This document shows, piece after piece, positions 1 to 64,000 of a stretch of DNA of 64,000 nt. The stretch spans positions 186,001 through 250,000 of the forward strand of contig NIVC01000420.1 in assembly GCA_002269645.1 (NCBI GenBank). Reading direction: 5' to 3'. The notes beneath the pieces are model-generated. The model was not told where the DNA came from and did no database searches. It saw only the letters and a program-made list of their open reading frames with translations. The stretch is from Macrostomum lignano (lineage: Eukaryota). The first letter of the stretch is position 1; every line of letters starts with the position of its first letter. A program made the position numbers and the translations under genes.

Positions 1-439
1 GCGCAAACACCACGCAGGGTCGGCACCATTTCGCACCGAAGCAGGCCAGCACCAGATTCTTGTTGCTGTTCTTCTTCTTCTTCTCCTCCTGCTCGCTCTC
101 CGCCGAAAGCAGAGCCTGAAAGCTGGCGACTTCGGTTATCTCAACTAGGGCGCTCGTTGAAGCGGCAGAGTCCGAAGCGACAGAAGCCAGCTCTTCTGCG
201 GGATCGGCAAGAGCGCCGTTCACCAGCTGGCTCTCGTCTGCCGCGGTGGCATCCGCCGGCTTTGGCGCGGCGCCCATCTGCGAGTCCTGCGCCTTTTTTA
301 CTTTCGTTCGCTCTGACGACTTCTTCCCGGCCGCTCCGGCCGCAGAAGCAACAGCAGCAGCAGCAGCCGCCTGATTGTCTTTTGATTTTTGCTTCTTCGA
401 CTTTTTCTCTGCGGCGTTGGACGATGAACTCAGCGGCAT
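1..439 (-). CDS. Thioredoxin-domain protein, 5' part (runs off the left edge; absent from the ORF track)
   Basis: Manual translation from ATG at 439: MPLSSSSNAAEKKSKKQKSK...ALVEITEVASFQALLS...KNLVLACFGAKWCRPCVVFA. The LVLACFGAKWCRPC segment matches the thioredoxin pattern (VVVDFxAxWCGPC). CxxC lies at about 14-25. An in-frame TAA lies upstream of the ATG. Confidence 0.8.
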   Translation of the reverse strand, partial: MPLSSSSNAAEKKSKKQKSKDNQAAAAAAVASAAGAAGKKSSERTKVKKAQDSQMGAAPKPADATAADESQLVNGALADPAEELASVASDSAASTSALVEITEVASFQALLSAESEQEEKKKKNSNKNLVLACFGAKWCRPCVVFA

Positions 440-570
440 TCTTGGCTGTGTCTGAGCTCGAGGCTTTTAGCGAGGAGCTGGAAGGAGCTGAAAGCGCTTC
501 TAAATCATATTATAGCAAAGCAAAATATCTATGGCCAATAAATACATAATAAAACATATTCGCAGAAAAG

Positions 571-720
571 TCGCGGGCACCCGGGCGCAACGCCTTTAGA
601 GGTCTTTTCCCACATCCAGAAATGAGGCAATTCTGCCGATTCCACTGACTCGCACTGGGTGCCCGCAGGCACGCACTCAAGCATGTTCACTCTCTGTGCC
701 TTAAGGGTTGGCCCTCATGG
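571..720 (-). mobile_element. Truncated SINE-family copy related to 12466-12686
   Basis: gcgggcacccgggcgcaacg...cccacatccag...ctctctgtgccttaagggttggccctcatgg aligns by eye with 12466-12612. The tRNA-like head is absent and a tandem array starts at about 724. Confidence 0.6.
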
Positions 721-723
721 GCC

Positions 724-1290
724 CTCCATCATCCTCCCCTTGATTCTTCCTCATCCGCCCCTTGATCCTCCATCATCCGCCCCTTGATCCTCCATCATCC
801 GCCCCTTGATTCTCCCTCATCATCTCCTTGATCCTCCCTTCATCCGCCCCTTGACCATGCCTCATCCCTCCTTGATCCTCCATCATCCGCCCCTTGATCC
901 TCCCTGATCTGCCCCTTGATCCTCCCTTCATCCGCCCCTTGATCCTCCATCATCCACCCCTTGATTCTCCTTCATCCGCCCCTTGATCCTCCCTCATCCG
1001 CCCCTTGATCCTACCTCATCCCCCCTTGATCCTCCATCATCCGCCCCTTGATCCTCCATCACCCGCCCCTTGATCCTCCATCACCCGCCCCTTGATCCTC
1101 CCTCACCCGCCCCTTTGATCCTCACTCATCCGCCCCTTGATCCTCCCTCACCCGCCCCTTTGATCCTCACTCATCCGCCCCTTGATCCTCCCTCACCCGC
1201 CCCTTGATCCTCCATCATCCGCCCCTTGATCATCCATCATCCGCTCCTTGATCCTCCATCATCCGCCCTTTATCCTCCCTCATCCGCCCT
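724..1290. repeat. Minisatellite, about 22-bp unit CCGCCCCTTGATCCTCC(C/A)TCAT
   Basis: Tandem units visible directly. Confidence 0.9.
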
Positions 1291-1677
1291 TTCTTTTCTT
1301 ACAGCTGCATTACTAAACGCACAAGTAGATATGTAAAAATTCTAACAATAAAAATGTATTTGCGGACATCAAAAACAAGGAAAAGCATGAAGCTGAGCCT
1401 CTACCCGATTTTATTGCGTTCGGAATTACGTCGAGCAGTGAAAATCGACACCTGCCGCCGCCCGTTCATGGAGTTGGCACAAATTTTCTCGAAAAATTGC
1501 TTTTATGCAAATATTTTTTGGGGCTGCAGAAACCGCTGGCAGCGCTGGACTTCTTTGGACAGTTTTTTCGGATGGAATTTCGCGTCGTAATTATTGCTGC
1601 TCTATATATATAAGCACTATAAGCATATGATATTGCTGATGGCGCTGCGGCTACTGCGACACTGTGACAGTTTTCTA

Positions 1678-2170
<493 letters not shown>

Positions 2171-2172
2171 GA

Positions 2173-4641
2173 ATGCCCCGCTCAACAACAGCCAAGGAAG
2201 CAGTCAAAGCGGCTCCGTTGCTGGGCAAGAAGTCGCTGCTTTCGGTCGTGCTGTGCACCAATGCTTTCGCCGCGTTGCTAACGCTCACCATTTCCATGGC
2301 AACGGACTTTTGGATAGTGACTTTCGAATGGGAGGCGGAGCGGAACGGCACGCACAGGGTGACCGCGATCCACTCGGGACTCTGGCGCCTCTGCTCGGAG
2401 CAAAAGTTTGTGCCGAGCAGCAAGAAGACAGTGTTCATCTGGACCAAGGATGCAGGTTAGCAACTTTCCTACTGTTTTATTTTTAGGTTGAGATTCACAC
2501 AGTTTTCAAAACTTTTACGGAACCTGTCATCGCAGTCACATTCAACGGGCACCGAACCAACTGCACGAGGTACAACAGCTCGCATATTGCTGACGGCATC
2601 ACCTTCAAGTACCGGCGCGATGGAGGCGACATGAAACCGACTGACATTCGTGAGTTGAGCCACTTGAGCGTGTGAATTGAGTCTGTAAATGGAGTGTGTG
2701 AATTGAATCTGTAAATGGAGTGTGTGAATTGAGTCTGTGAATGGAGTGTGTGAATTGAGTCTGTAAATGGAGTGTGTGAATTGAGTCTGTAAATGGAGTG
2801 TGTGAATTGAATCTGTAAATGGAGTGTGTGAATTGAGTCTGTGAATGGAGTGTGTGAATTGAGTCTGTAAATGGAGTGTGTGAATTGAGTCTGTGAATGG
2901 AGTGTGTGAATTGAGTCTGTAAATGGAGTGTGTGAATTGAGTCTGTGAATGGAGTGTGTGAATTGAGTCTGTGAAGGAGTGTGTGAATTGAGTCTGTGAA
3001 TGGAGTGTGTGAATTGAGTCTGTGAATGGAGTGTGTGAATCGAGTCTGTGAATGGAGTGTGTGAATTAAGTCTGTGAATGGAGTGTGTGAATTGAGTCTG
3101 TGAATGGAGTGTGTGAATTGAGTCTGTGAATGGAGTGTGTGAATTGAGTCTGTGAATGGAGTGTGCGAATTGAGTCTGTGAATGGAGTGTGCGAATTGAG
3201 TCTGTGAATGGAGTGTGTGAATAAAGCTTGTGAATGCAGTCTGTGAATAGAGTCTACGAACGAGTTTGTGATTAAATCTGAAAATGATCCATCGAGGTTC
3301 ACGAGACTGTGAACAAAGTTTGTGAATACGTGAATGGAGGATAGTAATGGAGTTTCTGAACCGATTCTGAACAGATCAGTCCGTGAATAGACTCTTTCTT
3401 ATCCCGCATGCCAGTAGCTCAACCACAGAATTCTGTGAGCTCAACAACCGGCATAGCAACCAAATAAACTTGCTTAATTCTCAGACATCGTGCAGGCCGC
3501 CAGTCCTTTGCCTCTGGCCGGCTCTATCCTCGCCATTTCCGCCTCCATCGCCGCTCTTCGCTCCGCCTACCGGCCGCAGTCAACCCGGCCGGTGCTTCTC
3601 GGCGGCGGCCTCTATGTGATATCGGGTAAGCGAGATAGTTTCTGAGCAGCTGCGTCATGCTACTTACTGTCAGTAGAGTAATTTGCGTATCAACTTTTCT
3701 CATACAGATTAGCAAAAGGCGCTTTAAAACAAGATTTTTTCTCCACCAGAAAAATATAAGACATCCGCTCACACCAGATGAATAAAATTAACATCCGCTC
3801 TCTACCAGTCAATTTAAACAAAAATCCGCTCTTTACCAGTCAATTCAAACAAGCACATCCGCTCTCTACCAGTCAATTTAAACAAAAATCCGCTCTCTAC
3901 CAGTCAACTCAAACAAGCACATCCGCTCTCTACCAGTCAATTCAAACAAAAAATCCTCTCTCTTCTGATTAATCACAATTGACATCCGCTCTCTACCAGC
4001 CAACCACCGCTCTCTCCCCACCCGAATCGCCCCCAGGCCTGTTTCTCCTCATCGGTATAGTGCTCTACATCGGCAACGTGTCTCAGGCATTCGACGGCTC
4101 CTCTGGCGGCGTCTCCTCGGACAACAAGTACGCCTACGCCTACGGCTACTCGTTCCACCTGTTCATTGTGGGCTTCAGCCTGTCCGAGACGGCCGGGGTG
4201 CTGGCCGTGTACCTTCACCTGGCTCGGGCTCGGCACTCAGACTCCAACAACGCCAGCGGCTGCAGCAACAGCAGAGTCGGAGTCAGAAATCCGAAAGGCA
4301 GCGCCAGCTGCAACGCCTTGATGGCTAATGATGATGAGGATCAGCTCCGTCGGCAGCCGGAGGACGAGGCAGCCGTCGACACCCCCGACTGGCCATCGCC
4401 GCCGCCACTGGTCGGAGATAAGCCGCCGCTGAGCATGTCGTGGCATTCCGCGATGGCCGCTGGTAGGTCTTTAGCCGCCGACGCCGCCCCGACGAGGTCC
4501 TGGAGTCACGCGGCCGGTGCCAGCTGCCAGTGCCTGCCGCAGGAGGAGTCCCAGCTGCTGCCGACAACAGCGACAATGTCGTCAACGATGTGTCGCTGTT
4601 CGATTGGCAGCGGCAAGCTGGTGAAGACGACTCTGGTGTGA
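2173..4641 (+). CDS. Stargazin/TARP-like (CACNG/claudin superfamily) tetraspan protein, 4 exons, about 380 aa
   Basis: Exons 2173-2455, 2536-2649, 3485-3625 and 4037-4641; all introns are GT-AG, phase 1. Motifs: [15 protein letters not shown], second extracellular Cys (NCTRY), [10 protein letters not shown] (TM2), [30 protein letters not shown] (compare stargazin IAEMVGVLAVH). The C-terminal KTTLV is a class I PDZ ligand. Confidence 0.85.
2661..3225. repeat. 26-bp minisatellite GTGTGTGAATTGAGTCTGTGAATGGA in TARP intron 2
   Basis: Tandem units visible directly. Confidence 0.93.
3765..4000. repeat. About 36-bp tandem repeat (ACATCCGCTCTCTACCAGTCAATT...) in TARP intron 3
   Basis: About 6 diverged units ending near the exon 4 acceptor. 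Confidence 0.8.
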
Positions 4642-4905
4642 AAACTTTCTCAGTTTGTTTGTTTGCGAGGACTGACCCGCAGCTACCGGGGGGCGAGAAG
4701 TCACGGTCCGTTCTGGTGACCCCTGAGCACCCGCGAACAGACACGCTCTCATGCACTAAAGACTACTCAAGTAGAAGAAAAGTTTTGGGAAATTGGAAAA
4801 TTTTAGGAAGCAGGTTTTTTCCTAAAAATACATTTCGGAGATACGAGGTTTTCATTTTTTCAGCACAAAAATTGTTATTGCATTAGATAGGAGACAGCTA
4901 AGACC

Positions 4906-5345
4906 CACAGATATTAGAATAACTAGAGGGGCAACATGGCAAATTGGCGTGTAAGCTACTTTCAGTTCAGTAGTAAGTTAAACTGAAGCATTTTAATGTA
5001 TTTTACAAGCCAAGGCTCATTTATTGGCTCTTACCCCAGCTTAAACCCTCCAACCTTTCCACACTACCCCCGCCCCGCCCCAGTTTTTATTGCCTTCCTC
5101 GGAATTCCAGCCTAAAGCTGCCATGTACATTTCAGTGGACTGGCCAATGTACATTATTGCTGGACCAATTAGCAAGTTGTTTACGCCTGAAAGCTTGGGC
5201 TTCTAAACTTATCAAAGTCATTTCAGCTGGTTTTATTTTTATAAAATAGCTTATGTATTCTTCTTTGCTACTGAACTGAAAGTAGAAAGCTGCTTTACTA
5301 AGTATATATGCCTGAGTGGCCCATCTAGTTACTTTAATAATAGTG
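4906..5345. mobile_element. MITE-like non-autonomous DNA element, copy 1
   Basis: About 440 bp, with imperfect TIRs (CACAGATATTAGAATAACTAG / CTAGTTACTTTAATAATAGTG) and subterminal inverted CTACTTTCAGTTCAGTAG. An inverted homologous copy lies at 36399-36873. Confidence 0.75.
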
Positions 5346-5468
5346 CTAGTATATATTTTGATATGCTGTGTCTTTCTTATAGGTCTATTGATTTTCATAA
5401 AGTTTTTCGTTTAGAAAAATAGGATTTCCATGTCAATTTTATATACTCTACGTACAATCGGACATGTA

Positions 5469-5590
5469 CTGTGCCTAAAAATCTTAATCAATTTTATCAT
5501 TCTTAGCTTAATGATAGAATGATAAAAATAGATTCATGAAACCAATGAGTCGATCGAGTTGAGCCATTTTTAAATGATTTTTAGGCACAG
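5469..5590. mobile_element. Small foldback/MITE-like element
   Basis: Perfect 15-bp inverted repeat CTGTGCCTAAAAATC (5469-5483) / GATTTTTAGGCACAG (5576-5590), with a nested internal inverted repeat. No TSD recognised. Confidence 0.45.
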
Positions 5591-6099
5591 GACGTGAACG
5601 AAGACTAAAAAAATAGCATAGAATCCCAAGTTTCTAAACGAAAAGCTTAACTAACATCAAACGAACATCATCGTTGTCGTACACACGCGCTCACGCAGGG
5701 TTTACAACGGCCAAGTAAGTGAGCGAGTAACAGGTTTGAGCTGATGCCACCAGTTCGCACTCCTGAGCTCTGTGCTAGCAGATTCGGGCATATTTTATCT
5801 TTATAACCATTCTAGGCTCGATAAACACTACTGAAATGTTGGGGTTTATCAGTAGCTAATAAAGACATTAATAGTTTTAATATTTACAACACTCGTTATA
5901 TTTTTTCCTAATTAACGCGCTGTTCGCACCAACTGATGCTTTGTGCTTTTTTATTTATGATTATAATTTATGGTTACGGATGCACTCGCACCGAATATGA
6001 ATCTTTCTACTGAGAAGTATTGTTAAATTCTGTACAATCAATTATTCATTGTCACTACGAGCTTTGTGCTATGCCTTTCACTTCCTTAGTAAACTATAA

Positions 6100-6985
6100 A
6101 CTCGATTTCTCATCCATCTCTATTTCCTGTTCTATCTTCATACATCTATCTGTTCTAACCCCATATCGCTATTCTCTCCCCATCTCCATTGTTACCGCAT
6201 ATCTACTCTCATCTTTTATCCAATCTCTCGCCATATCTATTCTCACCACATATCTTTTCTCATCACATTTCTATTCTCACCACATATCTTTTCTCACCCT
6301 ATATCTATTCTCACCACATATCTATTCTCATCACATATCTTTTCTCATCACATATCTATTCCTACCACATATCTTTTCTCTCCCCATATCTATTCTCACC
6401 ACATATCTTTTCTCTCCCCATATCTATTCTCACCACATATCTTTTCTCATCACATATCTATTCTCACCACATATCTTTTCTCACCCTATATCTATTCTCA
6501 CCACATATCTATTCTCATCACATACCTTTTCTCATCACATATCTATTCTCACCACATATCTTTTCTCTCCCCATATCTATTCTCACCACATATCTATTCT
6601 CACCACATATCTTTTCTCATCACATATCTATTCTCTCCCCATATCTATTCTCACCACATATCTATTCTCATCACATATCTTTTCTCATCACATATCTATT
6701 CTCACCACATATCTATTCTCACCACATATCTATTCTCTCCCCATATCTATTATTACCCCATATCTAATCTCATCTTATATCCAATCTCTTGCCATATCTA
6801 TTCTCACCACATGTCTATTCTCATCGCATGTCTATTCTAACCAAATATCTATTTTCACCTTATCAATTCTATCTCCATATCTATTCTCTCCCCATATCTA
6901 TTCTCTCCCCCATATCTATTCTCTCCCCCATATCTATTCTCTCCCCATATCTATTCTCACCTCATATCTATACCTATCAGCCATT
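6100..6985. repeat. About 17-bp minisatellite ATATCTATTCTCACCAC
   Basis: Visible directly; source of the 336-aa and 192-aa low-complexity ORFs. Confidence 0.92.
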
Positions 6986-7758
6986 CTCTTTCTTGGTGTA
7001 GCCCAGCATCCAGGAGACTCCAAGCAATAATTAATAAATTGAATAGAGAACACAGCCGCTCAAATTTGATCTAATTTATTTTATATTTTCCAATAATGAC
7101 TATAGTTATTATAGTTGCATCACAAGGAGCGCAAAATTAACATCTCAATCACAATCAATAAACTAGGTTAACATCAGTGCACTGACACTAGACTTAAAGT
7201 TTCTGTCAATACGAATTAGTAAAAGTACAAACAATTGATTCCTGGCTCAGTCGCAGTGGAAATTTTTGAATTAAAAATCCTACAGCTGTTTCCCGACCCA
7301 GATTTCAACCGTCGACACAATTTTGCGCATAAACAAAATGAACTTTTATCGAACAGGCCAAAAACAGAATGGGGGATTTGTAGACTGAAAAATTTGGGAT
7401 AACATGTTTTTCTCGTCGGGGATTGCAGACACAGACCGAGTGCTCCAGGGAAATTGCGAGTTTTTTTATTGCCTTGCAATTTGAACAGAAAAATATAGCG
7501 GAAACCGTTTCCTTCCCGAGATGAAATTAATAATTTTTTTCCGCATATGAGTTTGGCTGAAATTCGATCCTTCTACTGAGAGACTTCGCTGTAGGAGATA
7601 AAAATATGATAAAGGACTCCGGATAGGCAAACGCTAATCGCCGATTCTTAATATCGTGTCTTGGGACTTCGATTCGTGTCGCGGAATGACTATGTGCATG
7701 GGTAAGTATTCTTAAAGGAATTTCTAAAGTATTTTATCGCGAGAGCATTATTCAGCCC

Positions 7759-9322
7759 TCTCTATCCCACACTCTCTATCCCACACTCTCTATCCCACAC
7801 TCTCTATCCCACACTCTCTATCCCACACTCTCTATCCCACACTCTCTATCCCACACTCTCTATCCCACACTCTCTATCCCACACTCTCTATCCCACACTC
7901 TCTATCCCACACTCCCTATCCCACACTCTCTATCCCACACTCTCTATCCCACACTCTCTATCCCACACTCTCTATCCCACACTCTCTATCCCACACTCTC
8001 TATCCCACACTCTCTATCCCACACTCTCTATCCCACACTCTCTATCCCACACTCTCTATCCCACACTCTCTATCCCACACTCTCTATCCCACACTCTCTA
8101 TCCCACACTCTCTATCCCACACTCTCTATCCCACACTCTCTATCCCACTCTCTCTATCCCACACTCTCTATCCCACACTCTCTATCCCACACTCTCTATC
8201 CCACACTCTCTATCCCACACTCTCTATCCCACACTCTCTATCCCACACTCTCTATCCCACACTCTCTATCCCACACTCTCTATCCCACACTCTCTATCCC
8301 ACACTCTCTATCCCACACTCTCTATCCCATACTCTCTATCCCACACTATCTATCCCACACTCTCTATCCCACACTCTCTATCCCACACTCTCTATCCCAC
8401 ACTCTCTATCCCACACTCTCTATCCCACACTCTCTATCCCATACTCTCTATCCCACACTATCTATCCCACTCTCTCTATCCCACACTCTCTATCCCACAC
8501 TCTCTATCCCACACTCTCTATCCCACACTCTCTATCCCACACTCTCTATCCCACACTCTCTATCCCACACTCTCTATCCCACACTCTCTATCCCACACTC
8601 TCTATCCCACACTCTCTATCCCACACACTCTATCCCACTCTCTCTATCCCACTCTCTCTATCCCACACTCTCTATCCCACACTCTATCCCACACTCTCTA
8701 CCCCATACTCTCTATCCCACACTCTCTATCCCACACTCTCTATCCCACACTCTCTATCCCACTCTCTCTATCCCACACTCTCTATCCCACACTCTCTATC
8801 CCACACTCTCTATCCCACACTCTCTATCCCACACTCTCTATCCCACTCTCTCTATCCCACTCTCTCTACCCCATACTCTCTATCCCACTCTCTCTATCCC
8901 AAACTCTCTATCCCACACTCTATCCCACACTCTCTATCCCATACTCTCTATCCCACACTCTATCCCACTCTCTCTATCCCACTCTCTCTACCCCATACTC
9001 TATCCCACACTCTCTATCCCACACTCTCTATCCCACTCTCTCTATCCCACTCTCTCTATCCCACACTCTCTATCCCACACTCTCTATCCCACACTCTCTA
9101 TCCCACACTCTCTATCCCACACTCTCTATCCCACACTCTCTATCCCACACTCTCTATCCCACACTCTCTATCCCACTCTCTCTACCCCATACTCTCTATC
9201 CCACACTCTCTATCCCACACTCTCTATCCCACACTCTCTATCCCACTCTCTCTATCCCACACTCTCTATCCCACACACTCTATCCCACTCTCTCTATCCC
9301 ACACTCTCTATCCCACACTCTC
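7759..9322. repeat. 14-bp minisatellite CTCTATCCCACACT (about 110 copies)
   Basis: Visible directly and highly homogeneous. Confidence 0.97.
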
Positions 9323-9487
9323 AAGCTCGTATCCCACACTAACGATCCCATTAATGCTCAAATTTCCAAAGTGCTCAAATCTCAGTCCCAATGTGAAACC
9401 CCAATTAAATAAATCCGCTTAAGTCCGTTGAAAATCGCAGGTGGGCGCTAGCGCAGTGAACAATGAATTCCCCGAACAGAAACTACT

Positions 9488-12400
9488 CTAAGCCTCGTCA
9501 TCCGGCTGACTGCGCAGGCGCAGCCTCGCGAAGTCTTCGAATACCAGATCCTCGTCTCCGGCAGGTTTTGCCGCGGTCTTGTCGGCTGGTCCTGACCGTC
9601 CAGCTGGATCAGGTTCCCCTCGGCCGGTGGTGCCTCGGAGCCGCCGGCGTCTCCCGCATCGGGTGTCGCCGTCGCGGGTTCCTCAGTCTCGTCGTCGACC
9701 TCGTCCAGCTCGTCCGGCGGTTTCGGGTGGGTCAGCACAAACGGCAGCTCCAGGCAGACGTCGGACGAACCAAAGCCGAGCACTAGGCGGACCTTGACTC
9801 GATAGTTGACTACGATGCCGAGGTTCTCCTTGGACTGGCTGGAGTCCTTCATGATGGTGCTGCTGGCCAGGTTCGTGTCCTCGTGCTTCAGCTGACCGTC
9901 GAGTGCCAGGCCACGTTTGTCGCGGTTGTTCACCAGCAGCGGGCAGACGTGGAAGACGCGGCACCAGCCAGTCTGGCCGGGCCCGATCGGGAAGCCCTCC
10001 TCAGATTCGATCTCGGCCACGTTGCACTTGTAACTATTGGGGCTGAACAGGCAGATGTCAGCCACTTGTCGAACTGAGATTCGAACTTTTTTAGCCGTCT
10101 TTCCGGTGTTGTTGTCAACGAGTAGATTGACCGCGATCGATTCGCCGTGGTAGTACTTCTCCTTGTCGAGGCTGGCCTCCAGGCGCAGGGTGCCTGCGCT
10201 CATGCGGAACTCCTTCGTTACCTGCGAAATGGCAAGATCGCACGGCGCGATCAGATTCACACTTTGAACTTTTCATATGACCGCCGTGACCTGCTCTGGT
10301 TTCTCTTACCCTGACTGCTCACACTCCTACCCTGATTGCTCACACCCCTAACCTGATTGCTCATACCTCTAATCTGGCTGCTCATATCTATAGACTTGTT
10401 GCTCATATCTCTAATCTGGTTGGTCATATCTAAACTCTGATTGCTCATATATATACTCTGGTTGGTCATAATACTCTGGTTGGTCATATCTATACTCTGA
10501 TTGCTCTTATCTATACTCTGGTTGCTCATATCTCTAATCTGGCTGCTCATATCTATACTCTGGTTGCTCATATCTATACTCTGGTTGCTCAAACTCCACA
10601 TTTACAGCTTAATTTCCAAGAAAACCCTTTTAGTGCTTAAGTTGTCCTGTTTACAGGTTGTCCTCAAGCGGCACTTCAAAGCCAGTGGAACCGCGGCCTG
10701 TTTGCAGCCGCCTGCACATTCAGCTCTGGATAGTCAAGTACAGAGCTGCAGATGGGGCAAAACAATTATAGTTGTTGTACCCCTGTAGTCAATAGGCGGC
10801 ATTCTGTCACTCTCAGCATAGTGGATCCCATCGGGATGGGCGCAGAGCATTCAAGCCTGAATCAGCATCAACCGCCCTCAGCATCCGGCACAACCCCCTC
10901 CGCCCCATCCATCCCCTTCCTTCGTCTCCAATGCAAATTTTGCTATTTGATGTTTTTATGAGCTCTTGAAAGCGATTGCGCACTTTTTTCTGTCCCTACC
11001 CTGTGCCCTTATCTCTGCTTATCCATTTCTCTTCATAGATTTAAGCCTGTATATGTTTCAAACCCCTACGAGTATTTCCCATAGCATCAAGCGTTTATTA
11101 TTTAGCAAAAAATGAATTTCCAATAGTAGGCAGTCAGCCAAGTCAATGTGTGTGACGCAGCTGCTAGATAAAAATAGACACATTTAGCTTGTGTCTTGAA
11201 GAAGCATAAAATTCTATTTGTTCGGTAGCCGAATTACCACCCCTGATTTCGAAGCTGCGCTGCATACCGAAGCTATAGCTCTTGACAGTAGGCAGAAGTT
11301 GTTTTAAAAGATCTTCCTTCAAGGTCTGAGGCTTGGTTTGAGCAGCAATCTCGTATTTGAGCCGCGCGAGTCGGAAAATACACTGTCGAAAAAAACTGTC
11401 TTCAAAAAATTGGCGATAGCGGACCTGACTTTCATTGGCACCCACTCTTTCCTTCGATCGTTGGCTTTCATGGACGGAAGAATCATACGAAAAATTTACC
11501 TATAAGACTTTTTGAACGCGTAGCTGGGTCGGACCCGTTGTGTATAGATAAATGGTAAAGATAAAAAGATACCGATCGATAAAGTAGACTAAGAGCCACC
11601 CTTTGCTGCGCCAGTAAGCAACTTCTCTCGGACTATAGACCATTCTGAATTAACCATTGTAGTTCAAATGTTGCTACCAGGTTTACGAAACTCGTAAATA
11701 AACGATTTTGTCGCAACTGTTCAGCAATCTGCGGAGTCCCTCTGCTGAACTCTTGGCTTTACAAAGCGTCAGACATGCTCGATGGGTTCGTGTCTGGAGG
11801 AGAGACTATGATCACCGATGGCTTTCTAAACTTTTTGAGTCATATGGCAGTGTGAGTTAGACGAGGCGTTGGGGTAAAATGGCCTCTACTGCTCACCTCA
11901 GCAGTGGGCTGCGGCCCGGGCTCCTCTGGCGCATAGGTGAGCTTCCGGATGGCCAGGGTGACAGTGCTCCTCTTGTGCGTCTTCCCGTCAGCTTGGTCGG
12001 CAACGTAAGTCTTTAACTCGTAGTCCACGCCGCACGGCTTGCCACCGTCGTTAGCCCCCGGCTGCAGGGTGACGGACGCCGGGCTCTGCTGGGGCGGCAG
12101 CTCAAAGTAGAATGGATGCGCGTTCTCGCCAAGCTTCTTCATCAGGCGCTTCTGCAGCCGGGTCGGCGGTCTGGTGTCCTCCCCCAACGGCGGGCAGACC
12201 TGCATGCAGGCGATGTACAGGTCCTTGCGGAATGTCAGGCCCAGGACGTCGAGGTCCTCGCGTCCGTAGCGGAATGCGGCGAGAACGTGGACGAAAACCT
12301 TCAAAAACGTAAGCGGGGTTAGGTGGTGCTAGTTCGATGACGCAGCACTCACACAGGATGCACACGTGACAACTAAAGTACGATTTCAGTGCTTTAGTAC

Positions 12401-12898
12401 TTTAGTTTACCGTGGGTGCACACACAGTGATCACGATCATATTAATAATAGTAATTGCAAGAAGGTTGCGGGCACCCAGGTGCAACGTCTTCGGCGAAAT
12501 CGTCCCACATCCAGCTCCGAGGCGATTCTGCCATTCCGCTCACACAGGGTGCACAGCGGCCCTGACTTTCTGGAATGTGCACTCTCTGTGCCTTGGGGGT
12601 TGGCCATCATGGCTGTGAATCGCACGACACAAGGAATCCAACCAAGGGTCGTGACGCGAGAGTCAGACGCGTTTACCGCTGATCAGTTTCTCACCTTGCG
12701 ATCCTTGACGTAGTCTGGATCCACAAGCACAACCCCATCGATTGGGTCGACTCGGGTCAAATGATCGACGAAGTCTCTCTTGCTGAGGTAAGTAGTAATC
12801 TTGTTGTTTGGCGAATTTTTCTTGAACACTCGAGTGCCGCTGGATGGAATTCGTTTTGGATCGCTGCTACTCTGGTCTGCCGCGCCGCTGGTTGCCAT
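9488..12898 (-). CDS. ARRB1: Beta-arrestin (kurtz-like), 3 main exons, with a frame discontinuity near the C-terminus
   Basis: Exons 12695-12898, 11897-12298 and 9488-10221 with phase-0 GT-AG introns. Motifs: [73 protein letters not shown], clathrin box LIQLD. The AP2-binding tail [14 protein letters not shown] is in a shifted frame ending at TAG 9488-9490. Confidence 0.95.
10330..10590. repeat. 21-bp tandem repeat CTCATATCTATACTCTGGTTG in arrestin intron 2
   Basis: Visible directly. Confidence 0.85.
12466..12686 (-). mobile_element. tRNA-headed SINE in arrestin intron 1
   Basis: The minus strand reads ctgatcagcggtaaacgcgtctgactctcgcgtcacgacccttggttggattcc (A-box-like and B-box-like segments). 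The body is shared with 571-720, and cacacagg(a)gtg(t)acagcggccct is shared with about 32946-32970. Confidence 0.6.
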
Positions 12899-13019
12899 TT
12901 TGTTGCTATGAAGCCAAACTGACCGGGTACTGCAATTTCAATTTCAGCCGGGTCAGAGGTGCCCGATGATGTTCTGGACTAAGGACTGAGTCAGACGCAC
13001 AAGAGGATACCCACCGGTC

Positions 13020-13780
13020 AGGACTAAGGCACGCTATTCATGAGGACACACACCTCTCAGGACTGAATCAAGATACTCGTGAGAACACACACCTCTCAGG
13101 ACTGAATCAAGATATTCATGAGGACACACCTCTCAGGACTGAATCAAGATACTCGTGAGAACACACACCTCTCAGGACTGAATCAAGATACTCATGACAA
13201 CACACACCTCTCAGGACTGAATCAAGATATTCATGAGGACACACCTCTCAGGACTAAATCAAGCTACTCATGAGGACACACACCTCTCAGGACTGAATCA
13301 AGATACTCGTGAGGACACGCACCTCTCAGGACTGAATCAAGATATTCATGAGGACACACCTCTCAGGACTAAATCAAGCTACTCATGAGGACACACACCT
13401 CTCAGGACTGAATCAAGATACTCATGAGGACACGCACATTACAGGACTGAATCAAGATATTCATGAGGACACACCTCTCAGGACTAAATCAAGCTACTCA
13501 TGAGGACACACACCTCCCAGGACTGAATCAAGATACTCGTGAGAACACACACCTCTGAGGACTGAATCAAGATACTCGTGAGAACACACACCTCTGAGGA
13601 CTGAATCAAGATACTCGTGAGAACACACACCTCTGAGGACTGAATCAAGATACTCGTGAGAACACACCTCTGAGGACTGAATCAAGATACTCATGAGGAC
13701 ACACACCTCCCAGGACTGAATCAAGATACTCGTGAGAACACACACCTCTCAGGACTAAATCAAGCTACTCATGAGGACAT
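13020..13780. repeat. About 38-bp minisatellite (CTCTCAGGACTGAATCAAGATACTCATGAGGACACACAC)
   Basis: Visible directly. Confidence 0.92.
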
Positions 13781-14594
13781 TCGAGCCTCAGGCGATCCTG
13801 CTCTCAACGCACTATCTGATAAATAATTTGTTGCTGCTCTAATACTTTCGACTCAATCCTATTTTCTATCGCACACTATTGATTGGCAAAGCTGTTGCTT
13901 GGTACCTATCGACTAATCTCTCAGGGTGTGGCTGCTGGGGGCACCGGCTCGTCCTCTCGTGCTGCGCCTCATATGTCTGCATGCCTACCTGCCTAAGGCA
14001 GGTTCTGATTTCCCGAAAATATTGAAAAGCTTGTGTTGCACCGAAGCCTCGCATTCTCTCTGTCAAGCCATACCGTGCTCATTTCCTCGCATGTAGATCT
14101 TTTGGACCCATGCCCTGCTGAGCGTGCAGCCTGCGCTCAAAGCAGGAAAAAATCAGGGGGGGGGGTGACAAAGGTGTGGTCGCTTTGGCCCCCATCTGTT
14201 CGATCCTTTTCTTGTCGTAATCTTTTTCTACTGCAGATTCTCGCGGGTCTCCTTTGGGCTTGGGCTCTGGGCGCAAGCAGCTTGAGTCTATATTTAGTGT
14301 TGCGGCCTGGGTCCGATGGAGCAGGCACATACAGGCGAAGCCCACACTGACTAACTCGCCCTTCATGCCCGTTAGGGTTAGAGCGGAATGGGAGGAAGCT
14401 GGGATGCAGCATCTTCTTGGCATGCTCGCTGCTTGGAGAGGGGGGGCGGGTCGGGCAAAGATAGCTAATGCGATTAATCAAATCCAATTCCTGCATCAGA
14501 TGGGACAAGCCGGAGGACTTCACTCTCCTCACCTACGGAGCACCCTCTGACCCCCTTGTGGGAAAGAAAAGTGCGCGTTTACACAGCAAGACTT

Positions 14595-14925
14595 GAGACA
14601 GTTGCAGCACTGTCTGTAACCTACTCTGGGAGGTGACACTGCTCACTGACTGCAGTTGCAGCACTGGCTGTAACCTACTCTGGGAGGTGACACTGCTCAC
14701 TGACTGCAGTTGCAGCACTGTCTGTAACCTACTCTGGGAGTCTGTAACCTACTCTGGGAATCTGTAACCTACTCTGAGAGTCTATAACCTACTCTGGGAG
14801 TCTGTAACCTACTCTGGGAGTCTGTAACCTACTCTGGGAGTCTGTAACCTACTCTGGGAGGTGGCACTGCTCTTACAATGCAGTTTCAGCACTGTCTGTA
14901 ACCTACTCTGGGAGGTGGCACTGCT
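14595..14925. repeat. Tandem repeat with 20-bp core TCTGTAACCTACTCTGGGAG and longer composite units
   Basis: Visible directly. Confidence 0.85.
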
Positions 14926-16743
14926 CACACGATAAAGCAAAATAAACCACACTGAGTTTCTGATTAATATAGAGCAAAATATTCGTGAGGTTTTAAACTC
15001 TCTCCCCATAAATTATTCCGTCTGTACTTCTCCCCCAGGGCCTGACTGAGTAACTTCGCAAGATTTTCGGCTTACCCAGCCAAGAAAGGTATTAGCGGCG
15101 CTGCCTGACTCAGTTCAAGGGGCAAAGCCGGGCTCAGAAGATCAGAGGCTGGAGTGCGGGCGGGAGTGAAAAGGCTGGCCGGAAGCTTAGTGGAAGGGAA
15201 TAAGTGATGATGAAGAGCGGTCGACTATATGCAAAATCTTTCTTCTGAATTTCCAAGCGGGGCCGGATGATCGCTGCTTCCTTCTCTGTGTTTTTGGACT
15301 ACAGTATTTGAAATCGCTGCTCGAGGTTGGGACGACTTTGAAGCGAGAGAAAGGGAGGTAGGGAGGGAGGAGAGCACTTCGGGAATGGGGGGAGAATGGA
15401 GGATGGCCCGAGCTAGTGGTTGGCCCCTGAAATGATGGGATGGATGGGCTGGGCAGGAGAGAAGAGAGAGAGAGCCAGAGAGCCAGTTGTTCAGCTCTCG
15501 AGTAATGGAGAAGTTCGCCAAATGTATGCTTACAGACAGCTATGGGAGAAAGGTGAGGTTTTAGAGAGATAGAAAGAGCGGGTGGATGGACAGAGACAGA
15601 TCTAGAGAGAAACCCATGGCAAACAAGCGAGTTGAGCAGCGAACTCAAACTACTCTTTTCGCCATTCGTACCTGTTCCCGTTCCGTGTTACCAGTGCAAC
15701 TCGCAATCCTCTTTAGGGACCTGCACAGAGCGGGGTTGCAGCTTCTTTGCTTGAAAATCGGGGATCGAAGAGGCGGGAAGAAGAGGGAAGCGTCTTACCA
15801 AAATGGGAACATCTGGCAGTATTTTTTGGCATCATGCCTTTTATAGCCAGTGGTTATTCGTTAGAAATTCGATTTTGGGAAAGGCAGTATTAGGTACAGC
15901 ATGCCTGTCGATTCTGCGTGACTAGCTTTGTCCATCAGCTACTGACATGTCTTACTTCATCAGTGGACGAATATGGCCACAGCAATCTTAAACACTTTTT
16001 GACCTCAAAGTACGTCTACAAGGAAGCTGTTTGAGTTCTATTTTACTTTGGCCTCTCTCCTAGTTTGGTTGCTAATTTATGTGTGCCTCCCAGGGTCTGT
16101 TCGATTTCTCAACGTCCTTTCCTTGCTGCGCCCTTTCCCTCCGCGGAATTCCAATTAAACAAGGGCCAATAAGGACAGGCACAGGGCGAGAGCGCATCAC
16201 ATGATTTCGGTTCTTTGTCGCAATTAAAACTACGAGCGAAAGGATTTCTCGTATTCTATACTCACTGTACTGTTTGGTACTACTTAGAGTATTAACAAAG
16301 CACTCGCGAAATAAATTTAAGTGGAATTTTTTTATTGATAAGCTTTATGTCTCGTAGATTGAAATTTTGCATTGCACTTTTAAAAATTTTACCCCGCCAA
16401 CAAGTCTGTCAAGTTAGCAGAACGAAAGATAGACAGAGATGCTTATTCAAATAGGCTCGCCTCTGCGAGCTGCGACACTCTGAGCCATAGACAGTTTGCT
16501 GAAGCCAAAGTGCAGACTTGATCGGTGCGCGAAGCATAGCACTGAGCAGCTCTGGCTCAAGTCTCAGCCATAGACGCACAGATTTTCAGCTACGTACAGG
16601 ACTCCGAGATAGGCGCTTGAAGACTAGTGAGCCCGAGCAGCGACCAGCTTATAAGTCAATCGGACCGAAAGCTCTGCCCTTCGCACCCATCGGATTGATC
16701 GCCTTTCGCTCGAAGCCGGGTCCCCATTAGCAAAGCCAGCAAG

Positions 16744-18172
16744 ATGCGCGAGATCGTTCACATGCAAGCCGGCCAGTGCGGCAATCAAATCGGAGCCAAG
16801 GTGAGTCGTCCTGATAATCTTTCTGACTATCGACTACTGGCGGTTTAAACTTAGTATTTTCTTATCTTAATTAATACGCATTTTTGCATTGCAGTTCTGG
16901 GAGGTGATCTCAGATGAGCACGGTATCGACCCCACCGGCACCTACCATGGAGACTCGGACCTGCAGCTGGAGCGAATCTCTGTCTACTACAACGAGGCAA
17001 CTGGCGGAAAATACGTGCCGAGGGCTGTCCTCATCGACCTTGAGCCCGGCACCATGGAGAGTGTCCGGTCCACTGCTTTCGGCATGCTGTTCCAGCCCGA
17101 CAACCTCGTGTTCGGCAAGAGCGGCGCCGGCAACAACTGGGCCAAGGGCTACTACACGGAGGGCGCCGAGATCATTGAGAAGATCATGGACGTTGTTCGC
17201 AAGGAGTGCGAAGGTTGCGAATGCCTGCAGGGCTTCCAGATAACCCACTCGCTCGGGGGCGGCACCGGTTCCGGCCTGGGATCCCTCTTGCTCAGCAAAA
17301 TTCGCGAGGAGTACCCCGACCGCATCATGAGTTCCTACTCTATCGTACCCTCACCCAAAGTGTCCGACACTGTTGTGGAGCCCTACAACTGCATGCTGTC
17401 TTTGCATCAGCTAGTCGAGAACACTGACGCTAGCTTCTGCATCGACAACGAGGCCCTGTACTACATCTGCTTTCACACCCTGAAGCTCGGCCAGCCGACT
17501 TACAGCGACCTGAACCATCTAGTCAGCGCTGCCATGTCCGGCACAACCACCTGCCTGCGATTCCCTGGTCAACTCAACGCTGATCTGCGCAAGCTGGCCG
17601 TCAACATGGTGCCGTTCCCGCGGCTGCACTTCTTCATGCCCGGCTTCGCCCCGCTGACCGCTCGCGGCAGCTCCAGCTACAAGCAGGTGAACGTCGCCGA
17701 GCTCACCCAGCAGATGTTCGACGCCAAAAACATGATGGCCGCCTGCGACCCCAAGCACGGCCGCTACCTCACCGTTGCTGCCATCTTCCGCGGCCGCATG
17801 TCAACCAAGGAGGTCGACGAGCAGATGCTCAACCTTCAGAACAAGAACAGCTCCTACTTTGTCGAGTGGATTCCGAACAACGTCAAGACCGCCGTGTGCG
17901 ACATCCCGCCTAGGGGTATGAAAATGTCGGTGACCTTCATCGGCAACTCCACATCAATCCAGGAGCTGTTCAAGCGAGTCTCGGAGCAGTTCAGCGCCAT
18001 GTTCAAGCGGAAGGCCTTCTTGCATTGGTACACGAACGAGGGCATGGACGACCACGAGTTCATGGAGTCCGAGTCCAATGTCAACGATCTGGTCTCCGAG
18101 CTGCAACAGTACCAAGACGCCACCGCCGACGATGAGGGCGAGTACGAGGAAGAGGAAGAGGAGCTCGAGTAA
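16744..18172 (+). CDS. TUBB: Beta-tubulin, divergent isotype, 2 exons, 444 aa
   Basis: Exon 1 16744-16800 encodes [19 protein letters not shown]; intron 16801-16894 (GTGAGT...TGCAG); exon 2 16895-18172. Contains GGGTGSG, PRLHFF and VEWIPNN motifs and an acidic C-terminal tail. Confidence 0.98.
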
Positions 18173-18989
18173 GATCAGTGACCAGCCCAGCAACTCTGAC
18201 TTTTTCAACTCAAATTCTTTGTTGAGACGTTTTTATTTTGTAAAAGCTGAACACGTGTGCCGCCCCGATAACGTCTCAGTATGCAATTATTTTATGACAA
18301 CAATTCTTATTGTAAAACTTTCATTCGCCAAGATTTTCCAACAACGCCTCAAGTCTTATGCGAAGTTTTTGAACTGGTCATTATTTTCATAATAAATTTT
18401 TTTAATTTCACTGCGAGAGATTTTGCTTTTCTGCCAAAGGCTTGCCTTTTTCTTACATATTAGTTCAACAGATTTCTCGCTGAGCAAGTCGTTTAAGGCA
18501 AACAGAATTTGCGAAATTACTTTATGAATATATGAATACTCAAGTGCTGCAGTTGCAGAAGCGCGTGTTCCTTATTTTGCTAATCAAATTTGTCAGAAGC
18601 CTTTAATGCGGATATCCTCTTTGAAAATTCTAGTATGCTAAGTCAAAGTAAGGCCTCGGAGCCGCTCTGCTGTCAACTATGGCAGAGGCGAAATCGATGA
18701 TAAAAAATAGAGAATCTTGCTAGATTAGGCTGGGGCATGATGGCGGCATGAGGAGTGCGAGTACGTGTTGTTGCTAACTGCTTGCCCGTCTGTCTGCACT
18801 CGCCTCGCAATTAGGCAAACCGCGGTAGATTAGCAATGTAACAAGGGAAGTAGGAAATAGGAAGAATAGGAAAATGCTCCATAGCAACCGCGGCTCATTA
18901 GGGAGCGCAAACCAACAACTCAATGTAGTGCTGGTACATTCGAACAGGAATTCGGTGGTTAAGTAAACTCAAATAGACTGTCTTCTACT

Positions 18990-19405
18990 TACTTCCTTGC
19001 TCCCTTCCCCTCTCCCTTCTTCTCTCCCTTCTTCTCTCCCTTCTTTTCTCCCTTCCTCTCTCTCTTCCCCTCTCCCTTCTTCTCTACTTCTCCTCTCCCT
19101 TCTTCTCTCCCTTCTTTTCTCCCTTCCCCTCTCTCTTCCCCTCTCCCTTCTTCTCTCCCTTCTTTTCTCCCTTCCCCTCTCCCTTCTTCTCTCCCTTCTT
19201 CTCTCCCTTCTTTTCTCCCTTCCCTCTCCCTTCCCTCTCCCTTCCTCTCTCTCTTCCCCTCTCCCTTCTTCTCTCCCTTCTTCTCTTCCTTCCTCTCTCC
19301 CTTCCCCCTCCCTTCTCTCCCTTCCCCCTCCCTTCTCTCCCTTCCCCCTCCCTTTTCTCCCTTCCCCTCTCAATTCTACTCTCCCTTCCCCTCTCCCCCT
19401 TTTTC
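18990..19405. repeat. CT-rich low-complexity repeat
   Basis: Visible directly. Confidence 0.9.
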
Positions 19406-19691
19406 GTAGCTATCTCTCGTGTAAAATTTATCACCAGAACATTCAAATGCCATAATAAAAATACAATAAGAACTGAAATAATTTAGCGAAGACACATCTG
19501 CGAATAGTGTAATTTGATTTTTACTTTCAGTCGTTTAATAGTTTGGATGTCTGAAGTTTTATAACAATCCTGACAGTATATAGTTAATTTTATGACGCTA
19601 CGATCGTACTATCAGTAGCTGTAAAATTACGAGTTGTCATGATTTCTACACATGGACTACTACAAGGACAGTTACATGAGTAATATTTGAA

Positions 19692-21250
19692 CTAATCAAA
19701 CAGAAATTGCAGACTGGACTGCGTGCTGTCGTTCGCCAGTGCTGAGTTGGCCAGCGAGCAGTTCAGCACGAAGCTGCGACCTCGAGGTGGTCGGACAACC
19801 TGCACCATCACCATGGGCGGCAGGTAGAATGATTCGTCGCTTGGGTATGGAAAGTAGAACCTGCGGATTGGAAAATGGCAATGTGAGCTGAGTTCAATGT
19901 GGAGATGCGAGATGGGAGATAGGAGATGGGAGATGGGAGATGGGAGATGGGAGATGGGAGATGGGAGATAGGAGATGGGAGATGGGAGATAGGAGATGGG
20001 AGATGGGAGATGGGGGATGGGAGATGGGAGATGGGAGATGGGAGATGGGAGATGGGAGATGGGAGATGGGAGATGGAGATGGGAGATAGAGATGTGAGAT
20101 GGGAGATGAGAGAAAGAGATGGGAGATGAGAGAAAGAGATGGGAGATGGAGACGCGAGATAGAGATAGGAGATGGGAGATGGGAGATTAGAAAGTGAGAA
20201 AGGAGATGGAGACGGGAGATAGAGATGGGAGATGGGAGATGATAGATGGGAGATGAGAGATGGGAGATAAGAGATGGAGCTGATGAGAGATGAGAGATGG
20301 GAGATGGGAGATGGGAGATAGGAGATGGGAGATGTGAGATGTGAGATGTGAGATTGGAATGAGAGAAAGGAGTTGATGTATGGAAGGTGGCAACAGTCAA
20401 CCCGTCTGTAACTCGACAAAGATCTCACAAGACTACCTGGGAAAGTAGCCGTACATCTGTCCGTGATGCGCCACTCTGGGTGGTACTTCAGCTCCAGTTC
20501 CTCGCCACCAGCGCCACCCCTGGTGTCAATCAGCCCAGCCCGGCAGCTCAGCAGCAAGTCTTCGGTGTAGTTGCCAGCCAGAGCGGCGCCCGGCTTCACC
20601 AGTACGCAGGGGTCGCCAACGAGATAGCCGAAGGCGGTGTACAGATTGCAGGCGCCCAGTGGGCCCGTCAGCTGCGGCACGCAGACCTCGCGTTCGGGCA
20701 TCGGATAGACGCCCAGGCCGTCGCAGTCCTTGGGCCGTCGGCCGGACCTGATTAGCCGGGGGTACCAGCGTCGGATCTCGTAGTTGCTGAGCTCGCCGCC
20801 GATGCGAGCCAGGACGCCAGCGAGGTCGTCGTCGTTGCTCCTATCGAGTCGGACCAGGCCGCTGCCGCCTCCGCCGCTGCCGACCCTGCCGTTTAGACGC
20901 GGCTCCATCCGCAGGTACTCTCGCGAATCGTCCTTGCTGAGCAGCAGGCTGATGATGACGCTGAATATGGCGACGAACGCTAGCAGGATGCAGCCGCCGA
21001 GTAGCAGCTGCAGCCGGAGCTGCTTGTTGATGCGCTGCTTCTGCTCCTGGGTTTCCTCGTCTTGGGCCAGACGGAACGGATCGGCGAGCAGATCGGCGGC
21101 GGCCGCCTCCGTCTGGTGTTGCCGGTAGCGGGCGCTTTGACGGCGTCCGAAGAACAGGGCGTGGAACTCACGTCGACAGCAGTGCTTCTGCTGCTGCTGC
21201 TGGTCGTCTGGTTCAGACGGAGGTTCAGCAGCCGGTGGTGGCGACGACAT
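19692..21250 (-). CDS. Na+/K+-ATPase beta-subunit-like (nervana-like) type II membrane protein, 2 exons, apparent 1-nt frameshift
   Basis: Exons 20437-21250 and 19692-19860. One TM segment (LLLGGCILLAFVAIFSVIISLLL), then GPLGACN..FGYLVGDPCVLVK (compare LGNCS..FGYxEGKPCIIIK). In a shifted frame that spans the intron: GYFPRFYFPY..YLPPMVMVQ..LNCS..LQFLFD* (compare GF..YYPY..YLQPLVAVQF). Confidence 0.65.
19900..20360. repeat. (GGGAGAT)n 7-bp repeat filling the intron of the beta-subunit-like gene
   Basis: Visible directly. Confidence 0.92.
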
Positions 21251-21444
21251 TTCTGCCGGTAGAGCGGCACCCTGGTCAGGCGTTTAAGGGTGGCAGGAAT
21301 ATAGTTTAGGTAGGTAGTTAGGCATAGTTGACTGATTATTTATTCATGGTGACAGATAGGCTTGGCTGCTTGAGCTGGCAGTTGAGGTGGGCAGATGGAG
21401 AATACTGGGATGCTGGGATGTTACTTCCCTCTCTTGTCCCTCTG

Positions 21445-21489
<45 letters not shown>

Positions 21490-22017
21490 TCCTCATCTCT
21501 GTCTCTTTCGCAAGCAGGACAAATAGAGTCGCAGCTAGGGAAGGGGGAGGGGCCGGTATAGCAATGGGCTGAGCACTGGCCACGGCGTTTTAGATGGCAG
21601 AATATTCTGGAAACTGGCTGGCGGGTCAAGCTTTTTGCGTTGCTAATATTTCTGCGACATACGGAACGGGTCCGACGGGTTTCCAATCCAGATGCTGACT
21701 ATGTCTAGTAGTCCATGGCCTAGTCTATAGAAGAGACAAAAGGGAGGGAAAGCGCCAAGTTCAGATCGGACGTGACTTTTTGAAAAGATTGTCCTCAGCA
21801 GGATTCTGAGTTAATCATGTCTGCCTGCCAGCCGCTAACTCTCACTGTTCATTGTTTCGAGGGCTCTTGTGAGCGGCGTCTTGCCTCCTGAGCGGGAAAT
21901 TACTCATATTTGTGTGATGGGATTTCGGTTGACAGCAACGATGGCCGCCCTTCTTAATCATCCCACTAAATTAAGTATCATTGTTTCAGGATGATGCCTC
22001 CCTGTGAATCCAGAAAA

Positions 22018-22790
22018 ATGTCTCACCACTGACTCTCATAGTGTCTCACCACTGACTCTCATAGTGTCTCACCACTGACTCTCATAGTGTCTCACCATCG
22101 CCTCTCAGTGTCTCAACACTGACTCTCATAGTGTCTAACTTCTGACTCTAAGAATCTCATAGTGTCTCACCACTGACTCTCATAGTGTCTCACTACCGAC
22201 TCTCATAGTGTTTCACCATCGCCTTTCAGTGTCTCACCACTGACTCTCATAGTGTCTAACTTCTGACTCTAAGAATCTCATAGTGTCTCACCACTGACTC
22301 TCATAGTGTCTCACCACTGACTCTCATAGTGTCTCACTACCGACTCTCATAGTGTCTCACTACTGATTCTCATAGTGTCGCAACGCAGCCTCTCACAGTG
22401 TCTCACCACTGACTCTCATAGTGTCTCACCATCGCCTCTCAGTGTCTCACCACTGACTCTCATAGTGTCTCACTACTGATTCTCATAGTGTCTCATCACT
22501 GACTCTCATAGTGTCTCACTACTGACTCTCAGAGTGTCTCACCACTGACTCTCATAGTGTCTCACCACAGCCTCTCATAGTGTCTCACCTCTGACTCTCA
22601 TAGTGTCTCACTACTGACTCTAAGAATCTCATAGTGTCTCACCACTCACTCATTTTGTCTCACAACTGACTCTCAGACTCTCATAGTTTCTCACCACTGA
22701 CTCTCAGACTCCCATGGTGTCTCAACGCAGCCTCTCACAGTGTCTTACCAGCAACTCTCATAGTCTCACTATCAAATCTCATAGTGTCTC
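22018..22790. repeat. About 23-bp minisatellite TCTCATAGTGTCTCACCACTGAC
   Basis: Visible directly. Confidence 0.9.
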
Positions 22791-23962
22791 ATAGGCCAAC
22801 ATTTACTTCATTCAAAGTTTCCTTTCAACCTGTCTAAACTTTTCTGTTTCTATTAAAGTCATTAATGCAACTTTTCTAATTTGCGCAGAAAAGCAATTAC
22901 TAAAAAAAACTGATTTCAGCGCCGATGTTGTTAAAATCGAGATTTAAAATGAATTTCAAATGTAACTAAATAGAAGCACATTACCCCCGATTCGACACAG
23001 TTTCTGAAACTGGAATTTTAGAGCATAATAAAATCCAATTCGCAAAATGTATTTAATTAAACAAACAAGTGTCAATCTCAGCATCTAAATGGCTGTTTGC
23101 ATGAAAGAAAGTACACTCAGCGGTCGATTAGGGCTACCATTTCAAACATAGAATAAGTTCAACGCTTTGCTCGGTACTCAAATCGCAGTCTATGGCCGCC
23201 AAGGACGCTTTGCAGTTGCCGCCTCTCCCGTCCGCCCCTTCGATCCGAAGCGATTTTAAAGACGTCAGAACAGAGAGCGGCAAAGTTAGGTTGAAAGATT
23301 TTCTTGGTGTAGATAGAAGCTGAAATTGTCTTTCATATACTTTTGAGAGGAGGAATCTACTGGTCGGCGAACTTTCTCTTTCTCTCAATTCTTGGACTCG
23401 AAGGGATCAGGTGAGTGCAACTTGACATAGGTATGGGAGTAGCTTCAGTTGACGACTGACCAGGTGGATAACTCGACTGCACAGGACTGCGCATTGCTAC
23501 AGTCCTTCTCATGGCTCTCGGGCACACCATTGGCATTAGTATTGCAGCCGATATTGTTGCGACAGTCTCTCGAGTAGAGATCTCTCGTTCTTCGAAGCTC
23601 TCCCCCCCCCCGAGTGTGGGTCTCTCTCCAATGTTTACCCGATTGGTTTCCCAGTCTTCTCCGCCCCCCTCTCTCTCTACACTACTTCATTCGTTTGCGT
23701 AAAGCAATATCTTATCTTGAGCTAGTAGGCCCCGAGATTGTGCCACGAAAGCCAGCGAGGAAGGGAGAGAGGGAGAGACCCGGTTTTCGTGGACCCTTCC
23801 CTGTACAATGGCTCCGCCTGCACCAGCGCTTGTTCCAGGGTCCGAGGCCCGTTTTGCAGCCAACCTCCCTCCGCTTCGAATCCAAAATAGGTTACCAGCC
23901 AGCCACAAGCGTCGTATTACTAGCCATTAGCGAAGGCCCGGCCAGAACCGTACAATAAAAGC

Positions 23963-26900
23963 ATGGTGTACAACGAACTGACGCGTCACTTCGGCTCGCT
24001 CAGCCTTGAAACAGCGTACCACCACCAGCAACAGCAGCAGCAGCAGCAGCACCACCAACAGCAGCAACTGCAACAACTGCAGCAACTTCATCTCGGCTCC
24101 ATCGGCAGCATCATGGACCCCGGCCAGGGCTACAGCCTGCACCAGCCGGCGCCCAGCGGACCCGAGAGTCCCAGCACGGCCTCGTCCGAGATCAAATCGC
24201 AGAAAAATCAGAACGCCATCGTTGTACCGCCCGAGGAAGCAATTTTGAAGCTGTGCGAGCGCACCAAATATCAGATTGTGCAGGAGAACGGCCAACGAAG
24301 GTACGGGCCGCCGCCGGACTGGGAGGACACGCCGCCCAACCGCGGCTGCGAGGTGTTTATCGGTAAGATACCCCGCGACTGCTTCGAAGACGAACTGGTG
24401 CCAGTGTTTGAGAAGGCCGGGCGCATCTACATGTTCCGCCTGATGATGGACTTCTCTGGATCCAACCGGGGCTACGGGTTCTGCATCTACACGAATCGGG
24501 AGGACACGAAGCGAGCCGTTCAGAAGCTCGACAACTATGAGATCCGTCGAGGCAAGACGCTAGGCGTCTGTCTCAGCGTTGACAACTGCAGGCTGTTTGT
24601 CGGCGGCATACCGAAGACCAAGACCAAGCACGAGATCCTTGTCGAGATGAAAAAAGTCACCGACGGAGTGCGTGACGTCATCGTGTATCCATCGGCGGCT
24701 GACAAGGGCAAAAATCGCGGCTTTGCATTCGTCGAGTACGAGCACCACAAGGCGGCCGCCATGGCCCGCCGGAAGCTGATCCCGGGTCGCATCCAGCTGT
24801 GGGGCCACCAGATCGCCGTGGACTGGGCCGAGCCGGAGCGCGAAGTCGACGAGGACATCATGTCCAAGGTGAACGGTTTAAGAATCTGCCTCTCCGCTCT
24901 CCATCAGTGCTTGAGAATCTGCCTCTCCGCTCTCCCTCAGTGCCTGAGAATCTGCCTCTCCCTCAGTGCTTGAGAATCTGCCTCTCCGCTCTCCCTCAGT
25001 GCTTGAGAATCTGCCTCTCCGCTCTCCCTCAGTGCTTGAGAATCTGCCTCTCCGCTCTCCCTCAGTGCCTGAGAATCTGCCTCTCCGTTCTCCCTCAGTG
25101 CTTGAGAATCTGCCTCTCCGCTCTCCCTCAGTGCTTGAGAATCTGCCTCTCCGCTCTCCCTCAGTGCTTGAGAATCTGCCTCTCCGCTCTCCCTCAGTGC
25201 CTGAGAATCTGCCTCTCCCTCAGTGCTTGAGAATCTGCCTCTCCGCTCTCCCTCAGTGCTTGAGAATCTGCCTCTCCCTCAGTGCTTGAGAATCTGCCTC
25301 TCCGCTCTCCCTCAGTGCTTGAGAATCTGCCTCTCCGCTCTCCCTCAGTGCTTGAGAATCTGCCTCTCCGCTCTCCCTCAGTGCTTGAGAATCTGCCTCT
25401 CCTCTCTTCATGACTGCTTGAGAATCTGCCTCTCCTCTCTTCATGACTGCTTGAGAATCTGCCTCTCTTCGCTCTCTTTCAGTGCCTGAAAGTCTGCCTC
25501 TTCGCTCTCCCTCAGTGCTTGAGAATCTGCCTCTCCGCTCTCCCTCAGTGCTTGAGAATCTGCCTCTCCTCTCTTCATGACTGCTTGAGAATCTGCCTCT
25601 CTCCGCTCTCTTTCAGTGCCTGAAAGTCTGCCTCTTCGCTCTCCCTCAGTGCTTGAGAATCTGCCTCTCCGCTCTCCCTCAGTGCTTGAGAATCTGCCTC
25701 TCCTCTCTTCATGACTGCTTGAGAATCTGCCTCTCTCCGCTCTCTTTCAGTGCCTGAAAGTCTGCCTCTTCGCTCTCCCTCAGTGCTTGAGAATCTGCCT
25801 CTCCGCTCTCCCTCAGTGCTTGAGAATCTGCCTCTCCTCTCTTCATGACTGCTTGAGAATCTGCCTCTCCTCTCTTCATGACTGCTTGAGAATCTGCCTC
25901 TCTCCGCTCTCTTTCAGTGCCTGAAAGTCTGCCTCTTCGCTCTCCCTCAGTGCCTGAGAATCTGCCTCTCCGCTCTCCCTCAGTGCTTGAGAATCTGCCT
26001 CTTCGCTCTCCCTCAGTGCTTGAGAATCTGCCTCTCCGCTCTCCCTCAGTGCTTGAGAATCTGCCTCTCCTCTCTTCATGACTGCTTGAGAATCTGCCTC
26101 TCCTCTCTTCATGACTGCTTGAGAATCTGCCTCTCTCCGCTCTCTTTCAGTGCCTGAAAGTCTGCCTCTTCGCTCTCCCTCAGTGCCTGAGAATCTGCCT
26201 CTCCGCTCTCCCTCAGTGCTTGAGAATCTGCCTCTTCGCTCTCCCTCAGTGCTTGAGAATCTGCCTCTCCGCTCTCCCTCAGTGCTTGAGAATCTGCCTC
26301 TCCTCTCTTCATGACTGCTTGAGAATCTGCCTCTCCTCTCTTCATGACTGCTTGAGAATCTGCCTCTCCTCTCTTCATGACTGCTTGAGAATCTGCCTCT
26401 CCTCTCTTCATGACTGCTTGAGAATCTGCCTCTCTCCGCTCTCTTTCAGTGCCTGAAAGTCTGCCTCTCCGCTCTCCCACAGTGCTTGAGAATCTGCCTC
26501 TCCGCTCTCCCTCAGTGCTTGAGAATCTGCCTCTCCTCTCTTCATGACTGCTTGAGAATCTGCCTCTCCTCTCTTCATGACTGCTTGAGAATCTGCCTCT
26601 CTCCGCTCTCTTTCAGTGCCTGAAAGTCTGCCTCTTCGCTCTCCCTCAGTGCTTGAGAATCTGCCTCTTCGCTCTCCCTCAGTGCTTGAGAATCTGCCTC
26701 TTCGCTCTCCCTCAGTGCTTGAGAATCTGCCTCTCCGCTCTCCCTCAGTGCTTGAGAATCTGCCTCTCCGCTCTCCCTCAGTGCTTGAGAATCTGCCTCT
26801 CCGCTCTCCCTCAGTGCTTGAGAATCTGCCTCTCCGCTCTCCCTCAGTGCCTGAGAATCTGCCTCTCCGCTCTCCCTCAGTGCTTGAGAATCTGCCTCTC

Positions 26901-29900
26901 CGCTCTCCCTCAGTGCTTGAGAATCTGCCTATCCGCTCTCCCTCAGTGCTTGAGAATCTGCCTCTCCGCTCTCCCTCAGTGCTTGAGAATCTGCCTCTCC
27001 GCTCTCCCTCAGTGCTTGAGAATCTGCCTCTCCGCTCTCCCTCAGTGCTTGAGAATCTGCCTCTCCTCTCTTCATGACTGCTTGAGAATCTGCCTCTCCT
27101 CTCTTCATGACTGCTTGAGAATCTGCCTCTCTCCGCTCTCTTTCAGTGCCTGAAAGTCTGCCTCTTCGCTCTCCCTCAGTGCTTGAGAATCTGCCTCTCC
27201 GCTCTCCCTCAGTGCTTGAGAATCTGCCTCTCCGCTCTCCCTCAGTGCTTGAGAATCTGCCTCTCCGCTCTCCCTCAGTGCTTGAGAATCTGCCTCTCCT
27301 CTCTTCATGACTGCTTGAGAATCTGCCTCTCCTCTCTTCATGACTGCTTGAGAATCTGCCTCTCTCCGCTCTCTTTCAGTGCCTGAAAGTCTGCCTCTTC
27401 GCTCTCCCTCAGTGCTTGAGAATCTGCCTCTCAGCTCTCCCTCAGTGCTTGAGAATCTGCCTCTCCTCTCTTCATGACTGCTTGAGAATCTGCCTCTCTC
27501 CGCTCTCTTTCAGTGCCTGAAAGTCTGACTCTTCGCTCTCCCTCAGTGCTTGAGAATCTGCCTCTCCGCTCTCCCTCAGTGCTTGAGAATCTGCCTCTTC
27601 GCTCTCCCTCAGTGCTTGAGAATCTGCCTCTCCGCTCTCCCTCAGTGCTTGAGAATCTGCCTCTCCTCTCTTCATGACTGCTTGAGAATCTGCCTCTCCT
27701 CTCTTCATGACTGCTTGAGAATCTGCCTCTCTCCGCTCTCTTTCAGTGCCTGAAAGTCTGCCTCTTCGCTCTCCCTCAGTGCCTGAGAATCTGCCTCTCC
27801 GCTCTCCCTCAGTGCTTGAGAATCTGCCTCTTCGCTCTCCCTCAGTGCTTGAGAATCTGCCTCTCCGCTCTCCCTCAGTGCTTGAGAATCTGCCTCTCCT
27901 CTCTTCATGACTGCTTGAGAATCTGCCTCTCCTCTCTTCATGACTGCTTGAGAATCTGCCTCTCTCCGCTCTCTTTCAGTGCCTGAAAGTCTGCCTCTTC
28001 GCTCTCCCTCAGTGCTTGAGAATCTGCCTCTCCGCTCTCCCTCAGTGCTTGAGAATCTGCCTCTCCTCTCTTCATGACTGCTTGAGAATCTGCCTCTCCT
28101 CTCTTCATGACTGCTTGAGAATCTGCCTCTCTCCGCTCTCTTTCAGTGCCTGAAAGTCTGCCTCTTCGCTCTCCCTCAGTGCTTGAGAATCTGCCTCTTC
28201 GCTCTCCCTCAGTGCTTGAGAATCTGCCTCTTCGCTCTCCCTCAGTGCTTGAGAATCTGCCTCTTCGCTCTCCCTCAGTGCTTGAGAATCTGCCTCTCCG
28301 CTCTCCCTCAGTGCTTGAGAATCTGCCTCTCCTCTCTTCATGACTGCTTGAGAATCTGCCTCTCCTCTCTTCATGACTGCTTGAGAATCTGCCTCTCTCC
28401 GCTCTCTTTCAGTGCCTGAAAGTCTGCCTCTTCGCTCTCCCTCAGTGCTTGAGAATCTGCCTCTTCGCTCTCCCTCAGTGCTTGAGAATCTGCCTCTTCG
28501 CTCTCCCTCAGTGCTTGAGAATCTGCCTCTTCGCTCTCCCTCAGTGCTTGAGAATCTGCCTCTCCGCTCTCCCTCAGTGCTTGAGAATCTGCCTCTCCTC
28601 TCTTCATGACTGCTTGAGAATCTGCCTCTCCTCTCTTCATGACTTCTTGAGAATCTGCCTCTCCGCTCTCCATCAGTGCTTGAGAATCTGCCTCTCCGCT
28701 CTCCCACAGTGCCTGAGAATCTGCCTCTCCACTCTCCCTCAGTGCTTGAGAATCTGCCTCTCCGCTCTCCCTCAGTGCTTGAGAATCTGCCTCTCCGCTC
28801 TCCATCAGTGCTTGAGAATCTGCCTCTCCTCTCTTCATGACTTCTTGAGAATCTGCCTCTCCGCTCTCCCTCAGTGCCTGAGAACCTGCCTCTCCGCTCT
28901 CTCTCAGTGCTTGAGAACCTGCCTCTCCGCTCTCCCTCAGTCCACAAAGTCACCTAAACATATTTTCAGTAAATCGTATTATATTCTGTTTAGATTTTAA
29001 AGTTTGCAATTTATTATGGTTTTAAAGTTACAAAAAATTATCGGCCTCAGCAACTGATTAACCCATTAGCTGAAGCGACAGTCTATGGCAGAAATATTCA
29101 CCGTTGTACATTCACGCTAGTGTACTTTGGTTACATTTCATACACCATATGCACTTTTAAATTTATGCTTTCATTCGTAAATCCTTATGACATAAATTTA
29201 TGACATCAATAAAGAATATTCTAAAATTCCTCCATACACCCCCGACTCAAGGTAAAAATCCTGTACGTCCGCAATCTCATGCTGAACACAACGGAGGAGC
29301 ACCTGAGGGAGCTCTTTTCCTCCGCCATCGGCATCAGCCCCGAGTCTGTTGAACGGGTCAAAAAAATCCGCGACTACGCCTTCGTGCACTTCAAAGACCG
29401 CGCCGACGCCATCGCCGCCATGGAGAAGCTGGACGGTGAGTAACTCTGCGTTTGAGATGAAGCTGAGCACGAGTCCGGCTTAACCCTAACCTCTCATGCC
29501 AGGGGAGCCGTAGCCCAGTGGTTTGGCGCGGCTCTCTGATGTGCCAGCGGCCCAGGCTTGATTCCAAATGCAGTCACATTAATTTGGGACTGAATTGGAA
29601 TCTCGGCTTGGCTCTGCTCGTGCAATTAACGCCCTTGAAGTGTAGATGCCTAACGATAAGTAAAGTCAGGGCTGCTGTACACTCCTGTGAGTGTGTGCCT
29701 GTGCGTGTCACTGCGTACGTGCTCAGGGGAGTCGGCGGAATGGGCAGCAATGCCTCTCGCCGGTTGTGTGCCTATGCACGCAGTCCCCTGTCTGTGATAA
29801 AAAAAAGTCCTTATGCCTCGCCTCTTCATTCTCTTATCTACCATGCCTCAAACCAAATTTATCTAATGGTACAATTTTCTATTTAACTGTCCGAATCCCC

Positions 29901-32900
29901 ACAGACACGGAGATCGACGGCTCCCGGGTGGAGGTGACCCTGGCCAAGCCGGTGGACAAGGCCGAATCTGCTCGAGCAAAAACTGCCGCAGCCGCGGCCG
30001 CAGCCGCAGCCGCCGCCGGTCAGCAGTCGAAGCTGCAGCCATTGGCTCAGCTGATTACGCCGCAGCAGGCTGCTGGAGTCGGGCTGTACCATCAGCACCA
30101 GCTGCAGGCTCATCCAGCCGCTCTGCATCAACTCGAACCGCTGGCTCTGAGCGCCTACTGTCAGGGCAACGGCCTGCTAGCGCAAGAACAGACAGGACAG
30201 CAGCAGCAGCAGCAGCAGCAACAACAACAGCCAACGCATACGCAAAGGTAAAAGTTGGGTCTCTAAGTTTATAAACTCTCTCGGTGAGAGACTGGTCTGT
30301 GTGCCAGTGGATCTCTGTCTGTGTGCCAGTGGATCTCTGTGTGTGCCAGTGGATCTCTGTGTGTGTGCCAGTGGATCTCTGTGTGTGTGCCAGAGGATCT
30401 CTGTGTGTGTGCCAGTGGATCTCTGTGTGTGTGCCAGTGGATCTGTGTGTGTGCCAGTGGATGTGTGTGTGCCAGTGGATCTGTGTGTGTGCCATTGGAT
30501 CTGTGTGTGCTCCAGTGGATCTGTGTGTGCCAGTGGATCTCTGTGTGCTCCAGTGGATCTGTGTGTGCCAGTGGATCTGTGTGTGTGTGCCAGTGGATCT
30601 GTGTGTGTGCCAGTGCATCTCTGTGTGTGCCAGTGGATCTCTGTGTGTGCCAGTGGATCTCTGTGTTTGCCAGTGGATCTGTGTGTGTGCCAGTGCATCT
30701 CTGTGTGTGTGCCAGTGGATCTCTGTGTGTTCCAGTGGATCTCTGTGTGTGCCAGTGGATCTCTGTGTGTGTGCCAGTGGATCTCTGTGTGTGCCAGTGC
30801 ATCTCTGTGTGTGTGCCAGTGGATCTCTGTGTGTTCCAGTGGATCTCTGTGTGTGCCAGTGGATCTCTGTGTGTGCCAGTGGATCTCTGTGTGTGCCAGT
30901 GGATCTGTGTGTGTGCCTTTTCAGCTGGCTATAAGGATGTTACTTCAGTCGCGAAGTGCACGCTGTTAAGACCCATCCATCTATAATTTCTACAGAAATA
31001 TATAATTGAATACTTGAAACAGAAGGCGGCTAGCAAATTCCTGATGCAATCAGTCTAGTAGAATGCGGTGTCTTAACACTGCACAAACCAGCTGGGTACC
31101 AACTACCTGCAACAATTGATTGTCATCGCCCTGTCCAATGTTTAGCAAAATCTAGAAGGCTATTCAGCGTGGCAGTTTCAACTAAATCAGTCACAGAAAC
31201 GTGGCTTTAGAGAAGTTGTTTATAACTAAGCGCTGGTGTAACACACCACACCAGCGCGCCCGCTGCGCTCAATCTGCACCTCGGTTACACCAGCCCAGTG
31301 GCTCCGAAATCTACATGTAATATTATTTTAGCCCGTACGCTACTGGTCACATAGCAGAACAAGAATGACTACATTCTGCAGTTAAAGCTTAGATAGATGT
31401 TTTTGCAAGGGGGGGGGGTAGCTTGTACACGGAGGCAAGCGCTTAAGAACTTAGTCAAGATTGTTTATAGTTTAGCCCGGATAAGATGCCAGAATCTAAA
31501 AATTCACCTTGTTCTCTTTTTGTTTAGAACAGCTTTTTCTCCCCAATTCCCCGCAGTGTGTCAGCAGGTCAAACCTTCTCCACCCCAATTCCCTGCAGTG
31601 TGTCAGTGGGTCAAACCTTCTCCACCCCAATTCCCCGCAGTGTGTCAGTGGGTCAAACCTTCTCCACCCCAATTCCCTGCAGTGTGTCAGCAGGTCAAAC
31701 CTTCTCCACCCCAATTTCCTGCAGTGTGTCAGTAGGTCAAACCTTCTCCACCCCAATTTTCTGCAGTGTGTCAGTAGGTCAAACCTTCTCCACCCCAATT
31801 TCCTGCAGTGTGTCAGTAGGTCAAACCTTCTCCACCCCAATTTCCTGCAGTGTGTCAGTGGGTCAAACCTTCTCCACCCCAATTCCCTGCAGTGTGTCAG
31901 TAGGTCAAACCTTCTCCACCCCAATTTCCTGCAGTGTGTCAGCAGGTCAAACCTTCTCCACCCCAATTTCAGTGTGTCAGCAGGTCAAACCTTCTCCACC
32001 CCAATTCCCCGCAGTGTGTCAGTAGGTCAAACCTTCTCCACCCCAATTCCCTGCAGTGTGTCAGCAGGTCAAACCTTCTCCACCCCAATTCCCTGCAGTG
32101 TGTCAGTGGTTCAAACCTTCTCCACCCCAATTCTTCGCAGGCAGTTCCGCAACGCCGCCGGCAGTCGATCTGCGAGCGCCAGGAGCGGCGCCAGCAACAA
32201 CTCGGGTGGTTACCATAGAGACAAGCGGACAAATCTGGAGGTGAGGCTTGCAAAAGTTCCCTGACCTCCGCTGTCCCCGAGTGTCCTCTACAAAGATTTC
32301 CCTCCATCACTGCAAGATAAAAGTTTAAGAAAAAGTTAATAACATCAAAATCAAATAACTTGTATAACCCGACAGACGCGCTGGATAATGCACTTCCCGG
32401 ACCCCAGGCTGAAGGTTTGGCAGATCCGCGCGACTGCTAGTTTATGGAGCTAATTAATGCATAACTTAGCCGCTAGCTTTTTATTGTAAACTGCTTTAGA
32501 CACTATTGAAAGTAGTTGCTGACGTGCAAATCCAACCGATGTTTTTAAAATCCTGCCGATTTAAGAGATATGATTCTTCAAGTCTTAGTTGAACTTTTCA
32601 TGCATTTAAACAAATGTAACTCGGCAAATTTTATTTCTGCATTCAGATTCTGGACGAGATCAGCACTCAGAACGGATTGGGGAGTCCGTCCTATCAAGTT
32701 CAGTGCCACGAACTGCTAGAGACCAATACGGGGGTTAAGAGCAACTGGTTTCTGGGAAAGGTGAGTTGGATAAGAGGGTTGAAATGGTTTACTTATTGCA
32801 GACAGGAAGGCTGTGTGTGCCCTGCCGCACTTTAAGCGACATTGTCACACAACCGGCGAGAGGCATTGCTGCCCATTCCTCCGACTCCCCTGAGCAGGCA

Positions 32901-33500
32901 CACAAGCGCGCGGATACGTACGCAGTCACACGCACAGGCACACACTCACACAGGAGTGTACAGCGGCCCTAACTGTATTTATCGTTAGGCATGTACACTT
33001 CACTGTGCCTTGGGGCAGTGACCCAAGCCGACATTCCCATTTAGCCCCAAATTAATGTGACTGCACTTGGAATCGAGCCTGGACCGCTGGCACATGCGTC
33101 GTAGGAGAGCCACGTTAAACCACTGGACAGACATGGATAGGGATCAGATCCTACAATTCCCAGAAACACCCCCCACTCCCCAGGTGACAATCGGTGGCAG
33201 GCAGCAGTTCACGGCGCACAGGTTCGCCCAGACAACCGAAGAGGCGCGGCTTGCAGCGGCTGAGGCGGCCCTGATCGGCCTGACGCAGGTGCAGCAGCAG
33301 CAGCCGCATCAGCAGCCGCAGCAGCAGCCGGCAGGCGTATTCGCTTCGTCGGGCAGTGAGCAGGCCCTATTCCTAGGTGAGTTCAATCGAGTCCAACAGT
33401 TGCAAACATTTCAAACAGCCGCTGTGCCGATGCTTGCCGCCGGCGCGCCGATCGTCTCCATGGCAACGGCCGGCTGTCAGCAGCTTCAGCAGGCGCCTCT

Positions 33501-33532
<32 letters not shown>

Positions 33533-36156
33533 CGCCAATGGCGATGCTTCAGCCACCGATATCGACATCGCTGCAGCTTGCGCCCGGTTGCTACCCGGGC
33601 CTAGCAACCACTTACGGAGGCCCGATTGCTCAAATGGCGCAGATTCCGCATCAGCTCGGCCTGCAGCAGCAGCCGATGCAGTTTTACCAGTTGCAGCAGC
33701 AACAGCAGCAGCAGCAGCTGCTAGCAACTAGTGATGCGGATTCCAGTGAGTGAGGAGCAGGCGGTTTTGGTCGAGTTGGTTTTGTTGGCGCGCGTCTTCC
33801 ATCGTTCATTGTCAAGTTCATCGAGTTTAGCGCTTAAACTTCTGCTTTTTAACTGTTTGTTTTATTCTGTTTTTGCCAGTTTAACTTTTGTTACTAGCAG
33901 CAGTAGACGGGGTAGAGATGGATAGAGAGGCCGACAGGATAGAGATGGATAGATAGGCAGATAGGATAGAGATGGATAGATAGGCAGATAGGATAGAGAT
34001 GGATAGATAGGCAGACAGGATAGAGATGGATAGATAGGCAGGATAGAGATGGATAGATAGGCAGATAGGATAGAGATGGATAGATAGGCAGACAGGATAG
34101 AGATGGATAGAGAGGCAGGATAGAGATGGATAGAGAGGCAGGATGGAGATGGATAGAGAGGCAGACAGGATAGAGATGGATAGATAGGCAGACAGGATAG
34201 AGATGGATAGAGAGGCAGACAGGATAGAGATGGATAGATAGGCAGACAGGATAGAGATGGATAGAGAGGCAGACAGGATAGAGATGGATAGAGAGGCAGG
34301 ATAGAGATGGATAGAGAGGCAGACAGGATAGAGATGGATAGAGAGGCAGGATAGAGATGGATAGAGAGGCAGACAGGATAGAGATGGATAGAGAGGCAGG
34401 ATAGAGATGGATAGAGAGGCAGACAGGATAGAGATGGATAGAGAGGCAGATAGGATAGAGATGGATAGAGAGGCAGACAGGATAGAGATGGATAGAGAGG
34501 CAGGATAGAGATGGATAGATAGGCAGACAGGATAGAGATGGATAGAGAGGCAGACAGGATAGAGATGGATAGAGAGGCAGACAGGATAGAGATGGATAGA
34601 GAGGCAGACAGGATAGAGATGGATAGAGAGGCAGGATAGAGATGGATAGAGAGGCAGACAGGATAGAGATGGATAGAGAGGCAGGATGGAGATGGATAGA
34701 GAGGCAGACAGGATAGAGATGGATAGAGAGGCAGGATAGAGATGGATAGAGAGGCAGACAGGATAGAGATGGATAGAGAGGCAGGATGGAGATGGATAGA
34801 GAGGCAGACAGGATAGAGATGGATAGAGAGGCAGGATAGAGATGGATAGATAGGCAGACAGGATAGAGATGGATAGAGAGGCAGACAGGATAGAGATGGA
34901 TAGAGAGGCAGACAGGATAGAGATGGATAGATAGGCAGATAGGATAGAGATGGATAGATAGGCAGATAGGATAGAGATGGATAGATAGGCAGACAGGATA
35001 GAGATGGATAGATAGGCAGGATAGAGATGGATAGATAGGCAGATAGGATAGAGATGGATAGAGAGGCAGACAGGATAGAGATGGATAGAGAGGCAGGATG
35101 GAGATGGATAGAGAGGCAGACAGGATAGAGATGGATAGAGAGGCAGGATAGAGATGGATAGATAGGCAGACAGGATAGAGATGGATAGAGAGGCAGACAG
35201 GATAGAGGCAGGATAGAGAGGCAGACAGGATAGAGATGGATAGATAGGCAGATAGGATAGAGATGGATAGATAGGCAGATAGGATAGAGATGGATAGATA
35301 GGCAGACAGGATAGAGATGGATAGATAGGCAGGATAGAGATGGATAGATAGGCAGACAGGATAGAGATGGATAGAGAGGCAGGATAGAGATGGATAGAGA
35401 GGCAGGATGGAGATGGATAGAGAGGCAGACAGGATAGAGATGGATAGATAGGCAGACAGGATAGAGATGGATAGAGAGGCAGACAGGATAGAGATGGATA
35501 GATAGGCAGACAGGATAGAGATGGATAGAGAGGCAGACAGGATAGAGATGGATAGAGAGGCAGGATAGAGATGGATAGAGAGGCAGACAGGATAGAGATG
35601 GATAGAGAGGCAGGATAGAGATGGATAGAGAGGCAGGATAGAGATGGATAGAGAGGCAGACAGGATAGAGATGGATAGAGAGGCAGATAGGATAGAGATG
35701 GATAGAGAGGCAGACAGGATAGAGATGGATAGAGAGGCAGACAGGATAGAGATGGATAGAGAGGCAGACAGGATAGAGATGGATAGAGAGGCAGGCAGGA
35801 TAGAGATGGATAGAGAGGCAGACAGGATAGAGGCAGGATAGAGAGGCAGACAGGATGTTTTCAAAGAAACTCGCAACCCCTCCATTGCAGCCGGTTCGGG
35901 CGTGACGGCCATGCAGCTTCCCGCCATCTCGGAGGCGGCCGGATTTCCCGGCGCGTTTCTTTACGCGCCCGGCGCCGCTGCGGGCGCCGCTCCTGGCAGC
36001 GCCGCCGACCCTGGCGCCGCGTATTTCGCCGCGGCCGCAGCCGCCGCAGCCGCCGCCGCAGCCGCCATGCCGCCGCCGCAGCCGCCGCCGCCTCCTCCGC
36101 CAGGTGCTCAGTACGTTTCCGCCTCCTGCGGTGATGGCGGAGCCAACGGCAACATT

Positions 36157-36200
<44 letters not shown>

Positions 36201-36243
36201 ACCAGGCGGTGGCGCGGAGATGTACACCGGTTACTCCAACTGA
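23963..36243 (+). CDS. A1CF/RBM47/RBM46-family RNA-binding protein (3 RRMs plus a C-terminal dsRBD-like domain), 7 exons, about 853 aa
   Basis: Exons 23963-24868, 29252-29435, 29905-30247, 32141-32240, 32647-32760, 33184-33745 and 35891-36243 with consistent phases (0,1,2,0,0,1). Motifs: [125 protein letters not shown]. dsRBD-like segment: [39 protein letters not shown]. Confidence 0.93.
24880..28940. repeat. About 4-kb array of 33-bp units (GCTTGAGAATCTGCCTCTCCGCTCTCCCTCAGT) with higher-order structure, intron 1
   Basis: About 120 units of three variant types. Repeated ORFs recur at offsets of 233 bp and 266 bp. Confidence 0.97.
29502..29805 (+). mobile_element. tRNA-headed SINE in intron 2 of the RBM47-like gene
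   Basis: Head ggggagccgtagcccagtggt (A box)...ggcttgattcc (B-box-like) and an A-rich end at about 29797-29806. An inverted homologue lies at 32790-33128. Confidence 0.75.
30290..30918. repeat. 22-26-bp minisatellite GTGCCAGTGGATCTCTGTGTGT, intron 3
   Basis: Visible directly. Confidence 0.93.
31543..32140. repeat. 42-bp minisatellite whose last unit forms the exon 4 acceptor
   Basis: Unit TGTGTCAGCAGGTCAAACCTTCTCCACCCCAATTCCCTGCAG, about 14 copies. Confidence 0.93.
32790..33128 (-). mobile_element. tRNA-headed SINE in intron 5, inverted relative to 29502-29805
   Basis: The reverse complement reads ccagtggtttaacgtggctctc...atgtgccagcggtccaggctcgattccaagtgcagtcacattaatttgggg...ctcgccggttgtgtg, collinear with the 29502 copy. 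Confidence 0.75.
33908..35856. repeat. 23/27-bp minisatellite GGATAGAGATGGATAGAGAGGCA(GACA), intron 6
   Basis: Visible directly; source of the 803-aa and 677-aa repeat ORFs. Confidence 0.96.
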
Positions 36244-36398
36244 CTCAATGATGTAAGGAATCGCTGACCTCACTCGACGAGTGCCTTGCCCTTTACCTTC
36301 TTCTATATTCCTCGTAAGTATGAACGAATTGGCTCTTAGATAGGTGCATGTGGATCCTAGTGGTGATGCCGCTTCTCCATCATATACTTATTGCATCC

Positions 36399-36873
36399 CA
36401 CAGATGCTAAAATAACTTGATCGGCCACTCAGGCAGATATACTTAGTAAAACAGCTTTCTACTTTCAGTTCAGTAGCAAAGAAGAATACATAAGCTATTT
36501 TATAAAAATAAAACCAGCTGAAATGACTTTGATAAGTTTAGAAGCCCAAGCTTGCAGGCGTAAACAACTTGCTAATTGGTTCAGCAGCAATGTACATTGG
36601 CCAGTCCACTGAAATGTACATGGCAGCTTTTAGGCTGGAAGTCCAAGAAAGGCAATAAAAATTGGCTGGCGGGGGTGGGGTAGTGTGGAAAGGCGCGGTT
36701 GGAGGGTTTAGGCTGGGGGCAGGGGGGGGGGTAAGAGCCAATATGCATTGGCTTTGATAAAAATACACTACAATGCTTCTGTAAGAAATGCTTCTGTTTA
36801 ACTCACTACTGAACTGAAAGTAGCTTACACGCATATGCGCTAAGTGGCCCATCTAGTTATTCTAGCAGCTGTG
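36399..36873. mobile_element. MITE-like element, copy 2 (inverted relative to 4906-5345)
   Basis: TIRs CACAGATGCTAAAATAACTTGATCGGCCACT / AGTGGCCCATCTAGTTATTCTAGCAGCTGTG. The interior is the reverse complement of the 4906 copy. Confidence 0.8.
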
Positions 36874-37689
36874 CTCAACCCTAACCTCCTTTTAGTCATA
36901 AATCTTTCCCAATTACCCATATTCTCAGCCTTGAACGTTATCTGCCTGTCCGAGCTTGTCAAGTTTCTATGCATACTGTTATAATATAATTGTAATAATT
37001 GTATTACTTAGCCCTCTACTCTCTCTCTCGCTGCCAACCCTATTTGAATTAGGGTCTAAAACACCAAATAGAAAATTCATAGTTATATAGATAAGAGAGA
37101 GCATTTTCCAGTTTCTTATTAAGTAGCAACTAATTCGCGCAATTTAGACTCGGCTTAGAAGTGAATGTTTATGAGAATTTTCTTCCTTCAACTTGGCTGT
37201 CTCATTTCATTTATTATAATTTGTAAAATTGTCTATCTTTCTATTTTGTAATGACAGACTGACAAACAAACAGCAGCACCTATTTATTATTAGCTGCAGT
37301 GTGCAATCAATCCCTCCATATCCCCAGTTAAAACTGCTACTTAATGCTACTAATAGTAATATAAAAAGATTTGTCAATTTTCTTGTTTTTTATACTAAAA
37401 ATGCAAGGTTTCATTTGCTCAGATAATCAACAGCAAGATACTAAATATTAATACTATATAATTACTGCCGCTGCTATATAAGGTCACTTTGTGAATGAAT
37501 GCCCCAAACCCCCTACAGAGAATAAATTACATAATGACGAAATGCCAAAAGCCTATCTATTCTAAATGTCTACTTTGCACACATTCACATATTTTCGGAG
37601 AATTCCAACTTTTATTTGAATTTCTTGCTATTAAATTGACTTACTAACATGGTTAGGGCGGTTTTAAAAGACAGATGCTGAGAGAATAG

Positions 37690-38185
37690 ATGGTGCGATG
37701 AAAGCTGGTGGGAAAGGAGATGAGACGTGGGGAGAAGAGATGAGGAGAGAAGAGAAGATGAGAGGTGAAGGAGAGGGAAGATAGGGGTAGAGGGAGGGGA
37801 GGGGAGATGAGAGATGGGGACAGGGGAGATGAGAGGTGGGGAGGGGAGATGAGAGGTGGGGGAGGGGAGATGAGAGATGGGGAGAGGGATGATGAGAGGT
37901 AGGGAGAGGGAAAATGAGAGATGGGGAGAGGGGAGATGAGAGATGGGGAGAGTTAAGATGAGAGATGAGAAGAGGTGGGATATGAGGTGAGGGGAGATGA
38001 GAGATGGGGAGAAAGGAGATGAGAGGTGGGGAGAGTGGAAATGAGATATGGGGAGAGGTAAGATGAGGGGTCGGGAGAGGAGAGATGAGAGATGGGGAGA
38101 GGGGAGATGAAAGGTGGGGAGAGCGGAGATGAGATATGAAGAGAGATAAGATGAGGTAGGGGAGAGGGGAGATGAGAGATGTGAA
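37690..38185. repeat. GA-rich low-complexity repeat
   Basis: Visible directly. Confidence 0.85.
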
Positions 38186-38834
38186 GAGGAAATGTATACA
38201 GTACTGGAAAATTACTTAAGGCAAACACAAGCTGACTAGCTGGAGCAGGCATTCATCACTTTTCAACTCTTGCTATACGTCGATCTTGACGAAATCGATT
38301 TGTCGTACGACCAATTATTTATGGATATGGAGCCAGCTCAAGATGCTTGATAATAATACTGACGGCTGAAGATTTACAACGACACCTGGACGACATATAA
38401 AGGCATCTCGTTCCCAGGCTCGACTTATGGCTGAGACTCCTCAGTGATGGCACTATCCCTAGTTTTGTCTCTGGTTGTCTCCAGCTCTTAACAGATTGAC
38501 GTTCGCGTTGAACCCTTTTGGATCGACAGGTCCAGAATACCGTACCACCTGCTGAGAAAAACAAACGTTCTGTCCACAAGGCGGAGATTGTCGGTGAGAG
38601 GGTTGTGGTGTTGTTTAAGTGATTGTATTAAAAAATTCGATGAACCTTGGTTGAAGCGAATTGATCAAACTGTTACTTGCTATTATCTTGATTATTTGCT
38701 ATTTTGTACGAGCTATTAAATATATGTTTGCCTTTCTGAAGACACTTTTGCTTTACGTTTCTTACGGACCATTGTGCCTAGTTTCGTTTGGGCCACAAAC
38801 GATTGCGTAGACGATTGCATCAGATGTGCCAACA

Positions 38835-40047
38835 AGCCCATTATCTATATAATGGTCCTGACAGCAAGCCCATTATCTATATAATGGTCCTGACAGCAAG
38901 CCCATTTTCTAGATAATGGTCCTGACAGCAAGCCCATTATCTATATAATGGTCCTGACAGCAAGCCCATTTTCTATATAATGGTCCTGACAGCAAGCCCA
39001 TTATCTATATAATGGTCCTGACAGCAAGCCCATTTTCTAGATAATGGTCCTGACAGCAAGCCCATTATCTATATAATGGTCCTGACAGCAAGCCCATTTT
39101 CTAGATAATGGTCCTGACAGCAAGCCCATTTTCTAGATAATGGTCCAGTGATACTTGAGTGCGGCCATAGACAAGCCCATTTTCTAGATAATGGTCCAGT
39201 GATACTTGAGTGCGGCCATAGACAAGCCCATTTTCTAGATAATGGTCCAGTGATACTTGAGTGCGGCCATAGACAAGCCCATTTTCTAGATAATGGTCCA
39301 GTGATACTTGAGTGCGGCCATAGACAAGCCCATTTTCTAGATAATGGTCCAGTGATACTTGAGTGCGGCCATAGACAAGCCCATTTTCTAGATAATGGTC
39401 CAGTGATACTTGAGTGCGGCCATAGACAAGCCCATTTTCTAGATAATGGTCCAGTGATACTTGAGTGCGGCCATAGACAAGCCCATTTTCTAGATAATGG
39501 TCCAGTGATACTTGAGTGCGGCCATAGACAAGCCCATTTTCTAGATAATGGTCCAGTGATACTTGAGTGCGGCCATAGACAAGCCCATTTTCTAGATAAT
39601 GGTCCAGTGATACTTGAGTGCGGCCATAGACAAGCCCATTTTCTAGATAATGGTCCAGTGATACTTGAGTGCGGCCATAGACAAGCCCATTTTCTAGATA
39701 ATGGTCCAGTGATACTTGAGTGCGGCCATAGACAAGCCCATTTTCTAGATAATGGTCCAGTGATACTTGAGTGCGGCCATAGACAAGCCCATTTTCTAGA
39801 TAATGGTCCAGTGATACTTGAGTGCGGCCATAGACAAGCCCATTTTCTAGATAATGGTCCAGTGATACTTGAGTGCGGCCATAGACAAGCCCATTTTCTA
39901 GATAATGGTCCAGTGATACTTGAGTGCGGCCATAGACAAGCCCATTTTCTAGATAATGGTCCAGTGATACTTGAGTGCGGCCATAGACAAGCCCATTTTC
40001 TAGATAATGGTCCAGTGATACTTGAGTGCGGCCATAGACAAGCCCAT
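38835..40047. repeat. Composite array: 32-bp units (about 38835-39140) followed by about 18 near-identical 51-bp units
   Basis: 51-bp unit ATGGTCCAGTGATACTTGAGTGCGGCCATAGACAAGCCCATTTTCTAGATA; this produces the ILECGHRQAHFLDNGPV ORF. Confidence 0.96.
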
Positions 40048-40999
40048 TCCCGAAAAATAACGGACCATTATACGAGCTTTTTTGGCGTAAGTGGAGTTTA
40101 CTTACTCAAAAAACTGCACACAGAGAAAAGCCATAGACAAAATGGGGCATTGAGTTTTGGATAATCTGGTTGTGATAGTCGATAAAGCAAATCTAATATA
40201 TTCTCACTCAGAAACTCAAAAGATTATCCTGTGTAAAAAATCGATTCATTTAAATTGAGGCTGTCACATTGGACGATGGCAATGGACGATATAATGAGAT
40301 TAATCTGTCAAAAAGTCAATTAATTGATAAGACAATTAGGTCAGATTAGCACAGTCATTAGCTTATCAGTAGAGACAATAAAATAAGAAGTGTACAGAAC
40401 ACATCACTGATTTTAAAAAAGCAATATATCAATCTAAATAAAGTGAGAACAGAAGCATACATTCGAGGGTATGTACAGAGTAAAAAGGTAAAAAAGTTGA
40501 AAGTAATAATTAAAAAACAGACAATATACCAAATAAAATATCCATCACTCAGTAAGAATCATTCTATCGGATCAATATAAAATCAATAAAAACGGATTAT
40601 TCATGGAAAATGGTTTTGTTAATCATTTATGATTTGAGCAGCGCAGATAGATCTGGATATAAAGGTCGCTTCATTAATGTCTATTGTTTAGGTTATAATA
40701 TCGCTTTTTTGGCAGCAGTAGGTTTAGTCTGGCCCATAGACATAAAGCTCCAAAAATGTCTTGAAAACTGAGTGAGAGAGAGAGAGTCAAGTGACAGAGG
40801 TCCTTCTTTGTGCCGAGGTCTATGCCCGAACTATCAACTTGGTTGCCTTTTTCCTTTGTCTATGGGCAAGACCGATTCTACATGTACTTCTGCCAAGTGT
40901 GGCCAATAGCACAGGGTTCGGCGAATCCGGCCTTCGGGTCCTTTGAAATTTCACAATAGCAATCCGGACCGCTCAATATTCATGTTTCTTTTCAGCTGT

Positions 41000-41525
41000 T
41001 TCTTCTCTCTCCCTTCTCCTCTCTTGTTTCCTCTCTCCTCCCCTCTCTCCTTATCCCATCTCTTCTCCCCCCTCTCCTCTTACCTCTCCTCACTTCCCCT
41101 TCCCCTCTTCTCTCCCCCTTCCCCTCTTCTCCCCCCTTCCCCTCTTCTCTCCCCTTCCCCTCTTCTCTCCCCTTCCCCTCTTCTCTTCCCCTTCCCCTCT
41201 TCTCTCCCCTTCCCCTCTTCTCTTCCCCTTCCCCTCTTCTCTCCCCTTCCCCTCTTCTCCCCCTTCCCCTCTTCTCTCCCCTTCCCCTCTTCTCTCCCCT
41301 TCCCCTCTTCTCTTCCCCTTCCCTCTTCTCTCCCCCTTCCCCTCTTCTCCCCCTTCCCCTCTTCTCTCCCCCTTCCCCTCTTCTCTTCCCCTTCCCCTCT
41401 TCTCTCCCCCTTCCCCTCTTCTCTCCCCTTCCCCTCTTCTCTCCCCTTCCCCTCTTCTCTCCCCCTTCCCCTCTTCTCTCCCCTTCCCCTCTTCTCTCCC
41501 CCTTCCCTCTCTCCTCTCCCTCTTC
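41000..41525. repeat. CT-rich repeat (CCCCTTCCCCTCTTCTCT)n
   Basis: Visible directly. Confidence 0.9.
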
Positions 41526-41791
41526 TCTAAACTTATCTTCTGCCTTATCTTTCATCCCATCTCTCGTCTCTCCTCCCGAGAGCTCGTAATCCCTCTCCTT
41601 TTGTTTTCTTTCTATAAAGCTGATTTCTTTAAATCTGGCCCTCGGGGTAAATTGTAAGTTTGCCGAACCCTATTTTAGCATCTTACTGCAATATCTGCGC
41701 GCATAGACAATAGCAATTAAAAATCACAATGCAGCTGTCTTATGTTAATCTGGTTAATCTAAAAATTGATAAAATCTAGAAAACAATCTGA

Positions 41792-42391
41792 TCAAAGCGG
41801 CAGCTGCCAGAATCCGCAACAGGCGATGCTGTAAGCGGTGAGGTCTGGGAACAGCGCCGTGGATCTGTTAGGATTGTCCGGCGCCATCTGTTGCAATTGG
41901 CGCCAATAGCGCCAGAGCGCCAATCGAGACAGGCGCGTCAGACTGGCTGGCTGATTGAGTCCAGCCTCCCATTCTGCATCAAATAATAATTTAGCGCAGC
42001 GGCGGCCAGCCGGCGCCAGGCTGCTAGTTGGCGCCGCGGCGCCAGGCGCCAGGTGTGTCGGATTGGCGCCGAATTCCAACAGGACGCGCGCAACTTCGGC
42101 GTGATCGCGCCTGAGCGCAATGTGCAGCGCCGTGCAGCCCAGATGGCCGGCATCGACGTTGGCACCGCTACGGAGCAGCGCCGCGGCGGCTTCAGGCCGG
42201 TTGTACAGCGCCGCCAAGTGCAGCGGCGTCATGCGCTGGGCGTTGCGACTGCCGGGCCATTGGCCGGCCGCCAGCAGCCGGCACACTTCGTCCGGACGGT
42301 TCGCCTTCACCGCCAAGTGCAGCGGTGTATCGGAACGAAACGACGCCGGCGCCGGCGGTGCGAGCGGCGGCGATGCCGGAGCCTGCGGCGC
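41792..42391 (-). CDS. Ankyrin-repeat/SOCS-box (ASB-like) coding exon with no start codon of its own
   Basis: Acceptor AACTTTCAG|GCG at 42391, phase 0, open for 199 codons. Ankyrin motifs DTPLHLAV, MTPLHLAA and CTALHIAL..LLEFGANP; BC-box-like PASLTRLSRLALW. Confidence 0.75.
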   Translation of the reverse strand, partial: APQAPASPPLAPPAPASFRSDTPLHLAVKANRPDEVCRLLAAGQWPGSRNAQRMTPLHLAALYNRPEAAAALLRSGANVDAGHLGCTALHIALRRDHAEVARVLLEFGANPTHLAPGAAAPTSSLAPAGRRCAKLLFDAEWEAGLNQPASLTRLSRLALWRYWRQLQQMAPDNPNRSTALFPDLTAYSIACCGFWQLPL

Positions 42392-42469
42392 CTGAAAGTT
42401 TGAGTTCGATTGGAAAGTCCTCGAAGGTCCTTGTTATCCTTCAGGACACCCGCTGTCGCTTCAGGGTTA

Positions 42470-42670
42470 GAGTCGCTAATCCTTCAGGCAGCCCGATTCC
42501 GCTTCAGGGGAGGAGTGGCTAATCCTTCAGGCAGCCCGCTTCCGCTTCAGGGGAAGAGTGGCTAATCCTTCAGGCAACCCGCTTCCGCTTCAGGGGAAGA
42601 GTGGCTAATCCTTCAGGCCAGCCAGATTCCGCTTCAGGGTTAGAGTCGCTAATCCTTCAGACAGCCCGCT
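42470..42670. repeat. About 41-bp tandem repeat (AATCCTTCAGGCAGCCCGCTTCCGCTTCAGGGGAAGAGTGGCT-like)
   Basis: About 5 units visible. Confidence 0.8.
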
Positions 42671-43029
42671 CCTAACCTCTTAACTTTCGGTCTTTCAGGC
42701 AAGATGCAAATAAAAGTACTTTTGAGTACACATGCCAATCACAGAAAAAGCAAAAATATGAATGAAATCTTTTATTTGAAGAGCCAGTGTTCTAAATATG
42801 TTACTTGAAGTAGTTTAATGTAATAATGCCAATAACGATTGTAAAAATGCTCGAAATTCTATAGAACTATATCGAGGCTATACTGATGCTTAATGACACA
42901 AAACAATGTTTCAAAATATGTAAAATAATGAAAATGACTATGAAACAGTTTACAGATGTCATATACTCGTATAAGCGAAAAAGGCAAAAATTCTTTAATG
43001 CCCTAAAAAGAAATCGAGAAATCGAGTTT

Positions 43030-45440
43030 GAAATCCTTCAAGACTCCAAGGAATCTAACAGGATTCCGATAATCCCTACAGGATTCCGTTAATCCCTACA
43101 GGATTCTGTAAATCCCTTCAGAATTCCGATAATCCCTACAGGATTCCGATAATCCCTACAGGATTCCGATAATCTCTACAGGATGTATATAATCTTTGTC
43201 TGTTCTTTTGGCTCCCATGGCAGAGAAAGGCCGAGGACGCTGTTCTCAGGCCGAGGCGAAGCCGAGTTCTCAGTTCTGACTGAGACTGAGAGCCTGAGCC
43301 TGAAGGATTAGCCTTAGAATTGCGTCCTCGGCCTTTCTCTGCCACAGGAACCAAAAGAACAGACGAAGATCGTACTTAATCTACAGATTTTGGAAGCGAC
43401 TGGGAGTGGGAGAGAGGTATTCGTCAAAAGCGGGGGTGTGGGGGCGCAGCCCCCCACATTTAACCATAGACAAAAATTAAAGTAAAAGATTCAATGCTTA
43501 AATTAAAAGCGAGAAAGGAAAGGTTTGGGCAGCTAGAGGAAATAAGAGAGAACTGAGAATCATTGAACACGACTTGGAACTCGCTTTCGACTGGTTGAAT
43601 GACATTGAATTGAGAGAAAACGAGGCTTCTATATTTGCTTTACTGTCCGATAACGAGGTTGCTGAAAGGATTGACGACTATTTGACGACTGGTTTCAGGA
43701 GAGGCAAACCAAACTGCTTCATGGAGACGCCTGCGGTCTATCTGTGTCTACCTATCGGCCGGCATACTCTCGACTCCAATTGTGGCGAATATCACCAAAC
43801 CCGTGTCTACGGATGGTAAATTCTCAAACCAGTCTCCAAGGAAGACTTGTGCCAGCAGGTTGCATCGGGCTGGACTGGCTAGGGACGATACAGCCCGCGT
43901 CACTGGACATTCGTCCAACGCAATAGAGAGGTACATACGGCTAGACGTCCAGGACCATTCGCGTATGACCTACGCTCTACACGCCGGAGGAGCCGTGGAG
44001 TCCAATGGGCGGACCAATGAGCAAGATGTCGTGTCTGAGTACTACCAAGAAGATGCGCATGACTGTCCACGGTGACACCAACAGCGTAGAAATCATGTTC
44101 GAGTAAATCGGCAAGAATGAATCGGTCTTTACTGCTGTTGATAGTTTATACTTCTAATGGACTAACTGACAAATTATAGTCGTTCTAAAATATTCTCAGG
44201 CCTTGTTCTTAGGCCTGTTAACCGGTTAACAGGACTCGTTTTGAGTTCTCAGGCTTAGTTTTTTAGTGAGGTTTGGCCATAGACTATCGTTCCACTAGAA
44301 AAGAAGGAGCCTAGGAATTTAGTGTGAACCGTCATATCTGTAGGTTAATCCGATAATCTCTACAGGATTCCGATAATCCCTACAGGATTCCGATAATCCC
44401 TACAGGATTCCGATAATCTCTACAGGATTCCGATAATCCCTACAGGATTCCGATAATCCCCTTCAGGATTCCAATTATCCCTACAGGATTCCGATAATCC
44501 CTACAGGATTCCGATAATCCCTACAGGATTCCAATTATTCCAACAGAATTCCGATAATCCCTACAGGATTCTGATAATCCCTACAGGATTCCGATAATCC
44601 CCTTCAGGATTCCAATAATCCCTACAGGATTCCGATAATCCCTACAGGATTCCGATAATCCCCTTCAGGATTCCGATAATCCCCTACAGGATTCCGATAA
44701 TCCCTACAGGATTCCGATAATCCCTACAGGATTCCGATAATCCCCTTCAGGATTCCAATAATCCCTACAGGATTCCGATAATCCCTACAGGATTTCGATA
44801 ATCCCTACAGGATTCCGATAATCCCTACAGGATTCCGATAATCCCTACAGGATTCCGATAATCCCTACAGGATTCCGATAATCCCCTTCAGGATTCCGAT
44901 AATCCCCTTCAGGATTCCGATAATCCCCTTCAGGATTCCAATAATCCCTACAGGATTCCGATAATCCCTACAGGATTCCGATAATCCCTACAGGATTTCG
45001 ATAATCCCTACAGGATTCCGATAATCCCTACAGGATTCCGATAATCCCCTTCAGGATTCCGATAACCCCTACAGGATTCCGATAATCCCCTTCAAGATTC
45101 CGATAACCCCTACAGGATTCCGATAATCCCTACAGGATTCCGATAATCCCCTTCAGGATTCCGATAATCCCTTCATGTTTCCGATAATCCCTACAAGATT
45201 CTGTTAATCCGTTCAGGATTCCGATAATCCCTACAGGATTCCGATAATCCCTACAGGATTCCGATAATCCCCTTCGGGATTCCGATAATCCCTTCATGTT
45301 TCTGATAATCCCTACAATATTCTGTTAATCTCTTCAGGATTCAGATAATCCTTTTCAGGATTCCGATAATCCCTACAGGATTCCAATTATTCCAACAGAA
45401 TTCCGATTATACGTACAGGATTCCGACAATCCCTACAGGA
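43030..45440. repeat. 20-bp minisatellite ATAATCCCTACAGGATTCCG, interrupted at about 43190-44345 by an insertion
   Basis: The same unit occurs at 43030-43185 and 44348-45440. Confidence 0.9.
43574..44075 (+). pseudogene. Degenerate Crypton-type (DUF3504-like) tyrosine recombinase fragment
   Basis: Two overlapping frames give ..VYLCLPIGRHTL / IVANITKPVSTDGKFSNQSPRKTCASRLHRAGL..VTGHSSNAIERY. This resembles the family pattern WY..P(I/V)G.NTL..FTNHSLR.T.AT.L..AG..TGH.S..Y. It carries a frameshift and an H-to-Q change. Confidence 0.65.
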
Positions 45441-45563
45441 TTGTCCATGGGTTCGAATCCGTGCAGGCGGATAAATTTGGGGCTCGAGGAGCGTGTAACT
45501 ACTCATACGAGTATCCAATAGATTTCGTATCTCTAAATGAATCGATTCAACAAGGCCGACTGG

Positions 45564-48438
45564 TCAGGCTGGCAGCTGGGCGGCGGGCAGTCGGCAGCAG
45601 ACGTAGTTCAGCAAGCACGCTGGCAGACTCCGCAGCAGGGCTTCGCACAGCTCCGGCCCGCTGCCGCCGCGCCTCAAATTTTGCCACCGAAGCCACAGCG
45701 CCCGCATCGACAGACGTCGAAGACTCGGCGCCAATCTGGCGGCCTCCTCGGCGGCAGCGAGCAGCTCGGCGGCCTCCGAGCCGGGTGCCGCCATCTGCCG
45801 GGGCCGCCGGCCGTCGCTGGCCGCTAGGCGGGGGTCGGCGCCGAAGGCTAGCAGGACGCGAATGACGGACGGTCGGGCCTGCCTAGCGGCCACGTGCAGC
45901 GGAGTGGTGTGCCGGCAGGGCGAGTCCAGGCGGGCACCGGAGCGGGCCAGCACCAGCGCGGCTGCGGGCCGGCCGTGCCAGGCTGCGTAGTGCAGCGGCG
46001 CGCCCAGGTGACCATCGAATTTGTCAGGAGCGGCGCCGCGGTCCAGGAGCAGCTGGGAATGATGAGGAGGCGGAGCGGTGATACTGAGTAGTCACCATTC
46101 ACCCAACATCATTCACCAATCGCTCACTCATCATCCAATATTCACTCAAGATTCACCATTCACCGACTCTAATCTACTATTCACCCACCCAACTTCACCA
46201 CTCTAATTCACTATTCACCCACCCAACTTCACCATTCTAATTCACTATTCACACACTCAGCTTCAATATTCACACACTCAGCTTCACCACTCTAATTCAC
46301 TATTCACCCACCCAACTTCACCACTCTAATCTACTATTCACCCACCCAACTTCACCACTCTAATTCACTATTCACCCACCCAACTTCACCATTCTAATTC
46401 ACTATTCACACACTCAGCTTCAATATTCACACACTCAGCTTCACCACTCTAATTCACTATTCACCCACCCAACTTCACCACTCTAATTCACTATTCACCC
46501 ACCCAACTTCACCATTCTAATTCACTATTCACACACTCAGCTTCACCATTCACACACTCAACTTCACCACTCTAATTCACTATTCACCAACTCAACTTCA
46601 CCATTCACAGACTCTAATTTACTATTCACCCACCCAACTTCACCACTCTAATCTACTATTCACCCACCCAACTTCACCACTCTAATTCACTATTCACCCA
46701 CCCAACTTCACCACTCTAATCTACTATTCACCCACCCAACTTCACCACTCTAATTCACTATTCACCCACCCAACTTCACCACTCTAATTCACTATTCACA
46801 CACTCAGCTTCACCATTCACACACTCTAATTCACTATTCACCAAATCAACTTCACCATTCACCGACTCTAATCTACTATTCACCCACCCAACTTCACCAC
46901 TCTAATTCACTATTCACACACCCAACTTCACCATTCACCCACACTAATTCACCATTCACCCACTCAATTTCACCATTTACCCAGTCGAATTCAACCTTCA
47001 CACACTAATTCACCATTCACCCACATATTATTCACCATTCACCCACCATCATTCACCATTCACCCACCATCATTCACCATTCACCCATCATCATTCACCA
47101 TTCACCCACCATTCACCCACCATCATTCACCATTCACCTAACTTCACCACTCTAATTCACTATTCACCAACTCAACTTCACCATTCACCGACTCTAATCC
47201 ACTATTCACCCACCCAACTTCATCACTCTAATATACTATCCACCCATCCAACTTCACCACTCTAATTCACTATTCACACACTCAACTTCACCATTCTAAT
47301 TCACCATTCACACACTCTAATTCACTATTCACCAACTCAACTTCACCATTCACCGACTCTAGTCTACTATTCACCCACCCAACTGCACCACTCTAATTCA
47401 CTATTCACACACTATTCACACACTCAGCTTCACCATTCACACACTTATCTACTATTCACACACCCAACTTCACCACTCTAATCTACTATTCACCCACCCA
47501 ACTTCACCACTCTAATTCACTATTCACACACTCAACTTCACCATTCACCCTCTCTAATTCACTATTCACACACCCAACTTCACCATTCACCCACACTAAT
47601 TCACCATTCACCCACTCAATTTCACCATTTACCCAGTCGAATTCAACCTTGACACACTAATTCACCATTCACCCACATATTATTCACCATTCACCCACCA
47701 TCATTCACCATTCACCCACCATCATTCACCATTCACCCACCATCATTCACCATTCACCCACCATCATTCACCATTCACCCACCATCATTCACCATTCACC
47801 CACCATCATTCACCATTCACCCACCATCATTCACCATTCACCCACCATCATTCACCATTCACCCACCATCATTCACCATTCACCCACCATCATTCACCAT
47901 TCACCCACCATCGTTCACCATTCACCCACCATCGTTCACCATTCACCCACCATCGTTCACCATTCACCCACCATCGTTCACCATTCACCCACCATCGTTC
48001 ACCATTCACCCACCATCGTTCACCATTCACCCACCCGCTCACCTGCAGAGCGGCGGCATGCCCAGCGGCGGCGGCCTCATGCGCCGGGCCAGTCAGGGCG
48101 AATCGCGGTGAAATCCAGGCGCCCCGATCGAGCAGCAGGCGGACCAACGCCGAGCATCCGCTGGCAGCGGCATCGCACAGCGGTGTCGCGCCGTCGATGT
48201 TCTCCCGGTTGACGCCGGCCCCGTTGGCCAGCAGGTAGCGAGCGGCCTCAAGGTTGCCGGCCTGGCAGGCCAGGTGCAGCGCCGTGTTGCCGTCGGCGTC
48301 GCAATCGTCGATGTGCCGGTCGCCATCGATGAGCGGCAGCAGCCGGGAGCGGTCGGCTGCGTCGGTGGCCATCGCGTGGTCAAGCAGGACTCCGGCGGTG
48401 GACTCCCGGCCGTAGAGGGCCGGCACGCAGCCAGACAT
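45564..48438 (-). CDS. Ankyrin repeat and SOCS box protein, ASB13-like (ASB5/9/11/13 group), 2 exons, 294 aa
   Basis: Exons 48043-48438 and 45564-46052, phase 0, GTGAGC...CCCAG. NIDGATPLCDAAASG (compare ASB13 NIDGSTPLCDACASG), GAPLHYAA, TTPLHVAA. SOCS box APSLRRLSMRAL...LPACLLNYV. Confidence 0.85.
46090..48036. repeat. Composite TTCACC-rich minisatellite filling the ASB13-like intron
   Basis: Units such as TTCACCACTCTAATTCACTATTCACCCACCCAAC and 21-bp CACCATTCACCCACCATCATT. Confidence 0.92.
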
Positions 48439-48499
48439 TGAGGACTCCGACTGGGACGAGGCTGACTATTGACTACTGCTGAAGCTATGATAAGAGGCT

Positions 48500-49075
48500 T
48501 GGATTAGGCTCAAGATACTGGATCTCACCCCTGAGACTAAGCTTAAGATACTGGATCTCACCCCCTGAGACTAAGCTCAAGATACTGGATCTCACGCCTG
48601 AGACTAAGCTCCAGATGCTGGATCTCACCCCTGAGACTAAGCTCCAGATACTGGATCTCACCCCTGAGACTAAGCTAAAGATACTGGATCTCACGCCTGA
48701 GACTAAGCTCAAGATACTGGATCTCACGCCTGAGACTAAGCTCAAGATACTGGATCTCACCCCTGAGACTAAGCTCCAGATACTGGATCTCACGCCTGAG
48801 ACTAAGCTCCAGATACTGGATCTCACGCCTGAGACTAAGCTCCAGATACTGGATCTCACGCCTGAGACTAAGCTCCAGATACTGGATCTCACGCCTGAGA
48901 CTAAGCTCCAGATACTGGATCTCACCCATGGGACTAAGCTCTTGATACTGGATCTTACCACGAGACTAAGCTCAAGAGACTGGATCTCACCTATGAGACA
49001 GCTCTAGATACTGGATCTCACCCCTGAGACTAAACTGAAGATATTGGATATCATCCCTAAGACTAAGCTCTAGAT
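48500..49075. repeat. 33-bp minisatellite GATACTGGATCTCAC(C/G)CCTGAGACTAAGCTCCA
   Basis: Visible directly. Confidence 0.93.
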
Positions 49076-49529
49076 TTTGAATCTGACTCTGAAACAAATA
49101 AAAATTTAATAGATTCTCCCCATGGAAATGAACTTAGAGACAAACAGATCATTCTAGTCAGCAATTTTAAACAATAAGTTGTCAAATTTAGCAGCAAAAT
49201 TGTTTTTTATGTTACATATATAATTATACAGTTTGTTAAGATTGCTAGACTGGTCATTAAAAACTATGATAAGAAGATTAAGCGACAAAGAATAATTTTT
49301 CTGACAAAGGGACTAGGAAGGGCTAAGTGTGGCTTCAGACCGCAAAAAGTCACTTCCAAAATGAGAAAAAAAATGACACTGTCACCAAAGAAGAGATTTC
49401 ATTAAAAGTATAAAAAATATAATTATCCCATCACTCAGAAAACTTTTAGAAATTGTCGGAAAAATCACCCACTTTTTGAATACTCACTCGTTCACTAAGG
49501 TATTTGTTCAATGTTCAACCACCATTGTT

Positions 49530-50098
49530 CACCCACTATCATTCACCTGACCCACTATCATTCACCTGACCCACTATCATTCACCTGACCCACTATCATT
49601 CACCTGACCCACTATCATTCACCTGACCCACTATCATTCACCTGACCCACTATCATTCACCTGACCCACTATCATTCACCTGACCCACTATCATTCACCT
49701 GACCCACTATCATTCACCTGACCCACTATCATTCACCTGACCCACTATCATTCACCTGACCCACTATCATTCACCTGACCCACTATCATTCACCTGACCC
49801 ACTATCATTCACCTGACCCACTATCATTCACCTGACCCACTATCATTCACCTGACCCACTATCATTCACCTGACCCACTATCATTCACCTGACCCACTAT
49901 CATTCACCTGACCCACTATCATTCACCTGACCCACTATCATTCACCTGACCCACTATCATTCACCTGACCCACTATCATTCACCTGACCCACTATCATTC
50001 ACCTGACCCACTATCATTCACCTGACCCACTATCATTCACCTGACCCACTATCATTCACCTGACCCACTATCATTCACCTGACCCACTATCATTCACC
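49530..50098. repeat. 19-bp near-perfect minisatellite CACTATCATTCACCTGACC (about 30 copies)
   Basis: Visible directly. Confidence 0.96.
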
Positions 50099-50397
50099 CG
50101 TCCACCTCGCCTGATAACATAAAAGCAGATTGACAGACAAATAAAAAATGGAACAGCAACCATTTAAGGAGGGCTCATTTCAGAAAAAAATACCTTACTT
50201 TGTGAAATTCTTAACACGAGAGTTTTAATACAAAAAGGCTAGATTTCGAGTATCCACAAAGATGTCACACGCGAAAAATAGATCATAATAACAACTTCAA
50301 TAAAAGTATGATTTTAAAAAATAAACATAGAGCACTGAGCTGAGTTACTTACATGGACACCTTCAAGTAAAGATAAAAGGGTATTTTAAACGGATAT

Positions 50398-51090
50398 CGG
50401 GACAGACAGACCCTAGATAGAACTTCAGGCTTGGGACAGACAGACCCTAGATAGGACTTCAGGCTGGGACAGACAGACCCTAGATAGGACTTCAGGCTTG
50501 GGACAGACAGACCCTAGATAGAACTTCAGGCTGGGACAGACAGACCCTAGATAGAACTTCAGGCTGGGACAGACAGACCCTAGATAGAACTTCAGGCTTG
50601 GGACAGACAGACCCTAGATAGAACTTCAGGCTGGGACAGACAGACCCTAGATAGGACTTCAGGCTTGGGACAGACAGACCCTAGATAGGACTTCAGGCTT
50701 GGGACAGACAGACCCTAGATAGAACTTCAGGCTGGGACAGACAGACCCTAGATAGGACTTCAGGCTTGGGACAGACAGACCCTAGATAGGACTTCAGGCT
50801 TGGGACAGACAGACCCTAGATAGAACTTCAGGCTGGGACAGACAGACCCTAGATAGGACTTCAGGCTTGGGACAGACAGACCCTAGATAAGACTTCAGGC
50901 TTGGGACAGACAGACCCTAGATATGACTTCAGGCTTGGGACAGACAGACCCTAGATAGGACTTCAGGCTTGGGACAGACAGACCCTAGATAGGACTTCAG
51001 GCTTGGGACAGACAGACCCTAGATAGGACTTCAGGCTTGGGACAGACAGACCCTAGATAGGACTTCAGGCTTGGGACAGACAGACCCTAG
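50398..51090. repeat. 33/34-bp minisatellite GGGACAGACAGACCCTAGATAGGACTTCAGGCTT
   Basis: Visible directly, just downstream of the SETDB1 stop codon. Confidence 0.95.
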
Positions 51091-51164
51091 GACTTCTGGA
51101 AGCACAACTTGAAACACGAGCTTATCCCCAAAACGATCCCCAACACAGGGTCTCCGTTACGCAA

Positions 51165-54100
51165 TCAGAGCAGCCTAACCCTACAGCTGGGTGTTGAGCA
51201 ATAGCAGATGAGCTCTTTGCCTGGCACACTGCCAACCTCGTAGCTATAGTCCCAGCACAGCTCCTCGCCAGCCGAGATTCTTCTAAGAGCAAAGAAAGCC
51301 GTCTCAGGAAATCTGGGATCGTGAGTTTTAACGAATACGCTCTGCACTCGACAATTGGGCTCGCAGGAATGGTTCATGTAGCGGCCGAGATTGCCGCGCT
51401 GCTTGGCGTCCATGACGTACGGGTGCGACTCGCCGAACCAGCTGGTGCGAAGGTCCACCGGGCCCGAGGCGGAGCTGGAGTTGAAGCGAACCTGGGAAAA
51501 AGAGAGGGAAGTTGGGGTTAGACTATCTACTTCTCACTCTCGGTAGATAAGGTGAGATCTAGATTGCAGTCTGTCCACTGTCCACTCCTCACTCTCGGTA
51601 GATAAGGTGAGATCTAGGTTGCAGTCTATCCACTGTCCACTGCTCACTCTCGGTAGATAAGGTGAGATCTAGATTGCAGTCTATCCACTGTCCACTCCTC
51701 ACTCTCGGTAGATAAGGTGAGATCTACTTTAGATTGCAGTCTGTCCACTTCTCACTCTCGGTAGATAAGGTGAGATCAAGATTGCAGTCTGTCCACTTCT
51801 CACTCTCGGTAGATAAGGTGAGATCAAGATTGCAGTCTGTCCACTTCTCACTCTCGGTAGATAGGTGAGATCTAGATTGCAGTCTGTCCACTTCTCACTC
51901 TCGGTAGATAAGGTGAGATCTAGATTGCAGTCTGTCCACTTCTCACTCTCGGTAGATAAGGTGAGATCTAGATTGCAGTCTGTCCACTTCTCACTCTCGG
52001 TAGATAAGGTGAGATCTAGATTGCAGTCTGTTCACTTCTCACTCTCGGTAGATAAGGTGAGATCTAGATTGCAGTCTATCCACTGTCCACTTCTCACTCT
52101 CGGTAGATAAGGTGAGATCTAGGTTGCAGTCTATCTACTATCTACTTCTCACTCTCGGTAGATAAGGTGAGATCTAGATTGCAGTCTGTCCACTGTCAAC
52201 TTCTTACTCTCGGTAGATAAGGTGAGATCTAGGTTGCAGTCTATCTACTATCTACTTCTCACTCTCTGTAGATAAGGTGAGATCTAGATTGCAGTCTGTC
52301 CACTGTCCACTTCTTACTCTCGGTAGATAAGGTGAGATCTAGGTTGCAGTCTATCCACTGTCCACTCCTCACTCTCGGTAGATAGGTGAGATCTACTTTA
52401 GATTGCAGTCTGTCTACTTTTCTTATAGGATAGATATACTATCCTACTGCCAGTAGCAAGCAGGCACAAGACATCGCACCCACCCGATCCTCCGGTTCTC
52501 GGGCGAATCGCTCGAAGCCCTCCTTCTCCATCTGCATGATCTCGATGAGGTCCAGCTCGGCCTGGTATTCGTCCCCCAGTTCGGTGCCGTAGCGCACGGC
52601 CGTCTCCTCGTTGTAGACTTCGCCAGCGTAAATGCAAATGAAAGCGCCTTTGGGAATGTCGTGCAGAGTGCGGATGCCCCAGCCTTTGCGGGCGGTGCGA
52701 AATACCTGAGGCGAAATAAATTCATATTGTTTGCAAACAATACTTATTATTATAAAGCATGAATAAGATCGGAACGTTTCTAGGTAATGAATCAAAGAAA
52801 CCTCGGATAGCAACGGGGAATTGATCTCGAGTAGCATAGCAACTGGACAATAAAGCTCAGGTAGCATAGCAACGGGACAATAAAGCTCAGGTAGCATAGC
52901 AACGGGACAATAAAGCTCAGGTAGCATAGCAACGGGACAATAAAGCTCAGGTAGCATAGCAACGGGACAATAAAGCTCAGGTAGCATAGCAACGGGACAA
53001 TAAAGCTCAGGTAGCATAGCAACGGGACAATAAAGCTCAGGTAGCATAGCAACGGGACAATAAAGCTCAGGTAGCATAGCAACGGGACAATAAAGCTCAG
53101 GTAGAATAGCAACGGGACAATAAAGCTCAGGTAGCATAGCAACGGGACAATAAAGCTTAGGTAGCATAGCAACGGGGAAATCTGTTTTCATAGCTCGAAG
53201 AAATCTCAGTCTCCATAGAAACGGGGAATGTCTCCATAGCAACGGAAAAATCTGTCGCCATAGCAACGGGGAAATCTTATTCTCCATAGAAATGCGGAAA
53301 TCACTGCCAGCATAGCAGCAGGAAAATCTCAGTCTCCATAGCGACAAGAAAATCTCATTCTCCACAGCAACAGGGAAATCTCGGTCTCCATAGCAACGGG
53401 GGAAGTCATTCCGCATAGCAACAGGGAAATCTAAGTCTCCACAGCAACAGGGAAATCTCAGTCTCCATAGCAACGGGGGAAGTCATTCCGCATAGCAACA
53501 GGGAAATCTAAGTCTCCATAGCAACAGGGAAATCTGTCTCCATAGCAACGGGGGAAGTCAGTCCGCATAGCAATGGGGAATCTTTGTTTCCATAGCAACG
53601 GTAAAAAGCCAGCATAGCAACGGGGCAAAAGTCAGTCAAGAAGAACAAACCCAAACAGCAACTCACCTGCAGCCGATTGCGCAATCCGTGCTGCACAACC
53701 CGATTGCGGCAGGTGGCCGCCCGGCACCGGCACTTGGCATTGCACTCGTAGATGCCGCCAAGCGCCCTGGCCATGTGCCGGCCGTGACGATAAGTGACTC
53801 GAATATCAGCTTTGCCAGTGATCGCCTGCGACGATCGAATAGTGAGCTGCTGACAGGCGCAACGACGCCTATCCGAGCAGTCGTCTGTGCAGTCGCAGCA
53901 GACCAGGAAGCCCGGCTCGGATTCGTTAGTGTTAACGCCCTGAGTAGGGACTCGCTCGGCCGCGTATTCAATGTAGGGCAGGCTGGTGTTGTCCAGGCTG
54001 TTCACCGCGCTGACTGGCACGAACTCTTTGCCGTAGCTGATGTCCTTCAGCTGGTAGATTATCTGCGAATTTAAAGGTGGGGCGACTAATTAGGTACCGA

Positions 54101-57100
54101 GGATACTGTCAATTAATGGAGGGCCCTATAAGTAGCTACTTTATTGGCCCTATAAATAGCTAATTAATTGGTCCTATAAATAGCTACTTAAAAATTGGCC
54201 GTATAAATAGCTACTTTATTGGCCCTATAAATAGCTAATCAATTGGCCCTATAAATAGCTAATCAATTGGCCCTATAAATAGCTAATCAATTGGCCCTAT
54301 AAATAGCTAATCAATTGGCCCTATAAACAGCTACTAAATTGACCCTATAAACAGCTACTTTATTGCCCTATAAACAGCTACTTAATTGGCCCCATAAACA
54401 GCTGCTTAATTGGCCCTATAAATAGCCGCATAATTGGCACTAAGTGGGCCTTCAGAAGGAACCACAATAGAGTCAACCAACCTTGAGCGGCTGGAATTCG
54501 TTGTTAATCCGAACGGCGGCATCGAAGCAAAAGGCGGACACGTGCAGCCGGCAGCAGGTCTCTCTCAGGTAGGCGTCCAAATCGGCGTGGCTGCGCAAGC
54601 TTCGGCCGCAGGGGGCCCGGTACTCCACCACTTCGCGGCCGCGCCCGGCCGGCCCTCCGACGCCGCCGCCGCCGCCGCCGCCGCCAACTCCGCCGTCGTC
54701 ATCGGCGGCCAGCACCAGCAGTCGCCACCAGCCAAGCGCTACGGGCGCCTCCAACGGATTCCGACCCCTAGCAGCGGCGTCATCGAAGGCAACAGCGCTG
54801 GACAGGCCGCCGGCAGGGTCCGGGCAGCAGCTGGGCGAGCAGCGATGCGGCCGGTACAGCCTCGGCTGCGGGCACGGCGACTCGGGATCGAATGTGGCCA
54901 CCTGACGGCCTCTGTAGGCCGCGTCCTGGGCTACGCTGTCGTCGTCGGAGTCGCCGTTGTCACGTCGACGGCGACGCCGGCCAGTCGAACCGATGTACAC
55001 AAAATCGTCATCGTCCTCGGCAGCGTTGGCCGTCGATTTTGACGAGGCCAATCGACTAGCGGAAGTGGACTTCCTAGCGTGCCCGACTCGAGCCTGCGAG
55101 GCCACAACCGCTGCAGACACCTGCACTTGGACTGGCTTCTGCTTTGGCTGCTGCTGTTGCTGCTTTGGCGGCCCGTACAACCTGTCGTAGAGCGTCTTGA
55201 GCCGCGTGCTGCCGCGGTACACCTTCAAGTTAATGGATGAATGGGCAGCCCCTGGTGAGCTGTAGAGCTGCGTCAGAGAAGAGTAACAAAGGACAGTAAA
55301 GGTGATTTGAAGAGTGAAAAAATGACAGGAAGGGGAATTTGAGGAGTGACAAGATAGACAGGATCTGAGGAGTGACAAGATAGACAGGAAGGAGATCTGA
55401 GGAGTGACAAGATAGAGAGGATCTGAGGAGTGACAAGATAGACAGAAAGGAGATCTGAGGAGTGACAAGACCGACAGGAAGGTGATCTGAGGAGTGACAA
55501 GACCGACACGAAGGAGATCTGAGGAGTGACAAGATAGAGAGGATTTGAGGAGTGACAAGACCGACAGGAAGGAGATCTGAGGAGTGACAAGATAGAGAGG
55601 ATTTGAGGAGTGACAAGACCGACAGGAAGGAGATCTGAGGAGTGACAAGATAGAGAGGATTTGAGGAGTGACAAGACCGACAGGAAGGAGATCTGAGGAG
55701 TGACAAGACCGACAGGAAGGAGATCGGAGGAGTGACAAGACCGACAGGAAGGAGATCTGAGGAGTGACAAGACCGACAGGAAGGAGATCTGAGGAGTGAC
55801 AAGACCGACAGGAAGGTGATCCGAAGAGTGACAAGACGGAGCGGCAACTCACCCACTCGCACGAGCCGTCGTGCATGAATGTCAGCCGAATGAGGGCGCC
55901 GTCGACGGCTTCAACGCGAGCGTTGTGCCAGCCGCCGCGCAGCTCGGCGACAACGGCCTGCCCGGGCTGCAGACGGAGCAGATCCCGAGTGGGATAGGCG
56001 TCCAAGTAGTCGCGAATAAAAAAGCGACTCTCCGGCCCAGCCAGCCGCCAATTGTTGACGCTCTGAGCCAGGACTCGGTGCACCGCGGCCTGCTCAGAGT
56101 ACTGACAGTAGCCATCGTCGAAGAATATTAGATAACGAAATTTATTAGCCTCGCCGGGCGATTCGGCTACGATGCCGGCGTATCGAGGCGTCTCGTCGCC
56201 GTCGGCCTCGGCGTCGGGACCTTCGTCGGCGTAGTCGGGATCGGCGACGGTCGATACCACGCGAGTGCCGACCGGGCAGCGCTCCTGACGGGTTAGACAG
56301 GAGTCGCCGAGGGCCACCTGGACTGGTTGAACGGTGCGGCTGAGCTGCGGCTGAGGCTGCGTTGGCTGCTGGTTGGCGGCCAGCGTCGGGGCGCCGAGGA
56401 ATCGAACAACGTAGGCGTCGCGCGGCAGCTCGTGGGTAACGACGGCGCGGCACCATTCGTCTTGGTCGCGCAGGGCGAACACTGATTCGCCGACGTGAAC
56501 TTTGCTGCGGAAAATAGGCGGATTGCGGTAGTTGCTATGGGGAATGGCGACAGTTGCTATGGGGAGTTGTGACAGTTGTTATGGGGTGGTGACAGTTGTT
56601 ATGGGGAATGGTGACAGTTGCTATGGAGAGTGGTGACAGTTGCTATGGAGAGTGGTGACAGTTGCTATGGAGAGTGGTGACAGTTGCTATGGGAAATGGC
56701 GACAGTTGCTATGGGGAATGGCGACAGTTCCTATGGGGAATGGTGATAGTTGCTATGGAGAATGGTGACAGTTGCTATGGGGAATTGTGACAGTTGCTAT
56801 GGGGAGTTGTGACAGTTGCTATGGGAGTTGTGACAGTTGCTATGGGAGTTGTGACAGTTGCTATGGGGAATGGCGACAGTTGCTATGGAGAATGGCGACA
56901 GTTGCTATATAACGACTTACTAAGGTTTCTCCAACAGATCCGTAGTAATAAGATTTTTGAGATTTTCCGCGGTCAGCAGTTTAACCGGCGCCGTTAGCAC
57001 CACTCGCCGTCCGACACCAGCAGCTCCGCCAGATGCAACCGTCGACGAAGCTGCCTCGCCGTTGTCCAATCGGCGAACTTTACTCGCCGGCGGGATGGAC

Positions 57101-60100
57101 GCCCCCGCGGCAGTTGGCTCCGCTCTAGTAGTCGCCGAATCATCAGCAACAGATGTCGGCGGAGGCGGAGGCGGAATCGGCGCCGGCGCCGGCGGCCCGT
57201 CGACAATCAAAACGTCGGCGTCGGAATCGTCCGAATCGATGTCGAGAGTCAGCGTGTCGCCAACCAGACCGTCGCCTTGTCCCTCTCTACAACGCTGATG
57301 CACCGCCGACTTTGTCGGATCGTCGATAATAACGACATCGTCGTCGCTGTCTTTGTCGCTGTCGCTGAGCTCAATGACGGTTACCTGAGCTCGGAGACTG
57401 GGAAAGGGATATACGGATTTCGGGGGTCACTGGTTTTGGGATTTGGAATCATTAACCTTTGAATTTCGGCGTCAGTGTTTTGGGATTTGGGGATCATTAA
57501 TGTTGGGATTTAAGGATCATTAATATTTGGATTTAGGGATCAGTAATGTTAGGGTTTAGGGATCATTAATGTTAGTTTAGGGATCATTAATGTTTGGATT
57601 TCGGGATCAGTAATATTGGGATTTAGGGATCATTACTTTCATACATGCGCAACCTTGGGAATCACTCGGCCGTTTCTATTGGCAACACACACATGTAAGT
57701 CGCTATTGGCTGAGAGCAGTCACGACTACTATTCCGTCCAATAGCGACTTACATGTGTGTGTTGCCAATAGAAACGGCCGTGTGAATCCCTAGGTTGCGC
57801 CCAAGCATGATTACTTTTGGGATTAGGATCAGTAATGTTGGGATTTAGGGATCAGTAATGTTGGGATTTCGGGATCATTAATGTTGGGATTTAGGGATCA
57901 TTAATGTTGGGATTTAGGGATCATTACTTTTGGGATTAGGATCAGCAATTTTGGGATTTAGGGGATCCGTAATGTTTGGGTTTCGGGATTAGTGGTTTTG
58001 GGATTTAGGGATCTAGGGAACATATGTTTCAGGTACAATAAATTTTGTGATCTTGACTTTGGTTGCCATAAACTTTGGATAATGAATATTGGACAGATAA
58101 AAGCAGAACTCACCCAGCCTCCAGCTCGTTAAACTTTATAGTCCTTGCTCGCAGTTCGGCGTCCATGGCCTGAACTGAACTATTTACTTCGCCGAATTTT
58201 TCTGCGCAAAGTAAAGGCCCAGATTGATTATTAACAGCATAAAATATTAAAGCACAAAAATATTAACTCAGTAAATTAATTTCAACTTACCCCCAGCGAC
58301 TTTTAACCGCCTAATGACATCTTGATAAAAGGTGCACTTAGTCAATTCTCTGTTTAGCCCTTCGTCGACTCGAAGATATTGGAATAGAAATCTGTTCACA
58401 ATCGCATCGATGGGGTCGCTGAAACTCGAGTTGTTGTTGCTCTGGGCTGGTCAATTAAAGAATTGGGAGGGGCCACGTTAGCGATATTGCCTTACAAAAT
58501 TTTTAACAGGAAAGCATAGGCGATGAGATGGGATGGGATTTGGTCATTGGTGGGATAGTTGGGAAAGAATGGGATTTGGTCATTGGTGGGATAGTTGGGA
58601 TAGAATGGGATTTGGTCATTGGTGAGATTAAATGGGATTTGGTCATTGGTGAGATTAAATGGGAGTTGGTCATTGGTGATATTAAATGGGATTTGGTCAT
58701 TGGTGAGATTAAATGGGAGTTGGTCATTGGTGAGATTAAATGGGATTTGGTCATTAGTGAGATTAAATGGGATTTGGTCATTGGTGAGATTAAATGGGAT
58801 TTGGTCATTGGTGAGATTAAATGGGATTTGGTCATTGGTGAGATTAAATGGGATTTGGTCATTGGTGAGATTAAATGGGATTTGGTCATTGGTGAGATTA
58901 AATGGGATTTGGTCATTGGTGAGATTAAATGGGATTTGGTCATTGGTGAGATTAAATGGGATTTGGTCATTGGTGAGATTAAATGAGATTTGGTCATTGA
59001 TGGGATAATTGGGATAAAATGGGATTTGCCATTTGTGCTAATGGGATGCAATGAGACTTAGAGATGAAATTGGATATGTCATTGTTGGGATATTAGAGAA
59101 ATTTCCAGCGAAGATATTTCCCTTCATATTAAATGTGAAAGTCAAATAAAAATTTTTGATGCGATTACTGAGAATTGCATGTAAAATTCCCATAGTTGAA
59201 GCCTAACGAGTGCTAAGATTGACGCAATTCTTCCCTTGTTTTTCTCCCGACAAAAAGCAGACGGATATTAAAAAGGAAGGCAACGAAGTTTCTAAGGCTT
59301 CAACTCTGTTTTATCACAAGAGGTTTTAGTCAGAGCGCCAGACTCACGACTGAAAGGTCGGGGTTCAATTCTTGACCTACTTGGAAAAAGAGGATGTGTC
59401 GATTCTTGACCTACTTGGAAAAAGAGGATGTGTCGATTCTTGACCTACTTGGAAAAAGAGGATGTGTCTATTCTTGACCTACTTGGAAAAAGAGGATGTC
59501 GATTCTTGACCTACTTGGAAAAAGAGGATGTGTCGGTTTTTGACCTACTTGGAAAAAGAGGATGTCGATTCTTGACCTACTTGCAAAAAGAGGATGTGTC
59601 GATTCTTGACCTACTTGCAAAAAGAGGATGTGTCGATTCTTGACCTACTTGGAAAAAGAGGATGTGTCGGTTCTTGACCTACTTGGAAAAAGAGGATGTG
59701 TCGGTTCTTGACCTACTTGGAAAAAGAGGATGTGAACTTTAGAGTTCCAAATAGCTCCCGCTCTGCCTAAAACCGACCACTTTAGCATTTGGGGATCTCT
59801 ATGAGGAGAAATGGGATAACTGGAGATTTAATGTGCACAGAAACCTTCGTGAGTTTAATATTTTTTTGCTTTTTTCAGGACCCTCTAGTATACAGCCATT
59901 TATGAAACATTGTACTATTGGCCATAAAATAACATTACTATCGTTACTATTTTCATACAAACATAAAAAGAGCGTTTATCATGGTCATCTCGTCATTTAA
60001 GCATTTGAAGCTCCAAATGAAGACATTGGCGTAAAGAAATCGGGACCCAATGCTTCGGGCTCCATTTTGCCTCTTAAGTTCTTTGTGTCCTTCAGCAAGA

Positions 60101-60508
60101 CACTTAACTCTGCATTGCTTCAGTTCACCCAGCTGTATAAAATGGGTGCCAGCATTAGCTGGGGTAGTTAATGGTGACACAAGCAGTTGCTTATTCATTT
60201 GATTATTAACCGCGCCAAACTCTGCTTAGCCCCTATTCTACAGGAGACTCACAATCAGCATCAGAGTCCAACACGTGTTTCCTAGCCATTGACTGCAGCT
60301 CGTCTCGAGGCACCACAGCGTAGAATCGAGCCTCAAATGCCGTCTGGATTTCCGCCTGGGTGCTCAGCGGCAGCGGCTGCTGGCAGTCCTGCTGATTTTG
60401 GTCTAACGGAGCTACAGCCTGCCTACAGCAGTGGATGATGGCGCTGACCCAGGCGCTTTTCACCTGGGCTAGCCGTTCAGAACAGACATTAGTGGCGCCA
60501 TTCGACAT
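51165..60508 (-). CDS. SETDB1: Histone H3K9 methyltransferase SETDB1/eggless, 9 exons, about 1104 aa
   Basis: Exons 60253-60508, 58291-58446, 58114-58201, 56921-57397, 55853-56504, 54482-55222, 53667-54062, 52484-52705 and 51165-51491, all GT-AG with consistent phases. Tudor region (RYLIFFDDGYCQY, EWVYRGSTRL), MBD (GRNPL..YRAPCGRSLR..FCFD), pre-SET (DISYGKE, CCDCTDDC, IYECN..C.NRVVQHG), SET (KGWGIR, YVMDAK..GNLGRYMNHSCEPN) and post-SET CYC..C RVRLL*. The first three exons are less certain than the rest. Confidence 0.93.
51530..52420. repeat. About 45-52-bp minisatellite (CTCACTCTCGGTAGATAAGGTGAGATCTAGATTGCAGTCTGTCCACTT), SETDB1 intron 8
   Basis: Visible directly. Confidence 0.92.
52808..53625. 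repeat. 30-bp array GTAGCATAGCAACGGGACAATAAAGCTCAG plus an adjacent CCATAGCAAC-core array, SETDB1 intron 7
   Basis: Visible directly. Confidence 0.92.
54120..54428. repeat. About 24-bp array ATTGGCCCTATAAATAGCTAATCA, SETDB1 intron 6
   Basis: Visible directly. Confidence 0.9.
55300..55840. repeat. About 32-bp minisatellite GAGGAGTGACAAGACCGACAGGAAGGAGATCT, SETDB1 intron 5
   Basis: Visible directly. Confidence 0.92.
56530..56905. repeat. About 22-bp minisatellite GACAGTTGCTATGGGGAATGGT, SETDB1 intron 4
   Basis: Visible directly. Confidence 0.92.
57410..58015. repeat. About 23-bp minisatellite GGGATTTAGGGATCATTAATGTT, SETDB1 intron 3
   Basis: Visible directly; interrupted by a MITE. Confidence 0.88.
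57640..57809. mobile_element. 170-bp foldback MITE with an 8-bp TSD (hAT- or P-like)
   Basis: ATTACTTT is duplicated at 57632-57639 and 57810-57817. The arms are 63 bp with 3 mismatches (57647-57709 / 57738-57800) around a 28-nt loop. Confidence 0.8.
58525..59030. repeat. 27-bp minisatellite GGGATTTGGTCATTGGTGAGATTAAAT, SETDB1 intron 1
   Basis: Visible directly. Confidence 0.94.
59325..59735 (+). repeat. tRNA-like SINE head running into a 33-35-bp minisatellite
   Basis: tagtcagagcgccagactcacgactgaaaggtcggggttcaattcttgacc, then tandem (GATTCTTGACCTACTTGGAAAAAGAGGATGTGTC)n. Confidence 0.75.
60080..60170 (+). mobile_element. SINE central-domain fragment (CORE/Meta-like)
   Basis: tgtgtccttcagcaagacacttaactctgcattgcttcagttcacccagctgtataaaatgggtgccagcattagctgggg, nearly identical to about 61032-61115. 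Confidence 0.7.
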
Positions 60509-60957
60509 GCTGGCGACAATGGGGCTGAGAAATAGAGCTGCTGCTGGAAGTCCACGGCGGACTGCATCAAAAAAAGTGTTTTTGCAGTTTTTATGTTTTC
60601 TTTTGCAAATTGAAAATCTGCTTCAGCTGGACTTCATATGTGAAGCCCCTGTTGTTTCATTAGATTCAAAAAGGCAAAAATTGTCACAAATTCTCTCTTC
60701 TGCATACAGAATCTAAGTTGGATACTTGGTTAACAAAAAACATTTCTTGGCCCTGACTTTCTCATTGTACACACTTTATGCCTTGGGATTTGATCATCTT
60801 AGAAGTGAGAAGGTACTGACAAATCTTTAGACCTTATTAACCCAGTACTTACTCACTTACGTACTTACTCTATGAGGTCCCTGAGCTAAGTATAGAGATG
60901 CTTGATAATTGGAGTTTTAAAAGCTAACACTATATGTTGATCCTGACATTATCAACA

Positions 60958-61230
60958 TAGCTTAGTGGTTAGACCGTCGGAATCACGACTTGAAGGTCAG
61001 GGGTTCTATTCACGATCCCGCTGGAACAATTTGTGTCCTAGAGCAATACACTTAACTCTATTGTACATTGCTTCAGTTCACCCAGCTGTAAAATGGGTGC
61101 CAGCATTAGCTGGGGTAATTGAGGGACTGAGGGTGTGGCAACCTCATACCCCAGTCCTTGGACTGAACAGCCGTACGCAGCCTTCAGATGCGCCGGGCAG
61201 TAGATGTCGGCTGCACAACTGGCCCAATTG
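60958..61230 (+). mobile_element. tRNA-headed SINE with a CORE/Meta-like central domain
   Basis: Head tagcttagtggttagacc...gggttctattc, followed by gtgtcctagagcaatacacttaactc...cttcagttcacccagctgtaaaatgggtgcc. Confidence 0.75.
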
Positions 61231-62939
61231 GGGCAGGTGTAATCAATTATATCATTATTATTAAGCAGAATAAATCGCGGTTACAAATACGGACCCTTTC
61301 AGTTCTGTTTCTGTCAACCTTGTGCTTTCAGTTTAGCAAGCGTTCGTCTCACCCCCTTTTCCAGTCCTCTCCGCTCTTCCTGCGTTTCCGCGAGCTTCTG
61401 ATTAAGTTCCCGCTTGAACCTCTGACATATCAGAGTCTGCTCAGAAGCTAACACCACCCTCTAACCTCCCCGTTGGATCTGCTGACTCGGTCGTTTTTTT
61501 GTTGCTTCTGACTGAAGCCTGAAGGAACTACAACCTAAGATTTTAGATTGGAGCCACCTCACCTACCGGACGTTAAGTTAGCCGGCGTACGAGAAGTACA
61601 GTAATAAAAGTAATGTTGATGGCAAGACAGGTTCGCAAAACTTCGGATCATCTAAGCCAGTTAATCCCTTTACGCCCCCAGCACACATACAACCCAAGCT
61701 ACGGCTGTTACACAGCTTGCAGAGCATTAAAGAAACCATCAAATCGACATATCGGGAATCATAATTGAGCGCGTAAAACTGGAAGTTCGTCGATTCTTTT
61801 TTTCTAATTCTTTGGAATTCGAAGCACAGCAGATTAACGCTAAATTGTGCTGGCCCAGTCAACTAGGCACTTTGCGTAACACTGTACTACGATAAGAAAT
61901 TCGAGGCCCACAAACACTCCTGTGCGTAGGTTTATGCTCGGGATTCGGCAAAATGACCATTCTTAATTGCCTCCTCGATGGCTGCGCGCCGACAGTCGCC
62001 TTGATTTGCCGCAGTTCTCAAACCACCACTCCACAACTAATAAGGTCTATTATGCGATACGGTCGTAGAATATATTAAAGTAAAAGTCCAAATGGGATGA
62101 AATAACGGGTGAATGAAGCTGATTTACGATCTGATTCTACAATAGTTTCTTTCGCGACATATAAGCTCTTAAGCAATCTCAGTCAAGCATCAATAGGTCA
62201 GATTCCTCAACTGCTAGTTAGCTTCATCATCTATCTAGCAACCGGAAATGACGCACTGTCTCCCTTCTATACGATAATGACAAGTAGAAAGTATGCAGAA
62301 AAATATTACGGTTCTCAGTCATGAAAATCTCCAATATTCACAAGAAAGCCCATTCCAGATTTTGCAATCAGGCACGCTCTTAGCTGTGCGCAAGAGCTCT
62401 CTGATAGAGTAATAATTCTACGCAAAGCCTTGTAAGTCCAGCAATTAACAGATTGACATCTCGTTCACTGCAGAGCCAGATCTGGCCGAACACAAGATAA
62501 CTAGATGTGGTTGCACTCAACTACAAATAGAAAAAGCCTTCAAAGTGCGAGTCTGCACCAGACTCTACTACATCTTCTAGCTGTACCCACAGTCAACAGC
62601 TGATATAAATCACAATCGCAAAATTTATTAATTAGCAATAAAAGCTTAACTAAAAAGAGGGAGCTGAAAAAATGCTGAATAACAAAATTCTAGATAGCCA
62701 AGTGCACGTGATCAACCCATTCTTTATTACTAAGCGGACCTAACTAAAAATAGCATTTGAATAGAAAGGACCTTCCTTTTTCACGGTCAGCTTTCTGTAT
62801 GAGTTCAGCAGGTGCAAGCACGAAGATGCTTGGACATAGAGAAAAGAGACAGTCTTATTCTAAAAATTCTTAGTCTAACTTCTACTTTTTCAAGTCGACA
62901 GAATAGGAAAAAATGTCAAACATCAAAAGACAGACGACG

Positions 62940-63125
62940 CCGAACGACTGTACTTGCGAGATAAAGATGAAGGAGAAAGATTTCCTGCTATCAATGGGGC
63001 TTCTGATCTGAGGGCTCACCGACCGGACAGGCCTAGCTATATGCGGATGGTAAAATGGAAAATAGAATGACAGAAGAAGGATGTGAGAGAAAAGCCAGGG
63101 GGGAAGACCTATAAGCGACCAGACG
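62940..63125 (+). mobile_element. Possible highly decayed non-LTR retrotransposon 3' fragment
   Basis: Weak peptide resemblance only: RLYLRDKDEGE (compare RLYLPRxxGGRG) and EGCERKARGK (compare EGKRxRGRP). Confidence 0.25.
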
Positions 63126-63380
63126 CCAGATTCCAATAGGGATTACTGGGCGCCAAGCTAAGCTGGCAGGGGGTGCGGGCGATATGAGGAGATGGGAAAG
63201 GACTGGGGCGAAACCCGGTCAGCCAATAGACGTGTGTGGGAGACCAGTAAGCCCAAGAGTATAAAATATGCAACATAAGCGGCTGCTATCGCGAAATCAA
63301 ACACTAAAATGTGATTGGAAAAAGTCCAATATCAAGAACTAGGAATTCTAGACTTGACTACATATTTTTATTCAACAGAA

Positions 63381-64000
63381 ATGAACAACGATAGTAATAA
63401 TAATAGCCAATGGACAAGGCCTCGGGACATGATAGTGGACACGGCCGCGTTAACGGGCATCGCACTAATCGGCGTATTCGGCAACGCATTAATCATCATG
63501 TGCGTCATCGTTCACAAGAAGCTAAAGAATGTCACATCGCTATTCGTAGCCAATTTGGCCGGAGCGGACCTGTTATTAGCTGGCTTAGTAACGCCCGGCT
63601 CAATGCGCCTGCTGTGGCGTCAGCGCGGCCTGCCATTTAGCCCGCTGTGCCAGCTATTCGGCGCGGCGCTCTACTTCAGCTGCGCCGCTGTGGTAAATTT
63701 TAGCGCACTGATAGCGCTAACTCGCTATATAGTAATCTGCAAGCCGCACCTCGTTGTTGGCCTATTTAGGCACAAACGAGCCGCTTGCTGGTGCATCGCA
63801 TTATGGAGCTACACTGTACTGCAGGTAGTAGCGCCTTCGGCTGGTCAGTTATTCCAGTACGCCTACAATCCGGCTATCGAGGTGTGCCATTTGAACTATA
63901 CGAAACACCCGGTGGCAATAGCCATATACATCAACTGTTTCTGCTTTCTGCCCTGTTTGACTGCCTGCATTGTTTGCTACGCGCTAATATTCTACGCTTT
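63381..64000 (+). CDS. Class A (rhodopsin-like) GPCR, 5' part (runs off the right edge; absent from the ORF track)
   Basis: Manual translation: MNNDSNNNSQW..IGVFGNALII (TM1 GN)..FVANLAGADLL (TM2 LxxxD)..PLCQ (TM3 Cys)..LIALTRYIVIC (DRY position)..CIALWSY (TM4 W)..EVC..CIVCYALIF (TM5). Loosely resembles melatonin-receptor/Tre1/moody-type sequences. Confidence 0.9.
   Translation, partial: MNNDSNNNSQWTRPRDMIVDTAALTGIALIGVFGNALIIMCVIVHKKLKNVTSLFVANLAGADLLLAGLVTPGSMRLLWRQRGLPFSPLCQLFGAALYFSCAAVVNFSALIALTRYIVICKPHLVVGLFRHKRAACWCIALWSYTVLQVVAPSAGQLFQYAYNPAIEVCHLNYTKHPVAIAIYINCFCFLPCLTACIVCYALIFYA

What the first reader, a model, noticed from the sequence alone, without database searches (positions are those of the whole stretch)
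41792..42391. ATG-less ankyrin-SOCS exon: start codon supplied by the spliced leader, or an alternative terminal exon
Seen: a 600-nt coding exon begins exactly in phase 0 after a good acceptor (AACTTTCAG|GCG CCG). An in-frame TAA lies about 15 codons upstream with no ATG in between, and the first internal Met would cut off an ankyrin repeat. Known: flatworm spliced leaders end in a conserved AUG that can serve as initiator Met. Inference 1: trans-splicing creates M-APQAPASPP..., so the gene has no genomic start codon. Inference 2: ASB13-like exon 1 (donor at 48043, also phase 0) splices either to 46052 or to 42391, giving two cullin-adaptor isoforms with swapped ankyrin and SOCS modules. Either would be an unusual architecture.
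Basis: partly seen in the sequence, partly recalled or inferred. Interest (0 to 1): 0.7.

Follow-up and report, generated by a model that had tools for sequence, protein, structure and literature searches.

The report
Start-codon-less ankyrin gene, spliced-leader initiated
This is a small single-exon ankyrin gene of the flatworm Macrostomum lignano that has no start codon of its own and most likely gets one from the trans-spliced leader RNA, a mechanism already known in flatworms, so it is a clean example and not a new architecture.

Summary
Window 42391..41792 (minus strand) is a 199-codon open exon plus TGA. It begins right after TTTCAG, has an in-frame TAA 15 codons upstream, and has no ATG in between. 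The window is Macrostomum lignano (scaffold NIVC01000420.1).

The species' 35-nt spliced leader (SL) ends in ATG, and its published acceptor motif is [T/C]TNCAG. The evidence-based GenBank annotation calls the exon a separate, 5'-partial gene downstream of the ASB13-like gene BOX15_Mlig012796g2. The same is true in all three genomic copies. In two copies the CDS starts exactly after an AG, both in frame.

The ORF is intact in all three copies (6 synonymous : 3 non-synonymous changes). No conserved ATG-containing upstream exon exists. On the SL-spliced mRNA the SL AUG is the first AUG, and the next AUG is out of frame.

Reading 1 (the SL supplies the Met) is therefore well supported, but only indirectly, because no reads could be inspected. 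Reading 2 (exon 1 to this exon) has no support. Older gene models do join the exon to internal sites of ASB exon 2.

The "SOCS box" is degenerate and not significant by Pfam. SL-AUG initiation has been known since 2006, so interest is modest.

The parts
41792..42391 (-). Single coding exon of the ATG-less gene ('X'): 199 codons plus TGA (41794..41792). With the SL Met the product is 200 aa, starting MAPQAPASPP...
   Evidence: GenBank calls a CDS here (198 aa). Identical or near-identical CDSs are called in two other genomic copies.
42392..42397 (-). TTTCAG, the predicted SL trans-splice acceptor. It matches the published M. lignano SL-acceptor motif [T/C]TNCAG.
   Evidence: Sequence and motif from PMC8629364. 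The acceptor and the 45 nt upstream are identical in all three loci. The L002 CDS starts exactly here.
42383..42385 (-). Second in-frame CAG acceptor, 9 nt downstream. The exon would then start at 42382 and give MAPASPP...
   Evidence: The annotated partial CDS of the L003 copy (PAA72601.1, 196 aa) starts right after this CAG.
42434..42436 (-). In-frame TAA, 15 codons upstream of the exon. It closes the frame in the unspliced RNA.
42047..42337 (-). Three ankyrin repeats (residues about 19-115). Repeat 1 lies upstream of the first genomic in-frame ATG.
   Evidence: Pfam Ank E=5.6e-20 and Ank_2 24-112. AlphaFold2 pLDDT is 94-98 over residues 20-115. Fold matches are generic ankyrin proteins.
42230..42232 (-). 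First in-frame genomic ATG (exon codon 54), the rival start site.
42258..42260 (-). Out-of-frame ATG in a strong context (ccaATGg). It opens a 22-codon ORF and sits between the SL AUG and the internal in-frame ATG.
41795..41956 (-). Degenerate SOCS-box-like C-terminus: a BC-box-like SLTRLSRLAL, then a tail homologous to the C-terminus of the neighbouring ASB gene.
   Evidence: 42% identity to the ASB C-terminus. Colinear with the BC box of an ASB13-like protein. Pfam SOCS_box shows no hit. hhalign gives E=0.54. The tail has low pLDDT.
42771..42776 (-). The only canonical AATAAA between the ASB stop codon and the acceptor. It is a candidate poly(A) signal of the upstream gene.
   Evidence: Conserved in all three loci. 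It lies 385 nt upstream of the acceptor, and 235 of those nt are tandem repeat.
42436..42670 (.). 43-nt minisatellite filling most of the putative intercistronic/outron region.
   Evidence: Copy number differs between loci.
48043..48438 (-). Exon 1 of the upstream ASB13-like gene BOX15_Mlig012796g2.
   Evidence: 100% match to PAA83413.1.
45564..46052 (-). Exon 2 (terminal) of the ASB13-like gene. It contains the weak internal donor TAC|GTCTGC (last exon base 45603) used by the old fused model P0246.

Best explanation
The exon is a complete small gene of Macrostomum lignano. It encodes a 'half-ASB' protein: a Pro/Ala-rich N-terminus, three ankyrin repeats and a degenerate SOCS-like tail. It is a diverged, intron-less paralogue of the C-terminal half of the ASB13-like gene immediately upstream.

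The likely mechanism has four steps:
1. The gene is transcribed on the same strand and in the same transcriptional unit as the ASB13-like gene, in an operon-like arrangement.
2. The mature mRNA is made by trans-splicing the 35-nt spliced leader (...TTGCATG) onto the acceptor TTTCAG|GCG at 42391. The in-frame CAG| acceptor 9 nt downstream is used alternatively.
3. The 3'-terminal AUG of the leader becomes the first AUG of the mRNA. It is in frame and starts a 200-aa protein (MAPQAPASPP...).
4. The genome therefore holds no start codon for this gene.

Shown here:
- the sequence anatomy;
- the species and its SL;
- the separate 5'-partial annotation in three copies;
- frame compatibility;
- an intact ORF with a synonymous excess;
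- the absence of a conserved upstream ATG exon.

Inferred:
- that the annotated 5' ends are SL sites;
- that ribosomes start at the SL AUG;
- that the protein acts as a (possibly Cullin-linked) ankyrin adaptor.
For: **Species and its SL**
- The neighbouring gene is 100% identical to M. lignano PAA83413.1.
- The locus lies on GCA_002269645.1 NIVC01000420.1.
- The SL is CGGTCTCTTACTGCGAAGACTCAATTTATTGCATG.
- The acceptor motif is [T/C]TNCAG.
- 30% of genes are SL-spliced and 15% sit in operons.
- The repeat-adjusted spacing threshold for an operon is <1 kb (PMC8629364).

**How the annotation was built**
- Transcriptional units are cut into genes only at experimentally mapped SL-read peaks and poly(A) sites. 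ORFs are then called with TransDecoder (PMC5730564).
- That annotation gives a separate gene at this exon in three loci. In the L003 copy it shares the unit prefix with ASB: Mlig015685g1 is ASB and g2 is X.
- The CDS starts exactly at TTTCAG| in L002, exactly after the next CAG| in L003 (flagged 'partial'), and 3 nt inside the exon in L001.
- If the transcript extended upstream, the TAA would have forced an ORF starting at the internal ATG. That is not what is annotated.

**Frame and competing AUGs**
- SL+exon gives a 200-codon ORF from the SL AUG.
- The alternative acceptor is also in frame.
- The next AUG is out of frame in a strong context.

**Constraint**
- The ORF is intact in all three copies.
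- There are 9 unique substitutions, 6 synonymous and 3 non-synonymous. My own binomial estimate against neutrality is about 0.015.
- All 3 changes upstream of the internal ATG are synonymous.
- Ankyrin repeat 1 lies upstream of the internal ATG and is modelled at pLDDT >95.

**No cis start exon**
- No ATG-containing phase-0 candidate exon between the ASB stop and the acceptor has a GTRAG donor.
- None is shared by all three loci.

**Operon-like spacing**
- The stop-to-acceptor distance is 1786 nt in L003, of which 1264 nt are tandem repeats.
- A conserved AATAAA lies 342-560 nt upstream of the acceptor.

**Precedent**
- More than 40 S. mansoni cDNAs need the SL AUG (Cheng 2006, cited).
- The same holds in Echinococcus.
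- Macrostomum authors note that the SL's final ATG is a likely start codon.
Against: - No SL-containing read, cDNA or peptide for this gene could be inspected. Support for the SL site rests on how the published annotation was made and on where its CDSs start.
- The annotated start in the window's own copy is 3 nt inside the exon and not after an AG. I cannot explain this.
- The acceptor motif alone is not statistically significant.
- The sequence context of the SL AUG (T at -3) is not optimal.
- Older gene models join the same acceptor in cis to the upstream gene.
- Overall divergence between copies is as low in the flanks as in the CDS. Selection is therefore inferred only from a 6:3 ratio.
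- No orthologue outside M. lignano was found.
- No canonical poly(A) signal lies within 1 kb downstream of the stop.
Confidence: 0.7

Rival explanations
1. The exon is mainly an alternative 3'-terminal exon of the upstream ASB13-like gene. It would be reached by cis-splicing from the exon-1 donor (48043), from a weak internal donor in exon 2 (45603), or from a repeat-derived micro-exon. The result would be ASB isoforms with a swapped or added ankyrin-SOCS module.
For: - All the junctions are phase 0 to phase 0.
- UniProt models from the older ML2 assembly use the 42391 acceptor. P0246 (A0A1I8JHA1, 485 aa) reads ...LLNY|APQAP. P0122 (A0A1I8IF15, 386 aa) reads ...ARLDSP-RDYRNP|APQAP.
- The P0122 structure matches the L002 copy, where exon 2 is truncated and fused to the 20-mer repeat.
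- Both genes lie in one transcriptional unit.
- Flatworm acceptors are often shared between cis- and trans-splicing (PMC12582326).
Against: - No recorded protein has the exon 1 to X junction.
- That junction would cut ankyrin repeat 4 in mid-helix.
- The donors used by the fused models (GTCTGC, GTAGAG) do not fit the species' GT[G/A]AG consensus. They look like gene-predictor read-through.
- The newer annotation, built on SL and poly(A) evidence, splits the two genes in all three loci.
- X stays intact in L002, where the ASB copy is broken.
Confidence: 0.12
2. The mRNA, trans-spliced or not, is translated from the first genomic in-frame ATG (exon codon 54). The product would be a 146-aa protein with two ankyrin repeats, and the upstream open frame would be an untranslated relic.
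For: - The ATG at 42232..42230 sits just before the TPLH motif of repeat 2, so it does not cut a repeat in the middle.
- The SL AUG has a weak -3 base.
- In L003 the SL AUG would be out of frame for the neighbouring ASB gene, which shows the SL AUG is not always the start.
Against: - A well-formed ankyrin repeat lies upstream of this ATG.
- All 3 substitutions upstream of this ATG are synonymous.
- An out-of-frame AUG with a strong context lies between the SL AUG and this ATG.
- The frame is open exactly from the acceptor.
Confidence: 0.1
3. The exon is a non-functional, 5'-truncated duplicate (possibly a retrocopy) of an ASB-like gene. It would be carried passively in the 3' region of the ASB transcription unit, and its open frame and acceptor would be coincidental.
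For: - It lacks the intron that its paralogue has at the homologous position, and it lacks the first three repeats.
- Its SOCS box is not recognisable.
- No orthologues were found.
- The three copies are so similar that an intact ORF is weak evidence for function.
Against: - It is only 36% identical to its paralogue, so the duplication is old, yet 199 codons remain open.
- The substitution ratio is 6 synonymous: 3 non-synonymous.
- The ankyrin fold is predicted with confidence.
- It is annotated as an expressed gene in three loci.
Confidence: 0.08

Closest known systems
[quoted passage not shown]
   Same: - The SL ends in AUG.
- The acceptor lies directly in front of an open frame that has no AUG of its own.
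- The SL AUG is in frame.
- The N-terminal domain would be lost if the next AUG were used.
   Different: - This case is in a free-living macrostomorph. I found no gene-level study of SL-AUG use in that group in the searched library.
- Neither trans-splicing nor translation of this particular mRNA was seen directly here.
SL-resolved operons / multi-gene transcriptional units of M. lignano (Wudarski et al. 2017; Ustyantsev & Berezikov 2021)
   Same: - The two genes are neighbours on the same strand.
- In the L003 copy both carry one transcriptional-unit name in the annotation.
- The downstream gene starts at a [T/C]TNCAG acceptor.
- The spacer is inflated by repeats and falls below 1 kb once tandem repeats are removed.
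   Different: - The two genes of the unit are paralogues of each other.
- In the window's own copy the spacer also holds an insert of about 1.17 kb that I could not classify.
ASB13-like ankyrin repeat and SOCS box proteins (the neighbour BOX15_Mlig012796g2; mollusc P0130 with six ANK repeats plus Pfam SOCS_box)
   Same: - X is colinear with ANK repeats 4-6 and the BC-box start of ASB13-like proteins.
- X is 36% identical to the neighbour over 150 residues, and 42% identical in the tail.
   Different: - It has only three repeats.
- It has a Pro/Ala-rich leader in place of repeats 1-3.
- It has no intron.
- Its SOCS box is not detectable by Pfam or hhalign, and the BC-box Cys is replaced by Ser.

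Membership tests
SL-AUG-initiated trans-spliced flatworm genes | The organism's spliced leader ends in AUG | tested here: met
   The species was identified by a 100% protein match. The SL sequence ending in ATG comes from PMC8629364.
SL-AUG-initiated trans-spliced flatworm genes | SL is joined to the acceptor in front of the ORF (SL-containing reads or cDNA) | not testable with these tools
   Only indirect evidence is available. The annotation is cut at SL-read peaks. The CDS starts exactly after AG in two of three copies. TTTCAG fits the motif. No reads were accessible, and no Logan or other transcript-derived protein was found.
SL-AUG-initiated trans-spliced flatworm genes | [quoted passage not shown] | tested here: met
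   SL+exon gives a 200-codon ORF from the SL AUG. The alternative acceptor is also in frame.
SL-AUG-initiated trans-spliced flatworm genes | No genomic AUG can give the full conserved N-terminus | tested here: met
   - TAA lies 15 codons upstream with no ATG.
- The first ATG is at codon 54, after ankyrin repeat 1.
- No conserved upstream ATG exon exists.
SL-AUG-initiated trans-spliced flatworm genes | Translation actually starts at the SL AUG | not testable with these tools
   This needs ribosome profiling, N-terminal proteomics or a reporter.
ASB (ankyrin repeat and SOCS box) family | Ankyrin repeat domain | tested here: met
   Pfam Ank E=5.6e-20 with three repeats. The model is confident and matches ankyrin folds, including ASB11.
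ASB (ankyrin repeat and SOCS box) family | C-terminal SOCS box (PF07525: BC box plus Cul5 box) | tested here: inconclusive
   - Pfam gives no hit even at E<=10, for X or for the M. lignano ASB neighbour.
- hhalign against real SOCS boxes gives E=0.54, aligning only the P-x-S-L...R start.
- Positional homology to the BC box of P0130 is present.
- The tail has pLDDT <50.
ASB (ankyrin repeat and SOCS box) family | Binds Elongin B/C and Cullin-5 | not testable with these tools
   Biochemical assay required.
M. lignano operon (criteria of Ustyantsev & Berezikov 2021) | Adjacent genes on the same strand, with no opposite-strand gene between them | tested here: met
   Gene tables of L001-L003.
M. lignano operon (criteria of Ustyantsev & Berezikov 2021) | Repeat-adjusted intergenic distance below 1 kb | tested here: met
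   - L003: 1786 nt from stop to acceptor minus 1264 nt of tandem repeats leaves 522 nt.
- Window: 3172 minus 1456 leaves 1716 nt. This falls to about 550 only if the 1.17-kb insert absent from L003 is also counted as repeat.
- Distances were measured from the stop codon, not from the unknown poly(A) site, so they are upper bounds.
M. lignano operon (criteria of Ustyantsev & Berezikov 2021) | The downstream gene is SL trans-spliced | not testable with these tools
   Same indirect evidence as above.

The most novel reading that the evidence does not exclude
The 42391 acceptor may be used both ways. With the SL it would give a stand-alone, SL-AUG-initiated half-ASB. By cis-splicing from the upstream paralogue it would give fused or module-swapped ASB isoforms. 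In the genomic copy whose ASB gene has lost its own SOCS exon (L002), the downstream gene would then serve as the replacement terminal exon. That would be gene fusion or exon shuffling between operon neighbours caught in progress, enabled by an ATG-less phase-0 first exon.
Probability: 0.12. Interest if true: 0.55.

Novelty: new member of a known kind. Interest (0 to 1): 0.3.

Why it matters
If confirmed, this is a clean gene-level example in a transgenic model flatworm of a protein whose start codon is not in its gene but in the spliced leader.

- **For annotation:** M. lignano GenBank entries of this type are labelled 'partial' when they are probably complete. Older UniProt models fuse the exon to its neighbour.
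- **For transgene and knock-down design:** the true N-terminus and transcript boundaries differ from the models.
- **For evolution:** a phase-0 acceptor with no ATG makes a downstream operon gene easy to fuse to its upstream neighbour.

It does not reveal a new mechanism.

Tried and rejected
1. **Homology search with the exon.** It returned only generic ankyrin hits. The tool lists cluster [15 protein letters not shown] no longer than about 1.75x the query, which is why the fused models were missed. An exact look-up recovered them.
2. **Exact look-up of M+exon (200 aa).** It is not in the collection, so no transcript-derived SL-initiated ORF is on record. P0122 has no contig on record.
3. **HMMER of the C-terminal 95 aa against 1.84 billion [15 protein letters not shown].** The only hit was a spurious repeat translation, so no orthologues were found.
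4. **SOCS-box tests.** All were negative or non-specific: Pfam at E<=10, hhalign against real SOCS boxes, a PDB profile search and Foldseek.
5. **Search for the gene names in papers and supplements.** Nothing was found. Wasik et al. 2015 is not held, so I could not check how the ML2 models were made.
6. **SL sequence in the window.** It is absent. There is no SL RNA gene here and no genomic SL copy in front of the exon, which argues against a retrocopy of a trans-spliced mRNA.
7. **Upstream ATG-exon scan.** There were 33 chance candidates. None has a GTRAG donor and none is shared by all three loci. The candidate MDNP|GTAGGG (45448..45437) is shared only with L003.
8. **Rate-based selection test.** It was uninformative, because the flanks are as conserved as the CDS.
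9. **My recollection that the insert at 43574..44075(+) resembles a tyrosine recombinase.** Pfam did not support it.

Full report
**1. What is there**

The feature is on the minus strand. Window 42391..41792 is a 600-nt open stretch of 199 sense codons plus TGA. It begins directly after AACTTTCAG.

- The frame is closed 15 codons upstream by TAA (42436..42434), and no ATG lies between that stop and the exon.
- The first in-frame ATG is exon codon 54 (42232..42230).
- Pfam finds three ankyrin repeats (Ank E=5.6e-20; Ank_2 covers residues 24-112).
- The first repeat (residues about 19-50) lies upstream of that ATG.
- An AlphaFold2 model has mean pLDDT 79.8. Residues 20-115 score 94-98, including repeat 1. 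The first 18 Pro/Ala-rich residues and the last 23 residues are not confidently modelled.

The acceptor motif by itself is not rare: YTNCAG occurs 402 times in the window, about once per 320 nt per strand.

**2. Organism and neighbours**

Joining the two upstream exons (48438..48043 and 46052..45564) gives a 294-aa protein. It is 100% identical to Macrostomum lignano PAA83413.1, BOX15_Mlig012796g2.

- The window lies on GCA_002269645.1 scaffold NIVC01000420.1.
- The gene order on this strand is a SETDB1-like gene, then the ASB13-like gene, then the exon in question. A convergent gene follows.

**3. How the exon relates to its neighbour**

- Exon residues 43-192 align colinearly with ASB residues 138-285 at 36% identity.
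- The C-terminal tails are 42% identical to the very end, matching on ...CC...QLP.
- Residues 19-42 correspond to the last part of ASB exon 1. The exon therefore contains, uninterrupted, the ankyrin repeat that the ASB intron splits.
- Against a bona fide ASB13-like protein with a Pfam SOCS box (P0130), the exon is colinear with ankyrin repeats 4-6 and the start of the BC box: PKSLSHFCRLSI against PASLTRLSRLAL.

The exon is therefore an old, intron-less 'half-ASB' paralogue.

The SOCS label is weak:
- Pfam SOCS_box does not hit it, or its M. lignano neighbour, even at E<=10.
- hhalign against real SOCS boxes gives E=0.54.
- Foldseek returns only generic ankyrin proteins.

**4. What public gene models do with it**

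Exact look-ups and cluster listing show two generations of models.

The Mlig_3_7 GenBank annotation calls the exon a separate gene in three genomic copies:

| Locus | Product | CDS start |
|---|---|---|
| Window copy (L001) | 198 aa, PQAPAS... | 3 nt inside the exon |
| L002 (NIVC01001255.1) | 199 aa, APQAP... | Exactly at TTTCAG\| |
| L003 (NIVC01001075.1; PAA72601.1 BOX15_Mlig015685g2, 'partial') | 196 aa, APASPP... | Exactly after the next in-frame CAG\|, 9 nt downstream |

None of the three products starts with Met.

In L003 the ASB gene is g1 and the exon is g2 of the same unit name. According to the paper describing this annotation, transcriptional units were cut into genes by TBONE only at experimentally mapped SL-read peaks and poly(A) sites, and ORFs were then called with TransDecoder (PMC5730564). 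A CDS that begins at the first base after an AG and is flagged partial is what that pipeline produces for an SL-trimmed mRNA whose frame is open to its 5' end. Had the transcript extended upstream, the TAA would have forced an ORF starting at the internal ATG.

The older ML2-era UniProt models instead fuse the exon to the ASB gene through the same acceptor:
- P0246 (485 aa) reads ...LLNY|APQAP, using a weak internal donor TAC|GTCTGC at 45603.
- P0122 (386 aa) reads ...ARLDSP-RDYRNP|APQAP.

L002 explains P0122. In that copy ASB exon 2 is truncated after ...ARLDSP and fused to the 20-nt minisatellite, which reads RDYRNP before a GTAG. The exon-1 donor is also altered there.

No recorded model joins exon 1 (48043) directly to 42391.

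**5. The spliced leader**

M. lignano has one 35-nt SL, CGGTCTCTTACTGCGAAGACTCAATTTATTGCATG (PMC8629364).

- The top motif at SL acceptors is [T/C]TNCAG. TTTCAG fits it exactly.
- About 30% of genes are SL-spliced and about 15% are in operons.
- Intercistronic distances peak near 100 bp after repeats are subtracted, and 1 kb is used as the operon threshold.

Appending the SL to the exon gives a 200-codon ORF from the SL AUG (MAPQAPASPP...). The alternative acceptor gives MAPASPP..., also in frame. The next AUG on the mRNA is out of frame in a strong context (ccaATGg, 22 codons) and precedes the internal in-frame ATG. A scanning ribosome that skipped the SL AUG would therefore be diverted.

**6. 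Spacer**

- Only one AATAAA lies between the ASB stop and the acceptor (42776..42771). It is conserved in all three loci.
- It sits 385 nt upstream of the acceptor in the window. Of those, 235 nt are a 43-nt minisatellite.
- In L003 the stop-to-acceptor distance is 1786 nt, of which 1264 nt are tandem repeats.
- The window and L002 carry an extra insert of about 1.17 kb (43185..44348) that is absent from L003.

**7. Constraint**

- The exon ORF is intact in all three copies.
- The acceptor and the 45 nt before it are identical in all three.
- The copies differ at nine positions, 6 synonymous and 3 non-synonymous. By my own binomial estimate (assuming about 73% of random changes are non-synonymous), the chance of so few non-synonymous changes is about 0.015.
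- The three changes upstream of the internal ATG are all synonymous.
- Overall divergence is no lower in the CDS than in the 3' flank, so this is suggestive only.
- The exon is intact in L002, where the ASB copy is broken.

**8. Search for an ordinary start exon**

I enumerated every ATG-initiated open segment ending at a phase-0 GT between the ASB stop and the acceptor.

- This gave 33 chance candidates in the window.
- None has the species' GT[G/A]AG donor.
- None is shared by all three loci.

**9. Comparison with what is known**

- All reported flatworm SLs end in AUG.
- Cheng et al. 2006 showed that the SL AUG can initiate translation and that more than 40 S. mansoni cDNAs require it (as cited).
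- The same is inferred for Echinococcus.
- Macrostomum genome authors note that the SL's final ATG is a likely start codon.
- Flatworm acceptors are often shared between cis- and trans-splicing.

The mechanism is therefore established. What is specific here is the gene, the species, and the fact that the two operon neighbours are paralogues.

**10. Verdict**

- **Observation:** confirmed.
- **Reading 1 (the SL supplies the Met):** best explanation, confidence about 0.7. It rests on indirect but convergent evidence.
- **Reading 2 (exon 1 to this exon):** not supported. Cis-joining to exon 2 appears only in older models with poor donors. It may be predictor read-through or a minor isoform.
- **Limits:** no reads, cDNAs or peptides were accessible, and no orthologue was found.
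- **Unexplained:** the 3-nt offset of the annotated start in the window's own copy.
- **Classification:** novelty is 'new member of a known kind'; interest is modest.

Noticed in passing
L002:5930-5961 and L002:7896-8060: In the second genomic copy the ASB13-like gene is broken. The exon-1 donor region is rearranged, so the annotated product is 135 aa ending ...AAALRSAR*. Exon 2 is truncated after ...ARLDSP and fused to the 20-nt minisatellite. The downstream ATG-less gene remains intact.
   Followed up: yes
window 48439-48470 (minus); L003:6530-6575: Models of the ASB gene also begin right after AG dinucleotides (aatAG| and cccAG|), which look like SL sites. In the window copy the SL AUG would be in frame and would add MSASSQSESS or MSESS before the native ATG. 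In L003 a 2-nt insertion puts the SL AUG out of frame, where it would open a long overlapping ORF. SL-AUG use is therefore not uniform even at this locus.
   Followed up: partly
window 43185-44348: An insert of about 1.17 kb lies between the two genes. It is present in the window and L002 but absent from L003. It carries plus-strand ORFs (43574-43819, 43782-44075) with no Pfam hit. From memory it resembled a tyrosine-recombinase (Crypton-like) remnant, but this was not confirmed.
   Followed up: partly
window 46143-48035 and throughout: The ASB intron is made almost entirely of 21/34/42-nt minisatellites. Tandem Repeats Finder lists 71 rows scoring at least 200 in 64 kb (some rows describe the same array at different periods). 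These arrays fill introns and spacers and create many long spurious ORFs in the mechanical ORF list.
   Followed up: no
UniProt A0A1I8JHA1 (P0246) and A0A1I8IF15 (P0122): Older M. lignano gene models fuse the ASB gene and the downstream gene through non-consensus donors. They also begin with untranslated-region residues (SESSM...). They are probably mis-merged operon neighbours.
   Followed up: partly
window 40792-41791 (minus): No canonical or common variant poly(A) signal lies within 1 kb downstream of the stop codon of the ATG-less gene. The 3' end of its mRNA is undefined, and a purine-rich minisatellite (41095-41525) lies there.
   Followed up: no
window 9448-12304(-), 16889-18172(+), 23963-24973(+), 52439-56482(-): Other genes in the window are an arrestin (Arrestin_C), a beta-tubulin-type tubulin, an RRM protein and a SETDB1-like Pre-SET/SET protein. 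The SETDB1-like gene is on the same strand directly upstream of the ASB gene and may belong to the same transcriptional unit, since the ASB gene is numbered g2.
   Followed up: partly
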